Of a stretch of 64,000 bases of DNA, positions 1-64,000 are shown piece after piece (positions within the stretch are counted from its first letter, which is position 1; every line of letters begins with the position of its first letter). A program made the translations under genes and the position numbers. The notes under the pieces are model-generated. The model saw nothing but the letters and a program-made list of their open reading frames with translations, ran no database searches and had not been told where the DNA came from. The DNA is taken from positions 21,300 to 85,299 of the forward strand of contig JAEUUZ010000004.1 in the NCBI GenBank assembly GCA_016786765.1. The letters are read 5' to 3'. The stretch is from Chitinophagales bacterium. GTDB taxonomy: Bacteria > Bacteroidota > Bacteroidia > Chitinophagales > LD1.

Positions 1-1149
1 TGCTATTGCACGAAGTCATCGCACTTTTCGTTTGTGGTGGAAGAGGCATTGAAAAGCAATGTGTTTTTGGAGACCTCATCGGCATTCGATTTCGAGTTGA
101 TTAAGAAATTAGAGGCGAAGAAAAAACTGACTAAGGACATTCAAATTATTTGCAACGGATATAAAACACAGAGCTACCAAAACAATATTATTGAAGCCAT
201 TCAAAACGGTTACAAAAACATTATTACTGTATTAGATAATGTGCAAGAATTGGATAAGTATCAACCGCTGGATGAGCCATTGCATATAGGGATGCGTATT
301 GCAGCTGAAGAAGAACCGAAGTATGAATTTTACACTTCGCGTTTGGGCATTCGCGCCAACGATGTGGTGTCGTATTACCAACAAAAAATTCAAAACAACC
401 CGAAATACGTTTTGAAAATGTTGCACTTCTTTATCGATACAGGGATTAAAGATGTGAACTATTATTGGACAGAATTCCACAAAGCTTTGAAAATTTATGT
501 GGAGTTGAAACGTATTTGTCCTACTCTGAATTCCATTAACCTTGGTGGTGGAATGCCGATTAAGCAATCGTTGGCCTTCGATTTCGATTACGAATACATG
601 ATCAATGAAATCGTAACACAAATCAAGAATGTGTGTAGCGAAGTGAATGTAGAAGAACCGCACATCTACACCGAATTCGGCAGTTACACAGTGGGTGAAA
701 CCGGTGCCGTTATTTTTTCTGTACTTGGACAAAAACAACAAAACGATAGAGAATCGTGGTATATGCTCGATGGTTCGTTGATGAACAACTTGCCTGATAT
801 TTGGGGACTATCACAGCGTTTCATCATGTTGCCCATCAACAAATGGAACGAAGAATATAAGCAAGTGAATTTGGGCGGCATTACCTGCGATGTAGGCGAT
901 TACTACAATTCAGATGCGCACATCAACCAGGTGTATTTGCCGAATATCAAAGAAGGCGAAAAGTTATATATCGGATTTTTCCATACCGGAGCTTACCAAG
1001 ATACCTTGAGTGGTTATGGAGGAATCAAACATTGTTTACTCCCTTCTCCTCCGCACATTTTAATTGATGAAGTGAAAGGAAAATTGGTGTACACCACTTT
1101 TGCGGAAGAGCAAACCGCTGAAAGTATGATGAAAATTTTAGGCTACTAA
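1..1149 (+). CDS. Arginine decarboxylase-like PLP enzyme (Orn/DAP/Arg decarboxylase family), 5' end cut by window edge
   Basis: Frame 1 is open from nt 1, with no stop before the listed Met at 34. Motifs LGGGMPI, EFGSYTVGE, GGITCDVGD and HTGAYQD are typical of fold-type III basic-amino-acid decarboxylases. Confidence 0.65.
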   Translation, partial: CYCTKSSHFSFVVEEALKSNVFLETSSAFDFELIKKLEAKKKLTKDIQIICNGYKTQSYQNNIIEAIQNGYKNIITVLDNVQELDKYQPLDEPLHIGMRIAAEEEPKYEFYTSRLGIRANDVVSYYQQKIQNNPKYVLKMLHFFIDTGIKDVNYYWTEFHKALKIYVELKRICPTLNSINLGGGMPIKQSLAFDFDYEYMINEIVTQIKNVCSEVNVEEPHIYTEFGSYTVGETGAVIFSVLGQKQQNDRESWYMLDGSLMNNLPDIWGLSQRFIMLPINKWNEEYKQVNLGGITCDVGDYYNSDAHINQVYLPNIKEGEKLYIGFFHTGAYQDTLSGYGGIKHCLLPSPPHILIDEVKGKLVYTTFAEEQTAESMMKILGY

Positions 1150-1159
1150 TTCGAGTTTT

Positions 1160-1585
1160 TCAAGAATTAAAATGCGTTTGATTAATCAAATTGCAGATTT
1201 CTGATTTTACAATACTGCGTGCATTTTTACCATCGCCATTGGTTTCCATGGCTAGTTTAATTTTTTTCATCAACAACTCCATTTCCGACTCTAGGAAGCC
1301 CATGGATACAGCTATTTGCATACACTTCTTTACTTCTAATTCGTGAAATTCGCCATCAATAAGCGCTACAGAAAGGATATTATCTAAATGAATGAAACGA
1401 TACATAATATCGCGCGCTTCAGGGTTGTGCGATTGTTCTTTGAGGTTATTCACTACTTCGTTACTGCAAAACATTTCGGTGAATATTTTGAGCAATTTAT
1501 CTTCAGCCGGATGGATTTTATTATCGGCTAGAATAACCTGATTAATTTCGTCTAATTGCTTTTGGGGAGTAATTTTCTTAGGCAT
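1160..1585 (-). CDS. Small cytoplasmic helical protein, possibly TerB-like
   Basis: 141 aa, no signal peptide. Two similar halves (ILADNKIHPAEDKLL / ALIDGEFHELEVKK) recall the TerB fold. The family call is weak. Confidence 0.35.
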   Translation of the reverse strand: MPKKITPQKQLDEINQVILADNKIHPAEDKLLKIFTEMFCSNEVVNNLKEQSHNPEARDIMYRFIHLDNILSVALIDGEFHELEVKKCMQIAVSMGFLESEMELLMKKIKLAMETNGDGKNARSIVKSEICNLINQTHFNS

Positions 1586-1634
1586 AGGGTTTGATTTGAA
1601 GAAAAAACTCCAACAACCGTGCCATACAAAACAA

Positions 1635-1660
1635 AAAGGCTATCCCGAAGAATAGCCTTT
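1635..1660 (-). terminator. Rho-independent terminator downstream of the 1679-2593 gene
   Basis: Hairpin aaaggctat/atagccttt with an 8-nt loop. Read on the minus strand it is followed by TTTTTGTTTTG. Confidence 0.55.
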
Positions 1661-1678
1661 TCAATAGTTAGTCTGTGA

Positions 1679-2593
1679 TTAGAACTTCACTCCAAAATTA
1701 AAGCCGAAACGAGCATATGGGCCATTATTTATATTTCTTGGCCCCTGTCCGCCATTCTGAAATTGGCGTCCATTCAACGAAAACGACTGACCGATACTTC
1801 CATTGGTTCCAAAATAAAAGCGTTTTACCACGAACTCAAACTTCAATCCAACAGCTGAAGCCATGCCAAAATCCGTTCCGCTTGTTTGCACATAATTGCC
1901 GAACTGATCGTAATAAAAACGATTATTATCTCTTGTTACTAAGCCATTTAAGCCTAAATAAGGGGTAATGTAGATTAGCTTTTTTCGCTTGAGATTAAAG
2001 GCAAAAGTAGGACCTACACCTAAACCCGCTTGAAAACTAGGGCCACGAGAGAAGCCGGTTAATGCCGTTCCAAATGCAAACACATCTGCACCTACTTTAA
2101 CCGGTTTGCGCCATGGTTTTTTAGGGAAAATTTTACCCCCTAATGTCAATTCAATGCCTACACCCGCAAAACTGTTATGTGCACTTGCATTAGGTCCTAG
2201 TGTAAGATAAATTCCACTTGCACGTGTACGCAATGCAACAGAATCCAAACCTCTACGTCCATGCGAACAGCTTCCCGGCTCACAGGTTTTTCCTTTATCG
2301 CCATACTTATAATCGCTTGGAGCTCCTTGTGTTGTAGGTGGCTCCGGACGAGCAGGTGGCAATTGAGGTCTCAACTCTTCGCGGGTAATTTTTTCTACTT
2401 CTTCAATTTTTACGTTGAATACATTTCTGTCGGATGATTTTATCTTTAACGAAACTCCGGGAATTTGTTCAATAATAACCCCGTGATATACATTGCCGTT
2501 TTTCAGGTAAACAACTTCTTCATATTTCCCAAGCTGTGCCTTAGCAAAGAAAGGAAGTACGATAATAGCCAGAATGGCGAAATACTTTTTCAT
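1679..2593 (-). CDS. Putative outer-membrane beta-barrel protein
   Basis: Signal peptide MKKYFAILAIIVLPFFAKAQ starts at the internal Met (nt 2593; the ORF extends to 2623). The C-terminal half is Gly/aromatic-rich with alternating pattern and ends in FGFNFGVKF (terminal Phe). Confidence 0.5.
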   Translation of the reverse strand: MKKYFAILAIIVLPFFAKAQLGKYEEVVYLKNGNVYHGVIIEQIPGVSLKIKSSDRNVFNVKIEEVEKITREELRPQLPPARPEPPTTQGAPSDYKYGDKGKTCEPGSCSHGRRGLDSVALRTRASGIYLTLGPNASAHNSFAGVGIELTLGGKIFPKKPWRKPVKVGADVFAFGTALTGFSRGPSFQAGLGVGPTFAFNLKRKKLIYITPYLGLNGLVTRDNNRFYYDQFGNYVQTSGTDFGMASAVGLKFEFVVKRFYFGTNGSIGQSFSLNGRQFQNGGQGPRNINNGPYARFGFNFGVKF

Positions 2594-2669
2594 GTTTTTA
2601 TGTTTGTGGAGTAAACGTAACACGAATTCTATTATTGTGCAAAAAAACTGTAGCGTTTGTTAAGAGCTC

Positions 2670-5600
2670 TTAATGCATTAAATGTAGAAAGCCTTCCACC
2701 GTTAAATGTCGGTCGAAGAAATCTAATCCTTCCACTTTATACTGATAAATATCATCGTTTTGCAACTGGTTTTTGTATTTCCCGTCCCAACCTACGTTCA
2801 TATCATTTGTTTCAAAAACCAACTCGCTCCATCGGTTATAAATACGGAAATACAATAATTTCTTTACGCCCCACCCTTCTGCATATACGATATCATTTGC
2901 ACCATCGCCATTGGGCGTGAATGTATTTGGCATCTTAATAAAGGTTTCGGGATACACATCCAAATCGTAACGAGAAACACCGGAAAAACAACCTAAAATG
3001 GTGTCGTTAAAACTCACCATATAGGTTTGTTTCATTAACACATGCTCTACTTGTGGGAACGGACAACTGTAACAATTTAAACCTGTATCGGGTTGCCAAA
3101 TATACTGATAGCCGAATTGTGGCTGGAATGGCAAGATTACAGTGCTTCCCAGTGGTACGATGGTATCGAAAATAACTTCGTTGGGGGGAAGTATAACGAA
3201 CACAGAAGTCCATGAAGTGTCGGTACAACTATATCTATTCGACACGGTTAAAAGCACCGGTGTTGTGGATGAAAACTTTCCACTGCTGAATAATCCGGTA
3301 TCCGGATTCAAAATAGACTCGGGACTCCACTGATACGACAAGCCGGTATCGGAAGGAACAGCATACACAAAGGCGTCACTGCCCAAACAAATGGTATCGC
3401 CAATGGCGAAAGCTGTAGGGGTTGGATGAACAATAATATCTTTTGCAACTGTGTCTTTGCAACCGAACTGAATGTTTTTAATAGAGAGTGTAACAGTGTA
3501 TGTACCCGGGGCAGAATAGCTGTATTCACTGACATCTTTCGCAGTCGAGGTAGTTCCGTTTCCAAAATCCCAGAAGTAGGAATCTGCTCCAACCGATTTG
3601 TTTTCGAGCAGATATTGTTCTCCGAAACAAATAGATGTATCGCCTTGGTTGCGCAAGAAATCGGCAAACACATCTTTTAGATTGATGGTTTTCTCTACAG
3701 AATAAGGGCAGTATCCCCCCGGACCAGAAACCGTTAATTTTGCTTGTGTTGAACCACCGTTTGGCACATACGTATAGGTATGCGTAACCGGTGAAACATC
3801 TGCCATTACGCTACCATCGCCAAAATCCCACACATAATGCTGCACGTCTATAGTATCTTTAATCGTAAATTGAATACGATCATTCACGCAAATATTGTTC
3901 GTATCAATTTCAAAATCACCTTTGGGACCAATCACATTAAATACGCGTGTAACGGTATCGGCACAGCCGAAATCGTCTGTTATCTTAAGTGTAACGGTAT
4001 TTAAGCCTCTTGGAAAAGTAAGCGCAATCGAATCCAGAAAATAATTCGTGGTATTGTTGAGCGTCCAAGTAACACGTGGAGCACCTGTACTGTTCGAATC
4101 TACATATTTTAAATTTGCATTCAGCGGAAAGCAAAATTCTTGTGTTGCATCGGCATCCGATAATATCGACAAAACAGGTTTTTTGTTCACTGTTACCGGT
4201 ACTTGTACAGCGCCTACACAACCCGGGTTATCAGCATCGGTATAATCCAACCGAACAAAAATCACACCCGATGTATCTTTATACACTACTTTGTTTGAAG
4301 GCAAAGTGCTTGTATTTCCATTTCCAAAAGTCCATACCAGATTCACATTTGAGGAATTTGTTGCAGAAAGTACAACCGTATCGCCTTGGCAAACAACCGC
4401 TTTAGAGGAATTAATACCATTGCTCAACTGGAAAGAGCGAATAATGATTTCATATGCATAAGAACACCCAAAGGTATCGCGAGCAAAAAATCGCACAATT
4501 ACTGAATCGCTGTTTGGTGCCATGGCGGTATAGGTATGGGAAAGCGAATCGGTACCCACTTGTATTACACCATCGCCAAAATCCCATGAAAGAGAATCGA
4601 ATGGAGCATGAGAGATTACATTAGCATCAAACACTACTTTTTGCGGTAAACAAATGAACGAGTCGCTCACCTTTACATTTGCAAAAATCTGGTTCACATT
4701 AAAACTCTTGTAGGCTGTGTCTTTGCAACCAATTGCATTTTCTACAATAACGCCAACAAGGTAAGCACCGGTGTCAGCATCCGACAAGGTATACGTTGGA
4801 TACAAGGTCCGCTGAGGAGGTATGGTTATCCAAGTATAATTCAACTTACAGCCTGTACCAATTAAACCGGAAGACAATGATGCATCTAATGTAACTGAAC
4901 TAGACTTGCATAAATTGTCGGCCATATTAAATCGAGCAACCGGTTTACTCACTATTACGGTTTGAACAAAAGTATCCGGAGAACAAGTGTTTGTGTCGTT
5001 ATAGGCTGTTTGCGTAACCGTATATATTCCATCGGCAAGATAGCGATGCCGTGGGTTTCGGACTGTACTCGTAGTGTTATCTCCAAAGTTATATAACCAA
5101 CGTGTTGCTATTTGTGATTTATCTATAAAGTCCACTACATATGGAGAATCGCAATATTGCTTATACCGAAAATCAGCAATTGGCCCATTGACAAACAATT
5201 GTAATGTTGTATCACTAAAGCAACCAAAACTGCCAACTTCCAATTGTATGGTTTGAATACCGGAAGTATGTGCATAGGTGATTACATCATTTTTATCTTG
5301 AAAGCAACTGAAGTTCGAAAGTCCATCTCCCCAATAATGCCATTGATCTACAGAATCTGCAGCCGGGGTAAGATTGGTAAGGGTGATAGGTTCACCGGGG
5401 CATACACTCGTTTTACTCAAACTAAAATTAGGATGTGGTTTAGCGCCAACGGTGATCATGGTAACATAAGAAGTATCAAAGCATCCGTTTTGGTTTTTTA
5501 TCCATATGCGCATGGCATACTTTCCCGGGTTAACATAGGTATGCGTTACATCATCTTGTGTTGGAGGTAATGTTACGGGTGGAGTGCCATCGCCATAATC

Positions 5601-7013
5601 AACCGTCCATTGCTGCAATAAGAAAACGGTATACGATTTATTAATCACCTTTGTAGTGAGCGGTGCACAGCCTTGTGTTGCCGTTGGCTCAAAGTGTGCT
5701 ATGGACGGATAATATACCGGCTGACAGTACCTCAACATGCAACCAAATCGAGTGTACAACTTCACGCAAACACTTTCGTTGGCGCTCCATGTGATAGTGT
5801 CAAAGCCTATGTTTGCGATTACATTATCGCTGTATTTTTTGCTGATAACAATAGAATCTTTTTTGGCGAAAGACCATTTTACAGAATCCAACAACATCGA
5901 GTCTTGAACCACTAATTTTAGGGTAAAAGGCTTACTGCAAACAGAATCAGGAATTACATCAAAACGAATGATGGGGTTAATGACTCGAACCTGCTTTGTT
6001 TTTGACTTCAAACATCCATTAGCGATGGTAAATAAGGTAACATTATACAACCCTGTTGTGTTGTATTGCGCATAAGTAGACGGCAAATTGAGTTGCCCAA
6101 TAGCTGAAGCTCCACTTAAGTTCCAAACATAATTGGCACCCGTTACCAGTTTCGCATCCAAATTTAAATCCACGCCAACACAAACAGTATCTTTCATAAT
6201 AAAATCCGACTGAAAGTTAGCAACGCGGACAACAGTATCTAGTTTATAGGTACATCCAAAAGTATCTACTGCTATACATTGCAAACGGTAAGTCCCTGTA
6301 TCGGCATAGGTTTTTGCGGGTGGTGTTTTAACCGATGAAGTTGTTCCATCGCCAAAACTCCAACTGTAACTCTTGATTGGAAACAAATTGGTTAACGTGT
6401 TTGTAAATGTAACCGTATGGGGTTTAGTACAACCTAATAATGGAGAACCGATGACTTGTCCTTTGAAACCGGAGACTACAATAAAAGAATCTTTTAATAA
6501 TGTAACATTGCAACTTGGTGTGGGAGAGGAAAGTTCTAAACCCACAGCATAAAATCCGGGCTGTGTATAAGTATGCGAAGCATTTATGCCGGAGCCTGCG
6601 TATCCATCTCCGAAAGTCCAATTATAACCGCTGATGGTTACCCCGGATGGAGCATTGGAGATTCCGCTAAAATTTACTGTATACTGAACACATCCTATAT
6701 TAACAGAAGTATCTGTAACAATTTGGGGTACAGGTTTGGAATACACCTTAATTTGAACTGTCCCAACTACTGGTCCGGTTGCTGTAGCTCTGAACTCAAC
6801 ATTGTAAGTGCCTGGATTGATAAATACGTTGCTTGGATTTTGAAGCACCGAACTTGCCCCATCCTTAAAATCCCAATAAAATGTAGACGCTCCAGCCGGT
6901 GCTGTAAAATTCACTTTGAGTGGAACACACCCACTGTTTACATCAGCAGTTTGTGCATTCGAAAACATACTGTAGCATAAGAACAATAAAAGAAATTTGT
7001 ATTTAGACAGCAT
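2670..7013 (-). CDS. Giant PKD-repeat surface protein with type-B T9SS sorting domain (gliding-motility-associated C-terminal domain)
   Basis: Signal peptide MLSKYKFLLLFLCYSMFSNAQ. More than 10 repeats with the W(D/N)FGDG...H.Y...G.Y.V PKD signature. C-terminus FTPNGDGANDIV...IYNRWSELVFE...WDGKYKNQ matches the type-B CTD pattern. Confidence 0.85.
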   Translation of the reverse strand: MLSKYKFLLLFLCYSMFSNAQTADVNSGCVPLKVNFTAPAGASTFYWDFKDGASSVLQNPSNVFINPGTYNVEFRATATGPVVGTVQIKVYSKPVPQIVTDTSVNIGCVQYTVNFSGISNAPSGVTISGYNWTFGDGYAGSGINASHTYTQPGFYAVGLELSSPTPSCNVTLLKDSFIVVSGFKGQVIGSPLLGCTKPHTVTFTNTLTNLFPIKSYSWSFGDGTTSSVKTPPAKTYADTGTYRLQCIAVDTFGCTYKLDTVVRVANFQSDFIMKDTVCVGVDLNLDAKLVTGANYVWNLSGASAIGQLNLPSTYAQYNTTGLYNVTLFTIANGCLKSKTKQVRVINPIIRFDVIPDSVCSKPFTLKLVVQDSMLLDSVKWSFAKKDSIVISKKYSDNVIANIGFDTITWSANESVCVKLYTRFGCMLRYCQPVYYPSIAHFEPTATQGCAPLTTKVINKSYTVFLLQQWTVDYGDGTPPVTLPPTQDDVTHTYVNPGKYAMRIWIKNQNGCFDTSYVTMITVGAKPHPNFSLSKTSVCPGEPITLTNLTPAADSVDQWHYWGDGLSNFSCFQDKNDVITYAHTSGIQTIQLEVGSFGCFSDTTLQLFVNGPIADFRYKQYCDSPYVVDFIDKSQIATRWLYNFGDNTTSTVRNPRHRYLADGIYTVTQTAYNDTNTCSPDTFVQTVIVSKPVARFNMADNLCKSSSVTLDASLSSGLIGTGCKLNYTWITIPPQRTLYPTYTLSDADTGAYLVGVIVENAIGCKDTAYKSFNVNQIFANVKVSDSFICLPQKVVFDANVISHAPFDSLSWDFGDGVIQVGTDSLSHTYTAMAPNSDSVIVRFFARDTFGCSYAYEIIIRSFQLSNGINSSKAVVCQGDTVVLSATNSSNVNLVWTFGNGNTSTLPSNKVVYKDTSGVIFVRLDYTDADNPGCVGAVQVPVTVNKKPVLSILSDADATQEFCFPLNANLKYVDSNSTGAPRVTWTLNNTTNYFLDSIALTFPRGLNTVTLKITDDFGCADTVTRVFNVIGPKGDFEIDTNNICVNDRIQFTIKDTIDVQHYVWDFGDGSVMADVSPVTHTYTYVPNGGSTQAKLTVSGPGGYCPYSVEKTINLKDVFADFLRNQGDTSICFGEQYLLENKSVGADSYFWDFGNGTTSTAKDVSEYSYSAPGTYTVTLSIKNIQFGCKDTVAKDIIVHPTPTAFAIGDTICLGSDAFVYAVPSDTGLSYQWSPESILNPDTGLFSSGKFSSTTPVLLTVSNRYSCTDTSWTSVFVILPPNEVIFDTIVPLGSTVILPFQPQFGYQYIWQPDTGLNCYSCPFPQVEHVLMKQTYMVSFNDTILGCFSGVSRYDLDVYPETFIKMPNTFTPNGDGANDIVYAEGWGVKKLLYFRIYNRWSELVFETNDMNVGWDGKYKNQLQNDDIYQYKVEGLDFFDRHLTVEGFLHLMH

Positions 7014-7096
7014 GTATTTGAGGTGTGTATTCGTGAAAGTATAAAAAAGTTGTTAACTTAGCTAACAAGGAGTTATTTATTTTTACCCCGGTAAAT

Positions 7097-7855
7097 ATGC
7101 TGAAATACTTTTCCATTCTATTTTTTACGCTCATCGTACAGTTAGCTGTAGCGCAGAAAGACTCTGTAAATAGCCTTCCTTGTGCCAACAGAACATTCAT
7201 TATTTTAGCCCACGAATTCTTAGACACCACAAGAATTCCTTCTGTTACCCTAGCATCGCTTAATGCAGATATAGCAGCACTTAATAATGCATTTGCACCT
7301 ATTTGCGTTTCGTTTAAGCTTTGTGAAAAACGAGACATTATCAATTACAATTTCAATGTTTGGTATAGCGACAGCATGCAAGCGGAAGCATTATCATTAT
7401 ATGCTGAAGACAGGCTGATTGACGTTTATTTAGTAGACGAGATAAAAGAACCTGGCGGAGCAGCCGGTTATGCAACATTAGGTGGAATCAGTATACCCAA
7501 CTCACTTGTTGTACTTACTAAAGGTTCAGGTTCAGGTGTATGGATTCATGAATTTGGCCATTATTTTGGCTTGGAACATACATTCGACATTAGTAACGGA
7601 GCAGAATTAGTGAATGGTAGCAATTGCACGACAGCCGGTGATGGCATTTGTGATACACCTGCGGATCCCTATCCCAATGGAACAGCCAACTCGCTCTGCG
7701 AATTTCAATCTTCACAAAAAGATGCCAATGGAGATTATTATCTACCGGATGTTGAGAATTATATGTCGTATTATATATGTGCCTGCCGATTTACGCATGA
7801 CCAATATGTTCGCATGTACAATACCTATATGATTGCTCCGAAAACCCATTGGTAA
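7097..7855 (+). CDS. Secreted zinc metalloprotease, M43 (pappalysin/cytophagalysin-like)
   Basis: Signal peptide MLKYFSILFFTLIVQLAVAQ. HEFGHYFGLEHTF zinc motif, followed by Cys-rich GDGICDTPADP and YMSY (Met-turn). Confidence 0.75.
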   Translation: MLKYFSILFFTLIVQLAVAQKDSVNSLPCANRTFIILAHEFLDTTRIPSVTLASLNADIAALNNAFAPICVSFKLCEKRDIINYNFNVWYSDSMQAEALSLYAEDRLIDVYLVDEIKEPGGAAGYATLGGISIPNSLVVLTKGSGSGVWIHEFGHYFGLEHTFDISNGAELVNGSNCTTAGDGICDTPADPYPNGTANSLCEFQSSQKDANGDYYLPDVENYMSYYICACRFTHDQYVRMYNTYMIAPKTHW

Positions 7856-7871
7856 ACAGAAAAATTGAAAC

Positions 7872-8888
7872 ATGAGATTGCTTTATTTTTTTCTGATTTT
7901 GTTTTGTATCCCATCCTCTTTTGCGCAAGACTTACACTACACGCAATACGATAAACTATTGAGCCGATACAATCCTGCAACCAATGCACACATTGAATCT
8001 ACATTTCGATTCGGATTAAATTATCGCATGCAATGGTTTAATCTGCCGAATAAGTTTTCTACAGTTCAACTAGAAGGAGCCTATAAAGTACAGGAGGGAC
8101 CTTTAAAAAATTTCACAACCAGCATTTATTTTTCGCATGATATGGTAACTAAAACCGGGTTGAGCAACTTAGGCTTCAATATTGGTGGTGCATATCCGAT
8201 TACTTTCAAAAACCATGCATTGGCCTTAGGTATTAACCTAGGATTGATTTACAGAAAAATTGACATGAATAATAGAAGCTTCCCTTCGCAATGGAATTTA
8301 GCAGCAGGTGATTTCGATACAAAAACAAGCAATAACGAAAACTACGGAATTACGCAAAAAATAATGTTTGATTTAGGAGCCGGAATTTCATGGAAATCAA
8401 CGTTTAAAAGTGGCGATTTAAATTTGGGTCTAGGCGTTTTTCATGCTAATCGCCCTAAAGATGGAATCGCCCGCGACAACAGTCGTTTAGGGGTTCTTTA
8501 TAATGCGCATATTGCCTATAAACTATTCTTGAAAAACAGAAAATATTCCATCGAACCTAAGCTTCGTTATCAATATCTCGACAAAGCATCTGAAATGAAT
8601 TTCGGACTCGAAGGCAACATTTATCTTCAACCTTCATCGCCAGAAAAAGCACAAAATGCAATCATTGTAGGTGTATTAGGACGTGCAGGCTTCAAACGAA
8701 CATATGATGCCATCAGTCCTTTAGTGGGATATAAATATCAACAGTTCTCTGCGCTCCTCAGCTACGATGTACACATAGGAAAATTTAGAACAGATTTCGG
8801 AACCAGCTCGAGTGTGGAACTAACGCTTCTCTACACCATCTCCAGCAAAAAAGTATACTATTATGGTGTTCCGTGCGGAATATATTAA
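7872..8888 (+). CDS. PorP/SprF-family T9SS outer-membrane protein
   Basis: Signal peptide, then AQDLHYTQYDKLLSRYNPA (family signature QD.h.sQY....NPA). About 338 aa of beta-barrel-like sequence. Sits next to a type-B CTD cargo gene. Confidence 0.75.
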   Translation: MRLLYFFLILFCIPSSFAQDLHYTQYDKLLSRYNPATNAHIESTFRFGLNYRMQWFNLPNKFSTVQLEGAYKVQEGPLKNFTTSIYFSHDMVTKTGLSNLGFNIGGAYPITFKNHALALGINLGLIYRKIDMNNRSFPSQWNLAAGDFDTKTSNNENYGITQKIMFDLGAGISWKSTFKSGDLNLGLGVFHANRPKDGIARDNSRLGVLYNAHIAYKLFLKNRKYSIEPKLRYQYLDKASEMNFGLEGNIYLQPSSPEKAQNAIIVGVLGRAGFKRTYDAISPLVGYKYQQFSALLSYDVHIGKFRTDFGTSSSVELTLLYTISSKKVYYYGVPCGIY

Positions 8889-10941
8889 GCGGTTGTGCAT
8901 AGGCAGTTGTTTGTTGGCAATAGTATCGATAGCTTCTGCGCAAGTAAAGCCGGATGACATTTTGTTTTACAGCAAAAGTGCTTCTGCCTTAAAAAGCAAA
9001 GGCAACAAGGCCTTCAGCGATGGAGATTTCCTTTTGGCCCAATTGTATTATGAAGCGTTAAATCAAAAAAAACCAACGGAAAAATACCAACTCCAACTTG
9101 CTAAAACTTATCTTAAAAATAAGTTATATGCCCCTGCCGAAAACATTTTCCAAAAGCTCATAGCGTACGATAAAACCACTGCTCTTTATTTGGCCTACAC
9201 TCAAATTACGCAAGGCAAATACACCGAGGCAAAAAAGAATTTTGAAGCCTTTCGAAAAAGTTCGAAGGGAAAAACGGAAGTAGATGAAGAGCCTCTATAT
9301 AAAAGCGTCCAAACGATTTTAAAAACAGGAGCATACAACAAAAAAGACAGCAGTATTACCCCAAAGATTGTGCGGCTTAACACTAAAGTAAATGGTAAAC
9401 TATCTGAGTTTACTCCATTCTATCTTACCGATACTTCATTTTTTTTCGGCAAAACAACACCCGATGAAGCAGCCTTTTTTTTGAAAACAGATACTTCACA
9501 AAGCAATATTCCTGTACGTAAATACTTTACCGGTCAAATAGGCGAAAACGGTGAGGTGGAGCGCATTTCACCTTGGAGCATAAACAATAACGATAGTTCG
9601 CTTAATTATGGCGGAGCGTGCTTTAATGGCGATAAAAGTGTTTTCTATTTCACACAATGCGAACGAAAATTCAATGCGTTAGAATGCCATATCTATCAAA
9701 CAAAAAAAACAACTGCGGGTTGGAGTAAGCCGGCTCTATTAGAAGGCAAGATAAACACGAATGGTTACTCCAGTGCCCAGCCCAGTCTTGGATACGATAT
9801 AGATAAAAAAGCGGATGTGCTTTATTTCTCATCGAACATGCCCGGAGCTAAAGGGTTTGATATTTACTATGCGATATACGATAAAAGCAGACGACAATTT
9901 GCTACAGTAAGTAAATGCGGACCTAAAGTAAATAGCGCAGGCGATGAGTATACACCATTCTATTCCATTAAAGATTCGTTGCTCTATTTCTCGAGCAATG
10001 GCAAAGGGGGACTTGGCGGACAAGATATCTTTAAAACAAAAGGGAAGTTAAACGTTTGGACAGACGCAGAAGCATTACCTAAACCCATTAATTCGGCTGC
10101 TGATGACGATTATTTCTCCATTAACAATACGCGAGAAAAAGGCTTTTTTGCATCTAACAGAAGTAGTGAGAGCTCAACAACAATAAAGACATGCTGCGAT
10201 GATATTTATGCCTTTTACTTACATCCTGTAGATGAACAAAAAATCAAAGACAGTATTGCTGCATCGTTGCCCAAAGATGTTCTAGTACCATTGAAAATTA
10301 TGTTTGAGAATGGTTTCACTACCAACGACTCTGCTAAGCTTACCGTGTATGAAATGAAAAACGGGAATAGAATTCCATTGTATACTACTTTCATTTCTTC
10401 CACAGATACAGGATTACGTTTTACAGCCGATAAACAATACAAGATTAGTGTAACCAGTAAACATCACTTAACGGAAACCACCGATATTAATCTTGAAAAA
10501 TGGAAGCCATCAACTACGGATACACAATTCGTAACGCCAAAGTTAATCCCGCGTAAACCCATCATCATTCCGGGTATTAATTACGAATTCGACAGTAGCC
10601 GTTTGATTCCGGAATCAATACGAAAAATTGATGAATACATATATCCATTGTTGGTGGAAAATCCAACGTTGACATTCCAGCTCAACTCGCATACCGACAG
10701 TAAAGGAGATGCCAATTACAATCAAAAACTATCGGAGCAACGCGCAAAAAAAGTAGTTGAGTATTTAACACAAGTGAAAGACATTGCTCCTGAACGTTTG
10801 AAATACAAAGGGTACGGAGAAAGCAAACCCATAGCGCCAAACACATTACCCAATGGTGATGATTACCCTGAAGGCAGAGCGCAAAATAGAAGAACAGAAT
10901 TTGAAGTTATTGGAGGGATAGAGCAAATTCAAAACAAGTAA
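8863..10941 (+). CDS. OmpA-family protein with PorE-like architecture (TPR + TolB-like beta-propeller + OmpA_C)
   Basis: N-terminal TPR-like helices. Repeated ...LYFSSN....G..DI(Y/F) PD40-type blades. C-terminal NYEFDSS...NSHTDSKGDANYNQKLSEQRAKKVVEYL...RRTEFEV peptidoglycan-binding OmpA_C motif. Start overlaps the upstream gene by 26 nt. Confidence 0.8.
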   Translation: MVFRAEYIKRLCIGSCLLAIVSIASAQVKPDDILFYSKSASALKSKGNKAFSDGDFLLAQLYYEALNQKKPTEKYQLQLAKTYLKNKLYAPAENIFQKLIAYDKTTALYLAYTQITQGKYTEAKKNFEAFRKSSKGKTEVDEEPLYKSVQTILKTGAYNKKDSSITPKIVRLNTKVNGKLSEFTPFYLTDTSFFFGKTTPDEAAFFLKTDTSQSNIPVRKYFTGQIGENGEVERISPWSINNNDSSLNYGGACFNGDKSVFYFTQCERKFNALECHIYQTKKTTAGWSKPALLEGKINTNGYSSAQPSLGYDIDKKADVLYFSSNMPGAKGFDIYYAIYDKSRRQFATVSKCGPKVNSAGDEYTPFYSIKDSLLYFSSNGKGGLGGQDIFKTKGKLNVWTDAEALPKPINSAADDDYFSINNTREKGFFASNRSSESSTTIKTCCDDIYAFYLHPVDEQKIKDSIAASLPKDVLVPLKIMFENGFTTNDSAKLTVYEMKNGNRIPLYTTFISSTDTGLRFTADKQYKISVTSKHHLTETTDINLEKWKPSTTDTQFVTPKLIPRKPIIIPGINYEFDSSRLIPESIRKIDEYIYPLLVENPTLTFQLNSHTDSKGDANYNQKLSEQRAKKVVEYLTQVKDIAPERLKYKGYGESKPIAPNTLPNGDDYPEGRAQNRRTEFEVIGGIEQIQNK

Positions 10942-10952
10942 CTACAAAAAAA

Positions 10953-10982
10953 ACGTGCTGTCAGATTTATCTAACAGCACGT
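10953..10982. terminator. Bidirectional rho-independent terminator between convergent genes
   Basis: acgtgctgt / acagcacgt 9-bp stem, with an A-run upstream and a T-run downstream. Confidence 0.6.
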
Positions 10983-11002
10983 TTTTCATTCTCAATTCTT
11001 GA

Positions 11003-12142
11003 CTATTTTAGAATTTCTTCCAACTTTCTATCTAACTCCTCTCCTCTTAAATTCTTTGCAATAATTTTTCCGTCTTTATCCAACAAAAATTGTGCAGGAA
11101 TACTCTGAACACCATATTTAGCAGCAGGTTCAGCGCTCCAACCTTTTAAATCGCTTACGTGATTTTCCCAAATTAATCCATCTTGCGCAATGGCACTTGT
11201 CCACCGTGCTTTATCTTGATCTAACGAAACACTATAAACGGTAAAACCTTTCCCTTTATATTTGTTGTAAGCCGCAACAACACTTGGGTTTTCTCTTCGG
11301 CATGGTCCACACCATGAAGCCCAGAAATCAACCAACACTACTTTACCACGCAAAGAAGACAGCTTAATGTTTTTCCCACTCGGAGACGGATAATCTAAAT
11401 CGATAGCAGTAGATCCAATAGCAGTAGCAGATTCAGCCTTTTGCTTCATTTCGGCTGCCTTCATTTGCATCTCAATTTGTGCATAAGCCGATTTCATTTC
11501 TTTGGTGTAATCTGAATTCGGATAGTTTTTTTCCATTAATTTTATGACCTCTCCATTTTCTTTTGGATACTTATTCATTGGCAAAAAACTCACATAATAA
11601 AGTGAAACAAATGGCTCTTTCGAACCGGTTACTCGTGATTTCAAAGTATTCTCAAAGGCTTGTCCTGCCATTTGAATTTGCATGGCAAACTGCTGCAACG
11701 AATCTTGCGATTGACCTGCATTTTGCCTGCGATAGAACTCTTCATTAGCTGCCTGCAACTCCATTTGACGACCACTCACATATTTAACAGCCTCCAACAT
11801 TTCTTTGCTGGCATCAGTTCCCGAAACTGAATAAGCGATTGGGTCTTTAGGATTAGCAGAAAATGTAAAATTGGCATTCTCCAAAAGGAGTATCCAAGCA
11901 TAGTTGTCTACGCGTAGACGATAAAATCCCTTATCGGCATAATTGCTCAATTTAAATTTTCCGTCTTTATCCAAAGTAGCAGAATCAATGGCAATAATTT
12001 GTTGCAGCGATAACTTTTCAAGAATTACTTTCTTCCCGCTAAGATTTTCAATTTTTCCGTCAACAACATATTTAGAGCCTCCACCGGAAGAAGTGCAAGA
12101 GAAAAATGCTGAGAATAATATGACAAACAAAATGTTCTTCAT
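11003..12142 (-). CDS. TlpA/AhpC-family thiol:disulfide oxidoreductase lipoprotein (N-terminal DUF4369-like domain)
   Basis: Lipobox-like LFSAFFSC. Thioredoxin motif DFWASWCGPCRRENP. C-terminal IPAQFLLDKDGKIIAKNLRGEEL. Confidence 0.8.
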   Translation of the reverse strand: MKNILFVILFSAFFSCTSSGGGSKYVVDGKIENLSGKKVILEKLSLQQIIAIDSATLDKDGKFKLSNYADKGFYRLRVDNYAWILLLENANFTFSANPKDPIAYSVSGTDASKEMLEAVKYVSGRQMELQAANEEFYRRQNAGQSQDSLQQFAMQIQMAGQAFENTLKSRVTGSKEPFVSLYYVSFLPMNKYPKENGEVIKLMEKNYPNSDYTKEMKSAYAQIEMQMKAAEMKQKAESATAIGSTAIDLDYPSPSGKNIKLSSLRGKVVLVDFWASWCGPCRRENPSVVAAYNKYKGKGFTVYSVSLDQDKARWTSAIAQDGLIWENHVSDLKGWSAEPAAKYGVQSIPAQFLLDKDGKIIAKNLRGEELDRKLEEILK

Positions 12143-12171
12143 GTACTATTTTTATGTTTTAAAAAATCGTG

Positions 12172-13626
12172 TTAATTTTCTAATAATTCGTTTAATAATT
12201 TATTGGTCACTTTCGGATCGGCCTTACCTTTAGAAGCTTTCATCACTTCGCCTACGAAAAGCCCCATCAATCCTTTTTTTCCGGCTTTATATTCTTCTAC
12301 TTTTGCAGGCATTGAAGACAAAACTTGTGCTACTAATTCCTTAATCATACCCTCGTCAGAATTTTGTAACAAATTCAATTCTTCCGCAATTTGGAGAGGC
12401 GACTTTGCAGGTGCAACAATCATCTCCGGAAAAATCTTTTGTGAAGCCACCGAAAAGTTAGTTTTCCCACTATCAATTAATGCTATCAAATCGGCTAATG
12501 CTTGAGGTTTCAATACAAATTGCGAAATCTCTAAACCGTTTTCATTTAAAAATGATTTCACAGGACCTAAAACCCAATTGGAAGCGGCTTTGTAATTGGA
12601 AGTTAGCTTCAATAAGTCATTAAAATAAAAGGCTAAATCTTTATCATCTGTAATTACAGTAGCATCATACAACGGCAATCCGAAATGGTTAACATACTCT
12701 GAAATCAACTGTTTCGGAAGCTTAGGCATATTTGCTCTAACGTCCTGAATATAAGCATCAGTAATAACAACCGGTGGTAAATCCGGTTCCGGGAAATAAC
12801 GATAATCGTGCGCAAATTCCTTTGAACGTTGGCCGAGTGTTTTCCCGGTATTGGCATCAAAGCCCCGTGTTTCTTGCACAACAACTCCTCCTTCCTCTAC
12901 TAAGTCGACCTGACGAATAAACTCTGCTTCAATAGCGCGTTTCACGTTTCGAATGGAGTTCATATTTTTCACCTCTACCCGTGTATTCAAAATCGTTTCA
13001 CCTACTTTACGAATTGAAATATTCGCATCGCAACGCATACTCCCTTCTTCTAGATTTCCATCACAAATTTCTAAAAACCGAACCAGCTTACGCACCTCTG
13101 TAAGATATTGATATGCCTCGTCACTACTGCGAATGTCAGGTTCTGTAACAATTTCAACTAATGGTACACCTGCTCTATTCAAATCCACTAAGGTGAAAAA
13201 AGGGTCCAAATCATGTGTTGATTTTCCGGCATCTTCTTCCATGTGAATGCGATGAATACGCACTGTTTTTTCTTCGCCATTCACTTCGAATTTCAGAAAT
13301 CCATTCGTACAAATAGGCGTTTTGTCTTGTGTAATTTGATAACCTTTTGGTAAATCGGCATAGAAATAATTCTTACGTGCAAACTCGTTTACCTCTCGAA
13401 TTTCGCCATCCATAGCTAATCCTATTTTAACAGCAGCAGCAACAGCAGCTTTATTTACACGCGGTAATGTACCGGGATGGCCCAATGAAAGTGGACTCAC
13501 TTGTGTATTAGGAGATGCGCCAAATTCAGTAGAATCGCCACAATACATTTTGCTCTTAGTCGATAATTGAGCGTGAACCTCCAGCCCAATTACTAATTCA
13601 TATTTACTGTATTTATCGTCACTCAT
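12172..13626 (-). CDS. gatB: Asp-tRNA(Asn)/Glu-tRNA(Gln) amidotransferase subunit B
   Basis: YELVIGLEVHAQL, PGTLPRVN, ARKNYFYADLPKGYQITQ, and a C-terminal YqeY-like tail. Full length, 484 aa. Confidence 0.95.
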   Translation of the reverse strand: MSDDKYSKYELVIGLEVHAQLSTKSKMYCGDSTEFGASPNTQVSPLSLGHPGTLPRVNKAAVAAAVKIGLAMDGEIREVNEFARKNYFYADLPKGYQITQDKTPICTNGFLKFEVNGEEKTVRIHRIHMEEDAGKSTHDLDPFFTLVDLNRAGVPLVEIVTEPDIRSSDEAYQYLTEVRKLVRFLEICDGNLEEGSMRCDANISIRKVGETILNTRVEVKNMNSIRNVKRAIEAEFIRQVDLVEEGGVVVQETRGFDANTGKTLGQRSKEFAHDYRYFPEPDLPPVVITDAYIQDVRANMPKLPKQLISEYVNHFGLPLYDATVITDDKDLAFYFNDLLKLTSNYKAASNWVLGPVKSFLNENGLEISQFVLKPQALADLIALIDSGKTNFSVASQKIFPEMIVAPAKSPLQIAEELNLLQNSDEGMIKELVAQVLSSMPAKVEEYKAGKKGLMGLFVGEVMKASKGKADPKVTNKLLNELLEN

Positions 13627-13638
13627 AATCTCTCTAAA

Positions 13639-16287
13639 TTAAATCTTTTCTTTAACAGCATTCAAAAATTGTGTTAAGCCGTCTACATTCGTACCTCCGG
13701 CACTAGCGTAAAATGACTGTCCTCCCCCACCGCCTTTGATAATTGGCGATAATTCTTTTATCCATGCACCGGCACTTAAACCTTTTGCTTTCGATAATTC
13801 TTCTTCAATCATAATATGCACATTGGCTTTGCCATTGATACTTGCTCCAAGAACGAACACGAAATTCTTCACTTCGCTTTTCAGCATGTACACTAAATTT
13901 TTCAATGCATCGTTATTGCCTATTTCAACCAATTCTGCAATTACATTTACACCATTTACCACTTGAATTTTCTGAAGCAATTGATTTTTCAATTCAACTA
14001 CTTGCTTAGCTGCAATTTCTTCAGCTTCTTTCTTGAGTGCTTTATTTTCATTGACTAAATCATCAATAGATTTCAAAATATTTTTTGAGTTATTAAGCGC
14101 CACCTTCACATTAGCCAATTCGCTAATTGCATCGTTAGCCAATTGTAATGCTTTTCTACCGGTTACCGCTTCAATCCTGCGTACCCCTGCTGCTACAGAA
14201 CCTTCAGATGTTATTTTAAACAAACCAATAACACCTGTTGCAGGCACATGACAACCTCCACATAACTCGCGCGAGAAGTGTTCATCAAAAGTTATCACGC
14301 GAACATATTCACCATACTTTTCACCGAACAACATGGTAGCCCCTAGTTTCTCTGCATCAGCAATAGCAACGTTTCTGCGCTCATCTAGCACGATGTTTTG
14401 CATGATCTTTTCGTTCACAATTTGTTCTACTTTTGCAATTTCCTCATCGGTAACTTTTGCAAAATGCGAGAAATCAAAACGCAATGTATCGGGTGTTACC
14501 AAAGAACCTTTTTGTTGTACATGTGTTCCCAACACCTCACGCAGTGCAGCTTGCAATAAGTGAGTAGCCGAGTGATTACGTGTAGTATCTGTACGCTTTT
14601 GTAAATTAATTTTTGCATCTACTGCTGCATCCGTTTTTGCAGGAAGTTTTTTTGCGAAGTGAATAATCAAATCGTTTTCCTTCTTAGTATCAAACACATC
14701 AATTTTTTCTCCGGCAAAATCCAAATAACCTGAATCACCAATCTGTCCGCCACTTTCAGCATAGAAAGGTGTCTTATCTAACACCAACTGATATATATCG
14801 GTGTCTTTCACTTTCGTTTTACGATACTTCACTAAATGTGATTTTACTTCAAACGAATCGTAGCCCAAAAATTCTGTTTTCACATCATCAGCCACTTGCA
14901 CCCAGTCCGACTGCTCCGTTTCAGCCGCTTTACGCGATCTATTTTTCTGGATTTGCAATTCTGTTTCGAATTCAACTTCATCTACCGTAAATCCTTTCTC
15001 CGCTGCTAATAGTTTAGTTAGATCTAAAGGAAATCCGTAGGTGTCAAACAATTCAAAAGCAACTTTCCCCGGAACAATTGTAGAACCATTCATTTCTTTT
15101 TCAATTGCTTCAAAACGCTTGATACCATGGCTTAATGTTCTCAAGAATGATGTTTCCTCTTCCAAAATCACTTTTGCCACAAACGCTTCCTGAGCTTTCA
15201 ACTCAGGGAAAATAGATGCGAATTGATTGGCCACTAAACCCACTAACTCGTGTAAGAATGGAGTTTCGAAATGCAATGCAGAATAGCCATACCGAACGGC
15301 TCTTCTTAAAATCCTGCGAATCACATAACCCGCACCGGTATTGGAAGGGAGCTGTCCATCAGCAATCGTAAACGAAATGGTTCGAATATGATCGGCAATT
15401 ACTCGCATAGCAATATCTTGTTTCACACAATTACCACAAATTGATGCATTGGTAGATTCTGTGAAATGATACTCAATACCCGATTTTTTTGAAATGAATT
15501 CAATGGTCGGCATAAAAATATCGGTATCATAGTTCGATGTTTTACCGTGAATAGCGCGCACTAAACGTTCAAATCCCATTCCGGTATCCACGTGTTTATC
15601 GGGCAGTGGAACCAAGGATTTATCGGCTTTTCGCTCGAACTGCATAAATACGTTATTCCAAATTTCAATAACTTGCGGATGATCGTTGTTCACTAAATCA
15701 GCTCCGGGAATTTGTTGGCGTTCTTCATCACTTCGTAAATCGATATGAATTTCTGAACACGGTCCACAAGGACCTGTATCGCCCATTTCCCAGAAGTTAT
15801 CTTTCTTGTTGCCGCGTAAAATTCGCTCTTCAGCTATCCATTTTTTCCATTCGTCAAAAGCCTCTTGATCGAAAGGTAAATTCTCTTTCGCATCGCCTTC
15901 GAAAACAGTTACATACAAGCGAGTCTTATCTAATTTGTAAACAGAAGTCAATAATTCCCAAGCCCACTCAATAGCTTCCTTTTTGAAATAATCACCAAAG
16001 CTCCAATTACCAAGCATTTCAAACATGGTGTGGTGATAGGTATCTACCCCAACTTCTTCCAAATCGTTATGCTTTCCGGAAACACGCAAACACTTTTGTG
16101 TATCAGCAATGCGCTTAGATGGTGGCGTTCCGTTACCCAAAAAATATTCTTTGAAAGGCGCCATACCTGAATTAATGAACAATAAGGTGGGGTCGTTTTT
16201 CACCACAATGGGAGCAGAAGGCACAATTTTATGGCCTTTACTTTCAAAAAAATCTAAAAAAGCTTTTCGAATTTCGGTTGATGTCAT
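13639..16287 (-). CDS. alaS: Alanine--tRNA ligase
   Basis: MTSTEIRKAFLDFFESKGHKIVPSAPIV, FEMLGNWSFGDYFK, editing-domain HSATHLL and CGGCHV, C-terminal DHHA1. 882 aa. Confidence 0.97.
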   Translation of the reverse strand: MTSTEIRKAFLDFFESKGHKIVPSAPIVVKNDPTLLFINSGMAPFKEYFLGNGTPPSKRIADTQKCLRVSGKHNDLEEVGVDTYHHTMFEMLGNWSFGDYFKKEAIEWAWELLTSVYKLDKTRLYVTVFEGDAKENLPFDQEAFDEWKKWIAEERILRGNKKDNFWEMGDTGPCGPCSEIHIDLRSDEERQQIPGADLVNNDHPQVIEIWNNVFMQFERKADKSLVPLPDKHVDTGMGFERLVRAIHGKTSNYDTDIFMPTIEFISKKSGIEYHFTESTNASICGNCVKQDIAMRVIADHIRTISFTIADGQLPSNTGAGYVIRRILRRAVRYGYSALHFETPFLHELVGLVANQFASIFPELKAQEAFVAKVILEEETSFLRTLSHGIKRFEAIEKEMNGSTIVPGKVAFELFDTYGFPLDLTKLLAAEKGFTVDEVEFETELQIQKNRSRKAAETEQSDWVQVADDVKTEFLGYDSFEVKSHLVKYRKTKVKDTDIYQLVLDKTPFYAESGGQIGDSGYLDFAGEKIDVFDTKKENDLIIHFAKKLPAKTDAAVDAKINLQKRTDTTRNHSATHLLQAALREVLGTHVQQKGSLVTPDTLRFDFSHFAKVTDEEIAKVEQIVNEKIMQNIVLDERRNVAIADAEKLGATMLFGEKYGEYVRVITFDEHFSRELCGGCHVPATGVIGLFKITSEGSVAAGVRRIEAVTGRKALQLANDAISELANVKVALNNSKNILKSIDDLVNENKALKKEAEEIAAKQVVELKNQLLQKIQVVNGVNVIAELVEIGNNDALKNLVYMLKSEVKNFVFVLGASINGKANVHIMIEEELSKAKGLSAGAWIKELSPIIKGGGGGQSFYASAGGTNVDGLTQFLNAVKEKI

Positions 16288-16351
16288 GATAGTTTCGTTC
16301 GTCTGAGTTTTTATATTAATTTGGCTTTTCGCCTGTATCCTAAAAGGAGGG

Positions 16352-17374
16352 GTGAATTTAGCAGAATTGTACTATTTTTTATCTGAAAAGATGTTTAAAA
16401 GGAATAAAAACGAGAAGTTTGTCTTCAACGCACAAACACTGAAATACGAAAAAGCAGTAGTGAGCTTTGGTTCGCGATTGTTGCGTGTGCTCGGCTTTAT
16501 CATCGCGTCTTTGGTATTTTCGCTTATCATTTCGTCTATAGCCTATATGTTTATTGACTCTCCGAAAGAACGTATCTTACGCAGCGAGTTAAATGGGTTG
16601 AAACAACAATACAATGTGTTAGACAATGAAGTGAGTCGATTAAACGATGTTTTGGAAGGCTTACACTACCGCGACAATAGCATTTACCGTGTAATTTTCG
16701 AATCGGAACCTATTTCCAATGACGAGTGGCAGGCGGGTTCAGGGGGCGTTAATAAGTACAAGAACTTGGAAAAGTATGATAACTCCGAGTTAATGATAGA
16801 TATTTCTAAGCGCGTAGATAAGCTTAAAAAGCAGATGACGATTCAATCGGCATCGTATGATAATATTACTGAATTGGTAAAAGGTAAAGAGCAAATGTTG
16901 GCTTCCATTCCATCCATTCAACCCGTTTCGAATAAAGATTTAAATCGGGTAGCATCAGGATTTGGAGTGCGTATCGACCCGGTGTATAAAGTGCCAAAAT
17001 TCCATGCAGGATTGGATTTCACGGCACCTACAGGAACTGAAATTTATGCCACCGGAGATGGCGTTGTGGAGCTTGTAGAATTCAATTATGGCGGTTATGG
17101 TAATCAGGTGATAATCAATCACGGATATGGCTATAGAACAAGATATGGCCACATGTCACGGTTTGCTGTACGTAAGGGACAAAAGATTAAACGTGGCGAA
17201 AAAGTAGGCTTTGTTGGAAGTACAGGAAAATCTACAGGACCACACTTACATTATGAAGTATTGAAAGACGATAATCCAATTAATCCGATTTATTTCTTCT
17301 ACAACGATTTGAATGATGCTATGTTTGCTAAAATTATTGAGCAAACGAAAAATGCCGGACAAACGCTCGATTAA
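16352..17374 (+). CDS. M23-family peptidoglycan metalloendopeptidase, membrane-anchored
   Basis: One N-terminal TM helix, a coiled-coil, then FHAGLDF...GYGNQVIINHGYGYRTRYGHMS...GSTGKSTGPHLHYEV (HxxxD/HxH). The listed start is GTG; an ATG at 16391 is a plausible alternative. Confidence 0.88.
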   Translation: MNLAELYYFLSEKMFKRNKNEKFVFNAQTLKYEKAVVSFGSRLLRVLGFIIASLVFSLIISSIAYMFIDSPKERILRSELNGLKQQYNVLDNEVSRLNDVLEGLHYRDNSIYRVIFESEPISNDEWQAGSGGVNKYKNLEKYDNSELMIDISKRVDKLKKQMTIQSASYDNITELVKGKEQMLASIPSIQPVSNKDLNRVASGFGVRIDPVYKVPKFHAGLDFTAPTGTEIYATGDGVVELVEFNYGGYGNQVIINHGYGYRTRYGHMSRFAVRKGQKIKRGEKVGFVGSTGKSTGPHLHYEVLKDDNPINPIYFFYNDLNDAMFAKIIEQTKNAGQTLD

Positions 17375-17398
17375 TCTCATCTAAAGACTTCAATTAAC

Positions 17399-17731
17399 GT
17401 GGCTTACAAAGAAAAAGACATAGAAAAACTGTACTACTCTATTGGAGAAGTGGCTGATATGTTAGGCGTAAATGCCTCTTTGTTGCGCTATTGGGAAAGT
17501 GAATTCCCTGAACTTCAGGTGCGCAAAGACCGTAATGGAGTACGTTTGTTTACAAAACAAGATATAGAGACGGTTAAAAGCATTTACCATTTGGTAAAAG
17601 AGAAAGGATATACTATTGAAGGAGCAAAGGTGCAACTGAAAAACAACTCTTCCCCTGCAGATAAAACCAAATTGATAGCATCGCTTAAAGCGGTTAAAAA
17701 ACTATTAGAAGGGATTCGTGATGGCCTTTAA
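17399..17731 (+). CDS. MerR-family transcriptional regulator (small, N-terminal HTH)
   Basis: YYSIGEVADMLGVNASLLRYWESEFPEL......NG.R.FT..DIE matches the MerR HTH. GTG start. Confidence 0.8.
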   Translation: MAYKEKDIEKLYYSIGEVADMLGVNASLLRYWESEFPELQVRKDRNGVRLFTKQDIETVKSIYHLVKEKGYTIEGAKVQLKNNSSPADKTKLIASLKAVKKLLEGIRDGL

Positions 17732-17779
17732 TAGGCAAATACAGGAACAATAGCCGCCACTTTTCACTAAATATAGCCT

Positions 17780-19267
17780 TCAATTTAGGTCTTCTTCCGT
17801 AAAATCTGAACTACCTCCAGAAAGCATAGAGCCAAATAAGTCTTTAAACTGCACTCCTTTTTCTAAAGTAGCTTTACCCAACTGAGAATGTTCGGCTAAA
17901 CCATGCAACACAAATTCTTTCATCACATACTTTTCGTTTTTTGAAAGATGAGGGATGTATTGCGTAACTAAATCTTCCAAAGCTGGTATAGAATCAAGTA
18001 TTTTGCAATAAGTAGCATTGTCATCATTTATCATGATATCCACTACATTGTTTTCTGAAAACCAATCCAGTATTTTTTGGTAAGGCGATATTTGCTTTTT
18101 CTTTTTAAGCTTGGAGGGGTCTGGAAAATGTTTCACAAAATAGCTTCGAATAGCCTTGCTGATTAGAATTTGAGCGACTACTGCGCTTCCTTCTTGTTCC
18201 CCTTCATACACTAATTCAATTTTACCGTTCACAGCAGAAACTACTCCGCTTAAATCAGATACACGGGCAAATGTTTGTGATTCCCCATTTAGCAACATTC
18301 TTCTTTCGGCTGTACTCGCTAAATTTTCATATGCAGAAATGGTAAGACGTGCACTTACGCCACTTTTGTGATCTACAAATTCACTCACTCGTGCTTCAAA
18401 CGAAATTCCCTCAATTAATACTTTTAGCAGTTCTGGAATTTCAATATTTTGTTTCTGGCTCGCAGTCAATTTCGCTTCTTGTTCTGTTATCCTTTTACCT
18501 AACTCGATAGATGTAGGATAATGAGTCAAAATTTGAGAGCCAATTCGATCTTTCAAGGGGGTTACAATGCTTCCGCGATTTGTATAGTCTTCGGGGTTGG
18601 CGGTAAATAAAAACTGAATATCAAGTGGCACTCGCAATTTAAAACCACGTATCTGTATATCTCCTTCCTGCAAAATATTAAATAACGCAACCTGAATGCG
18701 CGGTTGCAAATCGGGTAGTTCATTAATGACAAAAATGAAACGGTTGCTACGTGGTATCATGCCAAAGTGAATTACTCTTTCATCGGCATAACTCAATTTT
18801 AGGTTAGCCGCTTTGATAGGGTCTACATCACCAATTAAATCGGCTACACTTACGTCAGGAGTGGCCAATTTCTCTGAATAACGTTCGCTGCGGTGAATCC
18901 ATCCGATTGGAGTAGCATCTCCTTTTTCTTTAATTAAATCAACAGCATATTTCGAAATAGGGCTCAACGGGTCATCATTTAATTCACTGCCCGAAACTAC
19001 AGGAATGTATTCATCTAAAAGTTCCGTCATTTGACGTGCGATTCTAGTTTTGGCTTGGCCACGCAAACCCAATAAATTAATATTATGCCGCGAGAGAATA
19101 GCTCGTTCAATATCTGGAATCACAGTATCATCATAACCAAGAATACCTTTAAAAAGTTGCTCTTTCGTTTTTAGCTTGGCAATTAGATTATCGCGCAGTT
19201 CATCCTTAATGGATTTGGAGATATAACCGCTTTGCTTCAGTTCTCCAAGTGTTTTCAACTCTATCAT
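17780..19267 (-). CDS. ChlI/BchI-like AAA+ ATPase (uncharacterised clade)
   Basis: Walker A GLRGQAKT. The Walker B position reads FIFVINELPDL (NE, not DE). Then ...FLFTANPEDY, as in the Mg-chelatase I-subunit family. ATGA overlap with the upstream VWA gene. Confidence 0.7.
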   Translation of the reverse strand: MIELKTLGELKQSGYISKSIKDELRDNLIAKLKTKEQLFKGILGYDDTVIPDIERAILSRHNINLLGLRGQAKTRIARQMTELLDEYIPVVSGSELNDDPLSPISKYAVDLIKEKGDATPIGWIHRSERYSEKLATPDVSVADLIGDVDPIKAANLKLSYADERVIHFGMIPRSNRFIFVINELPDLQPRIQVALFNILQEGDIQIRGFKLRVPLDIQFLFTANPEDYTNRGSIVTPLKDRIGSQILTHYPTSIELGKRITEQEAKLTASQKQNIEIPELLKVLIEGISFEARVSEFVDHKSGVSARLTISAYENLASTAERRMLLNGESQTFARVSDLSGVVSAVNGKIELVYEGEQEGSAVVAQILISKAIRSYFVKHFPDPSKLKKKKQISPYQKILDWFSENNVVDIMINDDNATYCKILDSIPALEDLVTQYIPHLSKNEKYVMKEFVLHGLAEHSQLGKATLEKGVQFKDLFGSMLSGGSSDFTEEDLN

Positions 19268-20358
19268 CGTACTTTTCGTTTTTTATTTCTTTCAAAATCT
19301 TCAAATAAATAATCGCCCAACCCTTTTAAAGAAGTATAAAATGCTTTGCCAGCATTGGCCTGTGTAAATTCTTCAACAAAGCTCTGCAGATATGGGTCTG
19401 ATGCAATCATAAAGGTAGTAATGGGGATTTTTACTCTTCTGGCCGCAGCTGCTAGTCTAACGCATTTGTTGACTATTTTTCTATCAAGGCCAAAGCTGTT
19501 TTTATAATAGTGTCCATTTTCTTTAATACAGCTTGGCTTGCCATCCGTAATCATAAAAATTTGCTTATTGGCATTTTTCTTTTTGCGCAAAATATCCATA
19601 GCCAATTCCAAACCGGCCACTGTGTTGGTATGGTAAGGCCCCACTTGTAGATAGGGTAAATCCTTTAATTCAATTTGCCATGCATCATCGCCAAAAACAA
19701 TAATATCGAGTGTGTCTTTGGGATATTTCTTGCGGATGAGTTCGGCCAATGCCATAGCCACATTTTTGGCAGGGGTGATACGATCTTCCCCATATAAAAT
19801 CATGGAGTGCGAAATATCAATCATGAGCACGGTTGAAGTCTGCGTTTTGTGTTCTTTCTCGCGCACCATTAAATCGTCCTCATTCATTATAAATTCACCA
19901 ATGCCATGGTTAATTTGAGCATTTCGAAAACTTTCCAACATAGCGATTTGCTCTAAAGAATCTCCAAACTGATAATTGCGTATGTCGCTGCTCATTTCAT
20001 CACCGGTTCCAGTATGTCGTGTTTTATGATTTCCCGAGCTACCTCTCTTAAGCTTACCAAAAATTCTTTCGAGGGAACTTTCCCGAATGGCCTTTTCGGT
20101 TTTTGACGTCATGTTAAACGCCTCTGAACCTGGTTGATCTTCTTTAATGTAACCCCGTTCACGCAAATCGTTAATAAAGTCGCCAATACCATAATCGCGA
20201 GTAGTAATTTTATATTCTTTATCTAATTCCGTTAACCAACTTAACGATTCTGCTACATCGCCTGAAGTATAAGTAAGCATCTGCTTGAAAATGTCAAATA
20301 GCCTATCAAAAGGATTTTGCGATTGGGAACTAAATTTTGAGAAACGGTAGCCGAGCAT
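19264..20358 (-). CDS. VWA-domain protein partner of the AAA+ ATPase
   Basis: MIDAS motif VLMIDISHSM (DxSxS), with later ITDGKP and TTFMIA strands. The stop overlaps the ATPase start (ATGA). Confidence 0.75.
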   Translation of the reverse strand: MLGYRFSKFSSQSQNPFDRLFDIFKQMLTYTSGDVAESLSWLTELDKEYKITTRDYGIGDFINDLRERGYIKEDQPGSEAFNMTSKTEKAIRESSLERIFGKLKRGSSGNHKTRHTGTGDEMSSDIRNYQFGDSLEQIAMLESFRNAQINHGIGEFIMNEDDLMVREKEHKTQTSTVLMIDISHSMILYGEDRITPAKNVAMALAELIRKKYPKDTLDIIVFGDDAWQIELKDLPYLQVGPYHTNTVAGLELAMDILRKKKNANKQIFMITDGKPSCIKENGHYYKNSFGLDRKIVNKCVRLAAAARRVKIPITTFMIASDPYLQSFVEEFTQANAGKAFYTSLKGLGDYLFEDFERNKKRKVR

Positions 20359-20480
20359 GACTTATCTAACAATTAAAATCAATATTAGTTGTTTTAAGTT
20401 GCAATTTTTATTTTGATAAAAGGTGAATAGATGACACTTTTTAGATTCGAAGTATGAGACGTATTTCTAAAAAACAAAAA

Positions 20481-20503
20481 AGGCCTTGATATAATCAAGA
20501 CCT
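20481..20503 (-). terminator. Rho-independent terminator just 3' of tRNA-Asp
   Basis: Read on the minus strand: aggtcttgat-tat-atcaaggcct (one C/A mismatch), followed by TTTTTTGTTTTTT. It begins 8 nt after the tRNA 3' end. Confidence 0.6.
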
Positions 20504-20510
20504 TTTTTTG

Positions 20511-20584
20511 CGGAACGGACGGGACTCGAACCCGCGACCTCCGCCGTGACAGGGCGGCATTCTAACCAACTGAACTACCGTTCC
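20511..20584 (-). tRNA. tRNA-Asp (anticodon GUC)
   Basis: The reverse complement GGAACGGTAGTTCAGTTGGTTAGAATGCCGCCCTGTCACGGCGGAGGTCGCGGGTTCGAGTCCCGTCCGTTCCG folds as a 74-nt cloverleaf: 7-bp acceptor, anticodon loop CTGTCAC, T-loop GTTCGAGT. CCA is not encoded. Confidence 0.93.
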
Positions 20585-20599
20585 ATTCCGTTGGGAGTG

Positions 20600-20629
20600 C
20601 AAATATAACAGCAATTTCTTTTTTGCCAA
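20600..20629 (-). promoter_or_regulatory. Bacteroidota-type promoter for tRNA-Asp (-33 TTG / -7 TATATTTG)
   Basis: On the minus strand TATATTTG is a perfect TAnnTTTG match and ends about 15 nt before the tRNA 5' end. A TTG lies 19 nt upstream of the box. Confidence 0.45.
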
Positions 20630-20649
20630 CTTTCCGCAAAAAAATGTTT

Positions 20650-21615
20650 TTATTTTTTTTGATTTTGGGCTTCAATCCACTTGTAGGTTTGCGTCATACC
20701 ATCTGCTAGCATTGACGATGGAGCCCATTTCAGCTTTTCTTTAATTAAACGGTTATCGGAGTTTCTTCCACGAACACCCATTGGACCGGGGATATTATTA
20801 AGTGTTAATGCCTTGCCTGAAATAGAAATAACGAGTTCAGCGAGTTCATTAATAGAAACCATTTCATCAGACCCTATATTAACAGGTCCAGCAAAATCAT
20901 TATCCATAAGTCGTTGTATTCCTTCTAAACACTCATCAATATAAAGGAATGAGCGAGTTTGAAGTCCATCCCCCCAAATCTCAATAGAAGAACCGGAGTT
21001 GGCTTGCGCTACCTTCCTGCATATAGCAGCCGGTGCTTTTTCTTTCCCGCCTGTCCACGTCCCCTCTGGGCCAAAAACATTATGAAAACGAGCTATTCTA
21101 ACATTTATGCCAAAGTTCTTTGCATAACTGAGGTAAAGTCGTTCACTGAATAGTTTTTCCCAACCATATTCGCTATCCGGATTAGCAGGATAAGCCGAAG
21201 ACTCTTCGCAGTTAGGGTTTGCAGGATCAAGCTGGTTATGCTCAGGATATATACATGCCGAAGACGAATAAAATATTTTACCAACCCCAAATTGTTTCAC
21301 TAACGATAAAATATTGAGATTGATTAATGCAGAATTGGTCATTAAATCGGCATCGTTATCGCCTGTAAAGATATATCCTGCACCGCCCATATCGGCCGCT
21401 AATTGATAAATGCAATCAAATTTTTCGTTGAGCACATCACTACAAAAAAGTGGATTGCGCAAATCTCCAATTACAAATTCGTTGGCAACAGAGTTACAAT
21501 ATTCCGGAAATTTCAAATCTACACCTCGAACCCAATATCCTTCTTGCTTTAGTCTTTTCACGAGATGTGCACCAATAAACCCTCCTGCTCCACATACCAA
21601 TGCCCTTTTGCTCAT
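20650..21615 (-). CDS. GDP-mannose 3,5-epimerase-like NAD-dependent epimerase (extended SDR)
   Basis: GAGGFIGAHL Rossmann motif. Long near-collinear matches to the plant GME sequence as I remember it: AADMGG.G(F/Y)I, SSACIYPE, RFHN.(F/Y)GP.GTW.GG.EKAPAA.CRK, WGDGLQTRSF..IDEC.EG, VNIGSDEMVS.NE.AE, PGP.GVRGRNSDN.LIKEKL.WAP. Confidence 0.7.
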   Translation of the reverse strand: MSKRALVCGAGGFIGAHLVKRLKQEGYWVRGVDLKFPEYCNSVANEFVIGDLRNPLFCSDVLNEKFDCIYQLAADMGGAGYIFTGDNDADLMTNSALINLNILSLVKQFGVGKIFYSSSACIYPEHNQLDPANPNCEESSAYPANPDSEYGWEKLFSERLYLSYAKNFGINVRIARFHNVFGPEGTWTGGKEKAPAAICRKVAQANSGSSIEIWGDGLQTRSFLYIDECLEGIQRLMDNDFAGPVNIGSDEMVSINELAELVISISGKALTLNNIPGPMGVRGRNSDNRLIKEKLKWAPSSMLADGMTQTYKWIEAQNQKK

Positions 21616-21776
21616 ATTCGCGTTTTTATAATAATCGATTAAAAGTAATTAAACTGTGTAAAGTTTATAATAGTCGGCCATTTTTTGATTTAGTAAAAAA
21701 ATGACTTTTATCAGCTTATAAATTGTAGAATTACTAAATTCGGAATGTTATTTTCGAACAACATAAAGAATACAAT

Positions 21777-22688
21777 ATGAGAAAGGTTTTTCACGACCCT
21801 GCTTTACAGAAACAATTTGACAAGGATGGTTATGTTAGCCTGCCTTTTATTTCAAAAGAGAAAGTAGAATTATTAAAACAGGCTTTCTTCGACACCTTAC
21901 CGAAAAGTGGTGGTCAGTTGGGTGCTGACGATGTTAAAAACGGTCATACTATCACCTACGATTTTACTTTTATCGATAAAAATCCGGAATACAAAAAGTT
22001 AGTATTCGACATTATTGTAAAACAATTTGAACAAGAATACAACAACGTATTAGCTGATTACAAACCAATTATTGCCAATTTTATTCGCAAAAAAACAGAC
22101 GGTGGCGAAGTGCCATTGCATCAAAATTGGGCATTTGTGGAAGAAACGAAATATACCTCCGTTTCTATTTGGTGTCCATTGGTAGACAGTACCATTGAAA
22201 ACGGCACACTCCAAGTTGTACCCGGAAGTCATAAGCGGTTTGGACTACAACGTGGCCCCAAAGTGCCTTGGGAGTTGGAAGGCATAAAAAATGAAATCAT
22301 TAACGATTACCTCATTCCTCTTGAAACAAAGGCTGGCGATTGTGTTATTTTAGACGACAGCATTATTCATTATACTGCCATTAACAAAACCCCTGGATTA
22401 CGATTAACAATTCAATTGATTTTGATTCCGGCAGATACATACTCGTTACATTATGATTTAAAATCTTCTAACGATGGCGAGGTAAGTGTTTTGGAAGTAG
22501 ATCATGACTTTTACATGAAGTTCAATCCTTGGATGCAACCGAGCAATGTAAAAACAATTCGAAAAGAGAAGTTTGAATTTAAACCCATGTCAACTTCTCA
22601 ATTTGAAGCAAGATTAAAAGAACCAAAAATTGACGAAACCACAGGCCTGTTCGCCAAAATCAAAAAACTATTTTTGACGGAAGCTTAA
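21777..22688 (+). CDS. PhyH-family Fe(II)/2OG dioxygenase paralog 1 (variant HxN metal motif; MinD-like C-terminal tail)
   Basis: LHQNWAF (H115-Q-N117), NGTLQVVPGSH, SIIHYTAINK...LRLT. C-terminus ...EPKIDETTGLFAKIKKLFLTEA. Confidence 0.75.
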   Translation: MRKVFHDPALQKQFDKDGYVSLPFISKEKVELLKQAFFDTLPKSGGQLGADDVKNGHTITYDFTFIDKNPEYKKLVFDIIVKQFEQEYNNVLADYKPIIANFIRKKTDGGEVPLHQNWAFVEETKYTSVSIWCPLVDSTIENGTLQVVPGSHKRFGLQRGPKVPWELEGIKNEIINDYLIPLETKAGDCVILDDSIIHYTAINKTPGLRLTIQLILIPADTYSLHYDLKSSNDGEVSVLEVDHDFYMKFNPWMQPSNVKTIRKEKFEFKPMSTSQFEARLKEPKIDETTGLFAKIKKLFLTEA

Positions 22689-22706
22689 TCTATAAATCAC
22701 AACACT

Positions 22707-23675
22707 ATGTTTCAGTTTCCAGCACAAATGATGCGTGTTTTTAAAGATGAGCAAATGCAAGCGGCTTTCGAGCGCGATGGCTTTGTGATTGTTGATTTTT
22801 ATACCAATGATGAAGTTGTGCAACTGGAGAAGTTGTATTCCGATTTACACCCTGTGGAAGAAAAAGGCTTTTACCCCAGTACTTTTTCGAAAGACAAAAG
22901 ATATAGACAAACAGCAGATGAAGAAGTAAGACGTGTGGGTTCAAGATGGATGAATGAAAACTTACAGGATTTCAAAACGATGTGTGGCAGTTTTATTGTA
23001 AAGTATCCCGGGGCCGATAGTACGATGTGTGTTCACCAAGATATGACCTTAGTGGATGAAACTAAATTTACCGGAATCAATATTTGGTGTCCGTTAATTG
23101 ACTTAACTGATGAGAATGGGGTTATACAAGTACTTAAGGGAAGCCATAGAATTATTCCAACATATAGAGGAGCCACTGTACCTTGTTTATATGGAGGTAT
23201 GAAGGACAATGACATTATACCCTATTTATCGCCTGTATATTTGAAAGCAGGGCAGGCTGTAATTTTCGACCAAAGTATTATCCACTATTCAGCAGCTAAT
23301 CTTTCCGATAAAATTAGAATTACAACAAATATTTATTTCACACATAAAGATGCTGATTTTAGAATTGCGTACTACAACAAAGATGCGCATGGCGATAAAG
23401 TAGAACTGTTTGAAGAAGATGATTCTTTCATGACCAACTTCGAACAGTTTGGCGACAATATTTTCGACAAACCAAAAATTGGGAAAAGCATAGGATTATT
23501 CGATTACAATTTCCCGAAGTTAGATGCAGCTTGGCTTGCAAGTCTTTATCCTGAAAAAGCAAAAGAAATAAAAGCAAAACAAGAGGCATTAACTACAGTA
23601 TTCAATCCACAACCAGAACAGAAATCAGAAAAAAAATCATTTTTCAAACGACTTTTCGAAACAATAGCGAACTAA
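22707..23675 (+). CDS. PhyH-family Fe(II)/2OG dioxygenase paralog 2 (C-terminal amphipathic tail)
   Basis: VHQDMTLVDE, NIWCPLIDLTDENGVIQVLKGSH, SIIHYSAANLSDKIRIT. C-terminus PQPEQKSEKKSFFKRLFETIAN. The start may instead be the Met pair 7-8 codons in. Confidence 0.78.
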   Translation: MFQFPAQMMRVFKDEQMQAAFERDGFVIVDFYTNDEVVQLEKLYSDLHPVEEKGFYPSTFSKDKRYRQTADEEVRRVGSRWMNENLQDFKTMCGSFIVKYPGADSTMCVHQDMTLVDETKFTGINIWCPLIDLTDENGVIQVLKGSHRIIPTYRGATVPCLYGGMKDNDIIPYLSPVYLKAGQAVIFDQSIIHYSAANLSDKIRITTNIYFTHKDADFRIAYYNKDAHGDKVELFEEDDSFMTNFEQFGDNIFDKPKIGKSIGLFDYNFPKLDAAWLASLYPEKAKEIKAKQEALTTVFNPQPEQKSEKKSFFKRLFETIAN

Positions 23676-24658
23676 TGGTAGAACCAATTTTTCAAGACCC
23701 TGAACTGCAAACGCAATTCGAATCGCAAGGCTATGTGAAAATTCCATTTTTAACGCAAGACGAAGTTACACACCTTGTAAATTTGTTTTGGGAATTACAT
23801 CCATCCATTGACACCAAAGGGTTTCAATCGAGCAGTTACTCAAATGATTATTCCTATAAAAAAAAGGCTAGCGATTTAGTTACAGCAGTTTTCAAAACGC
23901 ATTACGAAAAGATTTTTAAAAATTATAGAGCATTTGGTTCAGCATACTTATACAAACAACCCGACACCTATTCAGAGTTACCTGTGCATCAAGACTGGAC
24001 AATTGTAGACGAAGAACAATATGTTGCTTTAAATATATGGGTACCACTTATTGATGTAACTTCTTTTAATGGAGCATTACATGTAATGCCGGGTAGTCAT
24101 TATGGTGTTTTGAAACCCTTGCGCTGTCCTACGTTGCCAATGTTTTTTGACGGTTATGAACAACTGATGATTGCCAATTCCATTCCAATGGAAGTGAAAG
24201 CAGGTGAGGCTGTTGTATTGAATCAAAGCATTGTGCATTATTCTCCGCCAAACAAAAGTGATAAAATCAGAATTGCCATTACTTCAGGGGTAATGAGTGC
24301 TGCACCTAAAATGAATTTTCACTATTGTCCCGATCGTTCGAAAAACGAAGTCGAGGTATTTGAAATGGAAGATGACTTTCTAATCAGCTTTGAAAATTTT
24401 TACGAAGCGATTTTAAAACGTCCGTTGATGGGAAAAAGTTTAGGAATGAAACCTTACAACATACCACTCCTTAACGAATCGGAACTGCATGAGATGCTTC
24501 TAAAAATGAAAGAACGTGCTGGACTACCTCCTGTTTTAGTGGAGTCAACACCGATTAAAAACAATATTGTAGTTGAAGAAAAAATAAACTTGGAACCTAC
24601 TCCTAAAGTCGAGCCAACGTTAATTCAACGCATTGCTTCATTTTTCCAAACACATTAA
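23675..24658 (+). CDS. PhyH-family Fe(II)/2OG dioxygenase paralog 3 (C-terminal amphipathic tail)
   Basis: VHQDWTIVDE, NIWVPLIDVTSFNGALHVMPGSH, SIVHYSPPNKSDKIRIA. C-terminus EPTPKVEPTLIQRIASFFQTH. 1-nt TAATG overlap with paralog 2. Confidence 0.78.
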   Translation: MVEPIFQDPELQTQFESQGYVKIPFLTQDEVTHLVNLFWELHPSIDTKGFQSSSYSNDYSYKKKASDLVTAVFKTHYEKIFKNYRAFGSAYLYKQPDTYSELPVHQDWTIVDEEQYVALNIWVPLIDVTSFNGALHVMPGSHYGVLKPLRCPTLPMFFDGYEQLMIANSIPMEVKAGEAVVLNQSIVHYSPPNKSDKIRIAITSGVMSAAPKMNFHYCPDRSKNEVEVFEMEDDFLISFENFYEAILKRPLMGKSLGMKPYNIPLLNESELHEMLLKMKERAGLPPVLVESTPIKNNIVVEEKINLEPTPKVEPTLIQRIASFFQTH

Positions 24659-24666
24659 GCACAGAT

Positions 24667-25566
24667 ATGATTCCTGTTTTAAAAGATTCCGAACTAGAAG
24701 CACTGTTGACCGGAGAAGGATTTGTGGTATTACCATTTTTGAATGAAACAGAAGTGGCATATCTGGTAGACTTATATAACACGCATCATACCGATTCGAA
24801 AGAAGGCTTGTATGCTACAGCGCATTCATCGGATCGCGATTTCAAAATGAAGTTGAATGTTGAAATTCTAAAACAATTTGAACGAGCTATCGAACACTAT
24901 TTTTTGAACTGCCGTCCCCTGGGTGGATCATACATAACAAAATATAAAGGTCAAAACGGATCTTTACTTCCACATCAAGATTGGTCGATAGTAGATGAAG
25001 AACAATTCCGCTCTTTTAATATTTGGATTCCATTGGTTGATACTACAGAAGAGAATGGAGCTATTTGTGTTTTACCGCACAGCCACACACTGTTAAAGAG
25101 TTTTAGAGGAGTGAATGTGCCTGATCCTTTTTATAAAATCAGTGATTATACTTGGAAGTATCACCAAACGTTGAACATGAAGGCAGGTGAAGCATTGCTC
25201 TACGACCATAGGTTGCTGCATGCATCGGGCATTAATCAAACGGAACAGCCCCGATTAGCTGTAGTGTTTGGCATTATTCCGGAAAAGGCTGAAATGCGTT
25301 ATCACTTCATAGAGAACGGTGTAATTTCAGAATACGAGAGCAACTTAGATTTCTTCTTCAACTTCGATATTCTTAAAGGACCACAAGGATTAAAAAAATT
25401 AAGAGACTTAGAATACACAGTGAATCCTTTAACAGAAGAAGACTTCGATTATCTTTATTTGGGTATTGAAAAGAAAAAACCAACGCCTATTGAAGCACCT
25501 GTAGCACAACCCCTCACCCCTTCAACAGAAGGCCTTTGGGGGAAGTTAAAACGACTATTTTCGTAA
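24667..25566 (+). CDS. PhyH-family Fe(II)/2OG dioxygenase paralog 4 (C-terminal amphipathic tail)
   Basis: PHQDWSIVDE, NIWIPLVDTTEENGAICVLPHSH, RLLHASGINQTEQPRLA. C-terminus PTPIEAPVAQPLTPSTEGLWGKLKRLFS. Confidence 0.78.
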   Translation: MIPVLKDSELEALLTGEGFVVLPFLNETEVAYLVDLYNTHHTDSKEGLYATAHSSDRDFKMKLNVEILKQFERAIEHYFLNCRPLGGSYITKYKGQNGSLLPHQDWSIVDEEQFRSFNIWIPLVDTTEENGAICVLPHSHTLLKSFRGVNVPDPFYKISDYTWKYHQTLNMKAGEALLYDHRLLHASGINQTEQPRLAVVFGIIPEKAEMRYHFIENGVISEYESNLDFFFNFDILKGPQGLKKLRDLEYTVNPLTEEDFDYLYLGIEKKKPTPIEAPVAQPLTPSTEGLWGKLKRLFS

Positions 25567-25592
25567 TTCGACTTTTCTTTTGATATTGCTTT

Positions 25593-26576
25593 ATGATATA
25601 TATACTGATTACAGTTTTTTTTATTGGTGTTGCCGTTGTTACATTCCTATTGTTGCAGAAAACAAGAAATACAAACACCGTAAATACTGAAAAAACAGAG
25701 CTTGTTAACACTACATCTCCAGAAAAAGTTAAAGCTTTTTACAATCAATACAATGATAAATTTTTAGAAGTCTATGGCGATGTTATTCAGGCATTCCGAA
25801 CAACCGATGTAAGCAAACTTTTGGATTATGAGATTGCCAGCATGGAATTGAAATCCGGCATGAATATTTGTGATGCTGGATGTGGTGTTTGTGGCCCTGC
25901 GATATACTTTGCTGAACAATGTGATGTAACAGTGAGTGCTGTAACTATCTCTGAAGTTCAACTGAAAGAAGCTAACAAGAGAATTTTGTTGAAGGGGCTA
26001 AACAACAAAGTAAATGTACACTTGGGTGATTATCATCAACTCCCATCACTCTTCGCAAAAGAAACTTTTGATGTAGTGTACTTTTTGGAATCATTCGGAC
26101 ATTCCAATAATCACAGTAAAGCCATTGATGCGGCTTGGGATGTTTTAAAACCGGGAGGAACGCTGTACATTAAAGATTTGTTTCGGAAAATTGCAGTGAT
26201 CGAAGAGCACCAGCAAAAAATCGATTACGAGATTGGCAGAATTAACGAAGCCTATAAATACAATGTTGCCGATTTATACAAAGTGTTAGATGCTATGCGC
26301 AGAAAGGGTTTTGCTATATGCTTCGTTAAAACGATTGATTTAAAATTGGAAGACTTTGAAAACTTGACCATCTCCAATGATTTTCAAGAATTGACCGGTA
26401 TTGCGAAAATTGAAAATTGGGAAGACTACATTTTCCCTGTTGATTTTTTTGAGATTAAATGCTACAAACCTCAACATGAATTGCAATATGGATTAGATAA
26501 ATATTTCCTCCAAAATATGTATTGGATGCAGGTTCACAATAAACAACAAAACGAATTAGACTACGGAAAACTTTAA
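25593..26576 (+). CDS. Membrane-anchored class I SAM-dependent methyltransferase
   Basis: N-terminal TM helix MIYILITVFFIGVAVVTFLLL followed by KTR, so the catalytic domain is predicted cytoplasmic. Motif I ICDAGCGVCGPAIYFA, then ...LKPGGTLYIKD. Motif I resembles the sterol/tocopherol/CMAS-type MT pattern LD.GCG.GGPA. Confidence 0.75.
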   Translation: MIYILITVFFIGVAVVTFLLLQKTRNTNTVNTEKTELVNTTSPEKVKAFYNQYNDKFLEVYGDVIQAFRTTDVSKLLDYEIASMELKSGMNICDAGCGVCGPAIYFAEQCDVTVSAVTISEVQLKEANKRILLKGLNNKVNVHLGDYHQLPSLFAKETFDVVYFLESFGHSNNHSKAIDAAWDVLKPGGTLYIKDLFRKIAVIEEHQQKIDYEIGRINEAYKYNVADLYKVLDAMRRKGFAICFVKTIDLKLEDFENLTISNDFQELTGIAKIENWEDYIFPVDFFEIKCYKPQHELQYGLDKYFLQNMYWMQVHNKQQNELDYGKL

Positions 26577-26580
26577 CGCA

Positions 26581-27861
26581 TTACTGTTGCTCTACTTTCC
26601 ATGCTAATCGTTTAAGGAGTGGAGAGGGTAATCCACCCCAAACAGCTTTTGCAATCCATTCATCTTTTACTATTTCGAATGTATAAAACTGAAACGGTAT
26701 TGGCACTTCCTTTCCATCGCGCCCAATAACCAAGGTATGCTTGTATGTTCCGCTATTGAAAAAATAGGGCTCGTAAAAACTTGTATACACATAAGTACCC
26801 GATGGCTGAGGTTGATGTACTTCACCTTCGCGAAATGCAGGTGCATCGGTTGTAATCCATGTCCCGAATAAATCCAATATTTTCGAACCTAATTGCAGAT
26901 AACCTTCATCACATTTCTTTTCAATTACATACTCGATTTCGATAGCATCACTAATGTAAATGGCCGCATCATGAGCTTTGTTACTTGCTTTCACGCGAAC
27001 AGAAATTAATCGAAAGAAATCATTCTGCGGAGTAAGACTATTGTTTAAATCAAACTGAATTCTACCGGCTTCGTCTTTACCAGTAAATGACGACAATTCT
27101 ATTGCAGCATTTTGTTTGTTCAGCGCTATAAGATAATCAGCAAAAACTAATTTAGGATTGCCCTGAGCAGCAATCTTTCCTTCGCGTATTAATACACAGC
27201 GAGAACAGAACTCGATTACTTCAGAAGGATTATGACTTACAATAACAACTGTTTTCCCACTTCGAGCCAATGCAGAAATTTTCTGCTTTGCTTTTTCATG
27301 AAAGGCAGCATCTCCTACAGCCAAAACTTCATCTAGCAATAAAATATCGGCATCTAAGTGACTGAATACAGAAAAAGCCAAACGCAAATACATTCCGTTT
27401 GAATAGTTTTTTACCGGCTCATCTATAAACTCGCCAATGCCACTAAAATCAAGAATTTCAGCAAACACAGCATCAATTTTCTGTTTAGACATCCCTAATA
27501 AGCTGCCATTTAAATACACATTCTCTTTACCCGTTAAATCGGGGTGAAAACCTGCGCCAATACCAAGAATCGAACAAATCGTTCCATCTATTGCAATGGA
27601 GCCTGAGGTAGGTGGAATAATATTGCTTAATATCTGCAATAAAGTGCTTTTCCCTGAACCGTTCCGGCCAATTATCCCCAACACTTCCCCTTTCTGTATT
27701 TCGAGCGAAATATCTGTCAAAACATGATGCATATCAACTTTCCGATAACCCAATACATCCTTAAAAGCAAGTAGAATAGAGTTTTGAATGCCTTCACTTT
27801 TTAAATGCCGAAGTTCATAAGATTTGCTTAAGTGCTCAATTTTAATTGCCGGTTTTGTCAC
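26581..27861 (-). CDS. wzt: Polysaccharide ABC exporter ATP-binding protein, Wzt/TagH-type, with ~170-aa C-terminal extension
   Basis: GRNGSGKST Walker A, YSNGMYLRLAFSV signature, LLLDEVLAVGD Walker B, SH switch. Residues ~250-426 form an extra beta-rich domain where Wzt carbohydrate-binding domains sit. Confidence 0.8.
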   Translation of the reverse strand: MTKPAIKIEHLSKSYELRHLKSEGIQNSILLAFKDVLGYRKVDMHHVLTDISLEIQKGEVLGIIGRNGSGKSTLLQILSNIIPPTSGSIAIDGTICSILGIGAGFHPDLTGKENVYLNGSLLGMSKQKIDAVFAEILDFSGIGEFIDEPVKNYSNGMYLRLAFSVFSHLDADILLLDEVLAVGDAAFHEKAKQKISALARSGKTVVIVSHNPSEVIEFCSRCVLIREGKIAAQGNPKLVFADYLIALNKQNAAIELSSFTGKDEAGRIQFDLNNSLTPQNDFFRLISVRVKASNKAHDAAIYISDAIEIEYVIEKKCDEGYLQLGSKILDLFGTWITTDAPAFREGEVHQPQPSGTYVYTSFYEPYFFNSGTYKHTLVIGRDGKEVPIPFQFYTFEIVKDEWIAKAVWGGLPSPLLKRLAWKVEQQ

Positions 27862-27876
27862 ACTACACTATTTTCT

Positions 27877-28692
27877 TTAAATAAGTTCTGCCACATATCG
27901 TTCTACCTTTTTGAAATACATCAATCCTGCAACAAATAATAAAAGCATAAACAAAAAGATATAAATATATTGAATAGAAGGACAAGCTTCACCTAACAAC
28001 ACATAGCGGTAACCATCTAAAACACCTGCCATAGGATTTAAATAGGTTAACCAAAAATAACGTTCCGGAATAATTGAACCCGGATAAAAAACCGGTGTAA
28101 GCCAGATACTGAAATTAATCATGTAAGGCACAATGTGATGCAGATCACGATTTCGAATGGTAAGTGCATTTATCCATATAGTAATACATAACCCAACAAG
28201 AATATTCATAACAATTACTACCGGCAAAAACACAATTGACCAAGATAATGGATGGGCGAAAACGAACATTAGCAAAAGCATTACAGCTAACGATATTAGG
28301 AATTCGATAAGCCCTACTACCACTTTAGACAAGGGCAAAATAAATTTGGGGAAATAGATTTTTTGAATCAGGGTTTGATTTTGAATGAGAGATGTGCTTG
28401 CTCCATTTAAAATAAACGAAAAATAATTCCATCCGAGCATACCTGAAAAAGCGAAGAGTGGATAAGGAGAATGCATCCCCTTAATTTGGATAAGTTTATC
28501 GAAAAACAAAGTAAATACTAACATTCCGGCCAATGGTTGCAAAGCCGACCACAGAATACCAAATTTAGCTTGTGCGTATTTTACTTTCAATTCACGTGAT
28601 GCCAACACAATTACTAAATACCGATAGCTCCATACTTTCTTTAAATAAGTGAAAAGCGAATCTTCTTTAGCTTGAATGTATTGAATTGCCAT
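27877..28692 (-). CDS. wzm: ABC-2 type polysaccharide exporter permease (Wzm-type)
   Basis: 271 aa with 6 predicted TM helices. N-terminal ...YRYLVIVLASRELKVKYAQAKFGILWSALQP is the ABC-2 family hallmark. Lies directly upstream of wzt. Confidence 0.8.
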   Translation of the reverse strand: MAIQYIQAKEDSLFTYLKKVWSYRYLVIVLASRELKVKYAQAKFGILWSALQPLAGMLVFTLFFDKLIQIKGMHSPYPLFAFSGMLGWNYFSFILNGASTSLIQNQTLIQKIYFPKFILPLSKVVVGLIEFLISLAVMLLLMFVFAHPLSWSIVFLPVVIVMNILVGLCITIWINALTIRNRDLHHIVPYMINFSIWLTPVFYPGSIIPERYFWLTYLNPMAGVLDGYRYVLLGEACPSIQYIYIFLFMLLLFVAGLMYFKKVERYVAELI

Positions 28693-28714
28693 GAATCTAT
28701 TATTAGCGTTGCAT

Positions 28715-29560
28715 TTAATGACTGATGGCTTCCAAAACCTCTTCTATGGTTACAGGATTATTGACATATGATTCTAAGACTTCATATCCTTTATCAGTAG
28801 GCGCTTTCACCATTGAATCTTCGCGAAGACGTTCATACCGGTAGGTGAAATCATCGTCCGGATGATGAACTTCCAACGCTAATCCCGGTTCGGGTTGATG
28901 ATATATTTGGAACGATGCCTCTTGAGGTAAAATAGCCGATTGGATAACTATGCGTTCCATATCACTTTGGTTAGCGGGAGAGCCGTGAATAGTATTCAAA
29001 AAGAAAAGCAATGCTTCGCCTGCTTTCATAGAAAAAACCGTTGAGCGCATTTTCAACTCTTCCAAAATTGGTTTGTAATTCGGGAACAAATAGCCTGCTC
29101 CGCGCACGGGGCGATTAATATTATGGCTTTTTTTCAATATCCACATTGCACCATTGTGCGCATCCACATCTTGGAGCGGTACCCATATATTAAACGAAGT
29201 ATATTTTGATTCATCAACAATACTCCAATCTTGATGTACAGGAAATGTTGTTTCCTCACCCTTGAGCTTTACGATGAACTGTTGATTTACGGCTCTATAG
29301 TTTTTGAAATTTCGCTCACAAGCTGCAGATAAGATACGTTCTAGGTTTTCTTTTATCGTTAACTTATAATTCAAATCAGGCGACCAAATCGTCATGTGGA
29401 TTCCATCGTACAACGCAGGGGGATTTTGACCTCCATGCAAATCTTTATAAAATGTTTGTACTTCATTCAACTCTTCAGGGGTTAAAAATGGAATGCGCAC
29501 CACTCCTTCTTGCTGCATTTGGGCTTCGAGTGCAGAATCTTTCAGTATGCTGCTTTTCAT
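28715..29560 (-). CDS. PhyH-family Fe(II)/2OG dioxygenase paralog 5 (no basic C-terminal tail)
   Basis: VHQDWSIVDE, NIWVPLQDVDAHNGAMWILKKSH, NTIHGSPANQSDMERIV. Ends ...VTIEEVLEAISH. Confidence 0.75.
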   Translation of the reverse strand: MKSSILKDSALEAQMQQEGVVRIPFLTPEELNEVQTFYKDLHGGQNPPALYDGIHMTIWSPDLNYKLTIKENLERILSAACERNFKNYRAVNQQFIVKLKGEETTFPVHQDWSIVDESKYTSFNIWVPLQDVDAHNGAMWILKKSHNINRPVRGAGYLFPNYKPILEELKMRSTVFSMKAGEALLFFLNTIHGSPANQSDMERIVIQSAILPQEASFQIYHQPEPGLALEVHHPDDDFTYRYERLREDSMVKAPTDKGYEVLESYVNNPVTIEEVLEAISH

Positions 29561-29601
29561 TTAATTTCGAATTTTATACGATCAATTTATTCGGCATCGC
29601 G

Positions 29602-30639
29602 TTATGCCGCAAATATTTTTCTCAATTTATCCAAAAACCCAACCGCTCTTTCTGGCTGAGAGGCTTCAACAGATGGAATTTCCATAGCAACATTATGTGC
29701 ACTCAAGGGTTCTACAATCATATTACAGTCAGTATGCCCCTGTTCGTTTAAATAGTTAACCGGTTTAATTCCATGCTCAGCACACAATGCAGTAAACTCA
29801 GCTTCCGTTATTTTCGGCCATTCATCTTCAACTAATGCAACAGTTTCACCTGTTTGCGGACGAGCATGACAATCAACCAAAAAATTTGGATTCGTGAGCA
29901 AGTAATCGTCATCATGTTGTATTACTTCAATTTTTGCATTCGGTATTGCCGGATCCTTCCAACAAGTTTGCAATTTTGCTTCAGTTGGAAATAAACCAGA
30001 TATAACCACTACGCGCTCTTTACCGGAAAGATTTTGCATAGAGTTATGTACAATACGATTGTCGAAAACCAATATATCTCCTGCTTTCATAAACAATGGC
30101 TGTAAATATCTACGAACAGCGAAGTGAATATCATCGTATGGCGCAGGGAATGAAATACTACGATATGGCGAAAACATTTTATGACTTCCGGGCATCACAC
30201 ACATGGCTCCATTATCTGCCGTAATATCCTCTAACGGAATCCACAAACTTAAAGGAGAATACTTAAATTCATCCAAGCCTGTTGTATCTTGATGTACATA
30301 AAACTCACTTCGTGGTCCTGATGCTTTTACTATGTATGAATTCAACATCATCTTGTAATCCCCTAACCATTGATCGAGATATGGTTTTAGAATTGCCCCT
30401 ATTTCGTCATGCATTTTTCTTCGGTACACAAGATCTTGCGAATAGACACTATAAAACATACCCCCTTCACCATTTTCAAAATGATGTGTGGCGGCAAAAA
30501 GTGATTGCAATGCTTCTAATGATGATTCACTTAAACGACCATGAACCGAAAATCCATCTGTATCAATTCGTTCGCGGAGCTCTGAATCGGTAATATAGTG
30601 GTGTGCAACGGGTTGCCATGCTGTTTCTCTACTTATCAT
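29602..30639 (-). CDS. PhyH-family Fe(II)/2OG dioxygenase paralog 6 (C-terminal amphipathic tail)
   Basis: VHQDTTGLDE, SLWIPLEDITADNGAMCVMPGSH, RIVHNSMQNLSGKERVV. C-terminus PSVEASQPERAVGFLDKLRKIFAA. Confidence 0.75.
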   Translation of the reverse strand: MISRETAWQPVAHHYITDSELRERIDTDGFSVHGRLSESSLEALQSLFAATHHFENGEGGMFYSVYSQDLVYRRKMHDEIGAILKPYLDQWLGDYKMMLNSYIVKASGPRSEFYVHQDTTGLDEFKYSPLSLWIPLEDITADNGAMCVMPGSHKMFSPYRSISFPAPYDDIHFAVRRYLQPLFMKAGDILVFDNRIVHNSMQNLSGKERVVVISGLFPTEAKLQTCWKDPAIPNAKIEVIQHDDDYLLTNPNFLVDCHARPQTGETVALVEDEWPKITEAEFTALCAEHGIKPVNYLNEQGHTDCNMIVEPLSAHNVAMEIPSVEASQPERAVGFLDKLRKIFAA

Positions 30640-30711
30640 ACCCGAAATTTAGTTTACTTAAATATATGAAATATATTACGGTCTAAAGCTAACAATTAGT
30701 CTATAAAATAC

Positions 30712-31707
30712 GTGAAATCCTTCCTGAGAAAAATCAGAATTAGCGACCCTTGGAACTATAAAATTCCATTTCTAATTGCTATTCCATACTTATATGCTTT
30801 CCATAGTTCTTTTTATTATTCTTTTGGTGCACAAAATTTCATTTTTAAATTCTTCTTATCTTATATAACAATCATTGGTATAGCAGGATTTGCCTACACG
30901 TTAAACGACTTTACCGATAGAAAAAAGGACGAAGCGGCCGGAAAAGAAAACCTACATATCCATAAACCCATTTGGTTTTCGATGGGTATTCTTTTACTAT
31001 TCCTGAGTATTGCGTTAGCGCCTTGGTGTTACTTCCCAAAAACAGTTTACACATTATCGCTACTCAGTATTGAACTATTGCTTTTTGTGTTGTATTCCGT
31101 CCCGCCATTCCGCTTCAAAGAAAGAGGATTTTTAGGCGTGATTACTGATTCCCTTTATGCGCATGCCATTCCGGCTCTGCTGGCGCTAACAGCTTTCGAT
31201 CAAAATGGAGAACTGCCCTTCAACACGATTAGGGGATTATCGATAACTCTTCTTCTTTGGCAATTATTTCTAGGTATAAGAAACATACTCTTTCATCAAA
31301 TTGCAGACTCTAAGAACGATATCAAAAGCGGAATTAAAACATTTGTAACAAGCACTTCAATTCCTAAAACAGAACTATTGCTGAAGAAACTTTTCATACC
31401 GCTTGAGGTGATTAGTTTTTCCCTTTTTTGCCTTATCCTATCATTAACTTATTTTTTGATGTCGCTCACTCTTTTAGCCATCTATATACTATATCTTTTC
31501 TACCAAAGAAAGGGGTACCACTCTAGCACTCATCCGGTATACCGCAAGTTCTGTTACTTTTTTCTAGACGATTTCTACATCGAATGGCTGCCGATTTTTT
31601 TTCTCTTGTGGTTATTAACCATTGACATACGCTATATTGTACCGCTAGTACTCCACGTATTACTTTTCAGAAATTGCTTCAAACGTTTGTTAAAACTAAA
31701 CTTTTGA
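30712..31707 (+). CDS. UbiA-superfamily polytopic membrane transferase (divergent)
   Basis: About 8-9 TM helices. First Asp-rich motif NDFTDRKKD (NDxxDxxxD) after TM2. Second motif ADSKNDIKSGIKTF (DxxxD...G..T). GTG start. Confidence 0.65.
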   Translation: MKSFLRKIRISDPWNYKIPFLIAIPYLYAFHSSFYYSFGAQNFIFKFFLSYITIIGIAGFAYTLNDFTDRKKDEAAGKENLHIHKPIWFSMGILLLFLSIALAPWCYFPKTVYTLSLLSIELLLFVLYSVPPFRFKERGFLGVITDSLYAHAIPALLALTAFDQNGELPFNTIRGLSITLLLWQLFLGIRNILFHQIADSKNDIKSGIKTFVTSTSIPKTELLLKKLFIPLEVISFSLFCLILSLTYFLMSLTLLAIYILYLFYQRKGYHSSTHPVYRKFCYFFLDDFYIEWLPIFFLLWLLTIDIRYIVPLVLHVLLFRNCFKRLLKLNF

Positions 31708-31714
31708 TATTCGA

Positions 31715-32845
31715 ATGCAGACAAACAAAGACCATATTGCCGTTTTATCGCTGAATGCCAATAAGTATTCAGAAACCTTCATCCACAATCAAATCAAGTA
31801 TTTACCTGCTCATGTGCATTGCCTATATGATGGCGTACTACCTAAATATGGACCAAATGAAACTTGCTTTGTAGAAAACGAAAACACGCTTAAAACAATT
31901 TTACTTCGTCAGTGTAAAGGCAGATCAAAAACAGAGCAACATCAATATAATATTGAACAGTATCTTATCAAGAACAAGATCAAGGCAGTAGTTGCAAACT
32001 ATGCAATTACCGCTTTCCCAATTATGGATATTTGTCAACGCAATAACATTCCGCTTATTGTTCACTTTCACGGTTGGACAGCATATCGAAAAAGTCTTCT
32101 TGTAAAACATAAAGAAGACTACATGCGCATGTTCACTATTGCCTCAGCGGTGATTGCTGTCTCCAATGACATGTATGACCAACTTCAAAAATTGGGTTGT
32201 CCGAAGGAAAAGTTATCGCTTATCTATTATGGATTTAATAACGATTTGTTTGTTTATAGCGATCACTCTGAAAACAATTTAAATTTCCTATCGGTTGGAA
32301 GATTTTGCGACACTAAAAATCCACATCTTACCATCTTAGCTTTTCATCAAGTATTACAATCATTACCTGCTGCGAAACTTAATATGATTGGGGGCGATGA
32401 AACCTTATTGAATAGCTGCATGCAATTGGTGAAGAGTTTAAACATTGAACAACACGTTAACTTTCTTGGCATAAAAACACCCGAAGAAGTTGCAACAGAA
32501 ATGCATAAAGCCATCGCCTTTGTTCAACATTCAGCCACTACAATGGAAGGCGAAAAAGAAGGCACCCCTGTATCTATCATAGAAGCTATGGCCTCTGGTC
32601 TGCCCGTTGTTGCAACACGTCATGCCGGCATTCCTGATGTTATTTTAGAAAATGAATCAGGGTTATTGTGCAATGAATTTGATATAAATGAAATGGCACG
32701 CCTGATGTTGAATGTCGCTACGGATAAAGCCCTCAACCAACGCATTGGAAAAAATGCAAGCGGTAGAGTGCATACCCATTTCACAATGCAACAATATATC
32801 GACAAACTTTGGGCTGTGATTAACGATAAGATTCAAAAGCAATAA
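31715..32845 (+). CDS. GT4-family (GT-B) glycosyltransferase
   Basis: C-terminal half ...[40 protein letters not shown] matches the E-x7-E retaining-GT4 signature. Confidence 0.8.
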   Translation: [376 protein letters not shown]

Positions 32846-32847
32846 TC

Positions 32848-34743
32848 ATGTGCGGCATTTTAGGAACCATACCGGCAACACCACAAGGCTACTTTAGCGA
32901 AGCATTGTCGTTATTGAAACACAGAGGTCCGGATGGAAGTTCTACTTGGCACAATCAAGCACAAAGCATTTCTTTAGGTCATAATCGGTTAACCATTATC
33001 GATAAAACGGAGTCAGGCATTCAGCCCATGCACCGTGAACATTTGCATATTGTATACAACGGTGAAATTTTCAACTTTGTTGAATTGCGTGATGAACTGA
33101 TGACCCTTGGATTTACGTTCACATCAACATCCGACACAGAAGTTATCCTTAACGCTTACAAAGCATGGAAAGAAGAATGCTTTGCCCGTTTCAACGGTAT
33201 GTGGGCATTAGCGATATGGAATGATATAGACAATACGTTATTGCTATCTCGGGATCGATACGGTGAAAAGCCTTTGTATTATATAAGCCACAATAACGGC
33301 TTTGCCTTTGCATCGGAAATGAAAGCACTCATTCCGTTTTTGGAAAACGTTGAAGTTCATGCTAACTTCAAAAGCTTTTGCAATAATCCATTTGCCTACG
33401 AAGCCACCGAAGATTGTCTCATCAAAGACATCAAACGATTCCCTGCATCACATTGGGGAAAACATAAAGATGGGGAATTAGTATTACATCAATACTGGAA
33501 TACGAAAGAACATTTGCAACTTATTTCATCCAATTATAAAAAACAAACAGAGGAATTTCGTTCTCTATTTTTAGATGCTATAAAAATTAGAATGCGCTCA
33601 GATGTTCCAATTGGAACAGCATTGAGTGGAGGCATTGATTCCTCGTGTGTAGCAGTAGCCATGCATGCCATTGCAGGAAAAGTAGAATCTAACTTTAATC
33701 ACAATTGGCAAAATGTGTTCTCTGCTGTTTATCCAAATTCCGATGTAGACGAATCGGAATATATCAAAAGTGTTACTGCTCAATTAAACATAAAAGCATT
33801 TGAAGTAGAGATTGATGCCACAAAAGCATTAGCACAATTCGAAGAAGACTATTATAAATTTGAAGAATTATATATCACTTCACCTTTCCCAATGCTACAA
33901 ACGTATGCTGCGATGCGCAAACAAGGCGTAGTGGTAACCTTAGACGGACATGGTGCCGATGAATTATTTTGCGGCTACGATACATTTATGTTGGCTGCTT
34001 TGAAAGATTGCGGATTAAATCCTTTCACTATAAAGTCGATCCTAAATACATATAATGCATTAGGTGGAAACAAATCACAATTTCAGAAAAAACAAAAAAC
34101 GTTCAGCGAGTATACAAAGTGGAATACCGGCAGCGAAAGTATAACTGCATTGCTTCCCATTATTAGCACAGAAATCAAAAAAGCTCTTGCTACTCCGAAA
34201 ATCCAGAAAGAAAAAATGGATACGTTAACTGAAAATCTGTATAAACTATTCCATACAGATAATCTTCCAACATTACTTCGTAACTACGATCATTATTCAA
34301 TGGCAAATGGAGTGGAAATCCGCTCACCTTTTTTAGACCACCGATTAGTGAGTTACACTTTTTCTTTGCCTTGGCAATCGAAGCTGAGCAAAGGGTTGAC
34401 CAAAACTATTTTACGCGATGCCATGCAGCCCTACTTACCGAAAGCCATTTATAATCGAAGATCGAAAATGGGATTCCAAACGCCTATTGTAGATTGGCTA
34501 AAAGGTCCTTGGAAGCATTATTTTCTTGAATTAATACACACCGACCGATTTAATCAATCCACTTTCATAGAAGCGAATACAGTTAGACAAAACATTGAAA
34601 ATTGCATCAACAACAAAGACGTAAGTTACAGAGAAGGGGAATTGGCCTATACATCTATCGCCCCATTTTTATGGGAACTTTTTGTTTTTGAAAAATTCAA
34701 GCAAATTCACCTCCAATTCAAAAACACTAAAACAGCATTTTGA
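32848..34743 (+). CDS. Asparagine synthase-type glutamine amidotransferase (AsnB family, polysaccharide-locus type)
   Basis: MCGILG, with the Ntn nucleophile Cys2 retained. HRGPDG, DTEV, SGGIDSS PP-loop. 631 aa. Confidence 0.85.
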   Translation: MCGILGTIPATPQGYFSEALSLLKHRGPDGSSTWHNQAQSISLGHNRLTIIDKTESGIQPMHREHLHIVYNGEIFNFVELRDELMTLGFTFTSTSDTEVILNAYKAWKEECFARFNGMWALAIWNDIDNTLLLSRDRYGEKPLYYISHNNGFAFASEMKALIPFLENVEVHANFKSFCNNPFAYEATEDCLIKDIKRFPASHWGKHKDGELVLHQYWNTKEHLQLISSNYKKQTEEFRSLFLDAIKIRMRSDVPIGTALSGGIDSSCVAVAMHAIAGKVESNFNHNWQNVFSAVYPNSDVDESEYIKSVTAQLNIKAFEVEIDATKALAQFEEDYYKFEELYITSPFPMLQTYAAMRKQGVVVTLDGHGADELFCGYDTFMLAALKDCGLNPFTIKSILNTYNALGGNKSQFQKKQKTFSEYTKWNTGSESITALLPIISTEIKKALATPKIQKEKMDTLTENLYKLFHTDNLPTLLRNYDHYSMANGVEIRSPFLDHRLVSYTFSLPWQSKLSKGLTKTILRDAMQPYLPKAIYNRRSKMGFQTPIVDWLKGPWKHYFLELIHTDRFNQSTFIEANTVRQNIENCINNKDVSYREGELAYTSIAPFLWELFVFEKFKQIHLQFKNTKTAF

Positions 34744-35975
34744 AAAAGTACAAGGCTGAAATATTACTTTTCGTTATAGTAGGATGCCTTTCTCTATTGG
34801 CTTGCGAGTGGGTATTACGAAAATTCAAACATATTACTCCGGGTTTCCATACCTATTCACAATGGTTCACTCCGGTTGATACGCTTGCTTTTCACCGCGG
34901 CTTTGTAGCGGATAGCTTAGGAATTTTCAAAGTGGATGATAATGCACGAAATTTTTATCAAGAGCATCTGAAACATAATGAATTCAAACCTTTCACACTG
35001 AAAAATGTAAACCTGGAAGTGTATGGCATGGAATATCAATTTAAAGGCCTCGATACCCAACCAACCATTTTAGGGAAACTATATGCAGCGTTATTAGAGA
35101 AACAACAATTAGACGATGTAGACGCTGCTGTTATTGACTATTGCAGATGTCCAATTAATTCAGATGGATTCAAAAGTATTGCCTTTAAACCCTACAACAC
35201 AAAACGCAAAAAAATCTTATTGATTGGCGATTCGTTCACTTGGGGACATAATGCAGAGCCTATCACCAACTGCTTTGCCGACTACTTACTCGCACAAGGT
35301 TATATCGTCTTTAACACAGGCATTAGCGGCTCTGACCCAGCACAATACAAAGCCATTGCGGAGAAGTACATTCCGTTATTGCAACCTGATGTTGTAGTAG
35401 TAAACTTCTTTATGGGCAACGATATTTTCTATTTTGAACGAAAACCCAAACCTTTTATTCCTATTTTCTATTCATCGAATTCAACAAATTTAATTGCTTG
35501 TCCGCGTGGCGTGTACTTCAACAATATGGATAGTTGCTATGCTTATTCTTATCGCGGACTTACAATTCCGCAAATCGATTTATTTTCTCGCCTTTGCGCT
35601 AAAACAGCCACGGGCACAGCCATTTGGATGGTGGCGAATCGATTGGGATTATATAATCTCAATCACGCTTGTGACAAAAATATACATGATCAAGAAAAAA
35701 AACTACTTGAAAAAAAACCGGCTAATAACCGCCAAATTGCAGCTATTGACTCTCTTTCGCAAAAATACAATGCACAGTTTTTGTTACTTGCCATTCCCGA
35801 TTTAAGAAATGGGAAACTGTATCGAGCGAAAGACGAAAAATATCTATTTGAAAACATGAAATATTACGACCCGCCTGTCTCTGAACAAGACTATGTAGCC
35901 GGCAATGGGCATTACAGTAACATCGGGCAAATCAAACACGGAAAATTTATTGAGCAATTAATTCAACAGCAATAA
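34740..35975 (+). CDS. Membrane-anchored SGNH/GDSL-like hydrolase or acyltransferase
   Basis: TTG start overlapping the asnB-like stop (TTGA). N-terminal TM helix. Block I LLIGDSFTWG, block II GISGSD, block III FFMGNDI, C-terminal NGHYS. Confidence 0.55.
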   Translation: MKKYKAEILLFVIVGCLSLLACEWVLRKFKHITPGFHTYSQWFTPVDTLAFHRGFVADSLGIFKVDDNARNFYQEHLKHNEFKPFTLKNVNLEVYGMEYQFKGLDTQPTILGKLYAALLEKQQLDDVDAAVIDYCRCPINSDGFKSIAFKPYNTKRKKILLIGDSFTWGHNAEPITNCFADYLLAQGYIVFNTGISGSDPAQYKAIAEKYIPLLQPDVVVVNFFMGNDIFYFERKPKPFIPIFYSSNSTNLIACPRGVYFNNMDSCYAYSYRGLTIPQIDLFSRLCAKTATGTAIWMVANRLGLYNLNHACDKNIHDQEKKLLEKKPANNRQIAAIDSLSQKYNAQFLLLAIPDLRNGKLYRAKDEKYLFENMKYYDPPVSEQDYVAGNGHYSNIGQIKHGKFIEQLIQQQ

Positions 35976-35976
35976 A

Positions 35977-37377
35977 CTATTTCCCCTTTCCGTACACCAC
36001 AGTTTTCACAGTGTAAATCAAAATTTTGAGATCCATAACGATGCTCATATTTTCGATATAAATCAAATCATACTTCAAACGTTTCACCATTTCTTCAACG
36101 GTAGAAGCATAGCCATACTTTACCATTCCCAACGAGGTAATTCCGGGCTTTACTTTAAATACATGTGTGTATTGTGGTACTACTTTCTCGATTTGCTCTG
36201 CAAAATATTTTCGCTCGGCTCTAGGCCCAACAATCGACATATCTCCCTTAATGACATTAATAAATTGCGGTAATTCATCTACACGGAATTTACGCATCCA
36301 CAGCCCAACTTTTGTAATGCGAGGATCGGCATTGCTTGTTAGCTTAGGACCCTGCGCCTCTGCATCATTGCGCATTGAGCGAAACTTCATAATAAAGAAA
36401 GGCTTCCCGTATTGTCCAAGTCGTTCCTGTAAATAAAACACTCCACCTTCTGAATCTAATTTAATCAATACCATAACCACCACCCACACCGGGAAGGTAA
36501 TTAGCATAGCTAACACTGAAGCAATCACATCAAACCAGCGTTTACCAATTCGTTCCCACTCATCAATTAATACCGGAGGAATTTCAATAAATGCTTCTCC
36601 AACTACATGATTCATCTTCACAGTACGTGAAAGAATATCATACATGTCGGGTATAATTTTAATGAACACATTTCGATCGCCAACACTATGCATCAAATTC
36701 GTGAGCTCGGCATGTTGTTCTGTATTCACTGCTAAAATCACCTCTTCAATGCGCTCATTCACAATAAAAGAATCAATTGCTGAAAGGGAAACAGATGGTA
36801 CACCGTTGATGACGTCTCCATTATCCGTAAATGAAAGTCCTTTCAACACCAAGCCGAAGCGTTTATCGATGGCAAGAGATTTCATTACTTCTTCTACCTT
36901 CGCTTGTGTTCCAACGATTAAAGTATTAAACCCAATCCTACCTGAACGGATAAGAAATTTAGTGTAATTCAAATAAGAAAAACGCAAACTGATAGAGAAC
37001 AATAATTGCGCAAAAAACAAGGCTAAAAAGGTGAGGTAGTAATCTTTATATTCTTTCACCAAATCATCCAATAAAAATGCAAAAAAGATAATAACACAGC
37101 CTACTAAGGTAACCACCAATGTCTTCAGGAACTCCTGCAATCGCGACTTACGGAAAACATCTACATACGTGCCGGTGAAGTAATGCAACAATACCCAGAT
37201 TTGCGGAATTACAATTAAACCGATATAAAAGTTGGTATCTCGAAATGGCGTTTCAATATCCGCTTTAAAATGTTCGATATAGAATTTTCGGAAATAATAG
37301 AGCGTCATCCATGCTAATAAAGCAGCTAGGATATCGAGTACAAGATAAAAAAAGATAAACCTCTTTCTTCGATGCAT
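35977..37377 (-). CDS. WbaP-type polyprenyl-phosphate hexose-1-phosphate transferase (initiating phosphoglycosyl transferase)
   Basis: 4-5 N-terminal TM helices, a central Rossmann-like region, and a C-terminal bacterial sugar-transferase domain: KRWFD...FYLQERLGQYGKPFFIMKFRSM, DPRITKVGLWMRKFRVDELPQF.NV.KGDMS.VGPR. Confidence 0.88.
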   Translation of the reverse strand: MHRRKRFIFFYLVLDILAALLAWMTLYYFRKFYIEHFKADIETPFRDTNFYIGLIVIPQIWVLLHYFTGTYVDVFRKSRLQEFLKTLVVTLVGCVIIFFAFLLDDLVKEYKDYYLTFLALFFAQLLFSISLRFSYLNYTKFLIRSGRIGFNTLIVGTQAKVEEVMKSLAIDKRFGLVLKGLSFTDNGDVINGVPSVSLSAIDSFIVNERIEEVILAVNTEQHAELTNLMHSVGDRNVFIKIIPDMYDILSRTVKMNHVVGEAFIEIPPVLIDEWERIGKRWFDVIASVLAMLITFPVWVVVMVLIKLDSEGGVFYLQERLGQYGKPFFIMKFRSMRNDAEAQGPKLTSNADPRITKVGLWMRKFRVDELPQFINVIKGDMSIVGPRAERKYFAEQIEKVVPQYTHVFKVKPGITSLGMVKYGYASTVEEMVKRLKYDLIYIENMSIVMDLKILIYTVKTVVYGKGK

Positions 37378-37380
37378 GAA

Positions 37381-38220
37381 TTAAAACTGAACCACTTTAA
37401 TATTATCCAATAAAACCGTTACAGTACTTCCATCTGCCACTTTCGATACTTTAAAATACAATCGATATGAATCTCCTGCTGTTGCCCCAACTTCATTACC
37501 AAAATTCAGATACGTTTTATTCCAGGTGCTTTTCGGATTAAATGTAATCTTATATAAATCGGAAACTGCTCCATTCTTGTAAGACAACATTCCACATTCA
37601 AAATAGCCATCGCATTTATAATTCAGCTCCACATAAACATTCTGCCCGGCACCGGTGATTGGAAAACTGGCGGTGTGATATGCAAAAGCTGCAGTATCAT
37701 TGGGGCCCAAATAAATCTTTGCACTTCGTGTACCTTCAAATACATTAGAGTCGGTTCGATCTGTATTCAGTGTTAAACCGGAAAAGCTATTGGTAGCATC
37801 AAAATCTTCAATTAATGCAAACTTAGCAGCCGGCATATACTGAAAAACTGGAACATGTCGATAGGTATTTCCAGATTGCGCATTACTGATGCTAAACGTG
37901 TCTACTGCATAGAAAGGATATTCAACTCGAGTGTTAGCAATACCGTTATCTTTTATTCCTGCACCCAATTCAACACGTATATCGCCACTTTGCAATACGG
38001 GAATTTTGGCCGGAATTTGAAATGTTCCAATACTTTTTCCATTAACGCTTACCCATACATCGGTAATTTTATGCGATGCAGTACCCTTGCCAAATGCAGA
38101 TGCAAAACCTACTGAGTCAATGACTATATAAACAGGAATTCCCCCGTTTGGCATTTTGTTGCAACTCCAAAATGAAGTAACCACAATCAAGAAGGATAGT
38201 AAAAAAGCTATTCTTTTCAT
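37381..38220 (-). CDS. Hypothetical lipoprotein, co-transcribed with the WbaP-type gene
   Basis: Signal sequence plus Cys (VVTSFWSC). All-beta composition. Ends 3 nt before the WbaP start. No family recognised. Confidence 0.5.
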   Translation of the reverse strand: MKRIAFLLSFLIVVTSFWSCNKMPNGGIPVYIVIDSVGFASAFGKGTASHKITDVWVSVNGKSIGTFQIPAKIPVLQSGDIRVELGAGIKDNGIANTRVEYPFYAVDTFSISNAQSGNTYRHVPVFQYMPAAKFALIEDFDATNSFSGLTLNTDRTDSNVFEGTRSAKIYLGPNDTAAFAYHTASFPITGAGQNVYVELNYKCDGYFECGMLSYKNGAVSDLYKITFNPKSTWNKTYLNFGNEVGATAGDSYRLYFKVSKVADGSTVTVLLDNIKVVQF

Positions 38221-38309
38221 TACACAATATAAAGCGGAAAAGTAACGATAAAATGGGAAGAATATTATATCGTTAGGCGCAGTAGTGTAAAAAAGACTTT
38301 TTCATGACA

Positions 38310-39893
38310 TTATTTTGCAATAATCATACTCGCTACTTGAGCTACAACACCATTCTGCAAACGGGCGTAATAAAGCCCGGGCAATAGATTTTCATTATAA
38401 AAATCAACTACATATTTGCCTTGCGCCATATCTTGATCGATTAACACTTTAATCAGCTTTCCTTCACCGTCAAATACTTGCACTAGCGTTTGGCCGCCTC
38501 CGGTAGTAAATTCAATTTTTGTCTTTTCCACAAACGGATTAGGATAATTGCGAATAAGATTAATACCCGCTTTTGAATTGATATCATGAACTGCTGTAGA
38601 TGTACAACCGCTTGGATCCACTAATGGCAATGCTTGGAAGTTTTGCAATAACATTGTGTTGTCAATCACCGTTTTCGGTACACAAAACCAATCTTGTAGC
38701 AACGAGGCATACACCGAACGAAAATCGTACTGCATCGGCAAATTATCGTTCACTGTTGTAGCTGTTGAAATTGTTGGATTATTCCCCAAAATACCCGGTA
38801 TTACTTTGTTCCCAAACACAAACAATGGTGCTGCGGCTCCATGATCGGTTCCTTCTGAATAGTTAGAAACAATTCTTCTTCCGAACTCTGAAAACGTCAT
38901 CCCCGTAACCCGATCGGCTACACCTAATCCTTGTAAATCGTCTTGGAATGCTTTGATTGCCGATGATAACTTCGCTAACAAAGTAGCATGATCGCCTGTA
39001 TCCGTTGCCCCTGCAACCACTTGTCCGGAGTGGGTATCGAAGCCGCCTATATTTACTAAATACACTCGTGTTTTTAAACCACCGCCAATCAAACGTGCTA
39101 CGATTTTTAACTGATCGGCTAAATCGTTATTGGCCGGATACGCACCTTGCGATGTTACACTTGTTGCTGCATCTTTAATTACTTGTGTATACGTTTGCGT
39201 TTGGCCTGCAATGGTCCGCACATAAGCTAATTCTTTCCCCGCATTGGTTGCAGGAACAGGGTCTTGAACACCATTCAACAAATTATACAAACTGGTAGGA
39301 TCCGAAATTGCCATAGCCATGTTTACGGTTGGCCCCTGAAACAATGGCGATACAAAAGACCCTATTTGAATCGCTAAAGGATCGGTCATTGTTGCATTTG
39401 GATAGCCGGAAGGAAAATTCGGATACTCATAATTTAAGTATCTTCCCATTACACCCGTAGGTAAATTTTGATTGGAATCGGCTCCGGTTACCCAAATATC
39501 TGTTGCTCGGAAATGCGAAAAATTCGGGTTGGGATAACCTACAGATTGAACTATACGCAACTTACCATCATTATACATTTGCTGCATTTCGGGCATGGCC
39601 GGATGCAAACCTGTTGCTGTAGTTCCGTTTAGCGGTAATACTTTGGAGCTGTTTATCAAAATATTACTTCGCAAACCCGACAAGGCACTGTATTGATCCA
39701 AAGGAATAACAGTATTCAATCCATCGTTCCCTCCGGTCATCTGAATCAACACCAATACATGGTCGGTATCCGAATCATTTGCCGTTAACGCTGAAATTAA
39801 TGGCGAAGCGCCAAAGGCTTTAATTGTCATTCCACTTAACAATGCCGGCAAAACAGCTACAGGTGTGGCTTTTAAAAATGTTCTACGTTTCAT
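38310..39893 (-). CDS. DUF1501-family (sulfatase/phosphatase-superfamily-like) protein with Tat signal and type-A T9SS C-terminal domain
   Basis: N-terminus MKRRTFLKATPVAVLPALLSGMTIKAFGA (RRxFLK). Core GGNDGLN..., GGFDTH, GTDHG. C-terminal ~80 aa NYPNPFVEKTKIEF...GLYYARLQNG... matches the Por_Secre_tail pattern. Confidence 0.75.
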   Translation of the reverse strand: MKRRTFLKATPVAVLPALLSGMTIKAFGASPLISALTANDSDTDHVLVLIQMTGGNDGLNTVIPLDQYSALSGLRSNILINSSKVLPLNGTTATGLHPAMPEMQQMYNDGKLRIVQSVGYPNPNFSHFRATDIWVTGADSNQNLPTGVMGRYLNYEYPNFPSGYPNATMTDPLAIQIGSFVSPLFQGPTVNMAMAISDPTSLYNLLNGVQDPVPATNAGKELAYVRTIAGQTQTYTQVIKDAATSVTSQGAYPANNDLADQLKIVARLIGGGLKTRVYLVNIGGFDTHSGQVVAGATDTGDHATLLAKLSSAIKAFQDDLQGLGVADRVTGMTFSEFGRRIVSNYSEGTDHGAAAPLFVFGNKVIPGILGNNPTISTATTVNDNLPMQYDFRSVYASLLQDWFCVPKTVIDNTMLLQNFQALPLVDPSGCTSTAVHDINSKAGINLIRNYPNPFVEKTKIEFTTGGGQTLVQVFDGEGKLIKVLIDQDMAQGKYVVDFYNENLLPGLYYARLQNGVVAQVASMIIAK

Positions 39894-39926
39894 CCTATTC
39901 GTTTATAACGTCTATTAAAAGTTCGA

Positions 39927-41564
39927 TTAACTCAATTGATATTCGGGCATTTCCATAATAAATGCATACATGTATTGAAGGCGTGTCAATACAATTTGCT
40001 TCTTGGATGCATTGGTTGGATCAGCAACATAATCGTTCCAAGCATTCGTCCAATAATAATCAGATGCTTGTCCGGAAAGCAATGTATAGGTTTTAAGGTA
40101 AGCCTTCCACGCTGCAGAAACCTCCATGGTATACATCATAGTTAATACATCGTCAATTAATGTATTCGGATTGGATGGATCAGAAAAAGTTGCTGTTAAA
40201 GCAATAGTATCCATAATCAATTTATAACCTGATTTAGTTACACCGGCATACAACAAACCATCGGTGAAATTTTTCCGCTTAGGCATGGTATCACTGTTAA
40301 TCCATAGCTCGTGAAAGGCCGGTTCTTGATAGTATGCAGGCCATCCGGCAACACTTGGCTGATCTAATAAATCTTGCGCCATAGTGGCTGAAAACTGTTC
40401 ACCTAATAGCCAGAAATAATATTGATTTTGTAGCGCAGTGGCATCTGGAAAAACCAACTTATTCTCTCTGCAAAATCCTACTGTAAAGTCAACAGAAGAT
40501 TTAATCATGCAACTCCTATTCGCCATATCAAAAAAGTGTTCGCTTTTAAATAGTATTGAAAGCACCGGTTTGATATCGTAATTATTAGCGCGGAACACTT
40601 GTGCTAACGGAACAATTACATTCGTTTCGATATCAGCATCAATTGTATAATAGACAAAAAATCGATATAACTTTCTGCACACAAACAAAGCGCACTCTTC
40701 ATTCAAAAAGAGCATATCCAATAAATCGTCTAACTCATTCTGCCCGTTGGGGCCGCTTTGTCCAAGAATTACAGTGTTGTTATAAAAAGTTGAAAACTGT
40801 TTATCGGTAGCATCATGCCGAGCAGGATCAAAGTATGACGTATTATTTAAACTATCATCTCTATACCCGGTGAGTACACGTGCCGCTGCTTTTACATCAT
40901 CCTCGGTGTACAAGGAATTGGGACCCTTCCCGATACAAAAAAGCTCTTGCAATTCACGCGCATAATTTTCATCAGGCACCCCTTTTTTGTTTTTGTTTCC
41001 ATTCAAATACACCAACATAGCAGGTTCTAAAGTAATGGCCTTTGTTAACGCTTTAAAATTACCCAATGCGTTTGCCCGAATAGTTTCTAGATAACGATAC
41101 CCATAGCGAGGTTCAGCATAGTTTTGAATTTGTGTTGCAAAATGGTTTTGCCAACACAAGGTCATTTTCTGCTCAATGCTTCGGCTTTGATTAATCATCA
41201 AACCCATCCACCACGCTTTGAGCGAAGCCCCTCTTAACCCTGTTACTCCGGGTACAGGCGGTGAATTCACCCATGTTTGCCCAAATGTGGCATAGGCATC
41301 ATCATCTGTGTTGGTGTAATTCTTTAATGGTGGTGCCGGTGGCGAAACTGAAGCGTTGAGCAACTCATTTACACTGTCGTTCATACCCTGACTTAAAAAA
41401 TAATTGATATCGTCAAAGGTGGCCCCAAACAGGGTCCGTTTCAGCAAATGAACTACTTCATTTTTGGTCCATACTCCGGTGTAGGGTGTAAGTCCGGACG
41501 TAGATCGAGAAGATTTTGGGTGAACAGTGGCATCAGCAGCCCCAAAAAGGAGATTATTCGACAT
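39927..41564 (-). CDS. DUF1800-family protein (usual partner of DUF1501)
   Basis: VVHLLKRTLFGAT near the N-terminus and ~545 aa of helical sequence. Lies immediately upstream of the DUF1501 gene, which is the conserved pairing. Confidence 0.65.
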   Translation of the reverse strand: MSNNLLFGAADATVHPKSSRSTSGLTPYTGVWTKNEVVHLLKRTLFGATFDDINYFLSQGMNDSVNELLNASVSPPAPPLKNYTNTDDDAYATFGQTWVNSPPVPGVTGLRGASLKAWWMGLMINQSRSIEQKMTLCWQNHFATQIQNYAEPRYGYRYLETIRANALGNFKALTKAITLEPAMLVYLNGNKNKKGVPDENYARELQELFCIGKGPNSLYTEDDVKAAARVLTGYRDDSLNNTSYFDPARHDATDKQFSTFYNNTVILGQSGPNGQNELDDLLDMLFLNEECALFVCRKLYRFFVYYTIDADIETNVIVPLAQVFRANNYDIKPVLSILFKSEHFFDMANRSCMIKSSVDFTVGFCRENKLVFPDATALQNQYYFWLLGEQFSATMAQDLLDQPSVAGWPAYYQEPAFHELWINSDTMPKRKNFTDGLLYAGVTKSGYKLIMDTIALTATFSDPSNPNTLIDDVLTMMYTMEVSAAWKAYLKTYTLLSGQASDYYWTNAWNDYVADPTNASKKQIVLTRLQYMYAFIMEMPEYQLS

Positions 41565-41663
41565 AAAACACTCGTTTTACTAAATATACCTGATTTAGGA
41601 GAAAAAGTTTAATCCAACTAGAAATAAATTTGCAACTAAATATTTAGCGTAACATCAAACAAG

Positions 41664-42494
41664 TTATGCAACCCATTCAATGCTATCGGGTCGGAGTATA
41701 ATTTTCTTTTCTTTAAAAAGACCACCAATAGCTTTCTTGAACGACTTCTTACTCATTTGCAATTGATCGCGAATGGCATCGGGCTCACTGTTATCGTTAA
41801 GTGGTAAAAAACCATTGTTACTTTGCAATGCAGCGATTACTTTCTCTTTCGCATCATCCGAAATCCCAAAATCACGCGCTTGTAACTTTAAGTCAATCTT
41901 AAAATCATCTCTAATTTTTTTGATATACGCCTTTCGCTTTTCCCCAACGTTTACAGTTTCGAAAATTTCATTTTCATATAATAACCCTCGATATGCATTA
42001 TTGATAATTGCATCAAAACCTAAATTGGTTCGCTTTGTAATAAGAATATCCACCGCATCGTTTTCCTTTAATGTATCATCGGCTTGCTGTAAAAACTTGG
42101 AAAGCCTTGCTGATGCAGTTACACGCGATGAGACCACATCCAAGTAAACATAAACAACATACCAATTGCCTTCTTGCATAGCAATGGTTTGTTCGCGAAA
42201 TGGCACCAAAATATCTTTCTCTAGCCCCCAATCTAAAAAGGCGCCTGCGGTGTTAACTGCTTTTACTTCCATATAGGCAAACTCGCCCACAACTGCATTA
42301 GGCACTTGTGTTGTAGCTACCAAACGCGTTTCATTATCCTTGTAAACAAATACATTCACTTCGGCACCTAGCTGCATTTCAGGTAACACAGCCTTTCTAG
42401 GCAACAACACGGTATCGGTTCTGTCGGTCAACAAAAGACCCTCTGCCAATTCCTCACACACGGTCAGTACATTAAATTTCCCTATTGCTATCAT
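41664..42494 (-). CDS. CvfB/YitL-like S1-domain RNA-binding protein
   Basis: 276 aa. Repeated S1-like segments (GEFAYMEVKAVNTAGAFLDWGLEKDILVP; WYVVYVYLD) and a C-terminal winged-helix-like tail (MSKKSFKKAIGGLFKEKKI). Confidence 0.65.
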   Translation of the reverse strand: MIAIGKFNVLTVCEELAEGLLLTDRTDTVLLPRKAVLPEMQLGAEVNVFVYKDNETRLVATTQVPNAVVGEFAYMEVKAVNTAGAFLDWGLEKDILVPFREQTIAMQEGNWYVVYVYLDVVSSRVTASARLSKFLQQADDTLKENDAVDILITKRTNLGFDAIINNAYRGLLYENEIFETVNVGEKRKAYIKKIRDDFKIDLKLQARDFGISDDAKEKVIAALQSNNGFLPLNDNSEPDAIRDQLQMSKKSFKKAIGGLFKEKKIILRPDSIEWVA

Positions 42495-42618
42495 CGCCTA
42501 AAGGTAGAACGAAATGGCAAATTTTACCGGCTATTTTTAATTAGTTACTAAATGCACTTAAAACGTTTCAACAGTTCGTTTCCCATTTATTTCATAACTT
42601 TAGCTTAACAAAACCAAA

Positions 42619-43698
42619 ATGATGAAAAAACTCTTTTTCTTATGCATTCTATTCTCTTTTACATTAATCACATGTAAAAAGGATGATTCCAAAACCAATA
42701 CGATTACCTACGATAATTTGAACACCAAAAATGTTTCAAAAATTGCTTTAGGTTCTTGCTTTCTGCAACAGTTCTTTACTGCCGAAATCTATGATGAAAT
42801 TGACAAGAAAAACCCCGAAGTATTTTTAGGATTAGGCGATATGATTTATTCCGATGAGTTTTTTGGCGGTGGCACACATGATACAGACTGGGCACAATAT
42901 CTAACCGGTCGTTATAACGAATTAGGCACTATGCCCCCATTTCAATCGTTCCGTTCGAAATATCCTATTCATGCAATTTGGGACGATCACGATTACGGAA
43001 TGAACAATGCTGCAGGAGAATTCATGAATAAGAACATTTCAAAAGATGTATTTTTCAACTTCTGGAATTTGCCAAAATCCGGAAAGCGTTGGGAAAGAAA
43101 TGGCATCTACGATGTATTCTATTATGGCGATGATGCGCATAGAGTACAATTACTCTTTTTAGATTTGCGGTGGAACTTGGATAATCCCGGACCTGAACCT
43201 ATTGCGGTTATTACTGATCAAACCAAAAAAATGATGAGTGATGAACAGTGGAATTGGGTAAAAGAAGAATTGAAAAAACCGGCCAAAATCCGAATCATAT
43301 GCAGCAGTACACAATTCTGTACCGAGCACAACGGTTATGAGACGTGGGCCAATTTTCCGCACGAACAGGAACGAATGTATCAAACCATTAAAGATGCAAA
43401 AGCAGAACATCTATTCTTCTTAAGTGGTGATGTGCATATCGCTGAGGTAAACAAAAGAACACCTGTAGGCTTATATCCGATTTGGGATTTTACTAGTAGT
43501 GGGATGGCACAATTGCATGGCACAAATACACAACCAAGTCAGTATCGGGTAGGACAAGCATTTGATAAAAACAATTTCGGCACGTTGGATATCGATTGGA
43601 GTGGGTCGTCACCTTCAGTTAAGTTCACTGCCTTTGATGATAAAGGCGTTGAATTAATGCAACAATCCGTTTCGATGGCAGACCTCAAACTTCCATAA
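42619..43698 (+). CDS. PhoD-like metallophosphatase (alkaline phosphatase D family), lipoprotein
   Basis: Lipobox FTLITC. Metallophosphatase motifs GLGDMIYSD, IWDDHDYGMNN, LSGDVHIAE. Confidence 0.75.
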   Translation: MMKKLFFLCILFSFTLITCKKDDSKTNTITYDNLNTKNVSKIALGSCFLQQFFTAEIYDEIDKKNPEVFLGLGDMIYSDEFFGGGTHDTDWAQYLTGRYNELGTMPPFQSFRSKYPIHAIWDDHDYGMNNAAGEFMNKNISKDVFFNFWNLPKSGKRWERNGIYDVFYYGDDAHRVQLLFLDLRWNLDNPGPEPIAVITDQTKKMMSDEQWNWVKEELKKPAKIRIICSSTQFCTEHNGYETWANFPHEQERMYQTIKDAKAEHLFFLSGDVHIAEVNKRTPVGLYPIWDFTSSGMAQLHGTNTQPSQYRVGQAFDKNNFGTLDIDWSGSSPSVKFTAFDDKGVELMQQSVSMADLKLP

Positions 43699-43703
43699 CT
43701 TTA

Positions 43704-44771
43704 TTATTCGCGTACCACATTGATAAACGAATAATTTTTTAATACAGGGTATCCGAATAATCCCTTTGCAATGTGCATCTCAATTACATGATCGTTCACA
43801 TTGAAATAAGTAAGTCGATTGCGTTCTGTTGCTGCATTCAAAACATTTACATCTACATTTATTGCATTATCTATAGGCGTAAAATCCAAAAGTGTTCGGG
43901 CATGCCATTCGTTTTGGAAAACATTATGTTCGATAGTAAAACAAGTTGAACTTTTATTCAGCTCTATCTCGGGTTCCCATCGATAGAAAACAACTTTCTC
44001 CGGTGATGAAAAACCATAATTCAGTAATAACAATATATTCAATACCACTATGGGGATAGAGGCTTTCATACATTCCCGAACTGCATAAAGCGAATGCTTT
44101 TTTACCCAATAAATAACGAAAAGAAAACTCAAACCAAAGCTTGCAATAAAATAAGAAGTAGGAAAAAAGGTATTCATGCCAATTTTAAAAAAAACGACAA
44201 CATTGAACACAATCATTGCAAAAAAAAGCACATAAGTTAAGTTGGAAAAGAATCGTATAGCGCTGATATAATCAGTGAATGTATGGAAGGAAGGCACAAC
44301 AAACTGATAAACAATGTAGGAAAAAACGCCAACTGATAACACTCCAAGAATAAGGCCGAGGATGCCCACATACCAAGTAAATACAAATACAAACCCAACC
44401 ATAAACAGTAAGAGTATGCATGTCATTGCCATATGCCCTAACACTTCTAAATAATACCAAAACTTAAAATCATCGGTTTGCATATAAGCCCGAAATGCTT
44501 CTTCCTGCTTTCTTCTCGCCTCTTCTCTTAACTGCTCTGTATAATCAGGAGAAGGTTCCTGAAAAGTCATTTCTTGGAATAAATAAGATCCGTCTTTATA
44601 AGCTGTTAAAATTTGATAGGCCTCCGCAACTAATCGAAATTGAATTTCAGCATCGGCACTTTTATTTCTATCGGGATGGTATTGCAGTGCTAAGCGCCTA
44701 TATGCCTTTTTTATTTCAGCTATATCGGCATTCGATGATAACCCCAAACGTTGATAGTATTGCTGCATCAA
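43704..44771 (-). CDS. J-domain (DnaJ-like) polytopic membrane protein
   Basis: N-terminal [32 protein letters not shown] (HPD present), then about 6 TM helices and a ~100-aa C-terminal domain. Confidence 0.75.
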
Positions 44772-44878
44772 AAATTGTTTATCCCTTGCGAAATATAGGC
44801 AATATGAGATATATCTTAAAGTGCTGTTAAATGATTAAAACGCTAAACGACCGATTCCAGGTATATTGCGCAAAAAAA

Positions 44879-44900
44879 AGGGAGTTCAAAAGAACTCCCT
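44879..44900 (-). terminator. Rho-independent terminator of sucD
   Basis: agggagttc-aaaa-gaactccct hairpin. On the minus strand it is followed by an 8-T run. Confidence 0.7.
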
Positions 44901-44922
44901 TTAATAATGAACTTTTAATGAT

Positions 44923-45798
44923 TTATTTTCCCAATACCGTTTTCATGGTTTCTCCAATGCCTGCAGGAGAATCTACAACGTGTAATCCGCATTCGCGCAT
45001 AATCGCCATTTTTGCTGCTGCTGTATCTTCAGCACCACCAATAATAGCTCCAGCGTGTCCCATTCTTCTTCCGGCAGGAGCTGTTTGTCCTGCGATAAAT
45101 CCTACCACCGGTTTTTTATTGCCGTTGGCTTTAATCCAACGTGCTGCTTCTGCTTCCAAACCTCCACCAATTTCTCCAATCATAATAATGGCATCGGTTT
45201 CCGGATCGTTCATGAATAACTCAACGGCTTCTTTAGTTGTTGTTCCGATGATAGGGTCACCGCCAATACCGATAGCCGTAGATACGCCTAAACCGGCTTT
45301 CGCCACTTGGTCAGCCGCTTCGTAGGTCAATGTTCCCGATTTAGAAACAATACCAATTCTTCCCGGCTTGAAAACGAATCCAGGCATAATGCCTACTTTT
45401 GCACCATCAGGGGTAATTACACCCGGACAGTTAGGTCCAATTAAACGTGTACTTCTTCCTTTCAAATACTCTTTCACACTTACCATGTCTTGCACCGGAA
45501 TACCTTCAGTAATACAAACCACTAATTCTACTCCTGCATCTGCAGCTTCCATGATGGCATCAGCGGCAAAAGCGGGTGGAACAAAAATGATAGATACGTT
45601 GCAATCTGTTGCTTTTCGTGCATCGGAAACTGAATTGAATACCGGTTTGGCCAAATGCTGCTCTCCCCCTTTACCGGGAGTAACACCACCCACTACATTC
45701 GTTCCATATTCAATCATTTGCGTGGCGTGGAAAGTTCCCTCTTTGCCCGTAAAGCCTTGTACAATCACTCGGCTGTTTTTGTCTACTAGTACGCTCAT
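44923..45798 (-). CDS. sucD: Succinate--CoA ligase subunit alpha
   Basis: [41 protein letters not shown] (catalytic His loop). 291 aa. Confidence 0.96.
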
Positions 45799-45832
45799 TT
45801 TATTCGTTGATTATTTTGTTTTTAAAATGTGT

Positions 45833-46591
45833 TTATACTCTCGCATTTTTGCGAAGGTTCTTTAAAAAGTCGGAAGCAAATATAAAATCAAAAAGCTCTC
45901 CGTCTGTAATATTCATAATTTCTTTGGAATCCCCTTCCCAATATTTCAATCCTTCATGCAAGAACAAAACGTTATCGCCTATCCCCATCACCGAGTTCAT
46001 ATCGTGGGTATTAATCAGCGTAGTCATATTGTACTCAATGGTGATTTCCTTAATCAATTCATCAATCACAATCGATGTTTTGGGATCTAAGCCCGAATTG
46101 GGTTCATCGCAAAACAAATATTTTGGATTCTGAACAATGGCCCGTGCAATCCCCACACGCTTTTTCATACCTCCACTCAACTCATCCGGGAATTTTTTGT
46201 TGGTATTCGGCATATTCACACGAGCTAAACAAAAGTTCACCTGCTCCAACTTTTCTGCTTCCGTCATATCAGAAAACATGTCTAGCGGAAAACGAATATT
46301 CTCTTCCACTGTCATAGAGTCAAACAATGCAGAGCCTTGGAAAAGCATACCAATTTCTCTACGCAAAATAGTTCGATCTTTCTTGTTCATTTGCGTAAAC
46401 GAACGTCCATCATATTTCACATCCCCACTATCAGGCTCTACTAAGCCTACCATTGTTTTAATAAGCACAGTTTTACCGCTACCCGATTTCCCAATAACCA
46501 GATTACATTTCCCATCCTCAAATACAGAAGAAATACCTTTCAATACCTTCTGTTCGCCAAATTGCTTATGTATGTCGATGACCTCTATCAT
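45833..46591 (-). CDS. ABC transporter ATP-binding protein, MlaF-like
   Basis: GKSGSGKT, LSGGMKKRVGIARA, LFCDEPNSGLDP. Follows an MlaE-like permease after a 2-nt gap. Confidence 0.8.
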   Translation of the reverse strand: MIEVIDIHKQFGEQKVLKGISSVFEDGKCNLVIGKSGSGKTVLIKTMVGLVEPDSGDVKYDGRSFTQMNKKDRTILRREIGMLFQGSALFDSMTVEENIRFPLDMFSDMTEAEKLEQVNFCLARVNMPNTNKKFPDELSGGMKKRVGIARAIVQNPKYLFCDEPNSGLDPKTSIVIDELIKEITIEYNMTTLINTHDMNSVMGIGDNVLFLHEGLKYWEGDSKEIMNITDGELFDFIFASDFLKNLRKNARV

Positions 46592-46593
46592 GC

Positions 46594-47340
46594 TTAATCC
46601 AACAGTAAAAATGCAACGAAAAAATTAATGATAATCACAACAATACTACTCAACACTACCGCTTGTGTACTCGCTTTCCCAATTTCCAAAGCGCCACCTT
46701 TAACCGTATACCCTTTAAAACATGAAACAGAGGCAATGGCAAAGGAGAATAACAATGCTTTAATCAACATTACTACTAAATCCCAGTTTTTCATGTAATC
46801 CTGAACACCACGTACATACTCAGCTGTAGAATAAAAATGCCCAAGTACACCGGCTGCCCATCCGCCTATTATCCCCAAGAAAACGGAAATAACAACTAAC
46901 ATCGGAATCACCACAATAGATGCCAGAATTTTAGGAGCAATCAAATACGATGATGTATTTACGCCCATAATTTCATAGGCATCGATTTGCTCGCTCGTGC
47001 GCATAGATCCTAATTCGGAAGCAATATTAGAACCTACTTTACCGGCCAAAAGTAAGGCGGTTAAGGTGGGTGCCATTTCTAAAATCAACGATTTACGCAC
47101 AATGGCTCCTACCCACCACATGGGCACTAAACCAATTCCGCGTAACTGATAGGAAAACTGAACGGCTGTAACAGCACCAATAAAGGTAGCCACAATGGCA
47201 ATTACGGTCAACGACCCAATACCAATATCATGCATCTGGCGGAATGTTTCCTTCCAATACATCCGAGGTTTCTCGGGCTTGGAGAACATTCTTCCAAGGA
47301 GAATCAAATACTCGCCAAAATCGTGAAAAATCTTTCCCAT
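46594..47340 (-). CDS. ABC transporter permease, MlaE-like
   Basis: 5 TM helices. IGIGSLTVIAIVATFIGAVTAVQ and TSEQIDAYEIMGVN are typical of MlaE/TTG2B. Start set at the internal Met (MGKIFHDFGEY); the ORF extends to 47406. Confidence 0.75.
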   Translation of the reverse strand: MGKIFHDFGEYLILLGRMFSKPEKPRMYWKETFRQMHDIGIGSLTVIAIVATFIGAVTAVQFSYQLRGIGLVPMWWVGAIVRKSLILEMAPTLTALLLAGKVGSNIASELGSMRTSEQIDAYEIMGVNTSSYLIAPKILASIVVIPMLVVISVFLGIIGGWAAGVLGHFYSTAEYVRGVQDYMKNWDLVVMLIKALLFSFAIASVSCFKGYTVKGGALEIGKASTQAVVLSSIVVIIINFFVAFLLLD

Positions 47341-47450
47341 AGATGAAAAGCGAATATAGAAGAAATAAACAGATTTTGAATTTCGGCTGGGCATATTGCC
47401 AAACATTTATAATTTTTGACTTCCAACCCTGCAATTCTTAACTTTACATC

Positions 47451-48152
47451 ATGAAAAAGAAAATTGTAGTCACCGGAGCATCCAAAGGTATAGGAAAAGC
47501 CATTGCGCTTTATTTTGGGGCACAGGGATTCGATGTAGCCATTTGCGCCCGCGATATCCAAAAACTTGAAGCTGTTGCAACTGAACTTCGTGCTATGGGT
47601 GTCCTTGTAATTAGCAGTGTTTGCGATGTTACAAACCAACAACAAATCCTACAATTTGCAGCCGAAGTAGAAAAACAATGGGGTAACATTGATGTGTTGG
47701 TGAACAATGCCGGACAATATCTTTCGGGCCGTGTTATTGATGAACCGCAAGGCCATTTGGAACAACTTATTGAAACTAATCTTTATTCGGCCTATTACTT
47801 TTCAAGGGCGTTTGTTGGAAAAATGATGGCGCAAAAAAGTGGTCATATTTTTAATATTTCATCCATTGCCGGATTACAGGCCTACCCTAATGGTGGATCG
47901 TACAGCATTTCTAAATTTGCTATGACCGGTCTTTCAAAAGCACTTCGCGAAGAATTGAAAAATGAAGGAGTGAAAGTAACAAATGTGGCTCCGGGGGCTA
48001 CTTACACCGATTCGTGGGCGGGCGCTAATTTACCGGAATCGCGATTTGTACAAGCGAACGATATTGCAAAATTATTGTTTGACACCCACAACCTTTCCGC
48101 AAGTGCTGTGGTAGAGGAACTTGTAATCAGGCCCATTTTAGGTGATATTTAA
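47451..48152 (+). CDS. Classical short-chain dehydrogenase/reductase
   Basis: VTGASKGIGKAIA, NNAG, S...YSISK catalytic motif. Confidence 0.8.
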   Translation: MKKKIVVTGASKGIGKAIALYFGAQGFDVAICARDIQKLEAVATELRAMGVLVISSVCDVTNQQQILQFAAEVEKQWGNIDVLVNNAGQYLSGRVIDEPQGHLEQLIETNLYSAYYFSRAFVGKMMAQKSGHIFNISSIAGLQAYPNGGSYSISKFAMTGLSKALREELKNEGVKVTNVAPGATYTDSWAGANLPESRFVQANDIAKLLFDTHNLSASAVVEELVIRPILGDI

Positions 48153-48161
48153 ATAAGCATT

Positions 48162-48530
48162 ATGTTGATCCTCTTTTACGATAACCGTTGCCCCATTTGC
48201 TTGCGCACCAAAGCTGTGCTGGAGCGAATCGATTTTGGCCGACAAATAGAATTTATAGGTATTCGTAATAAAGAAATATTCAACACTTACACTAACCTAG
48301 ATGAGGCCCAAGCCCTACAAAGAATGGCCTCTTCATACAACAACGAAATCGTTTACGGCTTTGCATCAGTTCTTCGTATCGTGCGCACTTTGCCGCTATT
48401 GTGGATTTTCGTTCCCGCATTTTTTATACTGAAATGGACGCGAATTGGTGAAAAAGCCTATGACGAGATTGCCTTAAAACGAAAGCTCCTTCCGGCAAGT
48501 TGCGATGAAAACTGTCTACTTTCAGAATAA
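48162..48530 (+). CDS. DCC-family thiol-disulfide oxidoreductase (DUF393)
   Basis: N-terminal LFYDNRCPIC motif. About 120 aa. Confidence 0.65.
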   Translation: MLILFYDNRCPICLRTKAVLERIDFGRQIEFIGIRNKEIFNTYTNLDEAQALQRMASSYNNEIVYGFASVLRIVRTLPLLWIFVPAFFILKWTRIGEKAYDEIALKRKLLPASCDENCLLSE

Positions 48531-48545
48531 AATTATCTTTGGTAC

Positions 48546-49817
48546 ATGAACCCTTCTTTAGCTTTTCATAGCCCTGAAGCGATTCGAAACGAGCAGGAAC
48601 GCTTACTTCGAAAGCAAATTGAGTTTGTCGCAACGCATTCCCCGTTCTATAAAAAAGTATTCAGCAATAATCATATCGATCCTCAATCCATTCAATCACT
48701 GGAGGATTTAAAAAGCATACCCACTACGTCAAAAGACGATTTTGCCAATGTCAATGACTCTTTTTTAGCTGTGCCACTGAAGCAAATCATTGATTGGTGC
48801 ACCACCTCAGGCACCACCGGAAACCCGGTAATGGTAGGACTTACAGAAAACGATTTACAACGATTAGCCCACAACGAATACTTATCATTTCTTACCGCGG
48901 AACTAACACAAAACGATTGTGTGCAATTGATGCTTACTCTCGATAAACAGTTCATGGCCGGAATGGCTTACTATTTGGGCTTACGGAAAATAGGTTGCGG
49001 CATTGTTCGCTCCGGTCCTGGAACCCCTGCAGCTCAAATCGATATCATCAAACGCCATAAAGTGAATGTGTTGGTGGCTGTCCCTTCTTTTTTATTAAAG
49101 ATTATATCCTTCGCACAAGGTTCGGGCATTGACTTAAATAGTCTTGGCGTTGAAAAAATTATTTGTATTGGCGAGGCCGTGCGAAACGATGATTTAACAC
49201 CAAACATATTGGCAACCAAAATTACCGAACATTGGCATGTACAGTTGTTGGGCACATTTGCCTCTACGGAAATGCAAACAGCCTTTACGGAAGATGCACA
49301 TGGCGATGGATACTTTTTACATCCTGAATTGATGTTTGCTGAGATTTTAGATGATAATAACAATGAAGTTAAAGAAGGCGAAACCGGAGAACTTACCATT
49401 ACACATTTCGAGCTAGAAGGCACACCATTAATACGATACAGAACAGGTGATATCTGTAGAAAACTTTCATCACAAAGTAAAAGCGGACGAAACGCCTTGA
49501 AAATCGGGCCGGTGATTGGGAGAAAAAATCAATTGATAAAACTCAATGGCACTACACTTTATCCGAATGCTATTATCCAAACATTGAAAGAATACGACCT
49601 AGACGATTTTCTTGTAGTCGTTGAAAAATCTGCTGTTCAAACAGATGAAGTAAAAATTTTGATTACATCTTCGAAGGCAGTTAACTACGAATTAATGATT
49701 CAACAACTCCAAAACCGTTTACGCGTTAAACCGGTAATTATTCATGCTACAAAATCGGAACTTGATGCCTTGCGTCCGAGAGAATCCAGAAAACTGATTC
49801 AGGTAGTTTTTCAATAA
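48546..49817 (+). CDS. Phenylacetate-CoA ligase-family adenylate-forming enzyme (PaaK/F390-synthetase-like)
   Basis: TSGTTGNP P-loop, later YRTGD. 423 aa, the size of the short PaaK-like clade. Confidence 0.7.
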   Translation: MNPSLAFHSPEAIRNEQERLLRKQIEFVATHSPFYKKVFSNNHIDPQSIQSLEDLKSIPTTSKDDFANVNDSFLAVPLKQIIDWCTTSGTTGNPVMVGLTENDLQRLAHNEYLSFLTAELTQNDCVQLMLTLDKQFMAGMAYYLGLRKIGCGIVRSGPGTPAAQIDIIKRHKVNVLVAVPSFLLKIISFAQGSGIDLNSLGVEKIICIGEAVRNDDLTPNILATKITEHWHVQLLGTFASTEMQTAFTEDAHGDGYFLHPELMFAEILDDNNNEVKEGETGELTITHFELEGTPLIRYRTGDICRKLSSQSKSGRNALKIGPVIGRKNQLIKLNGTTLYPNAIIQTLKEYDLDDFLVVVEKSAVQTDEVKILITSSKAVNYELMIQQLQNRLRVKPVIIHATKSELDALRPRESRKLIQVVFQ

Positions 49818-49850
49818 ACGTTTTCTATTTAAATATTTTGCCAATAAAAA

Positions 49851-49877
49851 AAGCCCTTCAACATTGTTGAAGGGCTT
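49851..49877. terminator. Bidirectional rho-independent terminator
   Basis: Perfect 12-bp stem aagcccttcaac-att-gttgaagggctt, flanked by an A-run and a T-run, between convergent genes. Confidence 0.8.
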
Positions 49878-49898
49878 TTTGCATGTATCGAAAGTTGA

Positions 49899-52800
49899 TT
49901 ATTCAATAATCAATTTCTGTGTAGCAATTCCTTTTGCAGTAGCATAACGGATAGTGTAAACACCGGCAGCCATACCCTGAATATTAATTGTTTTTGTCAA
50001 TTTAGAAACGACACCTAAGTTATCGTTATAAACTACTTTACCTGCAATATCCATAATGGCTATAGATACTGTTGAAGCATCGCTCATTTCGATGTTTAAT
50101 GTAAACGCTCCGTTAGAAGGGTTTGGATAAACACGTACTAAAGAGAATCCGGCAGCTTCTGCATCGATAATTGATGAGATAACTATAGTTTTAGACACTG
50201 TACAATTGTTCGCATCTTTAACGGTTACAGAATATGAACCAGGTGTTAAACCTGATGCCGTAGCCGTTGTTTGAACAGGTGTAGTACTCCAAGTGTAAGT
50301 GTAAGGATTAGTTCCTCCCGCAGCTGACACAGTAGCAGCAGTTGTTGTTGTTGTTGTTGTTGCAGTTAATGCAGAAGCAGGTTGAGATACTGATGTGCTT
50401 GCAGTAGCAGAACACAAGTTGGCATCTTTAACCGTTACTGAATAAGGACCAGCAACTAAGCCTGTTGCCGTAACTGTTGTTTGCGTAGGGGTAGAACTCC
50501 AAGCATAATTTAAAACGCCTGTTCCACCGGCAGCGGTTACAGTAGCAGTTCCATCATTTCCTCCAAAACATTTAACAGCAGTAGAAGATGCATTTGCAGT
50601 GATAGCAGGTGTATTGAATACTACTGAAGCTGAATCTTTACATCCTTTTGTATCTACTACATAAACTTTAACTGTTCCATTTGCTCCGTTTGAAAGCGAA
50701 GCACCTGAAGCACCGTTAGACCATGTATAAGTAAGTGTTCCTGTTCCACCAGTTGCTGAAGCAGTTGCTGCTCCGTTTGCTGAATAAGAACATGTAGGCT
50801 GAGTAGTCGCTGATGCAGAAAGTGCAATTGCAGCAGGAGCTGTAACCGTTACAGAACCAATACCTGCACAACCAGTAGCTAATACGGTTACATTATACGT
50901 TCCCGCAGCTAAACCTGTAGCTGTAGCAGTAGTTTGAGCCGGAGAAGTACTCCAAGTATATGTATAAGCACCAGTTCCACCAGTTGCAGAAGCTGTAGCT
51001 GTACCATCGGATTTTCCTGCACATGAAGGGTTAACAGCAGTTACAGAAACCGTAGGCGCTCCAGGGTTTGTTACAACACCCGATGCTGAAGCCGTACAAC
51101 CTGCAGCTGTAACTGTAACCGTGTATGTTCCGGCAGCCAAACCTGTAGCTGTTTGTGTAGTTTGTGCTGGAGATGTGCTCCATACATATGTTCCAGAAGT
51201 TCCATTTGCAGTAGCGCTTCCTGAAGCACCACCACATATTGAAGGAGCAGTAACAACAGAAACAGTTGGAGCAATACCTGAGTTTGTTATTGTTGTTGAC
51301 CCGGTAGCTGAACATCCTCCAGCTGTTACAGTTACGCTATATGCACCAGGAGCTAATCCTGTTGCTGTTTGCGTTGTTTGTGCAGGAGAAGTATTCCAAA
51401 CATAGGTGCCCGGAGTTCCATTAGCAGTAGCCGTTCCGTTTGATCCACCGCAAGTTGCAGCTGTATTGACCATGGTAACAGTTGGTACCGTTCCACTATT
51501 GGTAAGGGTTACACTTACTGTATCAGCACAACCATTGTTTGTAATTGTTAATGTATATGTTCCGGGAGCACGATTAAAAATTGAATCGGTTGAAGCTCCT
51601 GTTGACCATAAATACGTTACAGCACCAACATTACCGGTTACAGTTGTTTTAACTTTACCATTACTTAAACCACAAGTTGGGTTAGTAGGCGTTGCTGTAG
51701 CCGTTAGGTTACAAACAATTTCTTTCAAAGATGGACGAATAACTGCAGCTCGCATAAAACCAGCGCCAAATGTATCTAACCGCTCCCAATTACCGCCTTT
51801 ATAAGAAGACCATTTTACAAAGTGCTTACCTGTAGTAAACAAGTTAGCCGTTGTTGCTAAACCTAAAACTGAATCACCTAATTCATTTACAGAAACCAAA
51901 AAGTCTCCGGCAGGTAATGTTAATGGGCCACCACTGATAGCCAACGTCAATACAACACCGCTATCTTCATCTAATTGAGTAGTTGTGTAAATATTTGTAG
52001 ATGCTAGTGGAGTTAAGCCCGGTACACCAGCAGTTACCGGATATACTGATGCAGAAACAGGTTGATTTTTAGAACATCCCGACAAATAAAACAATACTGT
52101 ATCTAAACGTGCAGGTTTAACTAAAGTGTATACTTGTCCAATTGCGCCATTAGTTGCAGATCCGGCTCCAATTCCAACAGGGCTCACTTGCTCACCAAAT
52201 GAAGCATAATCACGAGCAAATGTAGAGGCATCTACAACAAAAATAGTGGCATTGGTATCGTTAGATGTAGTTACATCAGCTGCAGTACTAGCTATACTTC
52301 CAACAGTGTAAACATCCTCTGCCGTAATCGTATTCACAGGACCTGCTGAGTTCAAATAGGATGCGCCAGCATTAATATTTACTGGTGTTGCAGCATTTGA
52401 ATAAACAACTGCATTTGCACCATCAAGCACAAATGATTGTGTTACAGTTCCGGTTGCAGTAGATGTACCAATATTTTTTAACTTACTGTTTACATTAAAT
52501 GGTGCATTTTGGAACAATGGCCAAAACGATAAACCATTACTAGGATAAACTTGTTGATTATTAACATCAGGAGCAATAGGAACAGCGTCCAATTCATAAC
52601 CAATTAAACCTATACCTTGATTAACACAAGCTAAGGTTGGTTTAGCAAACCCTGGCAATTGAACAACTGTTGCTCCACCGGCAATACCACCCGGACTTCC
52701 ATAATCAGCATCAACGTCATGAGTAACTCCAGTTAATACACCGGTAGTTGGATTTATACCTACAAGAACAGATGCAGATGCTCCTCCATTCGGATCAGCT

Positions 52801-53540
52801 TGATTAAATGCCCACAAATATGGCCCCCCAGGTGTTAAGTTATCGTAAGCAGCTCCATACATGCCAGTAAGTGTATGTGTTGCAGCAGGAATAGAACTAA
52901 TTAATGTTCCTCCAGTAGTTACTAAATTAATCTCTGAAGAAAAGTTTCCATAATATAACCCTCCTGCACCACTATTGGCAGTAGGACAATATGTTACCCA
53001 TCTTGCACCAGCAGTACCTCCGGTAGTTAAGCCGGGAACTACAATACCTGTAAGCAATGTTTTTGTTGAAACTTTAATTCTTCGAATTGTTGTTGTATTA
53101 ATTCCTGCATAAACGGTGTCCCCTTTAATAGTTAAAGATCTAACACCACCTAAACCAGCAACTCTAAAACGACCGGTATTGTTACCGTTAATATCAAACT
53201 GATATACACTATCGGCAACACTCCATTGTGTAGACCAGAACTCAGTTCCTGTCCATACAACGCTTACTAATGCTCCGGCACCTGATGCACCATAAATATC
53301 GTGATCAAATTGAACATCCCACAACGCTCGGTTAGGATTAGGTGTATATCCACTACTAGGTAAAACACCAGGAGCTCTATCTAAGTTTGGATTTACAATT
53401 AAAGGTTTCAGCGATTTGCTGATATTGGCTTTTAAGCCATTGGAGCCTTTAGGCGTTAATGAACCCGAGGCAAAAACCGTCAGATTCAAAAGCACAACAG
53501 CAAAAAGCGCTATGCATTTTAAGGAGTAATTTTTCGTCAT
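49899..53540 (-). CDS. Large surface protein: N-terminal beta-rich region, ~7 SprB-type repeats, type-A T9SS C-terminal domain
   Basis: Signal peptide from the internal Met (MTKNYSLKCIALFAVVLLNLTVFA; the ORF extends to 53561). Repeats C.G..(D/N)GTATA...GGTG.YTY.WS..P.QTT.TATGL.AG.Y.VTV.D...C. C-terminus VRVYPNPSNGAFTLNIE...AGVYTIRYAT...QKLIIE. Confidence 0.85.
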   Translation of the reverse strand: MTKNYSLKCIALFAVVLLNLTVFASGSLTPKGSNGLKANISKSLKPLIVNPNLDRAPGVLPSSGYTPNPNRALWDVQFDHDIYGASGAGALVSVVWTGTEFWSTQWSVADSVYQFDINGNNTGRFRVAGLGGVRSLTIKGDTVYAGINTTTIRRIKVSTKTLLTGIVVPGLTTGGTAGARWVTYCPTANSGAGGLYYGNFSSEINLVTTGGTLISSIPAATHTLTGMYGAAYDNLTPGGPYLWAFNQADPNGGASASVLVGINPTTGVLTGVTHDVDADYGSPGGIAGGATVVQLPGFAKPTLACVNQGIGLIGYELDAVPIAPDVNNQQVYPSNGLSFWPLFQNAPFNVNSKLKNIGTSTATGTVTQSFVLDGANAVVYSNAATPVNINAGASYLNSAGPVNTITAEDVYTVGSIASTAADVTTSNDTNATIFVVDASTFARDYASFGEQVSPVGIGAGSATNGAIGQVYTLVKPARLDTVLFYLSGCSKNQPVSASVYPVTAGVPGLTPLASTNIYTTTQLDEDSGVVLTLAISGGPLTLPAGDFLVSVNELGDSVLGLATTANLFTTGKHFVKWSSYKGGNWERLDTFGAGFMRAAVIRPSLKEIVCNLTATATPTNPTCGLSNGKVKTTVTGNVGAVTYLWSTGASTDSIFNRAPGTYTLTITNNGCADTVSVTLTNSGTVPTVTMVNTAATCGGSNGTATANGTPGTYVWNTSPAQTTQTATGLAPGAYSVTVTAGGCSATGSTTITNSGIAPTVSVVTAPSICGGASGSATANGTSGTYVWSTSPAQTTQTATGLAAGTYTVTVTAAGCTASASGVVTNPGAPTVSVTAVNPSCAGKSDGTATASATGGTGAYTYTWSTSPAQTTATATGLAAGTYNVTVLATGCAGIGSVTVTAPAAIALSASATTQPTCSYSANGAATASATGGTGTLTYTWSNGASGASLSNGANGTVKVYVVDTKGCKDSASVVFNTPAITANASSTAVKCFGGNDGTATVTAAGGTGVLNYAWSSTPTQTTVTATGLVAGPYSVTVKDANLCSATASTSVSQPASALTATTTTTTTAATVSAAGGTNPYTYTWSTTPVQTTATASGLTPGSYSVTVKDANNCTVSKTIVISSIIDAEAAGFSLVRVYPNPSNGAFTLNIEMSDASTVSIAIMDIAGKVVYNDNLGVVSKLTKTINIQGMAAGVYTIRYATAKGIATQKLIIE
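50187..51713 (-). repeat. Array of ~7 tandem SprB-type protein repeats (~70-75 aa each) inside the adhesin gene
   Basis: Recurring ...TSPAQTTQTATGLA(P/A)G(A/T)Y(S/T)VTVTA(G/A)GC... at residues ~617-1125. The Thr/Ala/Gly codon bias creates spurious ORFs on both strands. Confidence 0.8.
50341..50361 (-). repeat. (GTT)7 trinucleotide run, read as ACA/ACT Thr codons in a poly-Thr linker
   Basis: gttgttgttgttgttgttgtt on the plus strand. It encodes the T7 stretch in ...ALTATTTTTTTAATV.... Confidence 0.9.
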
Positions 53541-53624
53541 GTTTAAGAATATTTTTGCCAAATATAGACAAATGAGCGCAATTTTAGGTGGGAAGCTTGA
53601 AAAAGTTTATTTGTCCACATTCAT

Positions 53625-53654
53625 TTTGTCCTTTCTTACAAAAAATTACCTTTG
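53625..53654 (+). promoter_or_regulatory. Bacteroidota-type promoter for atpDC (-33 TTTG / -7 TACCTTTG)
   Basis: TACCTTTG (53647-53654) is a perfect TAnnTTTG match 31 nt upstream of the atpD ATG. A TTTG sits at 53625-53628, 18 nt upstream. Confidence 0.45.
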
Positions 53655-53673
53655 CACCGCAAAAAACAATTAA

Positions 53674-55200
<1,527 letters not shown>

Positions 55201-55226
55201 TCATCGTAACAAAAAACGACAGTAAA

Positions 55227-55472
55227 ATGACCTTAGAAATCTTAACACCGGAGAAAAAAATATATTCAGGAGATGCGTCTGCTGTTACACTTCCGGGTAT
55301 TGACGGGAAATTTCAATTGTTGGAGAAACACGCTCCTATTATCTCTGCATTGGGCAAAGGTAAAGTTGTTTACAAATCTGCAACAGGTGTTAATGAAATT
55401 GAAATCACCGGAGGTTTTGCTGAATGTCAGAATAACAAAGTAATTGTTTTGGTTGAAGGAGCATTAGCCTAA
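55227..55472 (+). CDS. atpC: F0F1 ATP synthase subunit epsilon (short form)
   Basis: 81-aa beta-sandwich-only epsilon (LEILTPEK..Y.G....V.LPG..G.F..L..HAP). Directly downstream of atpD. Confidence 0.85.
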   Translation: MTLEILTPEKKIYSGDASAVTLPGIDGKFQLLEKHAPIISALGKGKVVYKSATGVNEIEITGGFAECQNNKVIVLVEGALA

Positions 55473-55497
55473 GCTGAAACACATCACTAACTAAAAA

Positions 55498-55519
55498 AGC
55501 CATCTAGATCTAGATGGCT
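55498..55519 (+). terminator. Rho-independent terminator of atpDC
   Basis: Perfect 22-nt palindrome agccatctaga/tctagatggct, followed by TTTTTTG. Confidence 0.8.
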
Positions 55520-55612
55520 TTTTTGTTTCGCTCTACAACCAAAATTATGTTGTAAATCAGATAAAAAAGCGAGTCGCAAAAATACAACTCGCTGCTCAAC
55601 TAATACTTTGTA

Positions 55613-56164
55613 TTATTTACCTTCAGCACGCACATAGGTTTTGGTTCCACTGCTATTAATATAATATTTACCACCACGGGGTGCTGAATAAATCGTTTGA
55701 CCACTTGGTCCTTTCATACTGCGATCAATTGGATCGTTTATTTTCACATTTGCCGGTGCAGGTCGCGGTTTCTCTGCTTCCTTTTTAGCTCCTTCCTTAG
55801 ATGCTTTCGGATTATCTACATCACTTGAGTCTTTTCGCTGTTCTGCTTTCGAAGCTTTGTGTTTATCGGCAGACTTCTCTCCTTTATGCTTTCCTTCTTT
55901 AGTTTCGGCATTTTTTTCAGTGTTCTTCTCCCCTCGTTTTTCATCTCTTTTTGTCTCCCCCTTTTTCATATCATTCTTTCCTGATTCCTTTTCCGCTGAG
56001 GGCTTTTTGCCAGATTCTCTTTTTTCAGTCTCCTTTTTTGGTGTTTCTTTCTTTACGGCTTCTTTCTTATCGCCTTTGCCTCTAGGCTTTGTCGCTTGCG
56101 CATAGGAATTGTTCAATCCTAAACAAAGGATAATCAATAATCCTATCATTTTTGTTGTTTTCAT
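55613..56164 (-). CDS. Secreted Lys/Glu-rich low-complexity protein with conserved basic C-terminal module
   Basis: Signal peptide MKTTKMIGLLIILCLGLNNSYAQ from the internal Met (the ORF extends to 56221). About 120 aa of K/E/G/S repeats (KKE.PKKE.EK..). C-terminus GPSGQTIYSAPRGGKYYINSSGTKTYV. Confidence 0.6.
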   Translation of the reverse strand: MKTTKMIGLLIILCLGLNNSYAQATKPRGKGDKKEAVKKETPKKETEKRESGKKPSAEKESGKNDMKKGETKRDEKRGEKNTEKNAETKEGKHKGEKSADKHKASKAEQRKDSSDVDNPKASKEGAKKEAEKPRPAPANVKINDPIDRSMKGPSGQTIYSAPRGGKYYINSSGTKTYVRAEGK

Positions 56165-56239
56165 TGCTTTGATGTTAAGTGTGATAAATGATTCGCAATA
56201 CGGGATATCTATTAAATTCAATTAGTAATCTATATAAAC

Positions 56240-56488
56240 TTATGGTTTGCGCTGAGTTGTATCATTCGATGTAGGCAACACGGAATGGTGCTGTTGCTTA
56301 TCGGCAATACTAGATTTAGGATCAACTATGCGTACACCTGAATTACTGTCTGCTTTTAGTTCATACATTTTCACTCCCTCTTTTACAATTGTTCGCTTCA
56401 CATGCTGAGGAGTTCCTTTATTGTCGGTTTGTGCAATGAGCAGAATACTTTCCACTACAAAAAGCATGGTAAAAAACGGCTTTAGCAT
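56240..56488 (-). CDS. Small secreted hypothetical protein
   Basis: 82 aa with a hydrophobic N-terminus (FFTMLFVVESILLIAQ). No recognisable family, and whether it is coding is uncertain. Confidence 0.35.
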   Translation of the reverse strand: MLKPFFTMLFVVESILLIAQTDNKGTPQHVKRTIVKEGVKMYELKADSNSGVRIVDPKSSIADKQQHHSVLPTSNDTTQRKP

Positions 56489-56675
56489 ATATATTCATTT
56501 TGCATCTAAATATAACAATATCGTGCCGTGTTGCACAATCCCATCACATATTTTCAAAAGAAAAGTTAAGTATTCCTCTTTGTGAATTGAAGAAAAGCAT
56601 TAAGAATAACACCTGCAAAAAATTGAGTTCTTCCTATATCCATAATTCTCTTTATTTTGTGGCAAAAGGACGAGT

Positions 56676-57419
56676 ATGCTTTTGAAAGGAAAAAATGCAT
56701 TGGTTACAGGAGGAACACGAGGAATTGGATTAGCCATTGTAGAATTATTTGCCAAAGAAGGGGCTAATGTGGCCTTTACTTATATTAGCAGTGAAGCCAA
56801 GGCCAACGAAATTTGTGAACGACTCACTTCTACCGATAATAAAATTTGCGCCTACAAATCTGATGCGGCCGATTATACCGGTTCTGAAACATTGATTGAG
56901 AAAGTATTAGAAGATTTCGGCAGTATCGATATTCTAGTCAATAATGCAGGTATTACCCGCGATAATTTATTGTTGAGAATGAGTGAAGAACACTTCGATG
57001 AAGTAATTGCCAATAATTTAAAATCGGTTTTCAACTTCACAAAGAGCATTTCAAAATCTATGTTACGTCAAAAGAGCGGTTCAATTATTAATATCACATC
57101 CATTATTGGCATCCGTGGACAAGCAGGCCAGTCGAATTACGCAGCATCAAAATCGGGCATTATAGGATTTACCAAATCTATAGCTGATGAGTTTGGTTCG
57201 CGCAGTATCCGATGTAACGCTGTTTCGCCTGGGTTCATCGAAACAGATATGACTGAAGTACTTCCGGAAGAGGTAAAAAAAGATATCCTTCGTCAAATTC
57301 CAATGCAGCGTATGGGCCAACCGGAAGAAGTGGCCAATGCTGTTCTATTTTTAGCTAGCGATTTGAGCAAATATGTAAGCGGACAAGTGCTTAGTGTTTG
57401 CGGAGCTATGTCGCGCTAG
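56676..57419 (+). CDS. fabG: 3-oxoacyl-[acyl-carrier-protein] reductase
   Basis: LVTGGTRGIGLAI, LVNNAGITRD, NITSIIG..GQAGQSNYAASKSG, GQVLSVCGAM. 247 aa. Confidence 0.88.
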   Translation: MLLKGKNALVTGGTRGIGLAIVELFAKEGANVAFTYISSEAKANEICERLTSTDNKICAYKSDAADYTGSETLIEKVLEDFGSIDILVNNAGITRDNLLLRMSEEHFDEVIANNLKSVFNFTKSISKSMLRQKSGSIINITSIIGIRGQAGQSNYAASKSGIIGFTKSIADEFGSRSIRCNAVSPGFIETDMTEVLPEEVKKDILRQIPMQRMGQPEEVANAVLFLASDLSKYVSGQVLSVCGAMSR

Positions 57420-57449
57420 TTTTCATTTTAACCGATTCAAAAGAAAAAA

Positions 57450-59558
57450 TTGAACACATCCATCACCTTTGAACATTCGCTTTGGCTAATTATTCCCTGC
57501 TTAATTGTAGCAGGCTTATACGCATTTGTGCTCTACCGAAACGATTTCAAACAAGAGGATACTCCCTTCTTTAAATATCGCAAACACCTAACTACTCTTC
57601 GATTTCTTACTGTGTTGGGTATTTTACTACTATTACTTTCCCCCTTTATAAAATCAAGAAACACTGAATCGCAAAAACCAATTGTTGCGCTATTGATTGA
57701 TAAATCCGAATCGATTCGCAATGCATTCAAAAACAAAACAGATACAATCGTTTATTTCGACAAACTCAATGCGCTGCGAAAAAAGTTAGAAGACAAATTT
57801 GAAGTGGTTACATTTACAGTTGGAGATAAAACAGAAGCGTTAGTAAACAACACGCTCAATGCAAAAGCCAGCAATATATCCGGAGCATTTGAACAAATCA
57901 ACGATCAGTTTTACAATCAAAATATTGGAGCCGTTGTTCTCGCATCCGATGGCATTTTCAATCAAGGTATTAATCCTGTATATGCTACCACCAATGCCTC
58001 ATACAACATATATACCATAGCGGTAGGCGACACAACTATTCCCAAAGACTTGAAAATTGAAAACGTTTTCTACAACAAAATTGCTTACCTCAACGACCAA
58101 TTTGCATTGAAAGCCGATATTGGCGCTACTAACCTTTCAGGCAACACTGTTACCGTTTCCTTAAGTGAAGTGAGTGAAGGAAAAGCTCGACCGCTTGGTT
58201 CAAAATCAATGCTTGTCAATTCAAATGCTTTCTATACTACTGCCGATTTTATTGTTCCTGTAACTAAAACAGGTATTGCGCATTACGTAATTTCGGTTAC
58301 GAACTTGAATGGCGAAATCACTTACAAAAATAACACACGCGATATCTTTATTGAAGTATTGGACGGCCGACAAAAAATTCTATTGTTAGCCAACTCACCA
58401 CATCCGGATATTGCCGCTATTAAAACTGCTGTAGAAGCCAATAAAAACTATAGTGTTGACGTACAATTTATCGATGATTACACAGCAAAAATTGCAGCGT
58501 ACAGCCTCGTTATTTTGCACCAATTACCGAGCAACACGAACAACGCACAGCGAGTAATTACCGATGTTAATGCCGCCAAGAAATCGGCTTGGTTTATTGC
58601 AGGTACATTGAGCAATTTGGGTGAGTTAAATAAACTTCAAAACACGATTGCCATTTCCGGGAACATCAATAAATACAATAATGTAACCCCTACTATAAAT
58701 AAGGATTTCACATTGTTCACACTTTCGGAAAACACACAAAATGCTATTGTAAAATTCCCTCCGCTAAGCGTTTTTTATGGCGATTATAAAAGTAACCCTA
58801 CAGCAAAAACGTTGTTCAACCAGAAAATCAATGCGGTAAATACCGATTACCCTTTGTTAAGCTTTGGTGAAAATGGTGAACAAAAAAATGCTATACTCTG
58901 CGGTGAAGGCCTTTGGCGTTGGAAGTTATACGACTTCATGCAAAATAAAAACAACGAAGCCTTTCAAGAAATTGTCAGTAAAACCATTCAATATCTTTCT
59001 GTTGAAACCGATAAGCGACCATTCCGAGTGAATGCAGCAAAAACCATTTTCTCCGATAATGAGGCCATTCAATTTGATGCGCAATTATATAATGCCAATT
59101 TTGAAATGGTAAATGGCACGGATGTCGACATGAAAATTAAAGACGAAGCCGGCAAGACATTCGATTTCAAGTTCAATAAAAACGATAACTATTACACTTT
59201 AAATGCAGGATTTTTGCCTTCAGGAAGTTACAAGTATTCGGCATCAACTAAGTTAGGCGCTAATGCATACAAAGTAGATGGACAGTTTAGCGTATCGTCT
59301 TTACAATTGGAAGAAATCAATACGGTTGCTGATTTCAAACTATTGAATAGCTTGGCGTTGGCGCACAATGGCAAAATGGTATCGTTGGATGAAACCGATA
59401 AAATTGCCGAGGAACTCTTAGCAAAAAAAGAACTCAAACCAATTCTCTACGACAAGTTCAGCACCGAAAGTGCCATCAATTTAAAATGGATTTTTGCCTT
59501 GCTCATTTTACTCCTTTCGCTAGAATGGTTTATTCGAAAATGGAGCGGAGGTTATTGA
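57450..59558 (+). CDS. Bitopic VWA-domain membrane protein with BatA-like N-terminal double-TM region and C-terminal anchor
   Basis: TTG start. N-terminus ITFEHSLWLIIPCLIVAGLYAFVLYR plus a second TM helix. MIDAS ALLIDKSES (DxSxS), ASDGIFNQG. C-terminal TM helix IFALLILLLSLEWFIRKW. Confidence 0.55.
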   Translation: MNTSITFEHSLWLIIPCLIVAGLYAFVLYRNDFKQEDTPFFKYRKHLTTLRFLTVLGILLLLLSPFIKSRNTESQKPIVALLIDKSESIRNAFKNKTDTIVYFDKLNALRKKLEDKFEVVTFTVGDKTEALVNNTLNAKASNISGAFEQINDQFYNQNIGAVVLASDGIFNQGINPVYATTNASYNIYTIAVGDTTIPKDLKIENVFYNKIAYLNDQFALKADIGATNLSGNTVTVSLSEVSEGKARPLGSKSMLVNSNAFYTTADFIVPVTKTGIAHYVISVTNLNGEITYKNNTRDIFIEVLDGRQKILLLANSPHPDIAAIKTAVEANKNYSVDVQFIDDYTAKIAAYSLVILHQLPSNTNNAQRVITDVNAAKKSAWFIAGTLSNLGELNKLQNTIAISGNINKYNNVTPTINKDFTLFTLSENTQNAIVKFPPLSVFYGDYKSNPTAKTLFNQKINAVNTDYPLLSFGENGEQKNAILCGEGLWRWKLYDFMQNKNNEAFQEIVSKTIQYLSVETDKRPFRVNAAKTIFSDNEAIQFDAQLYNANFEMVNGTDVDMKIKDEAGKTFDFKFNKNDNYYTLNAGFLPSGSYKYSASTKLGANAYKVDGQFSVSSLQLEEINTVADFKLLNSLALAHNGKMVSLDETDKIAEELLAKKELKPILYDKFSTESAINLKWIFALLILLLSLEWFIRKWSGGY

Positions 59559-59651
59559 TATAAAGCCATTGTAAATTACCCGCCAATTCGCTATTTCGAG
59601 CATTTTCATTAAAATTACAATTCATTTGAAAAATCAATAAACACCAACAAT

Positions 59652-60806
59652 ATGCTTACGCCAAGAAACATTTATACCGAAGAGCACACTATGTTTGCGC
59701 AATCGGTGCGCGATTTTTTAAAGAAAGAAATTGAACCTAAACATGCACAGTGGGAAAAAGACAAAATGGTATCTCGCGAAAGTTGGTTGCAGTTTGGGGA
59801 AAGCGGTTATTTATGTCCGCAAGTAGAAGAAAAATACGGAGGTCTTGGTATTAACGACTTTCGTTACAATGCCATCATTACGGAAGAAATTGCAAAACTA
59901 GGATTAGCGTCAGAAGCAGTTGGATATCCTTTGCATTCAGATATTGTATGTCCATATATTGAACATTATGGAACAGAAGCACTAAAGATGAAATGGCTAC
60001 CTAAAATGGTTTCGGGTGAAGCGATTGCCGCCATTGCGATGACAGAGCCCGGAGCAGGTAGCGACTTGCAAGGCATGCATACAACTGCAGTGGATAAAGG
60101 CGACCATTTTGTTGTGAACGGCTCAAAAACATTTATTACCAACGGTTATTTGAGCGACCTATGTGTTGTTGCCGTTAAAACCGATGTAACGAAAGGGGCC
60201 AAAGGAATCAGTTTGGTGGTAATTGAAACAGGAATGAAAGGCTACACCAAAGGAAAGCCATTTGAAAAAGTGGGCTTACATGCACAAGATACTTGCGAAT
60301 TGTTTTTCGAAAATGTAGAAGTGCCGAAAGAAAATTTATTGGGTGAAATCAATGACGGGTTTAAATATTTAATGACCGAATTATCGCAAGAACGCTTAGT
60401 GGTTGGTCTTGGTGCAATTGCAGCAGCAGAAGGTGTTCTAGCCGCTACCATTCAATACACCAAAGATCGTGTTGCGTTTGGAAAACCAATTTCAGAATTA
60501 CAAAATACGCGTTTCAAATTAGCGGAAATGGAAACAGAAGTATCCATTGGAAGAATCTTTGCCGATCGCTGTGTGGAATTACACCTCGATAAAAAATTAG
60601 ACCAAGCAAGTGCTTCTGCTTGTAAATATTGGCTTACCGACCTACAAGCAAAAGTTGCAGATGAATGTTTGCAACTTCACGGTGGCTATGGTTATATGTG
60701 GGAGTACCTTGCAGGACGTGCCTTTGCTGACGCGCGTGTACAACGCATCTATGCCGGCACAAACGAAATCATGAAAGAACTTATTGCAAGAAAAGTATTG
60801 AAGTAA
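59652..60806 (+). CDS. Acyl-CoA dehydrogenase
   Basis: AMTEPGAGSDL, NGSKTFITNG, C-terminal LQLHGGYGYM.EY...R.FADARV.RIYAGTNEIM. 384 aa. Confidence 0.92.
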   Translation: MLTPRNIYTEEHTMFAQSVRDFLKKEIEPKHAQWEKDKMVSRESWLQFGESGYLCPQVEEKYGGLGINDFRYNAIITEEIAKLGLASEAVGYPLHSDIVCPYIEHYGTEALKMKWLPKMVSGEAIAAIAMTEPGAGSDLQGMHTTAVDKGDHFVVNGSKTFITNGYLSDLCVVAVKTDVTKGAKGISLVVIETGMKGYTKGKPFEKVGLHAQDTCELFFENVEVPKENLLGEINDGFKYLMTELSQERLVVGLGAIAAAEGVLAATIQYTKDRVAFGKPISELQNTRFKLAEMETEVSIGRIFADRCVELHLDKKLDQASASACKYWLTDLQAKVADECLQLHGGYGYMWEYLAGRAFADARVQRIYAGTNEIMKELIARKVLK

Positions 60807-60831
60807 TTGCTGTTCTATCCAACAGGAAAAG

Positions 60832-60854
60832 CCATCCGATGCATATTCGGGTGG
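60832..60854 (+). terminator. Rho-independent terminator of the acyl-CoA dehydrogenase gene
   Basis: ccatccga-tgcatat-tcgggtgg (one G-U pair), followed by TTTTTT. Confidence 0.6.
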
Positions 60855-60858
60855 TTTT

Positions 60859-61773
60859 TTACTTTATGACCGTGCTCTTAGATTGTGCATTATAAGAAGC
60901 AAAAATTCCGTATCCATTGGCAATATTCGTATACACATAAGAAGGCTCAGAGGAGTTTGTGTTATTCGTTTGTCGAAACAACTCCAATGTTTTGCTATAT
61001 AAATAATAAGACTTCGAAATGGTACGAATCTCATACCAAAGCTTTGAAGAAATCAACTTGTCTTTTGGTGTTGCATTTTGAAACTCCAACTCCAACGTTT
61101 TATTTTGTCCATTGAAACCATTGTCACTAAAAAACAAATTCCAACCCCATTCTCTAGCGGTATCTGCCAAATATATTGTAGGCATTGGTTTATAGCTTTG
61201 AGTTCGAGTATAAATCATTGTATCTCCTTGTGCGTTGATCACTTGTGACAACTTCTCTTCAGCCCACATTGTTACTTTGTAATAGTTATCTTTATCGCCA
61301 TTATCATGAATATTGATAACCATTTTGGCGCGTGAATTTTCGGTAGAATCTGCAGGATAATGCGCCACAAAATAATTCAAAATTTGAACCGGCATAACTT
61401 GCTCATCTGTTGCGTCTACTTGCCCGTATTTCGATTGTGTTACCTTTATACTATACTTTTTCCCTTTCACCGGATTAAATGAAGATTGAAACTTGCCGAA
61501 TGTCCCAACTGTATCTGAATTCAAATACTTCATTTGTTCTTTGAATGTATTATCCTCATACAATTCCACAATAGCGTCTTCCAAACTGTGAATAGCATTG
61601 GCTCCATTTGAAGCATAACTTCCCGTAACATATACATTCATTTTTCCGCTATTGGAAAACAAACTATTGATAACCATCTTGGAGCTAGAGGCTTGATCTT
61701 TAATCACAAAATCTTTCTCGCAAGCCGAAAGCGAAAGAAGTAAAAGAGCGATAATCAACACCTGTTTTATCAT
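60859..61773 (-). CDS. DUF4249-like lipoprotein (partner of the TonB-dependent receptor)
   Basis: Lipobox LLLSLSAC. About 300 aa, all-beta. ATGA overlap with the upstream receptor gene, which is the usual pairing. Confidence 0.6.
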   Translation of the reverse strand: MIKQVLIIALLLLSLSACEKDFVIKDQASSSKMVINSLFSNSGKMNVYVTGSYASNGANAIHSLEDAIVELYEDNTFKEQMKYLNSDTVGTFGKFQSSFNPVKGKKYSIKVTQSKYGQVDATDEQVMPVQILNYFVAHYPADSTENSRAKMVINIHDNGDKDNYYKVTMWAEEKLSQVINAQGDTMIYTRTQSYKPMPTIYLADTAREWGWNLFFSDNGFNGQNKTLELEFQNATPKDKLISSKLWYEIRTISKSYYLYSKTLELFRQTNNTNSSEPSYVYTNIANGYGIFASYNAQSKSTVIK

Positions 61774-64000
61774 AATCCAAAATGAATAATATAGGTTAAA
61801 GAAGGTAGTATCGGAAACAAACTCAACTGCTTATACACCAATACCCGATTACCATTCGAATCGTTTCGATAATCTTGATAAACAGTAAACACATTGAGCC
61901 GATTGTAAAGATTATAGATACTGAAATTAAACTCGTGCTCATTTCGCTTCACTCTCTTTTTATACGTGAATGAAACATCCAAATGATGATAAGCCGGCAA
62001 GCGATAATTATTTTTCCCTGAATAGAGCGCAATTTCTTCCCCTGACCCCGGATAGGGATTACCGCGTTTTACATAATTATCGTACTGGACTACACCACTC
62101 CAGGTATTATACGACTGATTAGAAACAGAAATCATATTACCACTTCCATATACCCACGAAACACCTACTGATATGTGCTTTGAAATGGTATAGTTCATCT
62201 GAAACGCTATGTTATGTCGCCTATCGTACTTGTATGGGAAGTACGCACCACCATTTAATGTACTGAATTTACGATTACTCCACGATAAAGTATATGCAAC
62301 TGATCCAGTGATTCGTCCATAGGTTCTGGCTAAATAAACTTCCATGCCATAGGCTACACCTTTCCCATTTGAAGTTACTTGGCTTTCCCAAGACCGACTA
62401 AAATAATTCGCCCCTTCCTTGTATTCGATTAAATGATTCATGGTTCTGTAAAAACCATCTATACTCCATTCGAAAAACAGCGGTAGCTTATGTATCATTC
62501 CGCCCGAAAAATTCCAACCAATTTCAGGTTTGGCTGCAGCAGTGGCAGGCACCCAATAATCGTTAAGAATATTGGAAGTTGACGCTACTAATAGATGAAT
62601 ATTTTGCGATAAACCCGAAGCTGAAGCACGCAATGAAAAAGACTTTATAGGACTGTAAACAATATTTATCCGCGGCAATAAATTCGTGAATGTTTTTTGC
62701 TGTACAGTATACGTTCGAAAGTGAAATCCTGCATTGATTACCCAATGACGGTTGGGAATATATTCGTCTTCCACAAAACATGATGTCTCCAACGCCTTTG
62801 TTTCTTGGCCTTTTATCGTATTCGTTTTTTGTCCATTCCATGTATTATCTATCTCCTCTTTCCCTTTTCCGGTCTCAAAAAACAAGCCTTTTATTTCAAT
62901 ACCAGTCTTAAACGTTTGCTTTTTCGTAATTGCAAAACGCAACATACTCCGCAGTGTATAATCGCGAATATAGGCGGTGGATTTTAAGTTATAATAGTTA
63001 TTAAACGCACTACTATATGGTGTTTCAGGAGCTGCGTAATGATACTTGTTTTCCGAATTCAACTCATAATCGCTAAACGAGAAGGCAGTACGCAGCGTTA
63101 CTCGACTATTGAACGTGTGTAACCAATGTACTGAAGTTACATAATTCGCCCATTGAACCTTTTGCAAAACCGTGGACTCTCCGGGTGACTTTGACGTTGC
63201 GGCTACAATCTTAGTAAACGTATAAAAATCATAATTCGTAAAATAATTCAATTCCAAACGATCTTTCGCACTGAATTGATGCACAAGTTTGAAATTAACA
63301 TCGCCAAAATAATAGGCGATACTTCCATTATAGCCGGCCGCTTTAAATTGTCGCCTAGAAATAGGACCTGTGTATGCTCCAACATAACAACCACGAAGCG
63401 ATAAAGCAAAATGCGTTTTTTTCTTTTTGTCTAACGGGCCGCCAATATTGAATTTAGAGGCAATCAGCCCTAATGAAAATGAACCCTGAATTTTATCTTC
63501 ATGTCCATTGGCTGTTTCAATGTTCATCACCGAGCCCAAGCGTCCGCCAAAACTTGCAGGAAAACTGTTTTTGTGTACATCTATTCGTTCAATGGCATCG
63601 CTATTAAACACAGAGATAAAACCATACAAATGCGAAGGGTTATACACTGTACTTCCATCGATGAGCATCAAATTCTGATCCGGACTACCACCGCGCACAA
63701 AAACTCCACGTGTACCTTCATTTCCACTCTGCACACCGGGTTGCATTTGCACAGCGCGGATAGGATCATGTTCCCCCATCAAAGCAGGTAATGCATTAAT
63801 GTCTTCTCTTCGAAGCGTAATCAAGCCATTGGCATCATGTTGCGCAGTGGCTTCTTTTTTTCGTTCCAACACCACAACATCTTTCATCAAGTGATTGCTT
63901 TCCATTTCAATACGAAGCACAGTATCGCGCGAAATATGGAGTATTATATTTTGCCGCAAATACCCTAAGTAACTAATGGTCATTGGATGTACACCGGCTG
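61770..64000 (-). CDS. TonB-dependent receptor, 5' end beyond window edge
   Basis: Plug motifs DPIRAVQMQPGV, RGVFVRGGSPDQNLMLIDG. Long beta-barrel ending ...LPSLTYIIHFGL. The frame stays open upstream of the listed Met to nt 64000, so a CarboxypepD_reg-like N-terminus is expected. Confidence 0.85.
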   Translation of the reverse strand, partial: AGVHPMTISYLGYLRQNIILHISRDTVLRIEMESNHLMKDVVVLERKKEATAQHDANGLITLRREDINALPALMGEHDPIRAVQMQPGVQSGNEGTRGVFVRGGSPDQNLMLIDGSTVYNPSHLYGFISVFNSDAIERIDVHKNSFPASFGGRLGSVMNIETANGHEDKIQGSFSLGLIASKFNIGGPLDKKKKTHFALSLRGCYVGAYTGPISRRQFKAAGYNGSIAYYFGDVNFKLVHQFSAKDRLELNYFTNYDFYTFTKIVAATSKSPGESTVLQKVQWANYVTSVHWLHTFNSRVTLRTAFSFSDYELNSENKYHYAAPETPYSSAFNNYYNLKSTAYIRDYTLRSMLRFAITKKQTFKTGIEIKGLFFETGKGKEEIDNTWNGQKTNTIKGQETKALETSCFVEDEYIPNRHWVINAGFHFRTYTVQQKTFTNLLPRINIVYSPIKSFSLRASASGLSQNIHLLVASTSNILNDYWVPATAAAKPEIGWNFSGGMIHKLPLFFEWSIDGFYRTMNHLIEYKEGANYFSRSWESQVTSNGKGVAYGMEVYLARTYGRITGSVAYTLSWSNRKFSTLNGGAYFPYKYDRRHNIAFQMNYTISKHISVGVSWVYGSGNMISVSNQSYNTWSGVVQYDNYVKRGNPYPGSGEEIALYSGKNNYRLPAYHHLDVSFTYKKRVKRNEHEFNFSIYNLYNRLNVFTVYQDYRNDSNGNRVLVYKQLSLFPILPSLTYIIHFGL

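Follow-up and report, generated by a model that had tools for sequence, protein, structure and literature searches.

A battery of divergent PhyH-type oxygenase paralogues encoded beside a Wzm/Wzt-type exporter in a Chitinophagales bacterium

The window analyzed here, a 64,000-nucleotide stretch of DNA from a Chitinophagales bacterium, carries six genes for PhyH-type proteins (P1 to P6) packed into two operons with an ABC exporter. On the forward strand, P1 (21777..22688; Pfam PhyH E = 1.4e-20), P2 (22707..23675; 7e-18), P3 (23675..24658; 3e-20) and P4 (24667..25566; 2.4e-21) are followed by a SAM methyltransferase with an N-terminal transmembrane (TM) anchor (MT, 25593..26576; Methyltransf_11 4e-16); 18 nt separate P1 from P2, 8 nt P3 from P4 and 26 nt P4 from MT, while P2 and P3 overlap by 1 nt at 23675. 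On the reverse strand, P6 (29602..30639; 8.7e-21) and P5 (28715..29560; 1.1e-17), 41 nt apart, share an operon with a Wzm-type ABC-2 permease (27877..28692; ABC2_membrane 6e-12), which lies 22 nt from P5 and 15 nt from a Wzt-type ABC ATPase (26581..27861; ABC_tran, Wzt/TagH-type) with a C-terminal domain of ~175 residues. A previous sequence-only reading had placed the six frames at exactly these coordinates and strands, and its account of the packing and of the two operons with their neighbours holds at every gap.

The flanking genes give the locus a glycan-type setting, as judged from their profile matches. Divergent from the P1 operon lies an NAD-dependent sugar epimerase/dehydratase (20650..21615, reverse strand; Pfam Epimerase 4e-42) with orthologues in seven related loci. 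Beyond P6, the forward strand encodes a UbiA-superfamily intramembrane transferase (30712..31707; UbiA 9e-14, scoring 51.7 bits where 34.2 is the cut-off), a GT4 glycosyltransferase (31715..32845; Glycos_transf_1 2.6e-30), an AsnB-type glutamine amidotransferase (32848..34743; Asn_synthase 2e-68 plus GATase_7), which comes after UbiA in 12 related loci, and an SGNH/GDSL-like protein anchored by one TM helix (34740..35975; weak Lipase_GDSL_2 match, 5e-4), with homologues in nine loci. Converging on these, an initiating polyprenyl-phosphate sugar-phosphate transferase with five TM segments (35977..37377, reverse strand; Bac_transf 5e-62 plus CoA_binding_3) is accompanied by a predicted lipoprotein (37381..38220, reverse strand), a signal peptide followed by Cys, for which the Pfam search returned no match; it is the last gene of the convergent operon and an uncertain member of the locus.

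All six proteins match Pfam PhyH (PF05721) at 65–77 bits (E = 1e-17 to 2e-21), far above the cut-off of 22 bits, and the P4 structural model and its Foldseek matches agree on the fold, which bears out the family assignment. That the six align with one another was likewise correct: pairwise identity is 23–31% over ~280 alignment columns, and His115, Gln116, His198 and Arg209 (P1 numbering) are invariant, the 2OG-type Arg lying 11 residues past the distal His. Each paralogue forms its own orthogroup, with 42–62% identity inside groups and 24–34% across them, so that the description of old, diverged paralogues stands and the sequences point to an ancient paralogy. The dN/dS ratios of 0.02–0.06 across the six indicate that all of these genes are functional, and of the 409 PhyH ORFs in 80 related loci, 405 retain the first His and none lacks the distal His or the Arg. 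P5 resembles TIGR04324 (“sporadic carbohydrate cluster 2OG-Fe(II) oxygenase”) weakly (8e-9) and P6 resembles TIGR04436 below its cut-off (8e-11); with scores of 25–42 bits for the window proteins against cut-offs of 150–200, membership in either family is ruled out.

The complete HxD...H triad with its Arg, originally attributed to all six, is found in five paralogues, such as P2 (HQDM, also in all 54 members of its orthogroup; dN/dS 0.025) and P6 (HQDT; orthogroup of 26), the P3 orthogroup numbering 57. P1 reads H-Q-N: it keeps both His and the Arg, the Asp alone being replaced, and Asn occupies the acid-ligand position in 53/53 P1 orthologues. With a dN/dS of 0.023 (compared with locus L006), the P1 orthogroup is under strong purifying selection despite this change of an iron ligand. 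P1 would most likely be an auxiliary or non-canonical subunit, the five remaining paralogues being predicted to be catalytic.

The 80 related loci, all from metagenome-assembled genomes and mostly of Chitinophagales and Flavobacteriales, were fetched via P4 orthologues, and the locus frequencies therefore carry an ascertainment bias. At least six PhyH domains occur in 55/80 of them and at least four in 62/80. The genes most often run Wzm-P1-PL-P2-P3-P4-MT-(UbiA)-Wzt, PL denoting a protein with two PhyH domains in tandem, and in most loci Wzm lies immediately upstream of P1. By gene content and order, the window locus is thus not unique but a rearranged member, devoid of PL and with P5/P6 adjoining wzm-wzt, of a widespread, uncharacterised module of uncultured Bacteroidota. 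Within the literature searched, no paper on a PhyH battery in a Wzm/Wzt pathway was found, in keeping with the prior statement that none is known.

At E ≤ 1e-30, 1972 relatives were found among 1.84 billion representative proteins, many with two or three domains. Among the natural fusions are P1-PLn-PLc, PLc-P2, P2-P3, P3-P4 (six times) and P6-P5, and every adjoining gene pair of the operon is, from these sequences, met as a fusion in other genomes. Such fusions of neighbouring paralogues suggest that the encoded proteins function in association, as pairs or arrays, and hetero-oligomers of PhyH paralogues may be expected; together with the missing Asp ligand of P1, the fusions make the earlier proposal, read as six distinct catalytic steps, probably too simple.

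Of the full-length battery loci, 26/38 have Wzm within 10 kb and 12/38 do not, and in some of the latter the battery sits amid housekeeping genes; these 12 loci count against the export-linked reading preferred below. They would be expected if the PhyH genes served an unrelated catabolic or secondary-metabolite pathway (RiPP or aminoglycoside-like) that merely adjoins an O-antigen-type exporter, a reading in line with the B12 radical SAM, SPASM radical SAM and WelO5-like genes of related loci, which are typical of natural-product clusters. However, the Wzm-P1 adjacency and the placement of MT and Wzt straight after P4 recur across orders, P5 and P6 share their operon with wzm-wzt, and no precursor-peptide, NRPS or PKS gene was seen in the window locus; incidental clustering is thus very improbable.

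The exporter itself is, on sequence grounds, truly of the Wzm/Wzt type, as had been proposed. The nucleotide-binding domain (NBD) of the window Wzt is nearest to that of Aquifex aeolicus Wzt (5.6e-53), its NCBIfam matches being TagH and galactan Wzt, and a profile of Wzt C-terminal domains (A3) matches the carbohydrate-binding domain (CBD) of A. aeolicus Wzt (6o14/8dky, 1e-5). Pfam Wzt_C is matched by 9/20 Wzt orthologues; the C-terminus of the window protein, searched alone, falls under its threshold.

Several features point to the membrane as the place of action. The C-terminal tails of PL, P2, P3 and P4 have median hydrophobic moments of 0.60–0.63 and net charges of +2 to +3, against 0.39–0.46 and 0 to +1 in controls, so that a cationic amphipathic helix is predicted at the C-terminus of most battery members, P5 being without one. 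In the AF2 model of P4 (pLDDT 92), a C-terminal helix (residues 290–298) follows a low-confidence, disordered linker, and MT has a single TM helix at its N-terminus (residues 1–24); the battery is thus likely to consist of peripheral-membrane proteins. MT, found in 41/80 loci and usually straight after P4, finds its best PDB matches in 3bus (7e-21) and the D-glucose O-methyltransferase 6uv6 (5e-12), compared with 1e-6 or weaker for cyclopropane and mycolic-acid lipid methyltransferases, and is nearest to sugar O-methyltransferases.

The reading we prefer, with a probability of about 0.5, is that PhyH oxygenases, membrane-associated and physically linked to one another, oxidise one conserved portion of a lipid-linked glycoconjugate that is then methylated and exported. 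The oxygenases would cooperate on the cytoplasmic side of the inner membrane, probably in hetero-oligomers, and carry out several regiospecific C-H oxidations (hydroxylation, or radical epimerisation/cyclisation as in SnoN, SnoK and EvdO) on a polyprenol-linked glycoconjugate, in a portion whose chemistry is conserved and which most likely consists of sugar residues. The TM-anchored, RebM-like O-methyltransferase would next methylate the oxidised product, and Wzm/Wzt, with its carbohydrate-binding Wzt, would finally carry it across the membrane. We infer the sugar target and the timing before export; the glycan context is supported by the matches of the Wzt NBD and CBD, the MT match, the neighbouring glycosyltransferase (GT), aminotransferase, amidotransferase and carbamoyltransferase genes, and the weak TIGR04324/TIGR04436 matches. 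Battery and MT are better conserved than the exporter (median identity 61% for P1, 63% for P2, 55% for P3 and 55% for MT, against 41% for Wzm, 42% for the Wzt NBD and 20% for the Wzt C-terminal domain), which argues for a chemically conserved target. Some observations count against the preferred reading. All related genomes are metagenome-assembled; the glycosyltransferase set varies from locus to locus while the battery is constant, which backbone sugars explain no better than a conserved non-repeat moiety would; and besides the initiating transferase the window locus has a single GT4, a scant set of enzymes for building a polymer.

The tightly linked UbiA, hard to place in a scheme aimed at sugars alone, also counts against that reading. 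P4-MT-UbiA is the tightest trio to recur. UbiA has at least six TM segments, and N65-D69-D73 and D199-D203 do not vary among 19 orthologues, both Asp-rich motifs being kept; a profile of the orthologues comes closest to two true prenyltransferases, AfUbiA (4tq3, 1.4e-5) and DGGGP synthase (6m31, 1.5e-4), and gave no match to a decaprenyl-phosphate phosphoribosyltransferase. UbiA-GT4 fusion proteins, GT4 forming the C-terminal half, occur in loci L055, L069, L083 and L084. UbiA might thus prenylate a membrane glycolipid, with the PhyH set hydroxylating successive positions of the prenyl chain and Wzm/Wzt exporting the polyhydroxylated prenyl glycolipid: a repeating chain would account for the many regiospecific paralogues and for a constant battery amid varying glycosyltransferases, PhyH owes its name to an isoprenoid acyl-CoA substrate, and the membrane-targeting tails would fit, as would the B12 radical SAM genes and the Asp_Arg_Hydrox (LpxO’s family) genes, accessories in 12 related loci. 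Foldseek with the P4 model finds at the top SnoN (9e-13), AndA, MysH, HygX and EvdO2, then also EvdMO1 and SnoK, as well as SptF and the TlxIJ heterodimer (7vbq); the terpenoid-acting AndA, SptF and TlxJ (TM-scores 0.43–0.53) speak for the isoprenoid and against the sugar. SnoN, MysH, HygX, EvdO2, EvdMO1 and SnoK all use sugars or small polar molecules as substrates. However, MT is far nearer to sugar than to lipid methyltransferases, only 15/38 full-length battery loci have UbiA within 10 kb, such a lipid is not known and the CBD-type Wzt domain suggests a glycan ligand; an isoprenoid target is unlikely, ranking first among the alternatives.

Somewhat less probable again is an earlier action of the PhyH set on soluble precursors (nucleotide sugars, N-acyl or amino-acid substituents of amino sugars, or a small cap precursor), yielding one unusual conserved building block or terminating cap for later transfer to the glycan. 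Nucleotide-sugar tailoring genes abound among the accessories of related loci (DegT, GFO/IDH/MocA, GNAT, KAS III, carbamoyltransferase and a PP-loop amidotransferase-like protein), the PhyH relatives MysH and EctD use small polar molecules, and Wzt bears a CBD-type domain. In E. coli O8/O9a-type systems, terminator genes are located between wzm and wzt, the place taken by battery and MT. Yet the amphipathic tails and the TM-anchored MT favour a membrane-bound substrate, at least six oxidations of a single small precursor would be unusual, and a Wzt C-terminal domain that is the least conserved part beside a most conserved battery is ill-fitting for a battery-made cap read by the CBD.

Returning to the preferred reading of pre-export oxidation of a lipid-linked glycoconjugate, the closest counterparts of the battery are the PhyH-type oxygenases EvdO1/EvdO2/EvdMO1, AviO, HygX and SnoK/SnoN, which oxidise sugars of an assembled oligosaccharide or glycoside, come as several paralogues per cluster and are among the best matches of the P4 model (E 1e-10 to 9e-13). 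By comparison with the battery, they belong to actinomycete secondary metabolism, are soluble, number two or three per cluster (here 6–14) and lack both a membrane-targeting tail and a link to Wzm/Wzt; with only 17–20% identity and TM-scores of 0.44–0.53, they are not orthologues. The heteromeric Fe/2OG dioxygenases TlxI/TlxJ and TlxA/TlxC recall the Asp-less P1 and the common tandem fusions; TlxI/TlxJ is a PhyH-fold heterodimer in which one subunit, without a catalytic residue, is auxiliary (PMC12141560). It differs in serving a fungal meroterpenoid pathway and in that TlxI has no 2OG-binding Arg, which P1 keeps. Among LPS dioxygenases (LpxO and KdoO), LpxO, an Fe/2OG dioxygenase whose envelope glycolipid substrate is modified on the cytoplasmic side of the inner membrane, ahead of its flipping by an ABC transporter (PMC4402001), offers a precedent for oxidation before export; it is, however, a single enzyme of the Asp/Asn beta-hydroxylase family and its substrate, lipid A, is not Wzm/Wzt cargo. 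E. coli O8/O9a (Wzm, Wzt with CBD, and the terminator WbdD) shares the CBD-type exporter and an adjacently encoded, membrane-associated methyltransferase but is not known to include oxygenases. Lastly, existing annotations of Xanthomonas wzm/wzt LPS cassettes include single PhyH genes; like the TIGR04324/TIGR04436 oxygenases, these sit inside surface-carbohydrate clusters, but only as one or two copies, and they too are uncharacterised.

All six ORFs placed in the window by the sequence-only reading are present, and with 65-77 bits on the Pfam PhyH profile (PF05721; cut-off 22 bits; E-values from 1e-17 to 2e-21) they are predicted Fe(II)/2OG dioxygenases of the PhyH family. Four of the paralogues, P1-P2-P3-P4, lie on the plus strand (21777-25566) and lead into the gene of a SAM methyltransferase (MT; 25593-26576, plus strand) with one N-terminal transmembrane helix; the other two, P6-P5, lie on the minus strand (30639-28715) and lead into the adjacent wzm (28692-27877, minus strand; ABC2_membrane match) and wzt (27861-26581, minus strand; ABC_tran match). 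Spacing ranges, as had been read, from a 1-nt overlap up to a 41-nt gap. The mutual alignment gives pairwise identities of 23-31% and leaves His115, Gln116, His198 and Arg209 (P1 numbering) invariant. The 2OG-binding Arg is found 11 residues past the distal His in all six proteins; the facial triad, also claimed for the entire set, holds for P2-P6 (HQD...H) but not for P1, because its triad reads HQN...H. The AF2 model of P4, the one paralogue modelled, has a pLDDT of 92 and adopts a double-stranded beta-helix fold like that of solved PhyH-type enzymes, with 392 matches in the PDB at E<=1e-3, headed by SnoN, AndA, MysH, HygX, EvdO2 and EctD.

Because of its neighbour genes, the region from 20.6 to 38.2 kb is read as an envelope-glycan locus: a sugar epimerase/dehydratase (20650-21615), a UbiA-superfamily membrane protein (30712-31707), a GT4 glycosyltransferase (31715-32845), an AsnB-type amidotransferase (32848-34743), a GDSL-like protein with a transmembrane anchor (34740-35975), a Bac_transf initiating transferase (35977-37377) and a lipoprotein of unknown family (37381-38220). 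No WaaL-like or OPX gene is seen in the window. The exporter is predicted to be of the Wzm/Wzt type and its ATPase a real Wzt: the best solved relative of the ATPase is Wzt of Aquifex aeolicus (5.6e-53), followed by TarH/TagH and mycobacterial Wzt, and on NCBIfam it matches TagH (2.5e-54) and galactan Wzt (2e-49), both under the equivalog cut-offs. The C-terminal domain of the window protein (~175 residues) taken alone has no Pfam match; nine of 20 Wzt orthologues match Wzt_C (best 1.4e-6), and a profile of the 20 C-terminal domains retrieves the carbohydrate-binding domain of A. aeolicus Wzt (6o14/8dky) at 1e-5.

The locus is bordered by housekeeping genes (alaS, gatB) and T9SS cargo genes. 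Directly upstream of it lies a pair encoding an AAA_5 ATPase and a VWA-domain protein (17780-20358), and just past it a DUF1501/DUF1800 pair (38310-41564), the DUF1501 protein of which carries a T9SS C-terminal sorting domain; such a pair also adjoins the PhyH batteries of two related loci (L043 and L056). T9SS-related genes flank the region (2670-7013, 7872-8888 and 49899-53561) and encode a PKD-repeat protein of 1447 aa bearing a CHU_C signal, a PorP/SprF protein, and an SprB-repeat protein of 1220 aa that carries a Por_Secre_tail.

The window locus represents one version of a conserved module that is widespread among uncultured Bacteroidota and has yet to be characterised. A collection of 5.8 billion proteins contains 292 relatives of P4 at E<=1e-5, named only 'phytanoyl-CoA dioxygenase family' or 'hypothetical', and the closest belongs to a Chitinophagales MAG; a look-up of cluster members returned neither a cultured source nor an informative name. 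With an alignment of P4 orthologues as query, scanning a single genome for each GTDB species finds 141 relatives, and the 80 loci analysed among these all belong to MAGs: about 33 from Chitinophagales, 9 from Flavobacteriales, 3 from Saprospiraceae, one each from Mucilaginibacter and Verrucomicrobia, and the remainder from unclassified Bacteroidota. With ORFs called naively (longest ORF) and compared with the window proteins, these loci carry 409 PhyH ORFs; mode and median are both six PhyH domains per locus, the maximum is 14, and 55 loci have at least six. At least four domains are present in 62 of the 80 loci. Of the 38 battery loci whose 10-kb flanks are complete, 26 have Wzm, 21 MT, 18 Wzt and 15 UbiA; all these frequencies are biased towards P4 contexts because the loci were chosen for having P4. 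The recurrent order is Wzm-P1-PL-P2-P3-P4-MT-(UbiA)-Wzt, where PL is a tandem protein of ~635 residues consisting of two complete PhyH domains, both with the motif HQDW; further PhyH genes, including P5 and P6, often come next on the opposite strand. Like its close relatives L005 and L006, the window has a rearranged variant that lacks PL and places wzm-wzt inside the P6-P5 operon.

Further oxidative and radical enzymes are unusually abundant in related loci, with B12-binding radical SAM genes in 21 and SPASM radical SAM genes in nine (among L008-L081) and Asp/Arg beta-hydroxylase-family genes in 12; a carbamoyltransferase, a PP-loop amidotransferase-like protein and a CN-hydrolase recur as well. 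A RiPP- or proteusin-like cluster, as the combination of Fe/2OG, B12 radical SAM and methyltransferase genes might suggest, was rejected for the window, which has no precursor, radical SAM or LanM-type gene in 20-38 kb. A protein of ~750-940 aa with a PMT_2 (GT-C-like) N-terminal region and C-terminal TPR repeats also recurs beside the module (L013:1508-4324, L024:1445-4237, L041:1070-3817, L078:3559-5808; a further homologue, in L060, is cut off by the end of the locus). Twelve loci have genes of the WelO5 family (PF22814; for example L064:18463-19335, L067:13038-13910 and L042:12801-13679); nine of their 16 proteins have the motif His-Cys-Gly, as in halogenases, and the rest HCE or HCD, so that some variants of the module might yield halogenated products.

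Average-linkage clustering of the PhyH proteins separates P1, PL, P2, P3, P4, P5 and P6 together with many small groups. Identities, computed after splitting PL into its N- and C-terminal halves (PLn and PLc), are 42-62% inside orthogroups versus 24-34% across them; the paralogues are thus ancient, as their poor conservation outside the catalytic core had suggested. Of the 409 ORFs, 405 retain the first His and every one has the distal His and the Arg; at the position of the acid ligand, 349 have Asp and 56 have Asn, the latter comprising all 53 members of P1 and three sequences of other small groups. P1 orthologues (L007-L084) read HQN or HEN in 53 of 53 cases, without loss of either His or of the 2OG Arg. 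A decaying pseudogene is ruled out by an in-group identity of 62%, among the highest of all groups, and by a dN/dS against L006 (82-86% identical) that at 0.023 is the lowest of the six (0.025-0.061 for the other five), on dS values near saturation. The idea of a halogenase is not supported: P1 has only a 21-bit partial match to TIGR01762, and its motif is HxN rather than HxA/G. No Fe/2OG enzyme characterised so far is known to us in which a His-x-Asn...His site is conserved.

What the battery of PhyH paralogues acts on may be approached through conservation. Across the 23 loci carrying Wzt, median pairwise identity is 61% for P1, 63% for P2, 55% for P3, 54% for PLc and 55% for MT, versus 41% for Wzm, 42% for the Wzt ATPase part and 20% for the Wzt C-terminal domain, and glycosyltransferase content differs from locus to locus; this pattern argues for a chemically conserved moiety on which the battery and MT appear to act while the recognition domain of the exporter diversifies. 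A sugar as this target is ranked first. Among the best structural matches of the P4 model are SnoN, SnoK, HygX, EvdO2 and EvdMO1, which act on sugars, and P5 and P6 weakly match the 'sporadic carbohydrate cluster' oxygenases of NCBIfam. The best solved relatives of MT are 3bus (7e-21), which we take to be the rebeccamycin sugar O-methyltransferase RebM, and the D-glucose O-methyltransferase 6uv6 (5e-12), with cyclopropane and mycolic-acid lipid methyltransferases at 1e-6 or worse. Wzm/wzt LPS cassettes with annotated PhyH genes also exist in Xanthomonas.

Ranked second is a prenyl or lipid part as the target. The tightest trio of the module is P4-MT-UbiA, which is also found without the remaining battery, beside carbamoyltransferase, AsnB and radical SAM genes; moreover, three enzymes matched by the P4 model, AndA, SptF and TlxJ, act on terpenoid parts. 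The window UbiA scores 51.7 bits against a Pfam cut-off of 34.2 and has six or more transmembrane segments; both Asp-rich motifs (N65-D69-D73 and D199-D203) are invariant in its orthologues, and the UbiA profile is closest to true prenyltransferases, namely AfUbiA and DGGGP synthase; a single-sequence PDB search with the window protein gave no match. At least four loci encode UbiA and GT4 as one fusion protein (743-778 aa; L055:16699-18987, L069:15048-17279, L083:16798-19134 and L084:16867-19161), and in the window the two are separate genes 7 nt apart. No NCBIfam equivalog cut-off is reached by the window UbiA, and its assignment as a decaprenyl-phosphate phosphoribosyltransferase is unsupported there, with only weak generic prenyltransferase matches on NCBIfam. 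Some related loci contain a DprE1-like architecture (FAD_binding_4+ALO), a DprE2-like SDR and a Pfam-less GT-C candidate with 8-11 transmembrane segments (L033:12275-13663, minus strand; L011:4306-5169, plus strand; L011:2578-4311, minus strand); these three together with UbiA recall the route from polyprenyl-P-ribose to polyprenyl-P-arabinose, and the window locus shows none of the three. A pathway of the quinone or meroterpenoid kind, combining UbiA, MT and oxygenases, was given less weight: MT is nearest to sugar O-methyltransferases, and the surrounding genes are of the glycan type.

At the C-terminus of five of the six window proteins, a Pro/Glu/Lys-rich linker leads into a short motif such as GLWGKLKRLFS, which we take to resemble the membrane-targeting helix of MinD; in the P4 model, a terminal helix (290-298) stands behind a low-confidence linker. 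For the last 20 residues of PL, P2, P3 and P4 across the loci, the maximal hydrophobic moment has a median of 0.60-0.63 and the net charge is +2 to +3, versus 0.44-0.46 and 0 to +1 for other proteins of the same loci and a moment of 0.39 for internal PhyH segments. P1 tails reach only 0.53 (net charge +2), and the cationic amphipathic feature is not clearly seen in P5 and P6. Most members of the battery thus carry putative membrane-targeting tails, by which they may bind the membrane.

Tandem proteins with two or three PhyH domains are common in the subfamily and reach about 1,470 aa (P0134-P0282; L013:6149-8065, L036:6122-8068, L076:5198-7189 and 55 others). Among 1.84 billion representative proteins, a profile of the six window paralogues retrieves 9785 relatives at E<=1e-3, of which 1972 reach E<=1e-30, and a large share of its top 150 matches have two or three PhyH domains. 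With domains assigned by orthogroup HMMs, natural fusions join operon neighbours (P1-PLn-PLc, P1-PLc, PLc-P2, P2-P3, P3-P4 in six cases, and P6-P5); such frequent fusion of paralogues points to a physically linked oxygenase array. Together with the tandem PL and the Asp-to-Asn exchange of P1, it suggests that the paralogues may form hetero-oligomers. TlxI/TlxJ (7vbq), among the Foldseek matches of the P4 model, is a solved PhyH-type heterodimer in which one subunit is catalytically incompetent (PMC12141560); in a hetero-oligomer of this type, the counterpart of the non-catalytic subunit would be P1. The proposal that the six enzymes perform several distinct oxidative steps on a lipid-linked glycan or glycolipid before export was reasonable, and right in its observation and family assignment, but too simple. 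At roughly one chance in seven, an unlikely reading goes further: an array of fused, tail-anchored PhyH domains at the inner membrane beside the Wzm/Wzt channel would rewrite a simple lipid-linked glycan after its polymerisation, by serial radical C-H hydroxylation or epimerisation during passage to the exporter, with P1 (His-x-Asn) as a new kind of non-canonical subunit.

The subfamily comprises ~2,000 protein clusters at 50% identity, and the module is tied to a Wzm/Wzt exporter in a large number of uncultured Bacteroidota from freshwater and wastewater; this scale and spread point to a widespread, heavily oxidised envelope glycoconjugate that is not known to have been isolated. The module offers new enzymology in its conserved His-x-Asn variant, its natural two- and three-domain PhyH fusions and its predicted membrane-targeted 2OG oxygenases; identification of the product could add a new chemical class to the bacterial surface glycans and yield a set of catalysts for the regiospecific oxidation of C-H bonds in carbohydrates or lipids.

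To our knowledge, sugar-acting Fe/2OG oxygenases come almost solely from actinomycete antibiotics, and on envelope glycolipids we know of only single enzymes such as LpxO. The window PhyH proteins are not, judged by sequence, orthologues of any characterised enzyme: their profile best matches MysH (2.7e-9) and SnoN/SnoK (3e-6) in the PDB, where TM-scores are about 0.45-0.55, and comparison with EvdO/AviO/HygX gives no orthology or close relationship, with a likeness only at the level of the fold (17-20% identity; TM-scores 0.44-0.54). A PhyH battery in a Wzm/Wzt pathway is not described in the library searched, 7.7 million PMC papers and bioRxiv preprints, which covers the literature incompletely. 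Orthosomycin biosynthesis, in which several PhyH paralogues tailor one oligosaccharide, is one kind of precedent, and another is LpxO, a single 2OG dioxygenase modifying an envelope glycolipid at the cytoplasmic face ahead of ABC flipping (PMC4402001). What is new here is a module with a mode of six PhyH domains, a conserved His-x-Asn subunit, frequent fusions and putative membrane-targeting tails. If the array did edit its glycan after polymerisation, it would be a bacterial counterpart of alginate and heparan epimerisation, but one driven by Fe/2OG chemistry.

Follow-up and report, generated by a model that had tools for sequence, protein, structure and literature searches.

The PhyH paralogs and their gene context

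Within the window, which is the whole 64,000-nucleotide stretch of DNA that was analysed, six open reading frames (P1 to P6) match the Pfam PhyH profile PF05721 with E values of 1e-17 to 2e-21 and scores of 65-77 bits against a cut-off of 22. All six had been listed in an earlier reading of this DNA that used no database searches (the sequence-only reading), and their C-terminal ends read exactly as quoted there.

21777..22688, + strand: P1, PhyH paralog, 303 aa (Pfam PF05721, E 1.4e-20)
22707..23675, + strand: P2, PhyH paralog, 322 aa (Pfam PF05721, E 7e-18)
23675..24658, + strand: P3, PhyH paralog, 327 aa (Pfam PF05721, E 3e-20)
24667..25566, + strand: P4, PhyH paralog, 299 aa (Pfam PF05721, E 2.4e-21; AF2 mean pLDDT 88.7)
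28715..29560, - strand: P5, PhyH paralog, 281 aa (Pfam), tail-less; its C-terminus is the acidic final helix of the PhyH fold
29602..30639, - strand: P6, PhyH paralog, 345 aa (Pfam; AF2 mean pLDDT 86.6)

Pairwise identity among the six proteins is 23-31%, and AF2 models match PhyH-type structures in Foldseek searches, so that the family profile is found together with the jelly-roll fold. In P1 numbering, H115, H198 and R209 are shared by all six paralogs. The metal-ligand H-x-D motif reads HQD in P2-P6 and HQN in P1; because HQN is also kept in 27 of 29 P1 orthologues, the carboxylate ligand appears to have been replaced in P1. Judged by the profile matches, P1-P6 are PhyH-family Fe(II)/2-oxoglutarate dioxygenases, and they lie within a Bacteroidota surface-glycan gene cluster.

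The dioxygenases had been described as sitting beside a transmembrane (TM)-anchored methyltransferase, a UbiA-like enzyme, WbaP and Wzm, and Pfam and NCBIfam searches identified all four of these neighbours as well as a Wzt-like ATPase.

25593..26576, + strand: SAM methyltransferase, CMAS/Methyltransf_11-like (Pfam); nt 25596-25658 encode an N-terminal TM helix
26581..27861, - strand: Wzt-like ABC ATPase, extended by ~175 aa at its C-terminus (NCBIfam TagH/Wzt-type, E 2e-49 to 2.5e-54)
27877..28692, - strand: Wzm-like ABC-2 permease (NCBIfam Wzm/KpsM-type)
30712..31707, + strand: UbiA-family polytopic membrane prenyltransferase-like protein (Pfam PF01040, E 9e-14)
35977..37377, - strand: WbaP-like polyprenyl-phosphate sugar-phosphate transferase, Bac_transf (Pfam PF02397, E 5e-62)

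The Pfam ABC_tran match of the Wzt-like protein is limited to residues 48-179. Wzm, Wzt, Bac_transf and GT4 genes occur in one cluster, as in a Wzm/Wzt lipid-linked glycan pathway. Of these and the other neighbours, Wzt, Wzm, the methyltransferase and UbiA/GT4 turn up again in 34-49 of 80 loci. This conserved multi-dioxygenase/Wzm-Wzt cluster appears to be uncharacterised.

Linkers and amphipathic tails

The proposal that five of the six dioxygenases end in a linker plus an amphipathic tail was borne out for P1, P2, P3, P4 and P6, in which the tail makes up the last 11-14 residues.

22617..22643, + strand: P1 linker KEPKIDETT (sequence), polar and Pro-containing
22644..22685, + strand: P1 tail GLFAKIKKLFLTEA (10-mer muH 0.72, charge +3; Wimley-White estimate -5.5 kcal/mol)
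23604..23636, + strand: P2 linker NPQPEQKSEKK (sequence)
23637..23672, + strand: P2 tail SFFKRLFETIAN, spaced like E. coli MinD (muH 0.70, permutation p = 0.007)
24542..24619, + strand: P3 linker ESTPIKNNIVVEEKINLEPTPKVEPT (sequence)
24620..24655, + strand: P3 tail LIQRIASFFQTH (muH 0.57, permutation p = 0.019)
25471..25530, + strand: P4 linker KKKPTPIEAPVAQPLTPSTE (AF2 pLDDT 54-59, residues 271-290)
25531..25563, + strand: P4 tail GLWGKLKRLFS (AF2 helix 290-298, pLDDT ~79; muH 0.70, charge +3)
29641..29706, - strand: P6 linker, aa 312-333, after the end-of-core motif C-N-M-I-V-E-P, which is conserved (AF2 pLDDT 44-55)
29605..29640, - strand: P6 tail GFLDKLRKIFAA (AF2 helix 335-344, pLDDT ~70)

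The final residues differ among the tailed paralogs (TEA, IAN, QTH, LFS and FAA). P5, which had been called acidic and tail-less, ends in the fold's own last helix with a net charge of -3, outside the basic range of the tails, and its Wimley-White estimate is unfavourable (+1.2 kcal/mol).

The linkers had been suspected of being disordered, and the AF2 models, which we judged on pLDDT for P6 and P4 from output that carries neither PAE nor contacts, agree with this: a confident core (pLDDT >90 in both) is followed by a low-confidence linker (44-59) and a predicted terminal helix (70-79), which might still pack on the core or on a partner. Within the P6 linker, residues 318-329 fall below 50, and orthologues do not align in this region.

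Hydrophobic moments fit the amphipathic character claimed for the tails, since their 10-mers gave muH values of 0.69-0.82 with net charges of +1 to +3, compared with 0.55-0.57 on the same scale for the E. coli and B. subtilis MinD sequences. The hydrophobic periodicity of the tails peaks at 90-100 degrees. Permutation tests gave p = 0.007-0.03 for P2, P3, P4 and P6; the test on the P1 14-mer was not significant (p = 0.2), since amphipathicity is diluted there by the four terminal residues LTEA. Interfacial estimates on the Wimley-White scale, which are rough, came to -3.9 to -6.1 kcal/mol for the tails and to -4.0 and -5.1 for the MinD sequences.

The MinD sequence that had been invoked for comparison, KGFLKRLFGG, is indeed the E. 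coli membrane-targeting sequence (PMC5471200), and that of B. subtilis is KGMMAKIKSFFGVRS (PMC13537761). Like the tails, the MinD sequence is C-terminal, 8-12 residues long and an amphipathic helix with a basic flank and a Gly/Ser cap. Large hydrophobic residues had been placed at i, i+1, i+4, i+7 and i+8 in every tail; this spacing holds for P1, P3, P4 and P6 but not for P2, which has the E. coli MinD spacing of i, i+1, i+4, i+5 and i+8. Both MinD spacing variants are mirrored: the P1 tail GLFAKIKKLFLTEA is close to B. subtilis MinD GMMAKIKSFFG, as are its segment GLFAKIKKLF and the family consensus KGFFxKLKxLF, whereas for P2 SFFKRLFE and for orthologues such as KKSFFQRLFG the likeness is to E. 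coli MinD, the short FFxRLF type being dominant among P2 orthologues. MinD has no spacer; the tails, in contrast, are joined through a long disordered linker to Fe/2OG oxygenases, which are unrelated to MinD and lack its ATP-driven dimerisation switch. The likeness to MinD is a matter of convergence, not of homology.

Tails across related loci

For comparison we used 79 related loci, mostly from Bacteroidota with a few from Proteobacteria, whose clusters hold 5-9 PhyH paralogs. MinD-type patterns were found in the last 16 residues of 134 of 361 PhyH open reading frames (37%; a count that leaves out the window and its two near-duplicates) and of 25 of 611 neighbouring open reading frames (4%; Fisher p = 5e-41), and in 87 of 6964 internal 16-residue PhyH windows (1.2%). 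When a linker was also required, the proportions were 35.6% for PhyH proteins and 4.9% for neighbours. The consensus is [KN][KS][GST]-[FL]-[FWL]-x-[KR]-[LIV]-[KR]-x-[LFI]-F, and in the logo conservation is confined to the hydrophobic face and the K/R positions flanking it, with variation on the polar face. Such a pattern would be expected if the tail binds lipid, not if it fits a specific groove in a protein.

That selection acts on the tail itself, as the sequence-only reading had argued, is supported by the recurrence of the tail in all six orthogroups of these 79 loci behind linkers of unrelated sequence and 14-62 residues in length. Conservation is partial, however, for although every orthogroup keeps the amphipathic pattern, about half of the orthologues have no tail at all. 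Among 110 P6 orthologues, 53 stop at C-N-[LM]-I-x-E-P and 57 extend by 14-62 residues, with a basic amphipathic tail ending 49 of the 57; at least 16 gains or losses of the tail are needed on their tree. About half of the P5 orthologues in other loci are tailed, so that the five-of-six pattern is specific to the window's lineage, and four cluster variants (L026, L027, L054 and L060) are largely tail-less. Because the tail is missing from so many orthologues, from P5 and from whole cluster variants, a tether of this kind would be dispensable or replaceable.

A different ending, which we call type B to set it apart from the MinD-like type A, occupies the same position in 37 relatives. It is strongly conserved in sequence (R[ST]FF[QE]KY[ST]PxN[IV]xxEIx[WY]R[LM]KG), is absent from the window, and looks more like a specific recognition motif.

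A probable membrane tether and its alternatives

Sequence comparison and the predicted models together make it probable that the amphipathic tails hold the dioxygenases on the inner face of the membrane, beside a lipid-linked sugar substrate. A tailed paralog is predicted to combine a soluble PhyH-fold core with a disordered spacer, whose length varies, and a basic amphipathic helix 10-12 residues long. This helix would lie in the plane of the cytoplasmic leaflet with its Phe/Leu/Ile/Trp face buried and its Lys/Arg side chains toward anionic head groups, as in the MinD membrane-targeting sequence. With one helix per enzyme, binding would be weak and reversible, so that the enzymes would be concentrated at the membrane surface on a leash, from which they could reach a polyprenyl-diphosphate-linked glycan started by the WbaP-like transferase and built by glycosyltransferases; the same glycan would receive methyl groups from the TM-anchored methyltransferase and be exported through Wzm/Wzt. 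A single E. coli MinD targeting sequence reportedly needs dimerisation to bind stably, being too weak otherwise (PMC8155659); with one helix per monomer, association would therefore be only transient unless the enzymes form oligomers. We infer lipid binding by the tails, as well as the substrate and the chemistry of each paralog; action on a lipid-linked intermediate is suggested by the tails, the gene context and the sugar-tailoring structural relatives.

A membrane anchor is best supported by the methyltransferase of the cluster, whose N-terminal TM helix is present in 35 of 44 loci. Six or seven other loci (L006, L011, L015, L016, L038, L058 and L063) have in place of this helix an N-terminal peptide that is short, basic and amphipathic, MKSLIKIIRLFSKK and MIMFKKFFKKK being examples, and in a PhyH-methyltransferase fusion (L045) the tail motif stands where the TM helix would be expected. 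The replacement of a true TM helix by a tail-like peptide fits membrane anchoring and is hard to square with a C-terminal docking code, which bears on an unlikely alternative, namely docking of the tail to a shared protein partner (for instance Wzt, Wzm, the methyltransferase or a scaffold). In that case the tail would bind no lipid and, by analogy with FtsZ or the SSB tail, would assemble a multi-enzyme complex. Docking would account for the shared layout of core, variable disordered linker and short conserved terminal helix, for the high sequence specificity of type B and for the possible insufficiency of a single weak MinD-type helix (PMC8155659). It would also suit a mild concordance of tail type within loci, where 102 same-type pairs were observed against 84.7 +/- 7 predicted from orthogroup alone; this concordance could reflect either a shared partner or the shared ancestry of the loci. 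Specific residues of the kind that a partner groove would select, however, were found in the type-B tails of relatives only. Type-A tails are degenerate, keeping hydrophobic periodicity and flanking K/R alone in forms as divergent as KRKWWSFKS, GILSWFKK and MLNRLIERIKLML, and they match both MinD variants, which are described as lipid binders (PMC8155659).

The moderately confident AF2 helix (pLDDT 70-79) could instead act within or between the enzymes, either as a lid or auto-inhibitory element folded back over the active site or by driving oligomerisation, and would then play no part in localisation. C-terminal lids do occur in some Fe/2OG oxygenases, but such a role is improbable here: the linker is of low confidence and its length varies between 14 and 62 residues, half of the orthologues lack a tail on a near-identical core, the basic, aromatic make-up is typical of interfacial helices, and no covarying surface was identified on the core. 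Least probable of all is a non-functional or unrelated ending (a chance amphipathic segment, a degron or a secretion signal), a reading strongly disfavoured by the comparative statistics. Under loose criteria 4-13% of unrelated neighbours do end in a basic amphipathic segment, and the -FAA of P6 is faintly like the -LAA of ssrA; the enrichment is nevertheless 7-10 fold (p below 1e-35), tails occur in all six orthogroups and in several phyla, and the lack of conservation in the final residues leaves no degron-like end rule. A T9SS C-terminal domain or a tail-anchor TM segment would have to be far longer than the ~10 residues of the tail.

Comparison with other known systems

Amphipathic membrane-targeting helices are already known, as in MinD or the O-antigen terminator WbdD, and our literature search found no report of PhyH-type dioxygenases using MinD-like tails. 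WbdD, the terminator of E. coli O9a and K. pneumoniae O3 and O5, has a C-terminal amphipathic helix on the inner membrane (PMC3447403, PMC11231755). Like the tailed paralogs, it is a tailoring enzyme located in the cytoplasm, and its glycan pathway relies on an ABC transporter (Wzm/Wzt); the window differs in having dioxygenases, a disordered spacer and at least five paralogs each with its own helix.

FtsZ has the same tripartite layout, a globular core, a variable disordered linker and a conserved terminal peptide, and the terminal helix is short in both; the FtsZ peptide binds protein partners in a sequence-specific manner, whereas type-A tails are degenerate and resemble lipid binders, type B of the relatives being nearer the FtsZ model. 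Among bacterial Fe/2OG hydroxylases, LpxO and KdoO modify membrane-bound glycolipids (lipid A/Kdo) at the cytoplasmic face, but they belong to other oxygenase subfamilies than the PhyH paralogs, and LpxO is an integral membrane protein. We know of no MinD-like tail in either.

The best structural matches of the P6 model are HygX, AviO1, EvdMO1, SnoK/SnoN and MysH (Foldseek E ~1e-11, TM 0.4-0.57), and the best PDB sequence matches are SnoK (2.4e-8), MysH (2e-6) and AviO1 (2.9e-4), with 14-22% identity to these sugar-tailoring PhyH-type oxygenases. They are soluble secondary-metabolite enzymes, unlike the proposed membrane-tethered paralogs, and their descriptions in the databases searched make no mention of membrane association. 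Several of them act on sugar moieties, which fits oxidation of C-H bonds in a glycan.

Organization of the dioxygenase cluster

The six paralogous Fe/2OG dioxygenases P1 to P6 all match the Pfam PhyH profile (65 to 77 bits, against a cut-off of 22), and their pairwise identities are only 23 to 31%. Their cluster includes two convergent operon-like gene runs, of which the plus-strand run from P1 through P2, P3, and P4 to a methyltransferase has gaps of 18, −1, 8, and 26 nt. The genes of the cluster are as follows.

20650-21615: NAD-dependent epimerase/dehydratase-family gene, at the other end of the cluster from WbaP
21777-22688, + strand: P1, PhyH gene
22707-23675, + strand: P2, PhyH gene
23675-24658, + strand: P3, PhyH gene
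24667-25566, + strand: P4, PhyH gene
25593-26576, + strand: CMAS/cyclopropane-fatty-acid-synthase-like methyltransferase, last gene of the run, 3' of P4
27861-26581, − strand: Wzt, ATPase
28692-27877, − strand: Wzm
29560-28715, − strand: P5, PhyH gene
30639-29602, − strand: P6, PhyH gene
30712-31707, + strand: UbiA, divergent from P6
Beside UbiA, divergent from P6: GT4 glycosyltransferase, AsnB-like amidotransferase, and a weak SGNH-like ORF
35977-37377, strand opposite to the UbiA run: WbaP-like Bac_transf enzyme

Among public genomes, the nearest relative is a metagenome-assembled one from Chitinophagaceae (L001), with 97% identity over P6. P1 to P6 are outside any curated NCBIfam family; their matches to NCBIfam were all below threshold ("sporadic carbohydrate cluster 2OG-Fe(II) oxygenase" models and a chlorinating enzyme model). 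Wzt (26581-27861) carries a C-terminal extension of ~175 residues that has no Pfam match. In other systems, C-terminal extensions of the Wzt type bind the modified glycan terminus, and by analogy this one could recognise what the dioxygenases or the methyltransferase have added. Just outside the cluster lies a DUF1501/DUF1800 gene pair (38310-41564), the DUF1501 product of which bears a T9SS C-terminal sorting domain, fitting a Bacteroidota origin.

Amphipathic C-terminal tails of the paralogs

Translation of the ORFs reproduced exactly the C-terminal tails that the sequence-only reading had given for five of the paralogs, as well as the acidic end of P5 (...IEEVLEAISH). We rejected the possibility that this acidic end is a modified tail, since the fold itself finishes with this helix, and tailed P5 orthologues have that helix followed by a spacer and a tail. 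Large hydrophobic residues had been placed at i, i+1, i+4, i+7, and i+8 in every tail, and this spacing, which is that of the Bacillus subtilis MinD targeting sequence (MMAKIKSFF; PMC13537761), is exact in P1, P3, P4, and P6, whereas P2 departs from it and has the spacing of Escherichia coli MinD (FLKRLF; PMC5471200). The likeness to MinD is one of convergence, not homology.

The proposed helical amphipathicity was borne out. Hydrophobic moments (Fauchere-Pliska scale) are 0.69 to 0.82 in the best 10-residue window of each tail, above both MinD targeting sequences (0.55 to 0.57); the net charge of these windows is +1 to +3, and the periodicity maximum lies at the helical value of 90 to 100 degrees. 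Shuffling of the tails gave p values of 0.007 to 0.03 for P2, P3, P4, and P6; for P1, the 10-residue core was significant, but the terminal LTEA made the full 14-residue tail non-significant. Interfacial energies estimated roughly on the Wimley-White scale came to −3.9 to −6.1 kcal/mol for the five tails, −4.0 and −5.1 kcal/mol for the MinD sequences, and +1.2 kcal/mol for the P5 end. The sequences follow no end rule, which speaks against a degron; secretion-signal and tail-anchor readings were likewise rejected from the sequence, the tail being an amphipathic stretch of ~10 residues and not a 20-residue hydrophobic segment.

Structure prediction agreed with the idea of a flexible linker ahead of a terminal helix. 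An AlphaFold2 model of P6 built with 30 orthologues had a mean pLDDT of 86.6 and a core above 90, falling to 44 to 55 over residues 311 to 333 (below 50 at 318 to 329) and returning to ~70 in a helix at 335 to 344. P4 behaved likewise, with pLDDTs of 54 to 59 in the linker (271 to 290) and ~79 in the helix (290 to 298).

Distribution of tails in related loci

P6 has 308 relatives in a protein search, and among the best 120 of these (44 to 96% identity), we counted two forms. The short form (53 proteins) ends within 12 residues of the end-of-core motif C-N-[LM]-I-x-E-P, and the long form (57 proteins) has 14 to 62 extra residues (median, 29), with an unalignable spacer rich in E, K, P, A, T, and N. 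A basic amphipathic segment (e.g., GFFSKLKKIF, GFWDKIKALF, SFFQRLFSW, GFFGRLFGRRK, and GILSWFKK) terminates 49 of the 57 extended relatives. On a neighbour-joining tree of P6 cores, the presence of the extension changes at least 16 times over 110 tips, against a mean of 37 for shuffled labels, and the tail is therefore heritable yet repeatedly gained or lost.

When the alignment of P6 orthologues was used to scan a single genome for each species, 79 related loci were found in Chitinophagales, Saprospiraceae, Flavobacteriales, and Crocinitomicaceae, with a few in Proteobacteria (Lysobacterales, Rhodanobacteraceae, Hydrocarboniphaga, Henriciella, and Arenicella). Local ORF calling with a minimum length of 150 aa, in which the choice of start codon leaves C-termini unaffected, gave 1,052 ORFs; 379 of them matched PhyH profiles, usually with 5 to 9 paralogs per locus. 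A loose tail criterion (amphipathicity plus charge) was satisfied by 49% of PhyH ORFs and 13.5% of neighbouring ORFs; we dropped it as a sole criterion for this background, as many folded domains (e.g., SGNH hydrolases) end in amphipathic helices. Adding a polar 12-residue linker gave 35.6% and 4.9%, respectively (p = 5e-38), and several of the neighbour positives under this criterion were still SGNH-type folded terminal helices. The two MinD spacing patterns, sought in the last 16 residues with the window and its two near-duplicates left out, were found in 134 of 361 PhyH ORFs and 25 of 611 neighbours (p = 5e-41), and in an internal control they occurred in only 87 of 6,964 PhyH windows.

Every orthogroup has tailed members, including that of P5 (e.g., KKSFFQRLFA, GFWSRVKGLFGGK, and KRKWWSFLKA), so the missing tail of P5 is a feature of the window's lineage.

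A second tail type and double-PhyH proteins

Besides this degenerate MinD-like form (type A), the related loci contain a sequence-specific C-terminal motif of ~22 residues, R[ST]FF[QE]KY[ST]PxN[IV]xxEIx[WY]R[LM]KG (type B), which is absent from the window. It ends 37 of the 379 PhyH ORFs and none of the 673 other ORFs (examples are L017:12120-14147, L011:17840-18784, L043:19502-20548, and L070:9640-10689). There is often exactly one type-B ending per locus, frequently on a protein of 620 to 750 aa. Proteins of this size are found in L003, L011, L015, L017, L033, L038, L045, L047-L049, L051, L055, L057, L061, L063-L065, L067, L070, L071, and L073, and each of the five scanned with Pfam has two PhyH domains. 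Most have a single terminal tail, usually of type B, and no relic of a tail was seen between both domains in the few proteins inspected.

Exchange of a TM helix for a short peptide in the methyltransferase

The methyltransferase 3' of P4, which is of a CMAS-like family that often acts on lipids, has orthologues in a total of 44 loci, the window included. In 35 of the 44, an N-terminal transmembrane (TM) helix and a linker precede a catalytic domain with the start ...FYNxxxDxFLxVYGxVIQAFRT; nine score without a TM helix (L072 is borderline, and L054 has a weak N-terminal peptide only). A short basic amphipathic N-terminal peptide takes the place of the TM helix in six or seven loci, the TM-less enzymes of L006, L011, L015, L016, L038, L058, and L063 having the starts MFYIMLKKILNLFK, MNFLTNITKFFSVK, MKSLIKIIRLFSKK, MIMFKKFFKKK, MINFFKKK, MIKALSKFFK, and MSLLDIFRKPK. 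Three of these loci (L011, L015, and L038) are from Flavobacterium MAGs. At one and the same position of this enzyme, a TM anchor is therefore interchangeable with a short amphipathic peptide. In L045 (15584-17392), a P4-like PhyH protein is fused to the methyltransferase (602 aa), and the junction carries a tail motif, RSFFEMYTPKNIIAEAKYRLRKK, at the precise position expected for the TM helix, which the type-B motif and a spacer replace.

Probable membrane tethering and its alternatives

The tails show all the sequence-level features of MinD- and WbdD-type amphipathic membrane-targeting helices and may well act like them; we consider it likely that they tether otherwise soluble PhyH oxygenases to the cytoplasmic leaflet of the membrane. 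A precedent from the same type of pathway as the window cluster is WbdD, whose amphipathic C-terminal helix holds it on the inner membrane (PMC3447403, PMC11231755). In E. coli MinD, one targeting sequence on its own is reported to bind too weakly unless the protein dimerises (PMC8155659), and a transient, leash-like association would therefore be expected unless the oxygenases oligomerise.

Less probably, the same endings are peptides that dock on a shared protein partner, and the sequence specificity of type B suggests such a partner; the consensus of the MinD-like tails, [KN][KS][GST]-[FL]-[FWL]-x-[KR]-[LIV]-[KR]-x-[LFI]-F, is variable at its polar-face positions. Pairs of same-type tails within a locus number 102, against 84.7 ± 7 expected (18 of 2,000 shuffles reach the observed value), a slight concordance that cannot tell lipid binding apart from a common partner because the loci share ancestry. 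A helix that packs within or between enzymes is a still less likely candidate; the terminal helices of P6 and P4, modelled without PAE output, may pack on something. That the endings are non-functional is strongly disfavoured by the excess of MinD spacing over neighbouring ORFs and internal windows. Caution over the tether comes from the roughly half of orthologues that are tail-less and from the variant clusters L026, L027, L054, and L060, in which many PhyH paralogs, nearly all without tails, have different neighbouring genes. Of the computational evidence that peptides of this kind serve as membrane anchors in these clusters, the exchange in the methyltransferase carries the most weight.

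If the tails are membrane anchors, the dioxygenases would work at the cytoplasmic face on a glycan linked to lipid rather than on soluble nucleotide sugars, which would guide the choice of substrates and purification with the tail removed. Both MinD variants have been reinvented convergently, and together with the coexisting tailed and tail-less orthologues they offer a natural series on the share of a weak amphipathic leash in pathway flux. For annotation, a terminal [GS]-two hydrophobic residues-x-[KR]-hydrophobic pattern behind a disordered linker could flag peripheral membrane enzymes that TM predictors miss.

A possible oxidative tailoring line

The best structural matches of the P6 model are MysH, HygX, AviO1, SnoK/SnoN, and EvdMO1 (Foldseek E values of ~1e-11, TM scores of 0.4 to 0.57), and the best PDB sequence matches of the profile are SnoK, PHYHD1, MysH, PhyH, and AviO1. 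Several of these relatives tailor sugar moieties, a weak pointer by analogy to C-H oxidation of a glycan by the PhyH paralogs. The metal-binding motif is H-Q-D in five orthogroups and H-Q-N in P1 (Asn117, nt 22125-22127) and 27 of 29 P1 orthologues, so the predicted carboxylate ligand of the 2-His-1-carboxylate triad is replaced in this orthogroup by a conserved Asn. Halogenases differ in having Ala or Gly at this position.

Our literature searches found no paper on PhyH-family enzymes with amphipathic membrane tails, nothing relevant on peripheral membrane binding of 2OG dioxygenases through amphipathic helices or on PhyH proteins with Wzt/O-antigen or in polysaccharide clusters, and no study of a multi-dioxygenase cluster of this kind, which appears to be uncharacterised to date. 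Such clusters (5 to 9 PhyH genes, methyltransferase, UbiA, and Wzm/Wzt) are widespread in the four Bacteroidota groups in which the related loci lie and occur in some Proteobacteria. We offer only tentatively, as a rather doubtful extension, that the tails mark a conserved oxidative tailoring line at the membrane surface. Five to nine distinct PhyH-type dioxygenases, one orthogroup with a conserved H-x-N metal site, would successively modify a polyprenyl-linked glycan that Wzm/Wzt then exports, alongside the sometimes PhyH-fused CMAS-like methyltransferase, and two interchangeable tail codes, the degenerate MinD-like lipid anchor and the type-B motif, would station the enzymes. Such a line would yield a surface polysaccharide in which C-H oxidation is unusually dense, in the form of hydroxylation, epimerisation, or orthoester or methylenedioxy bridges like those made by HygX, AviO1, and EvdMO1.

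P6 orthologues have two invariant cysteines, Cys226 and Cys257, and an almost invariant one, Cys305; with the end-of-core motif that these proteins have in common (window positions 29707-29730, P6 residues 304 to 311), they may form a structural or metal site.
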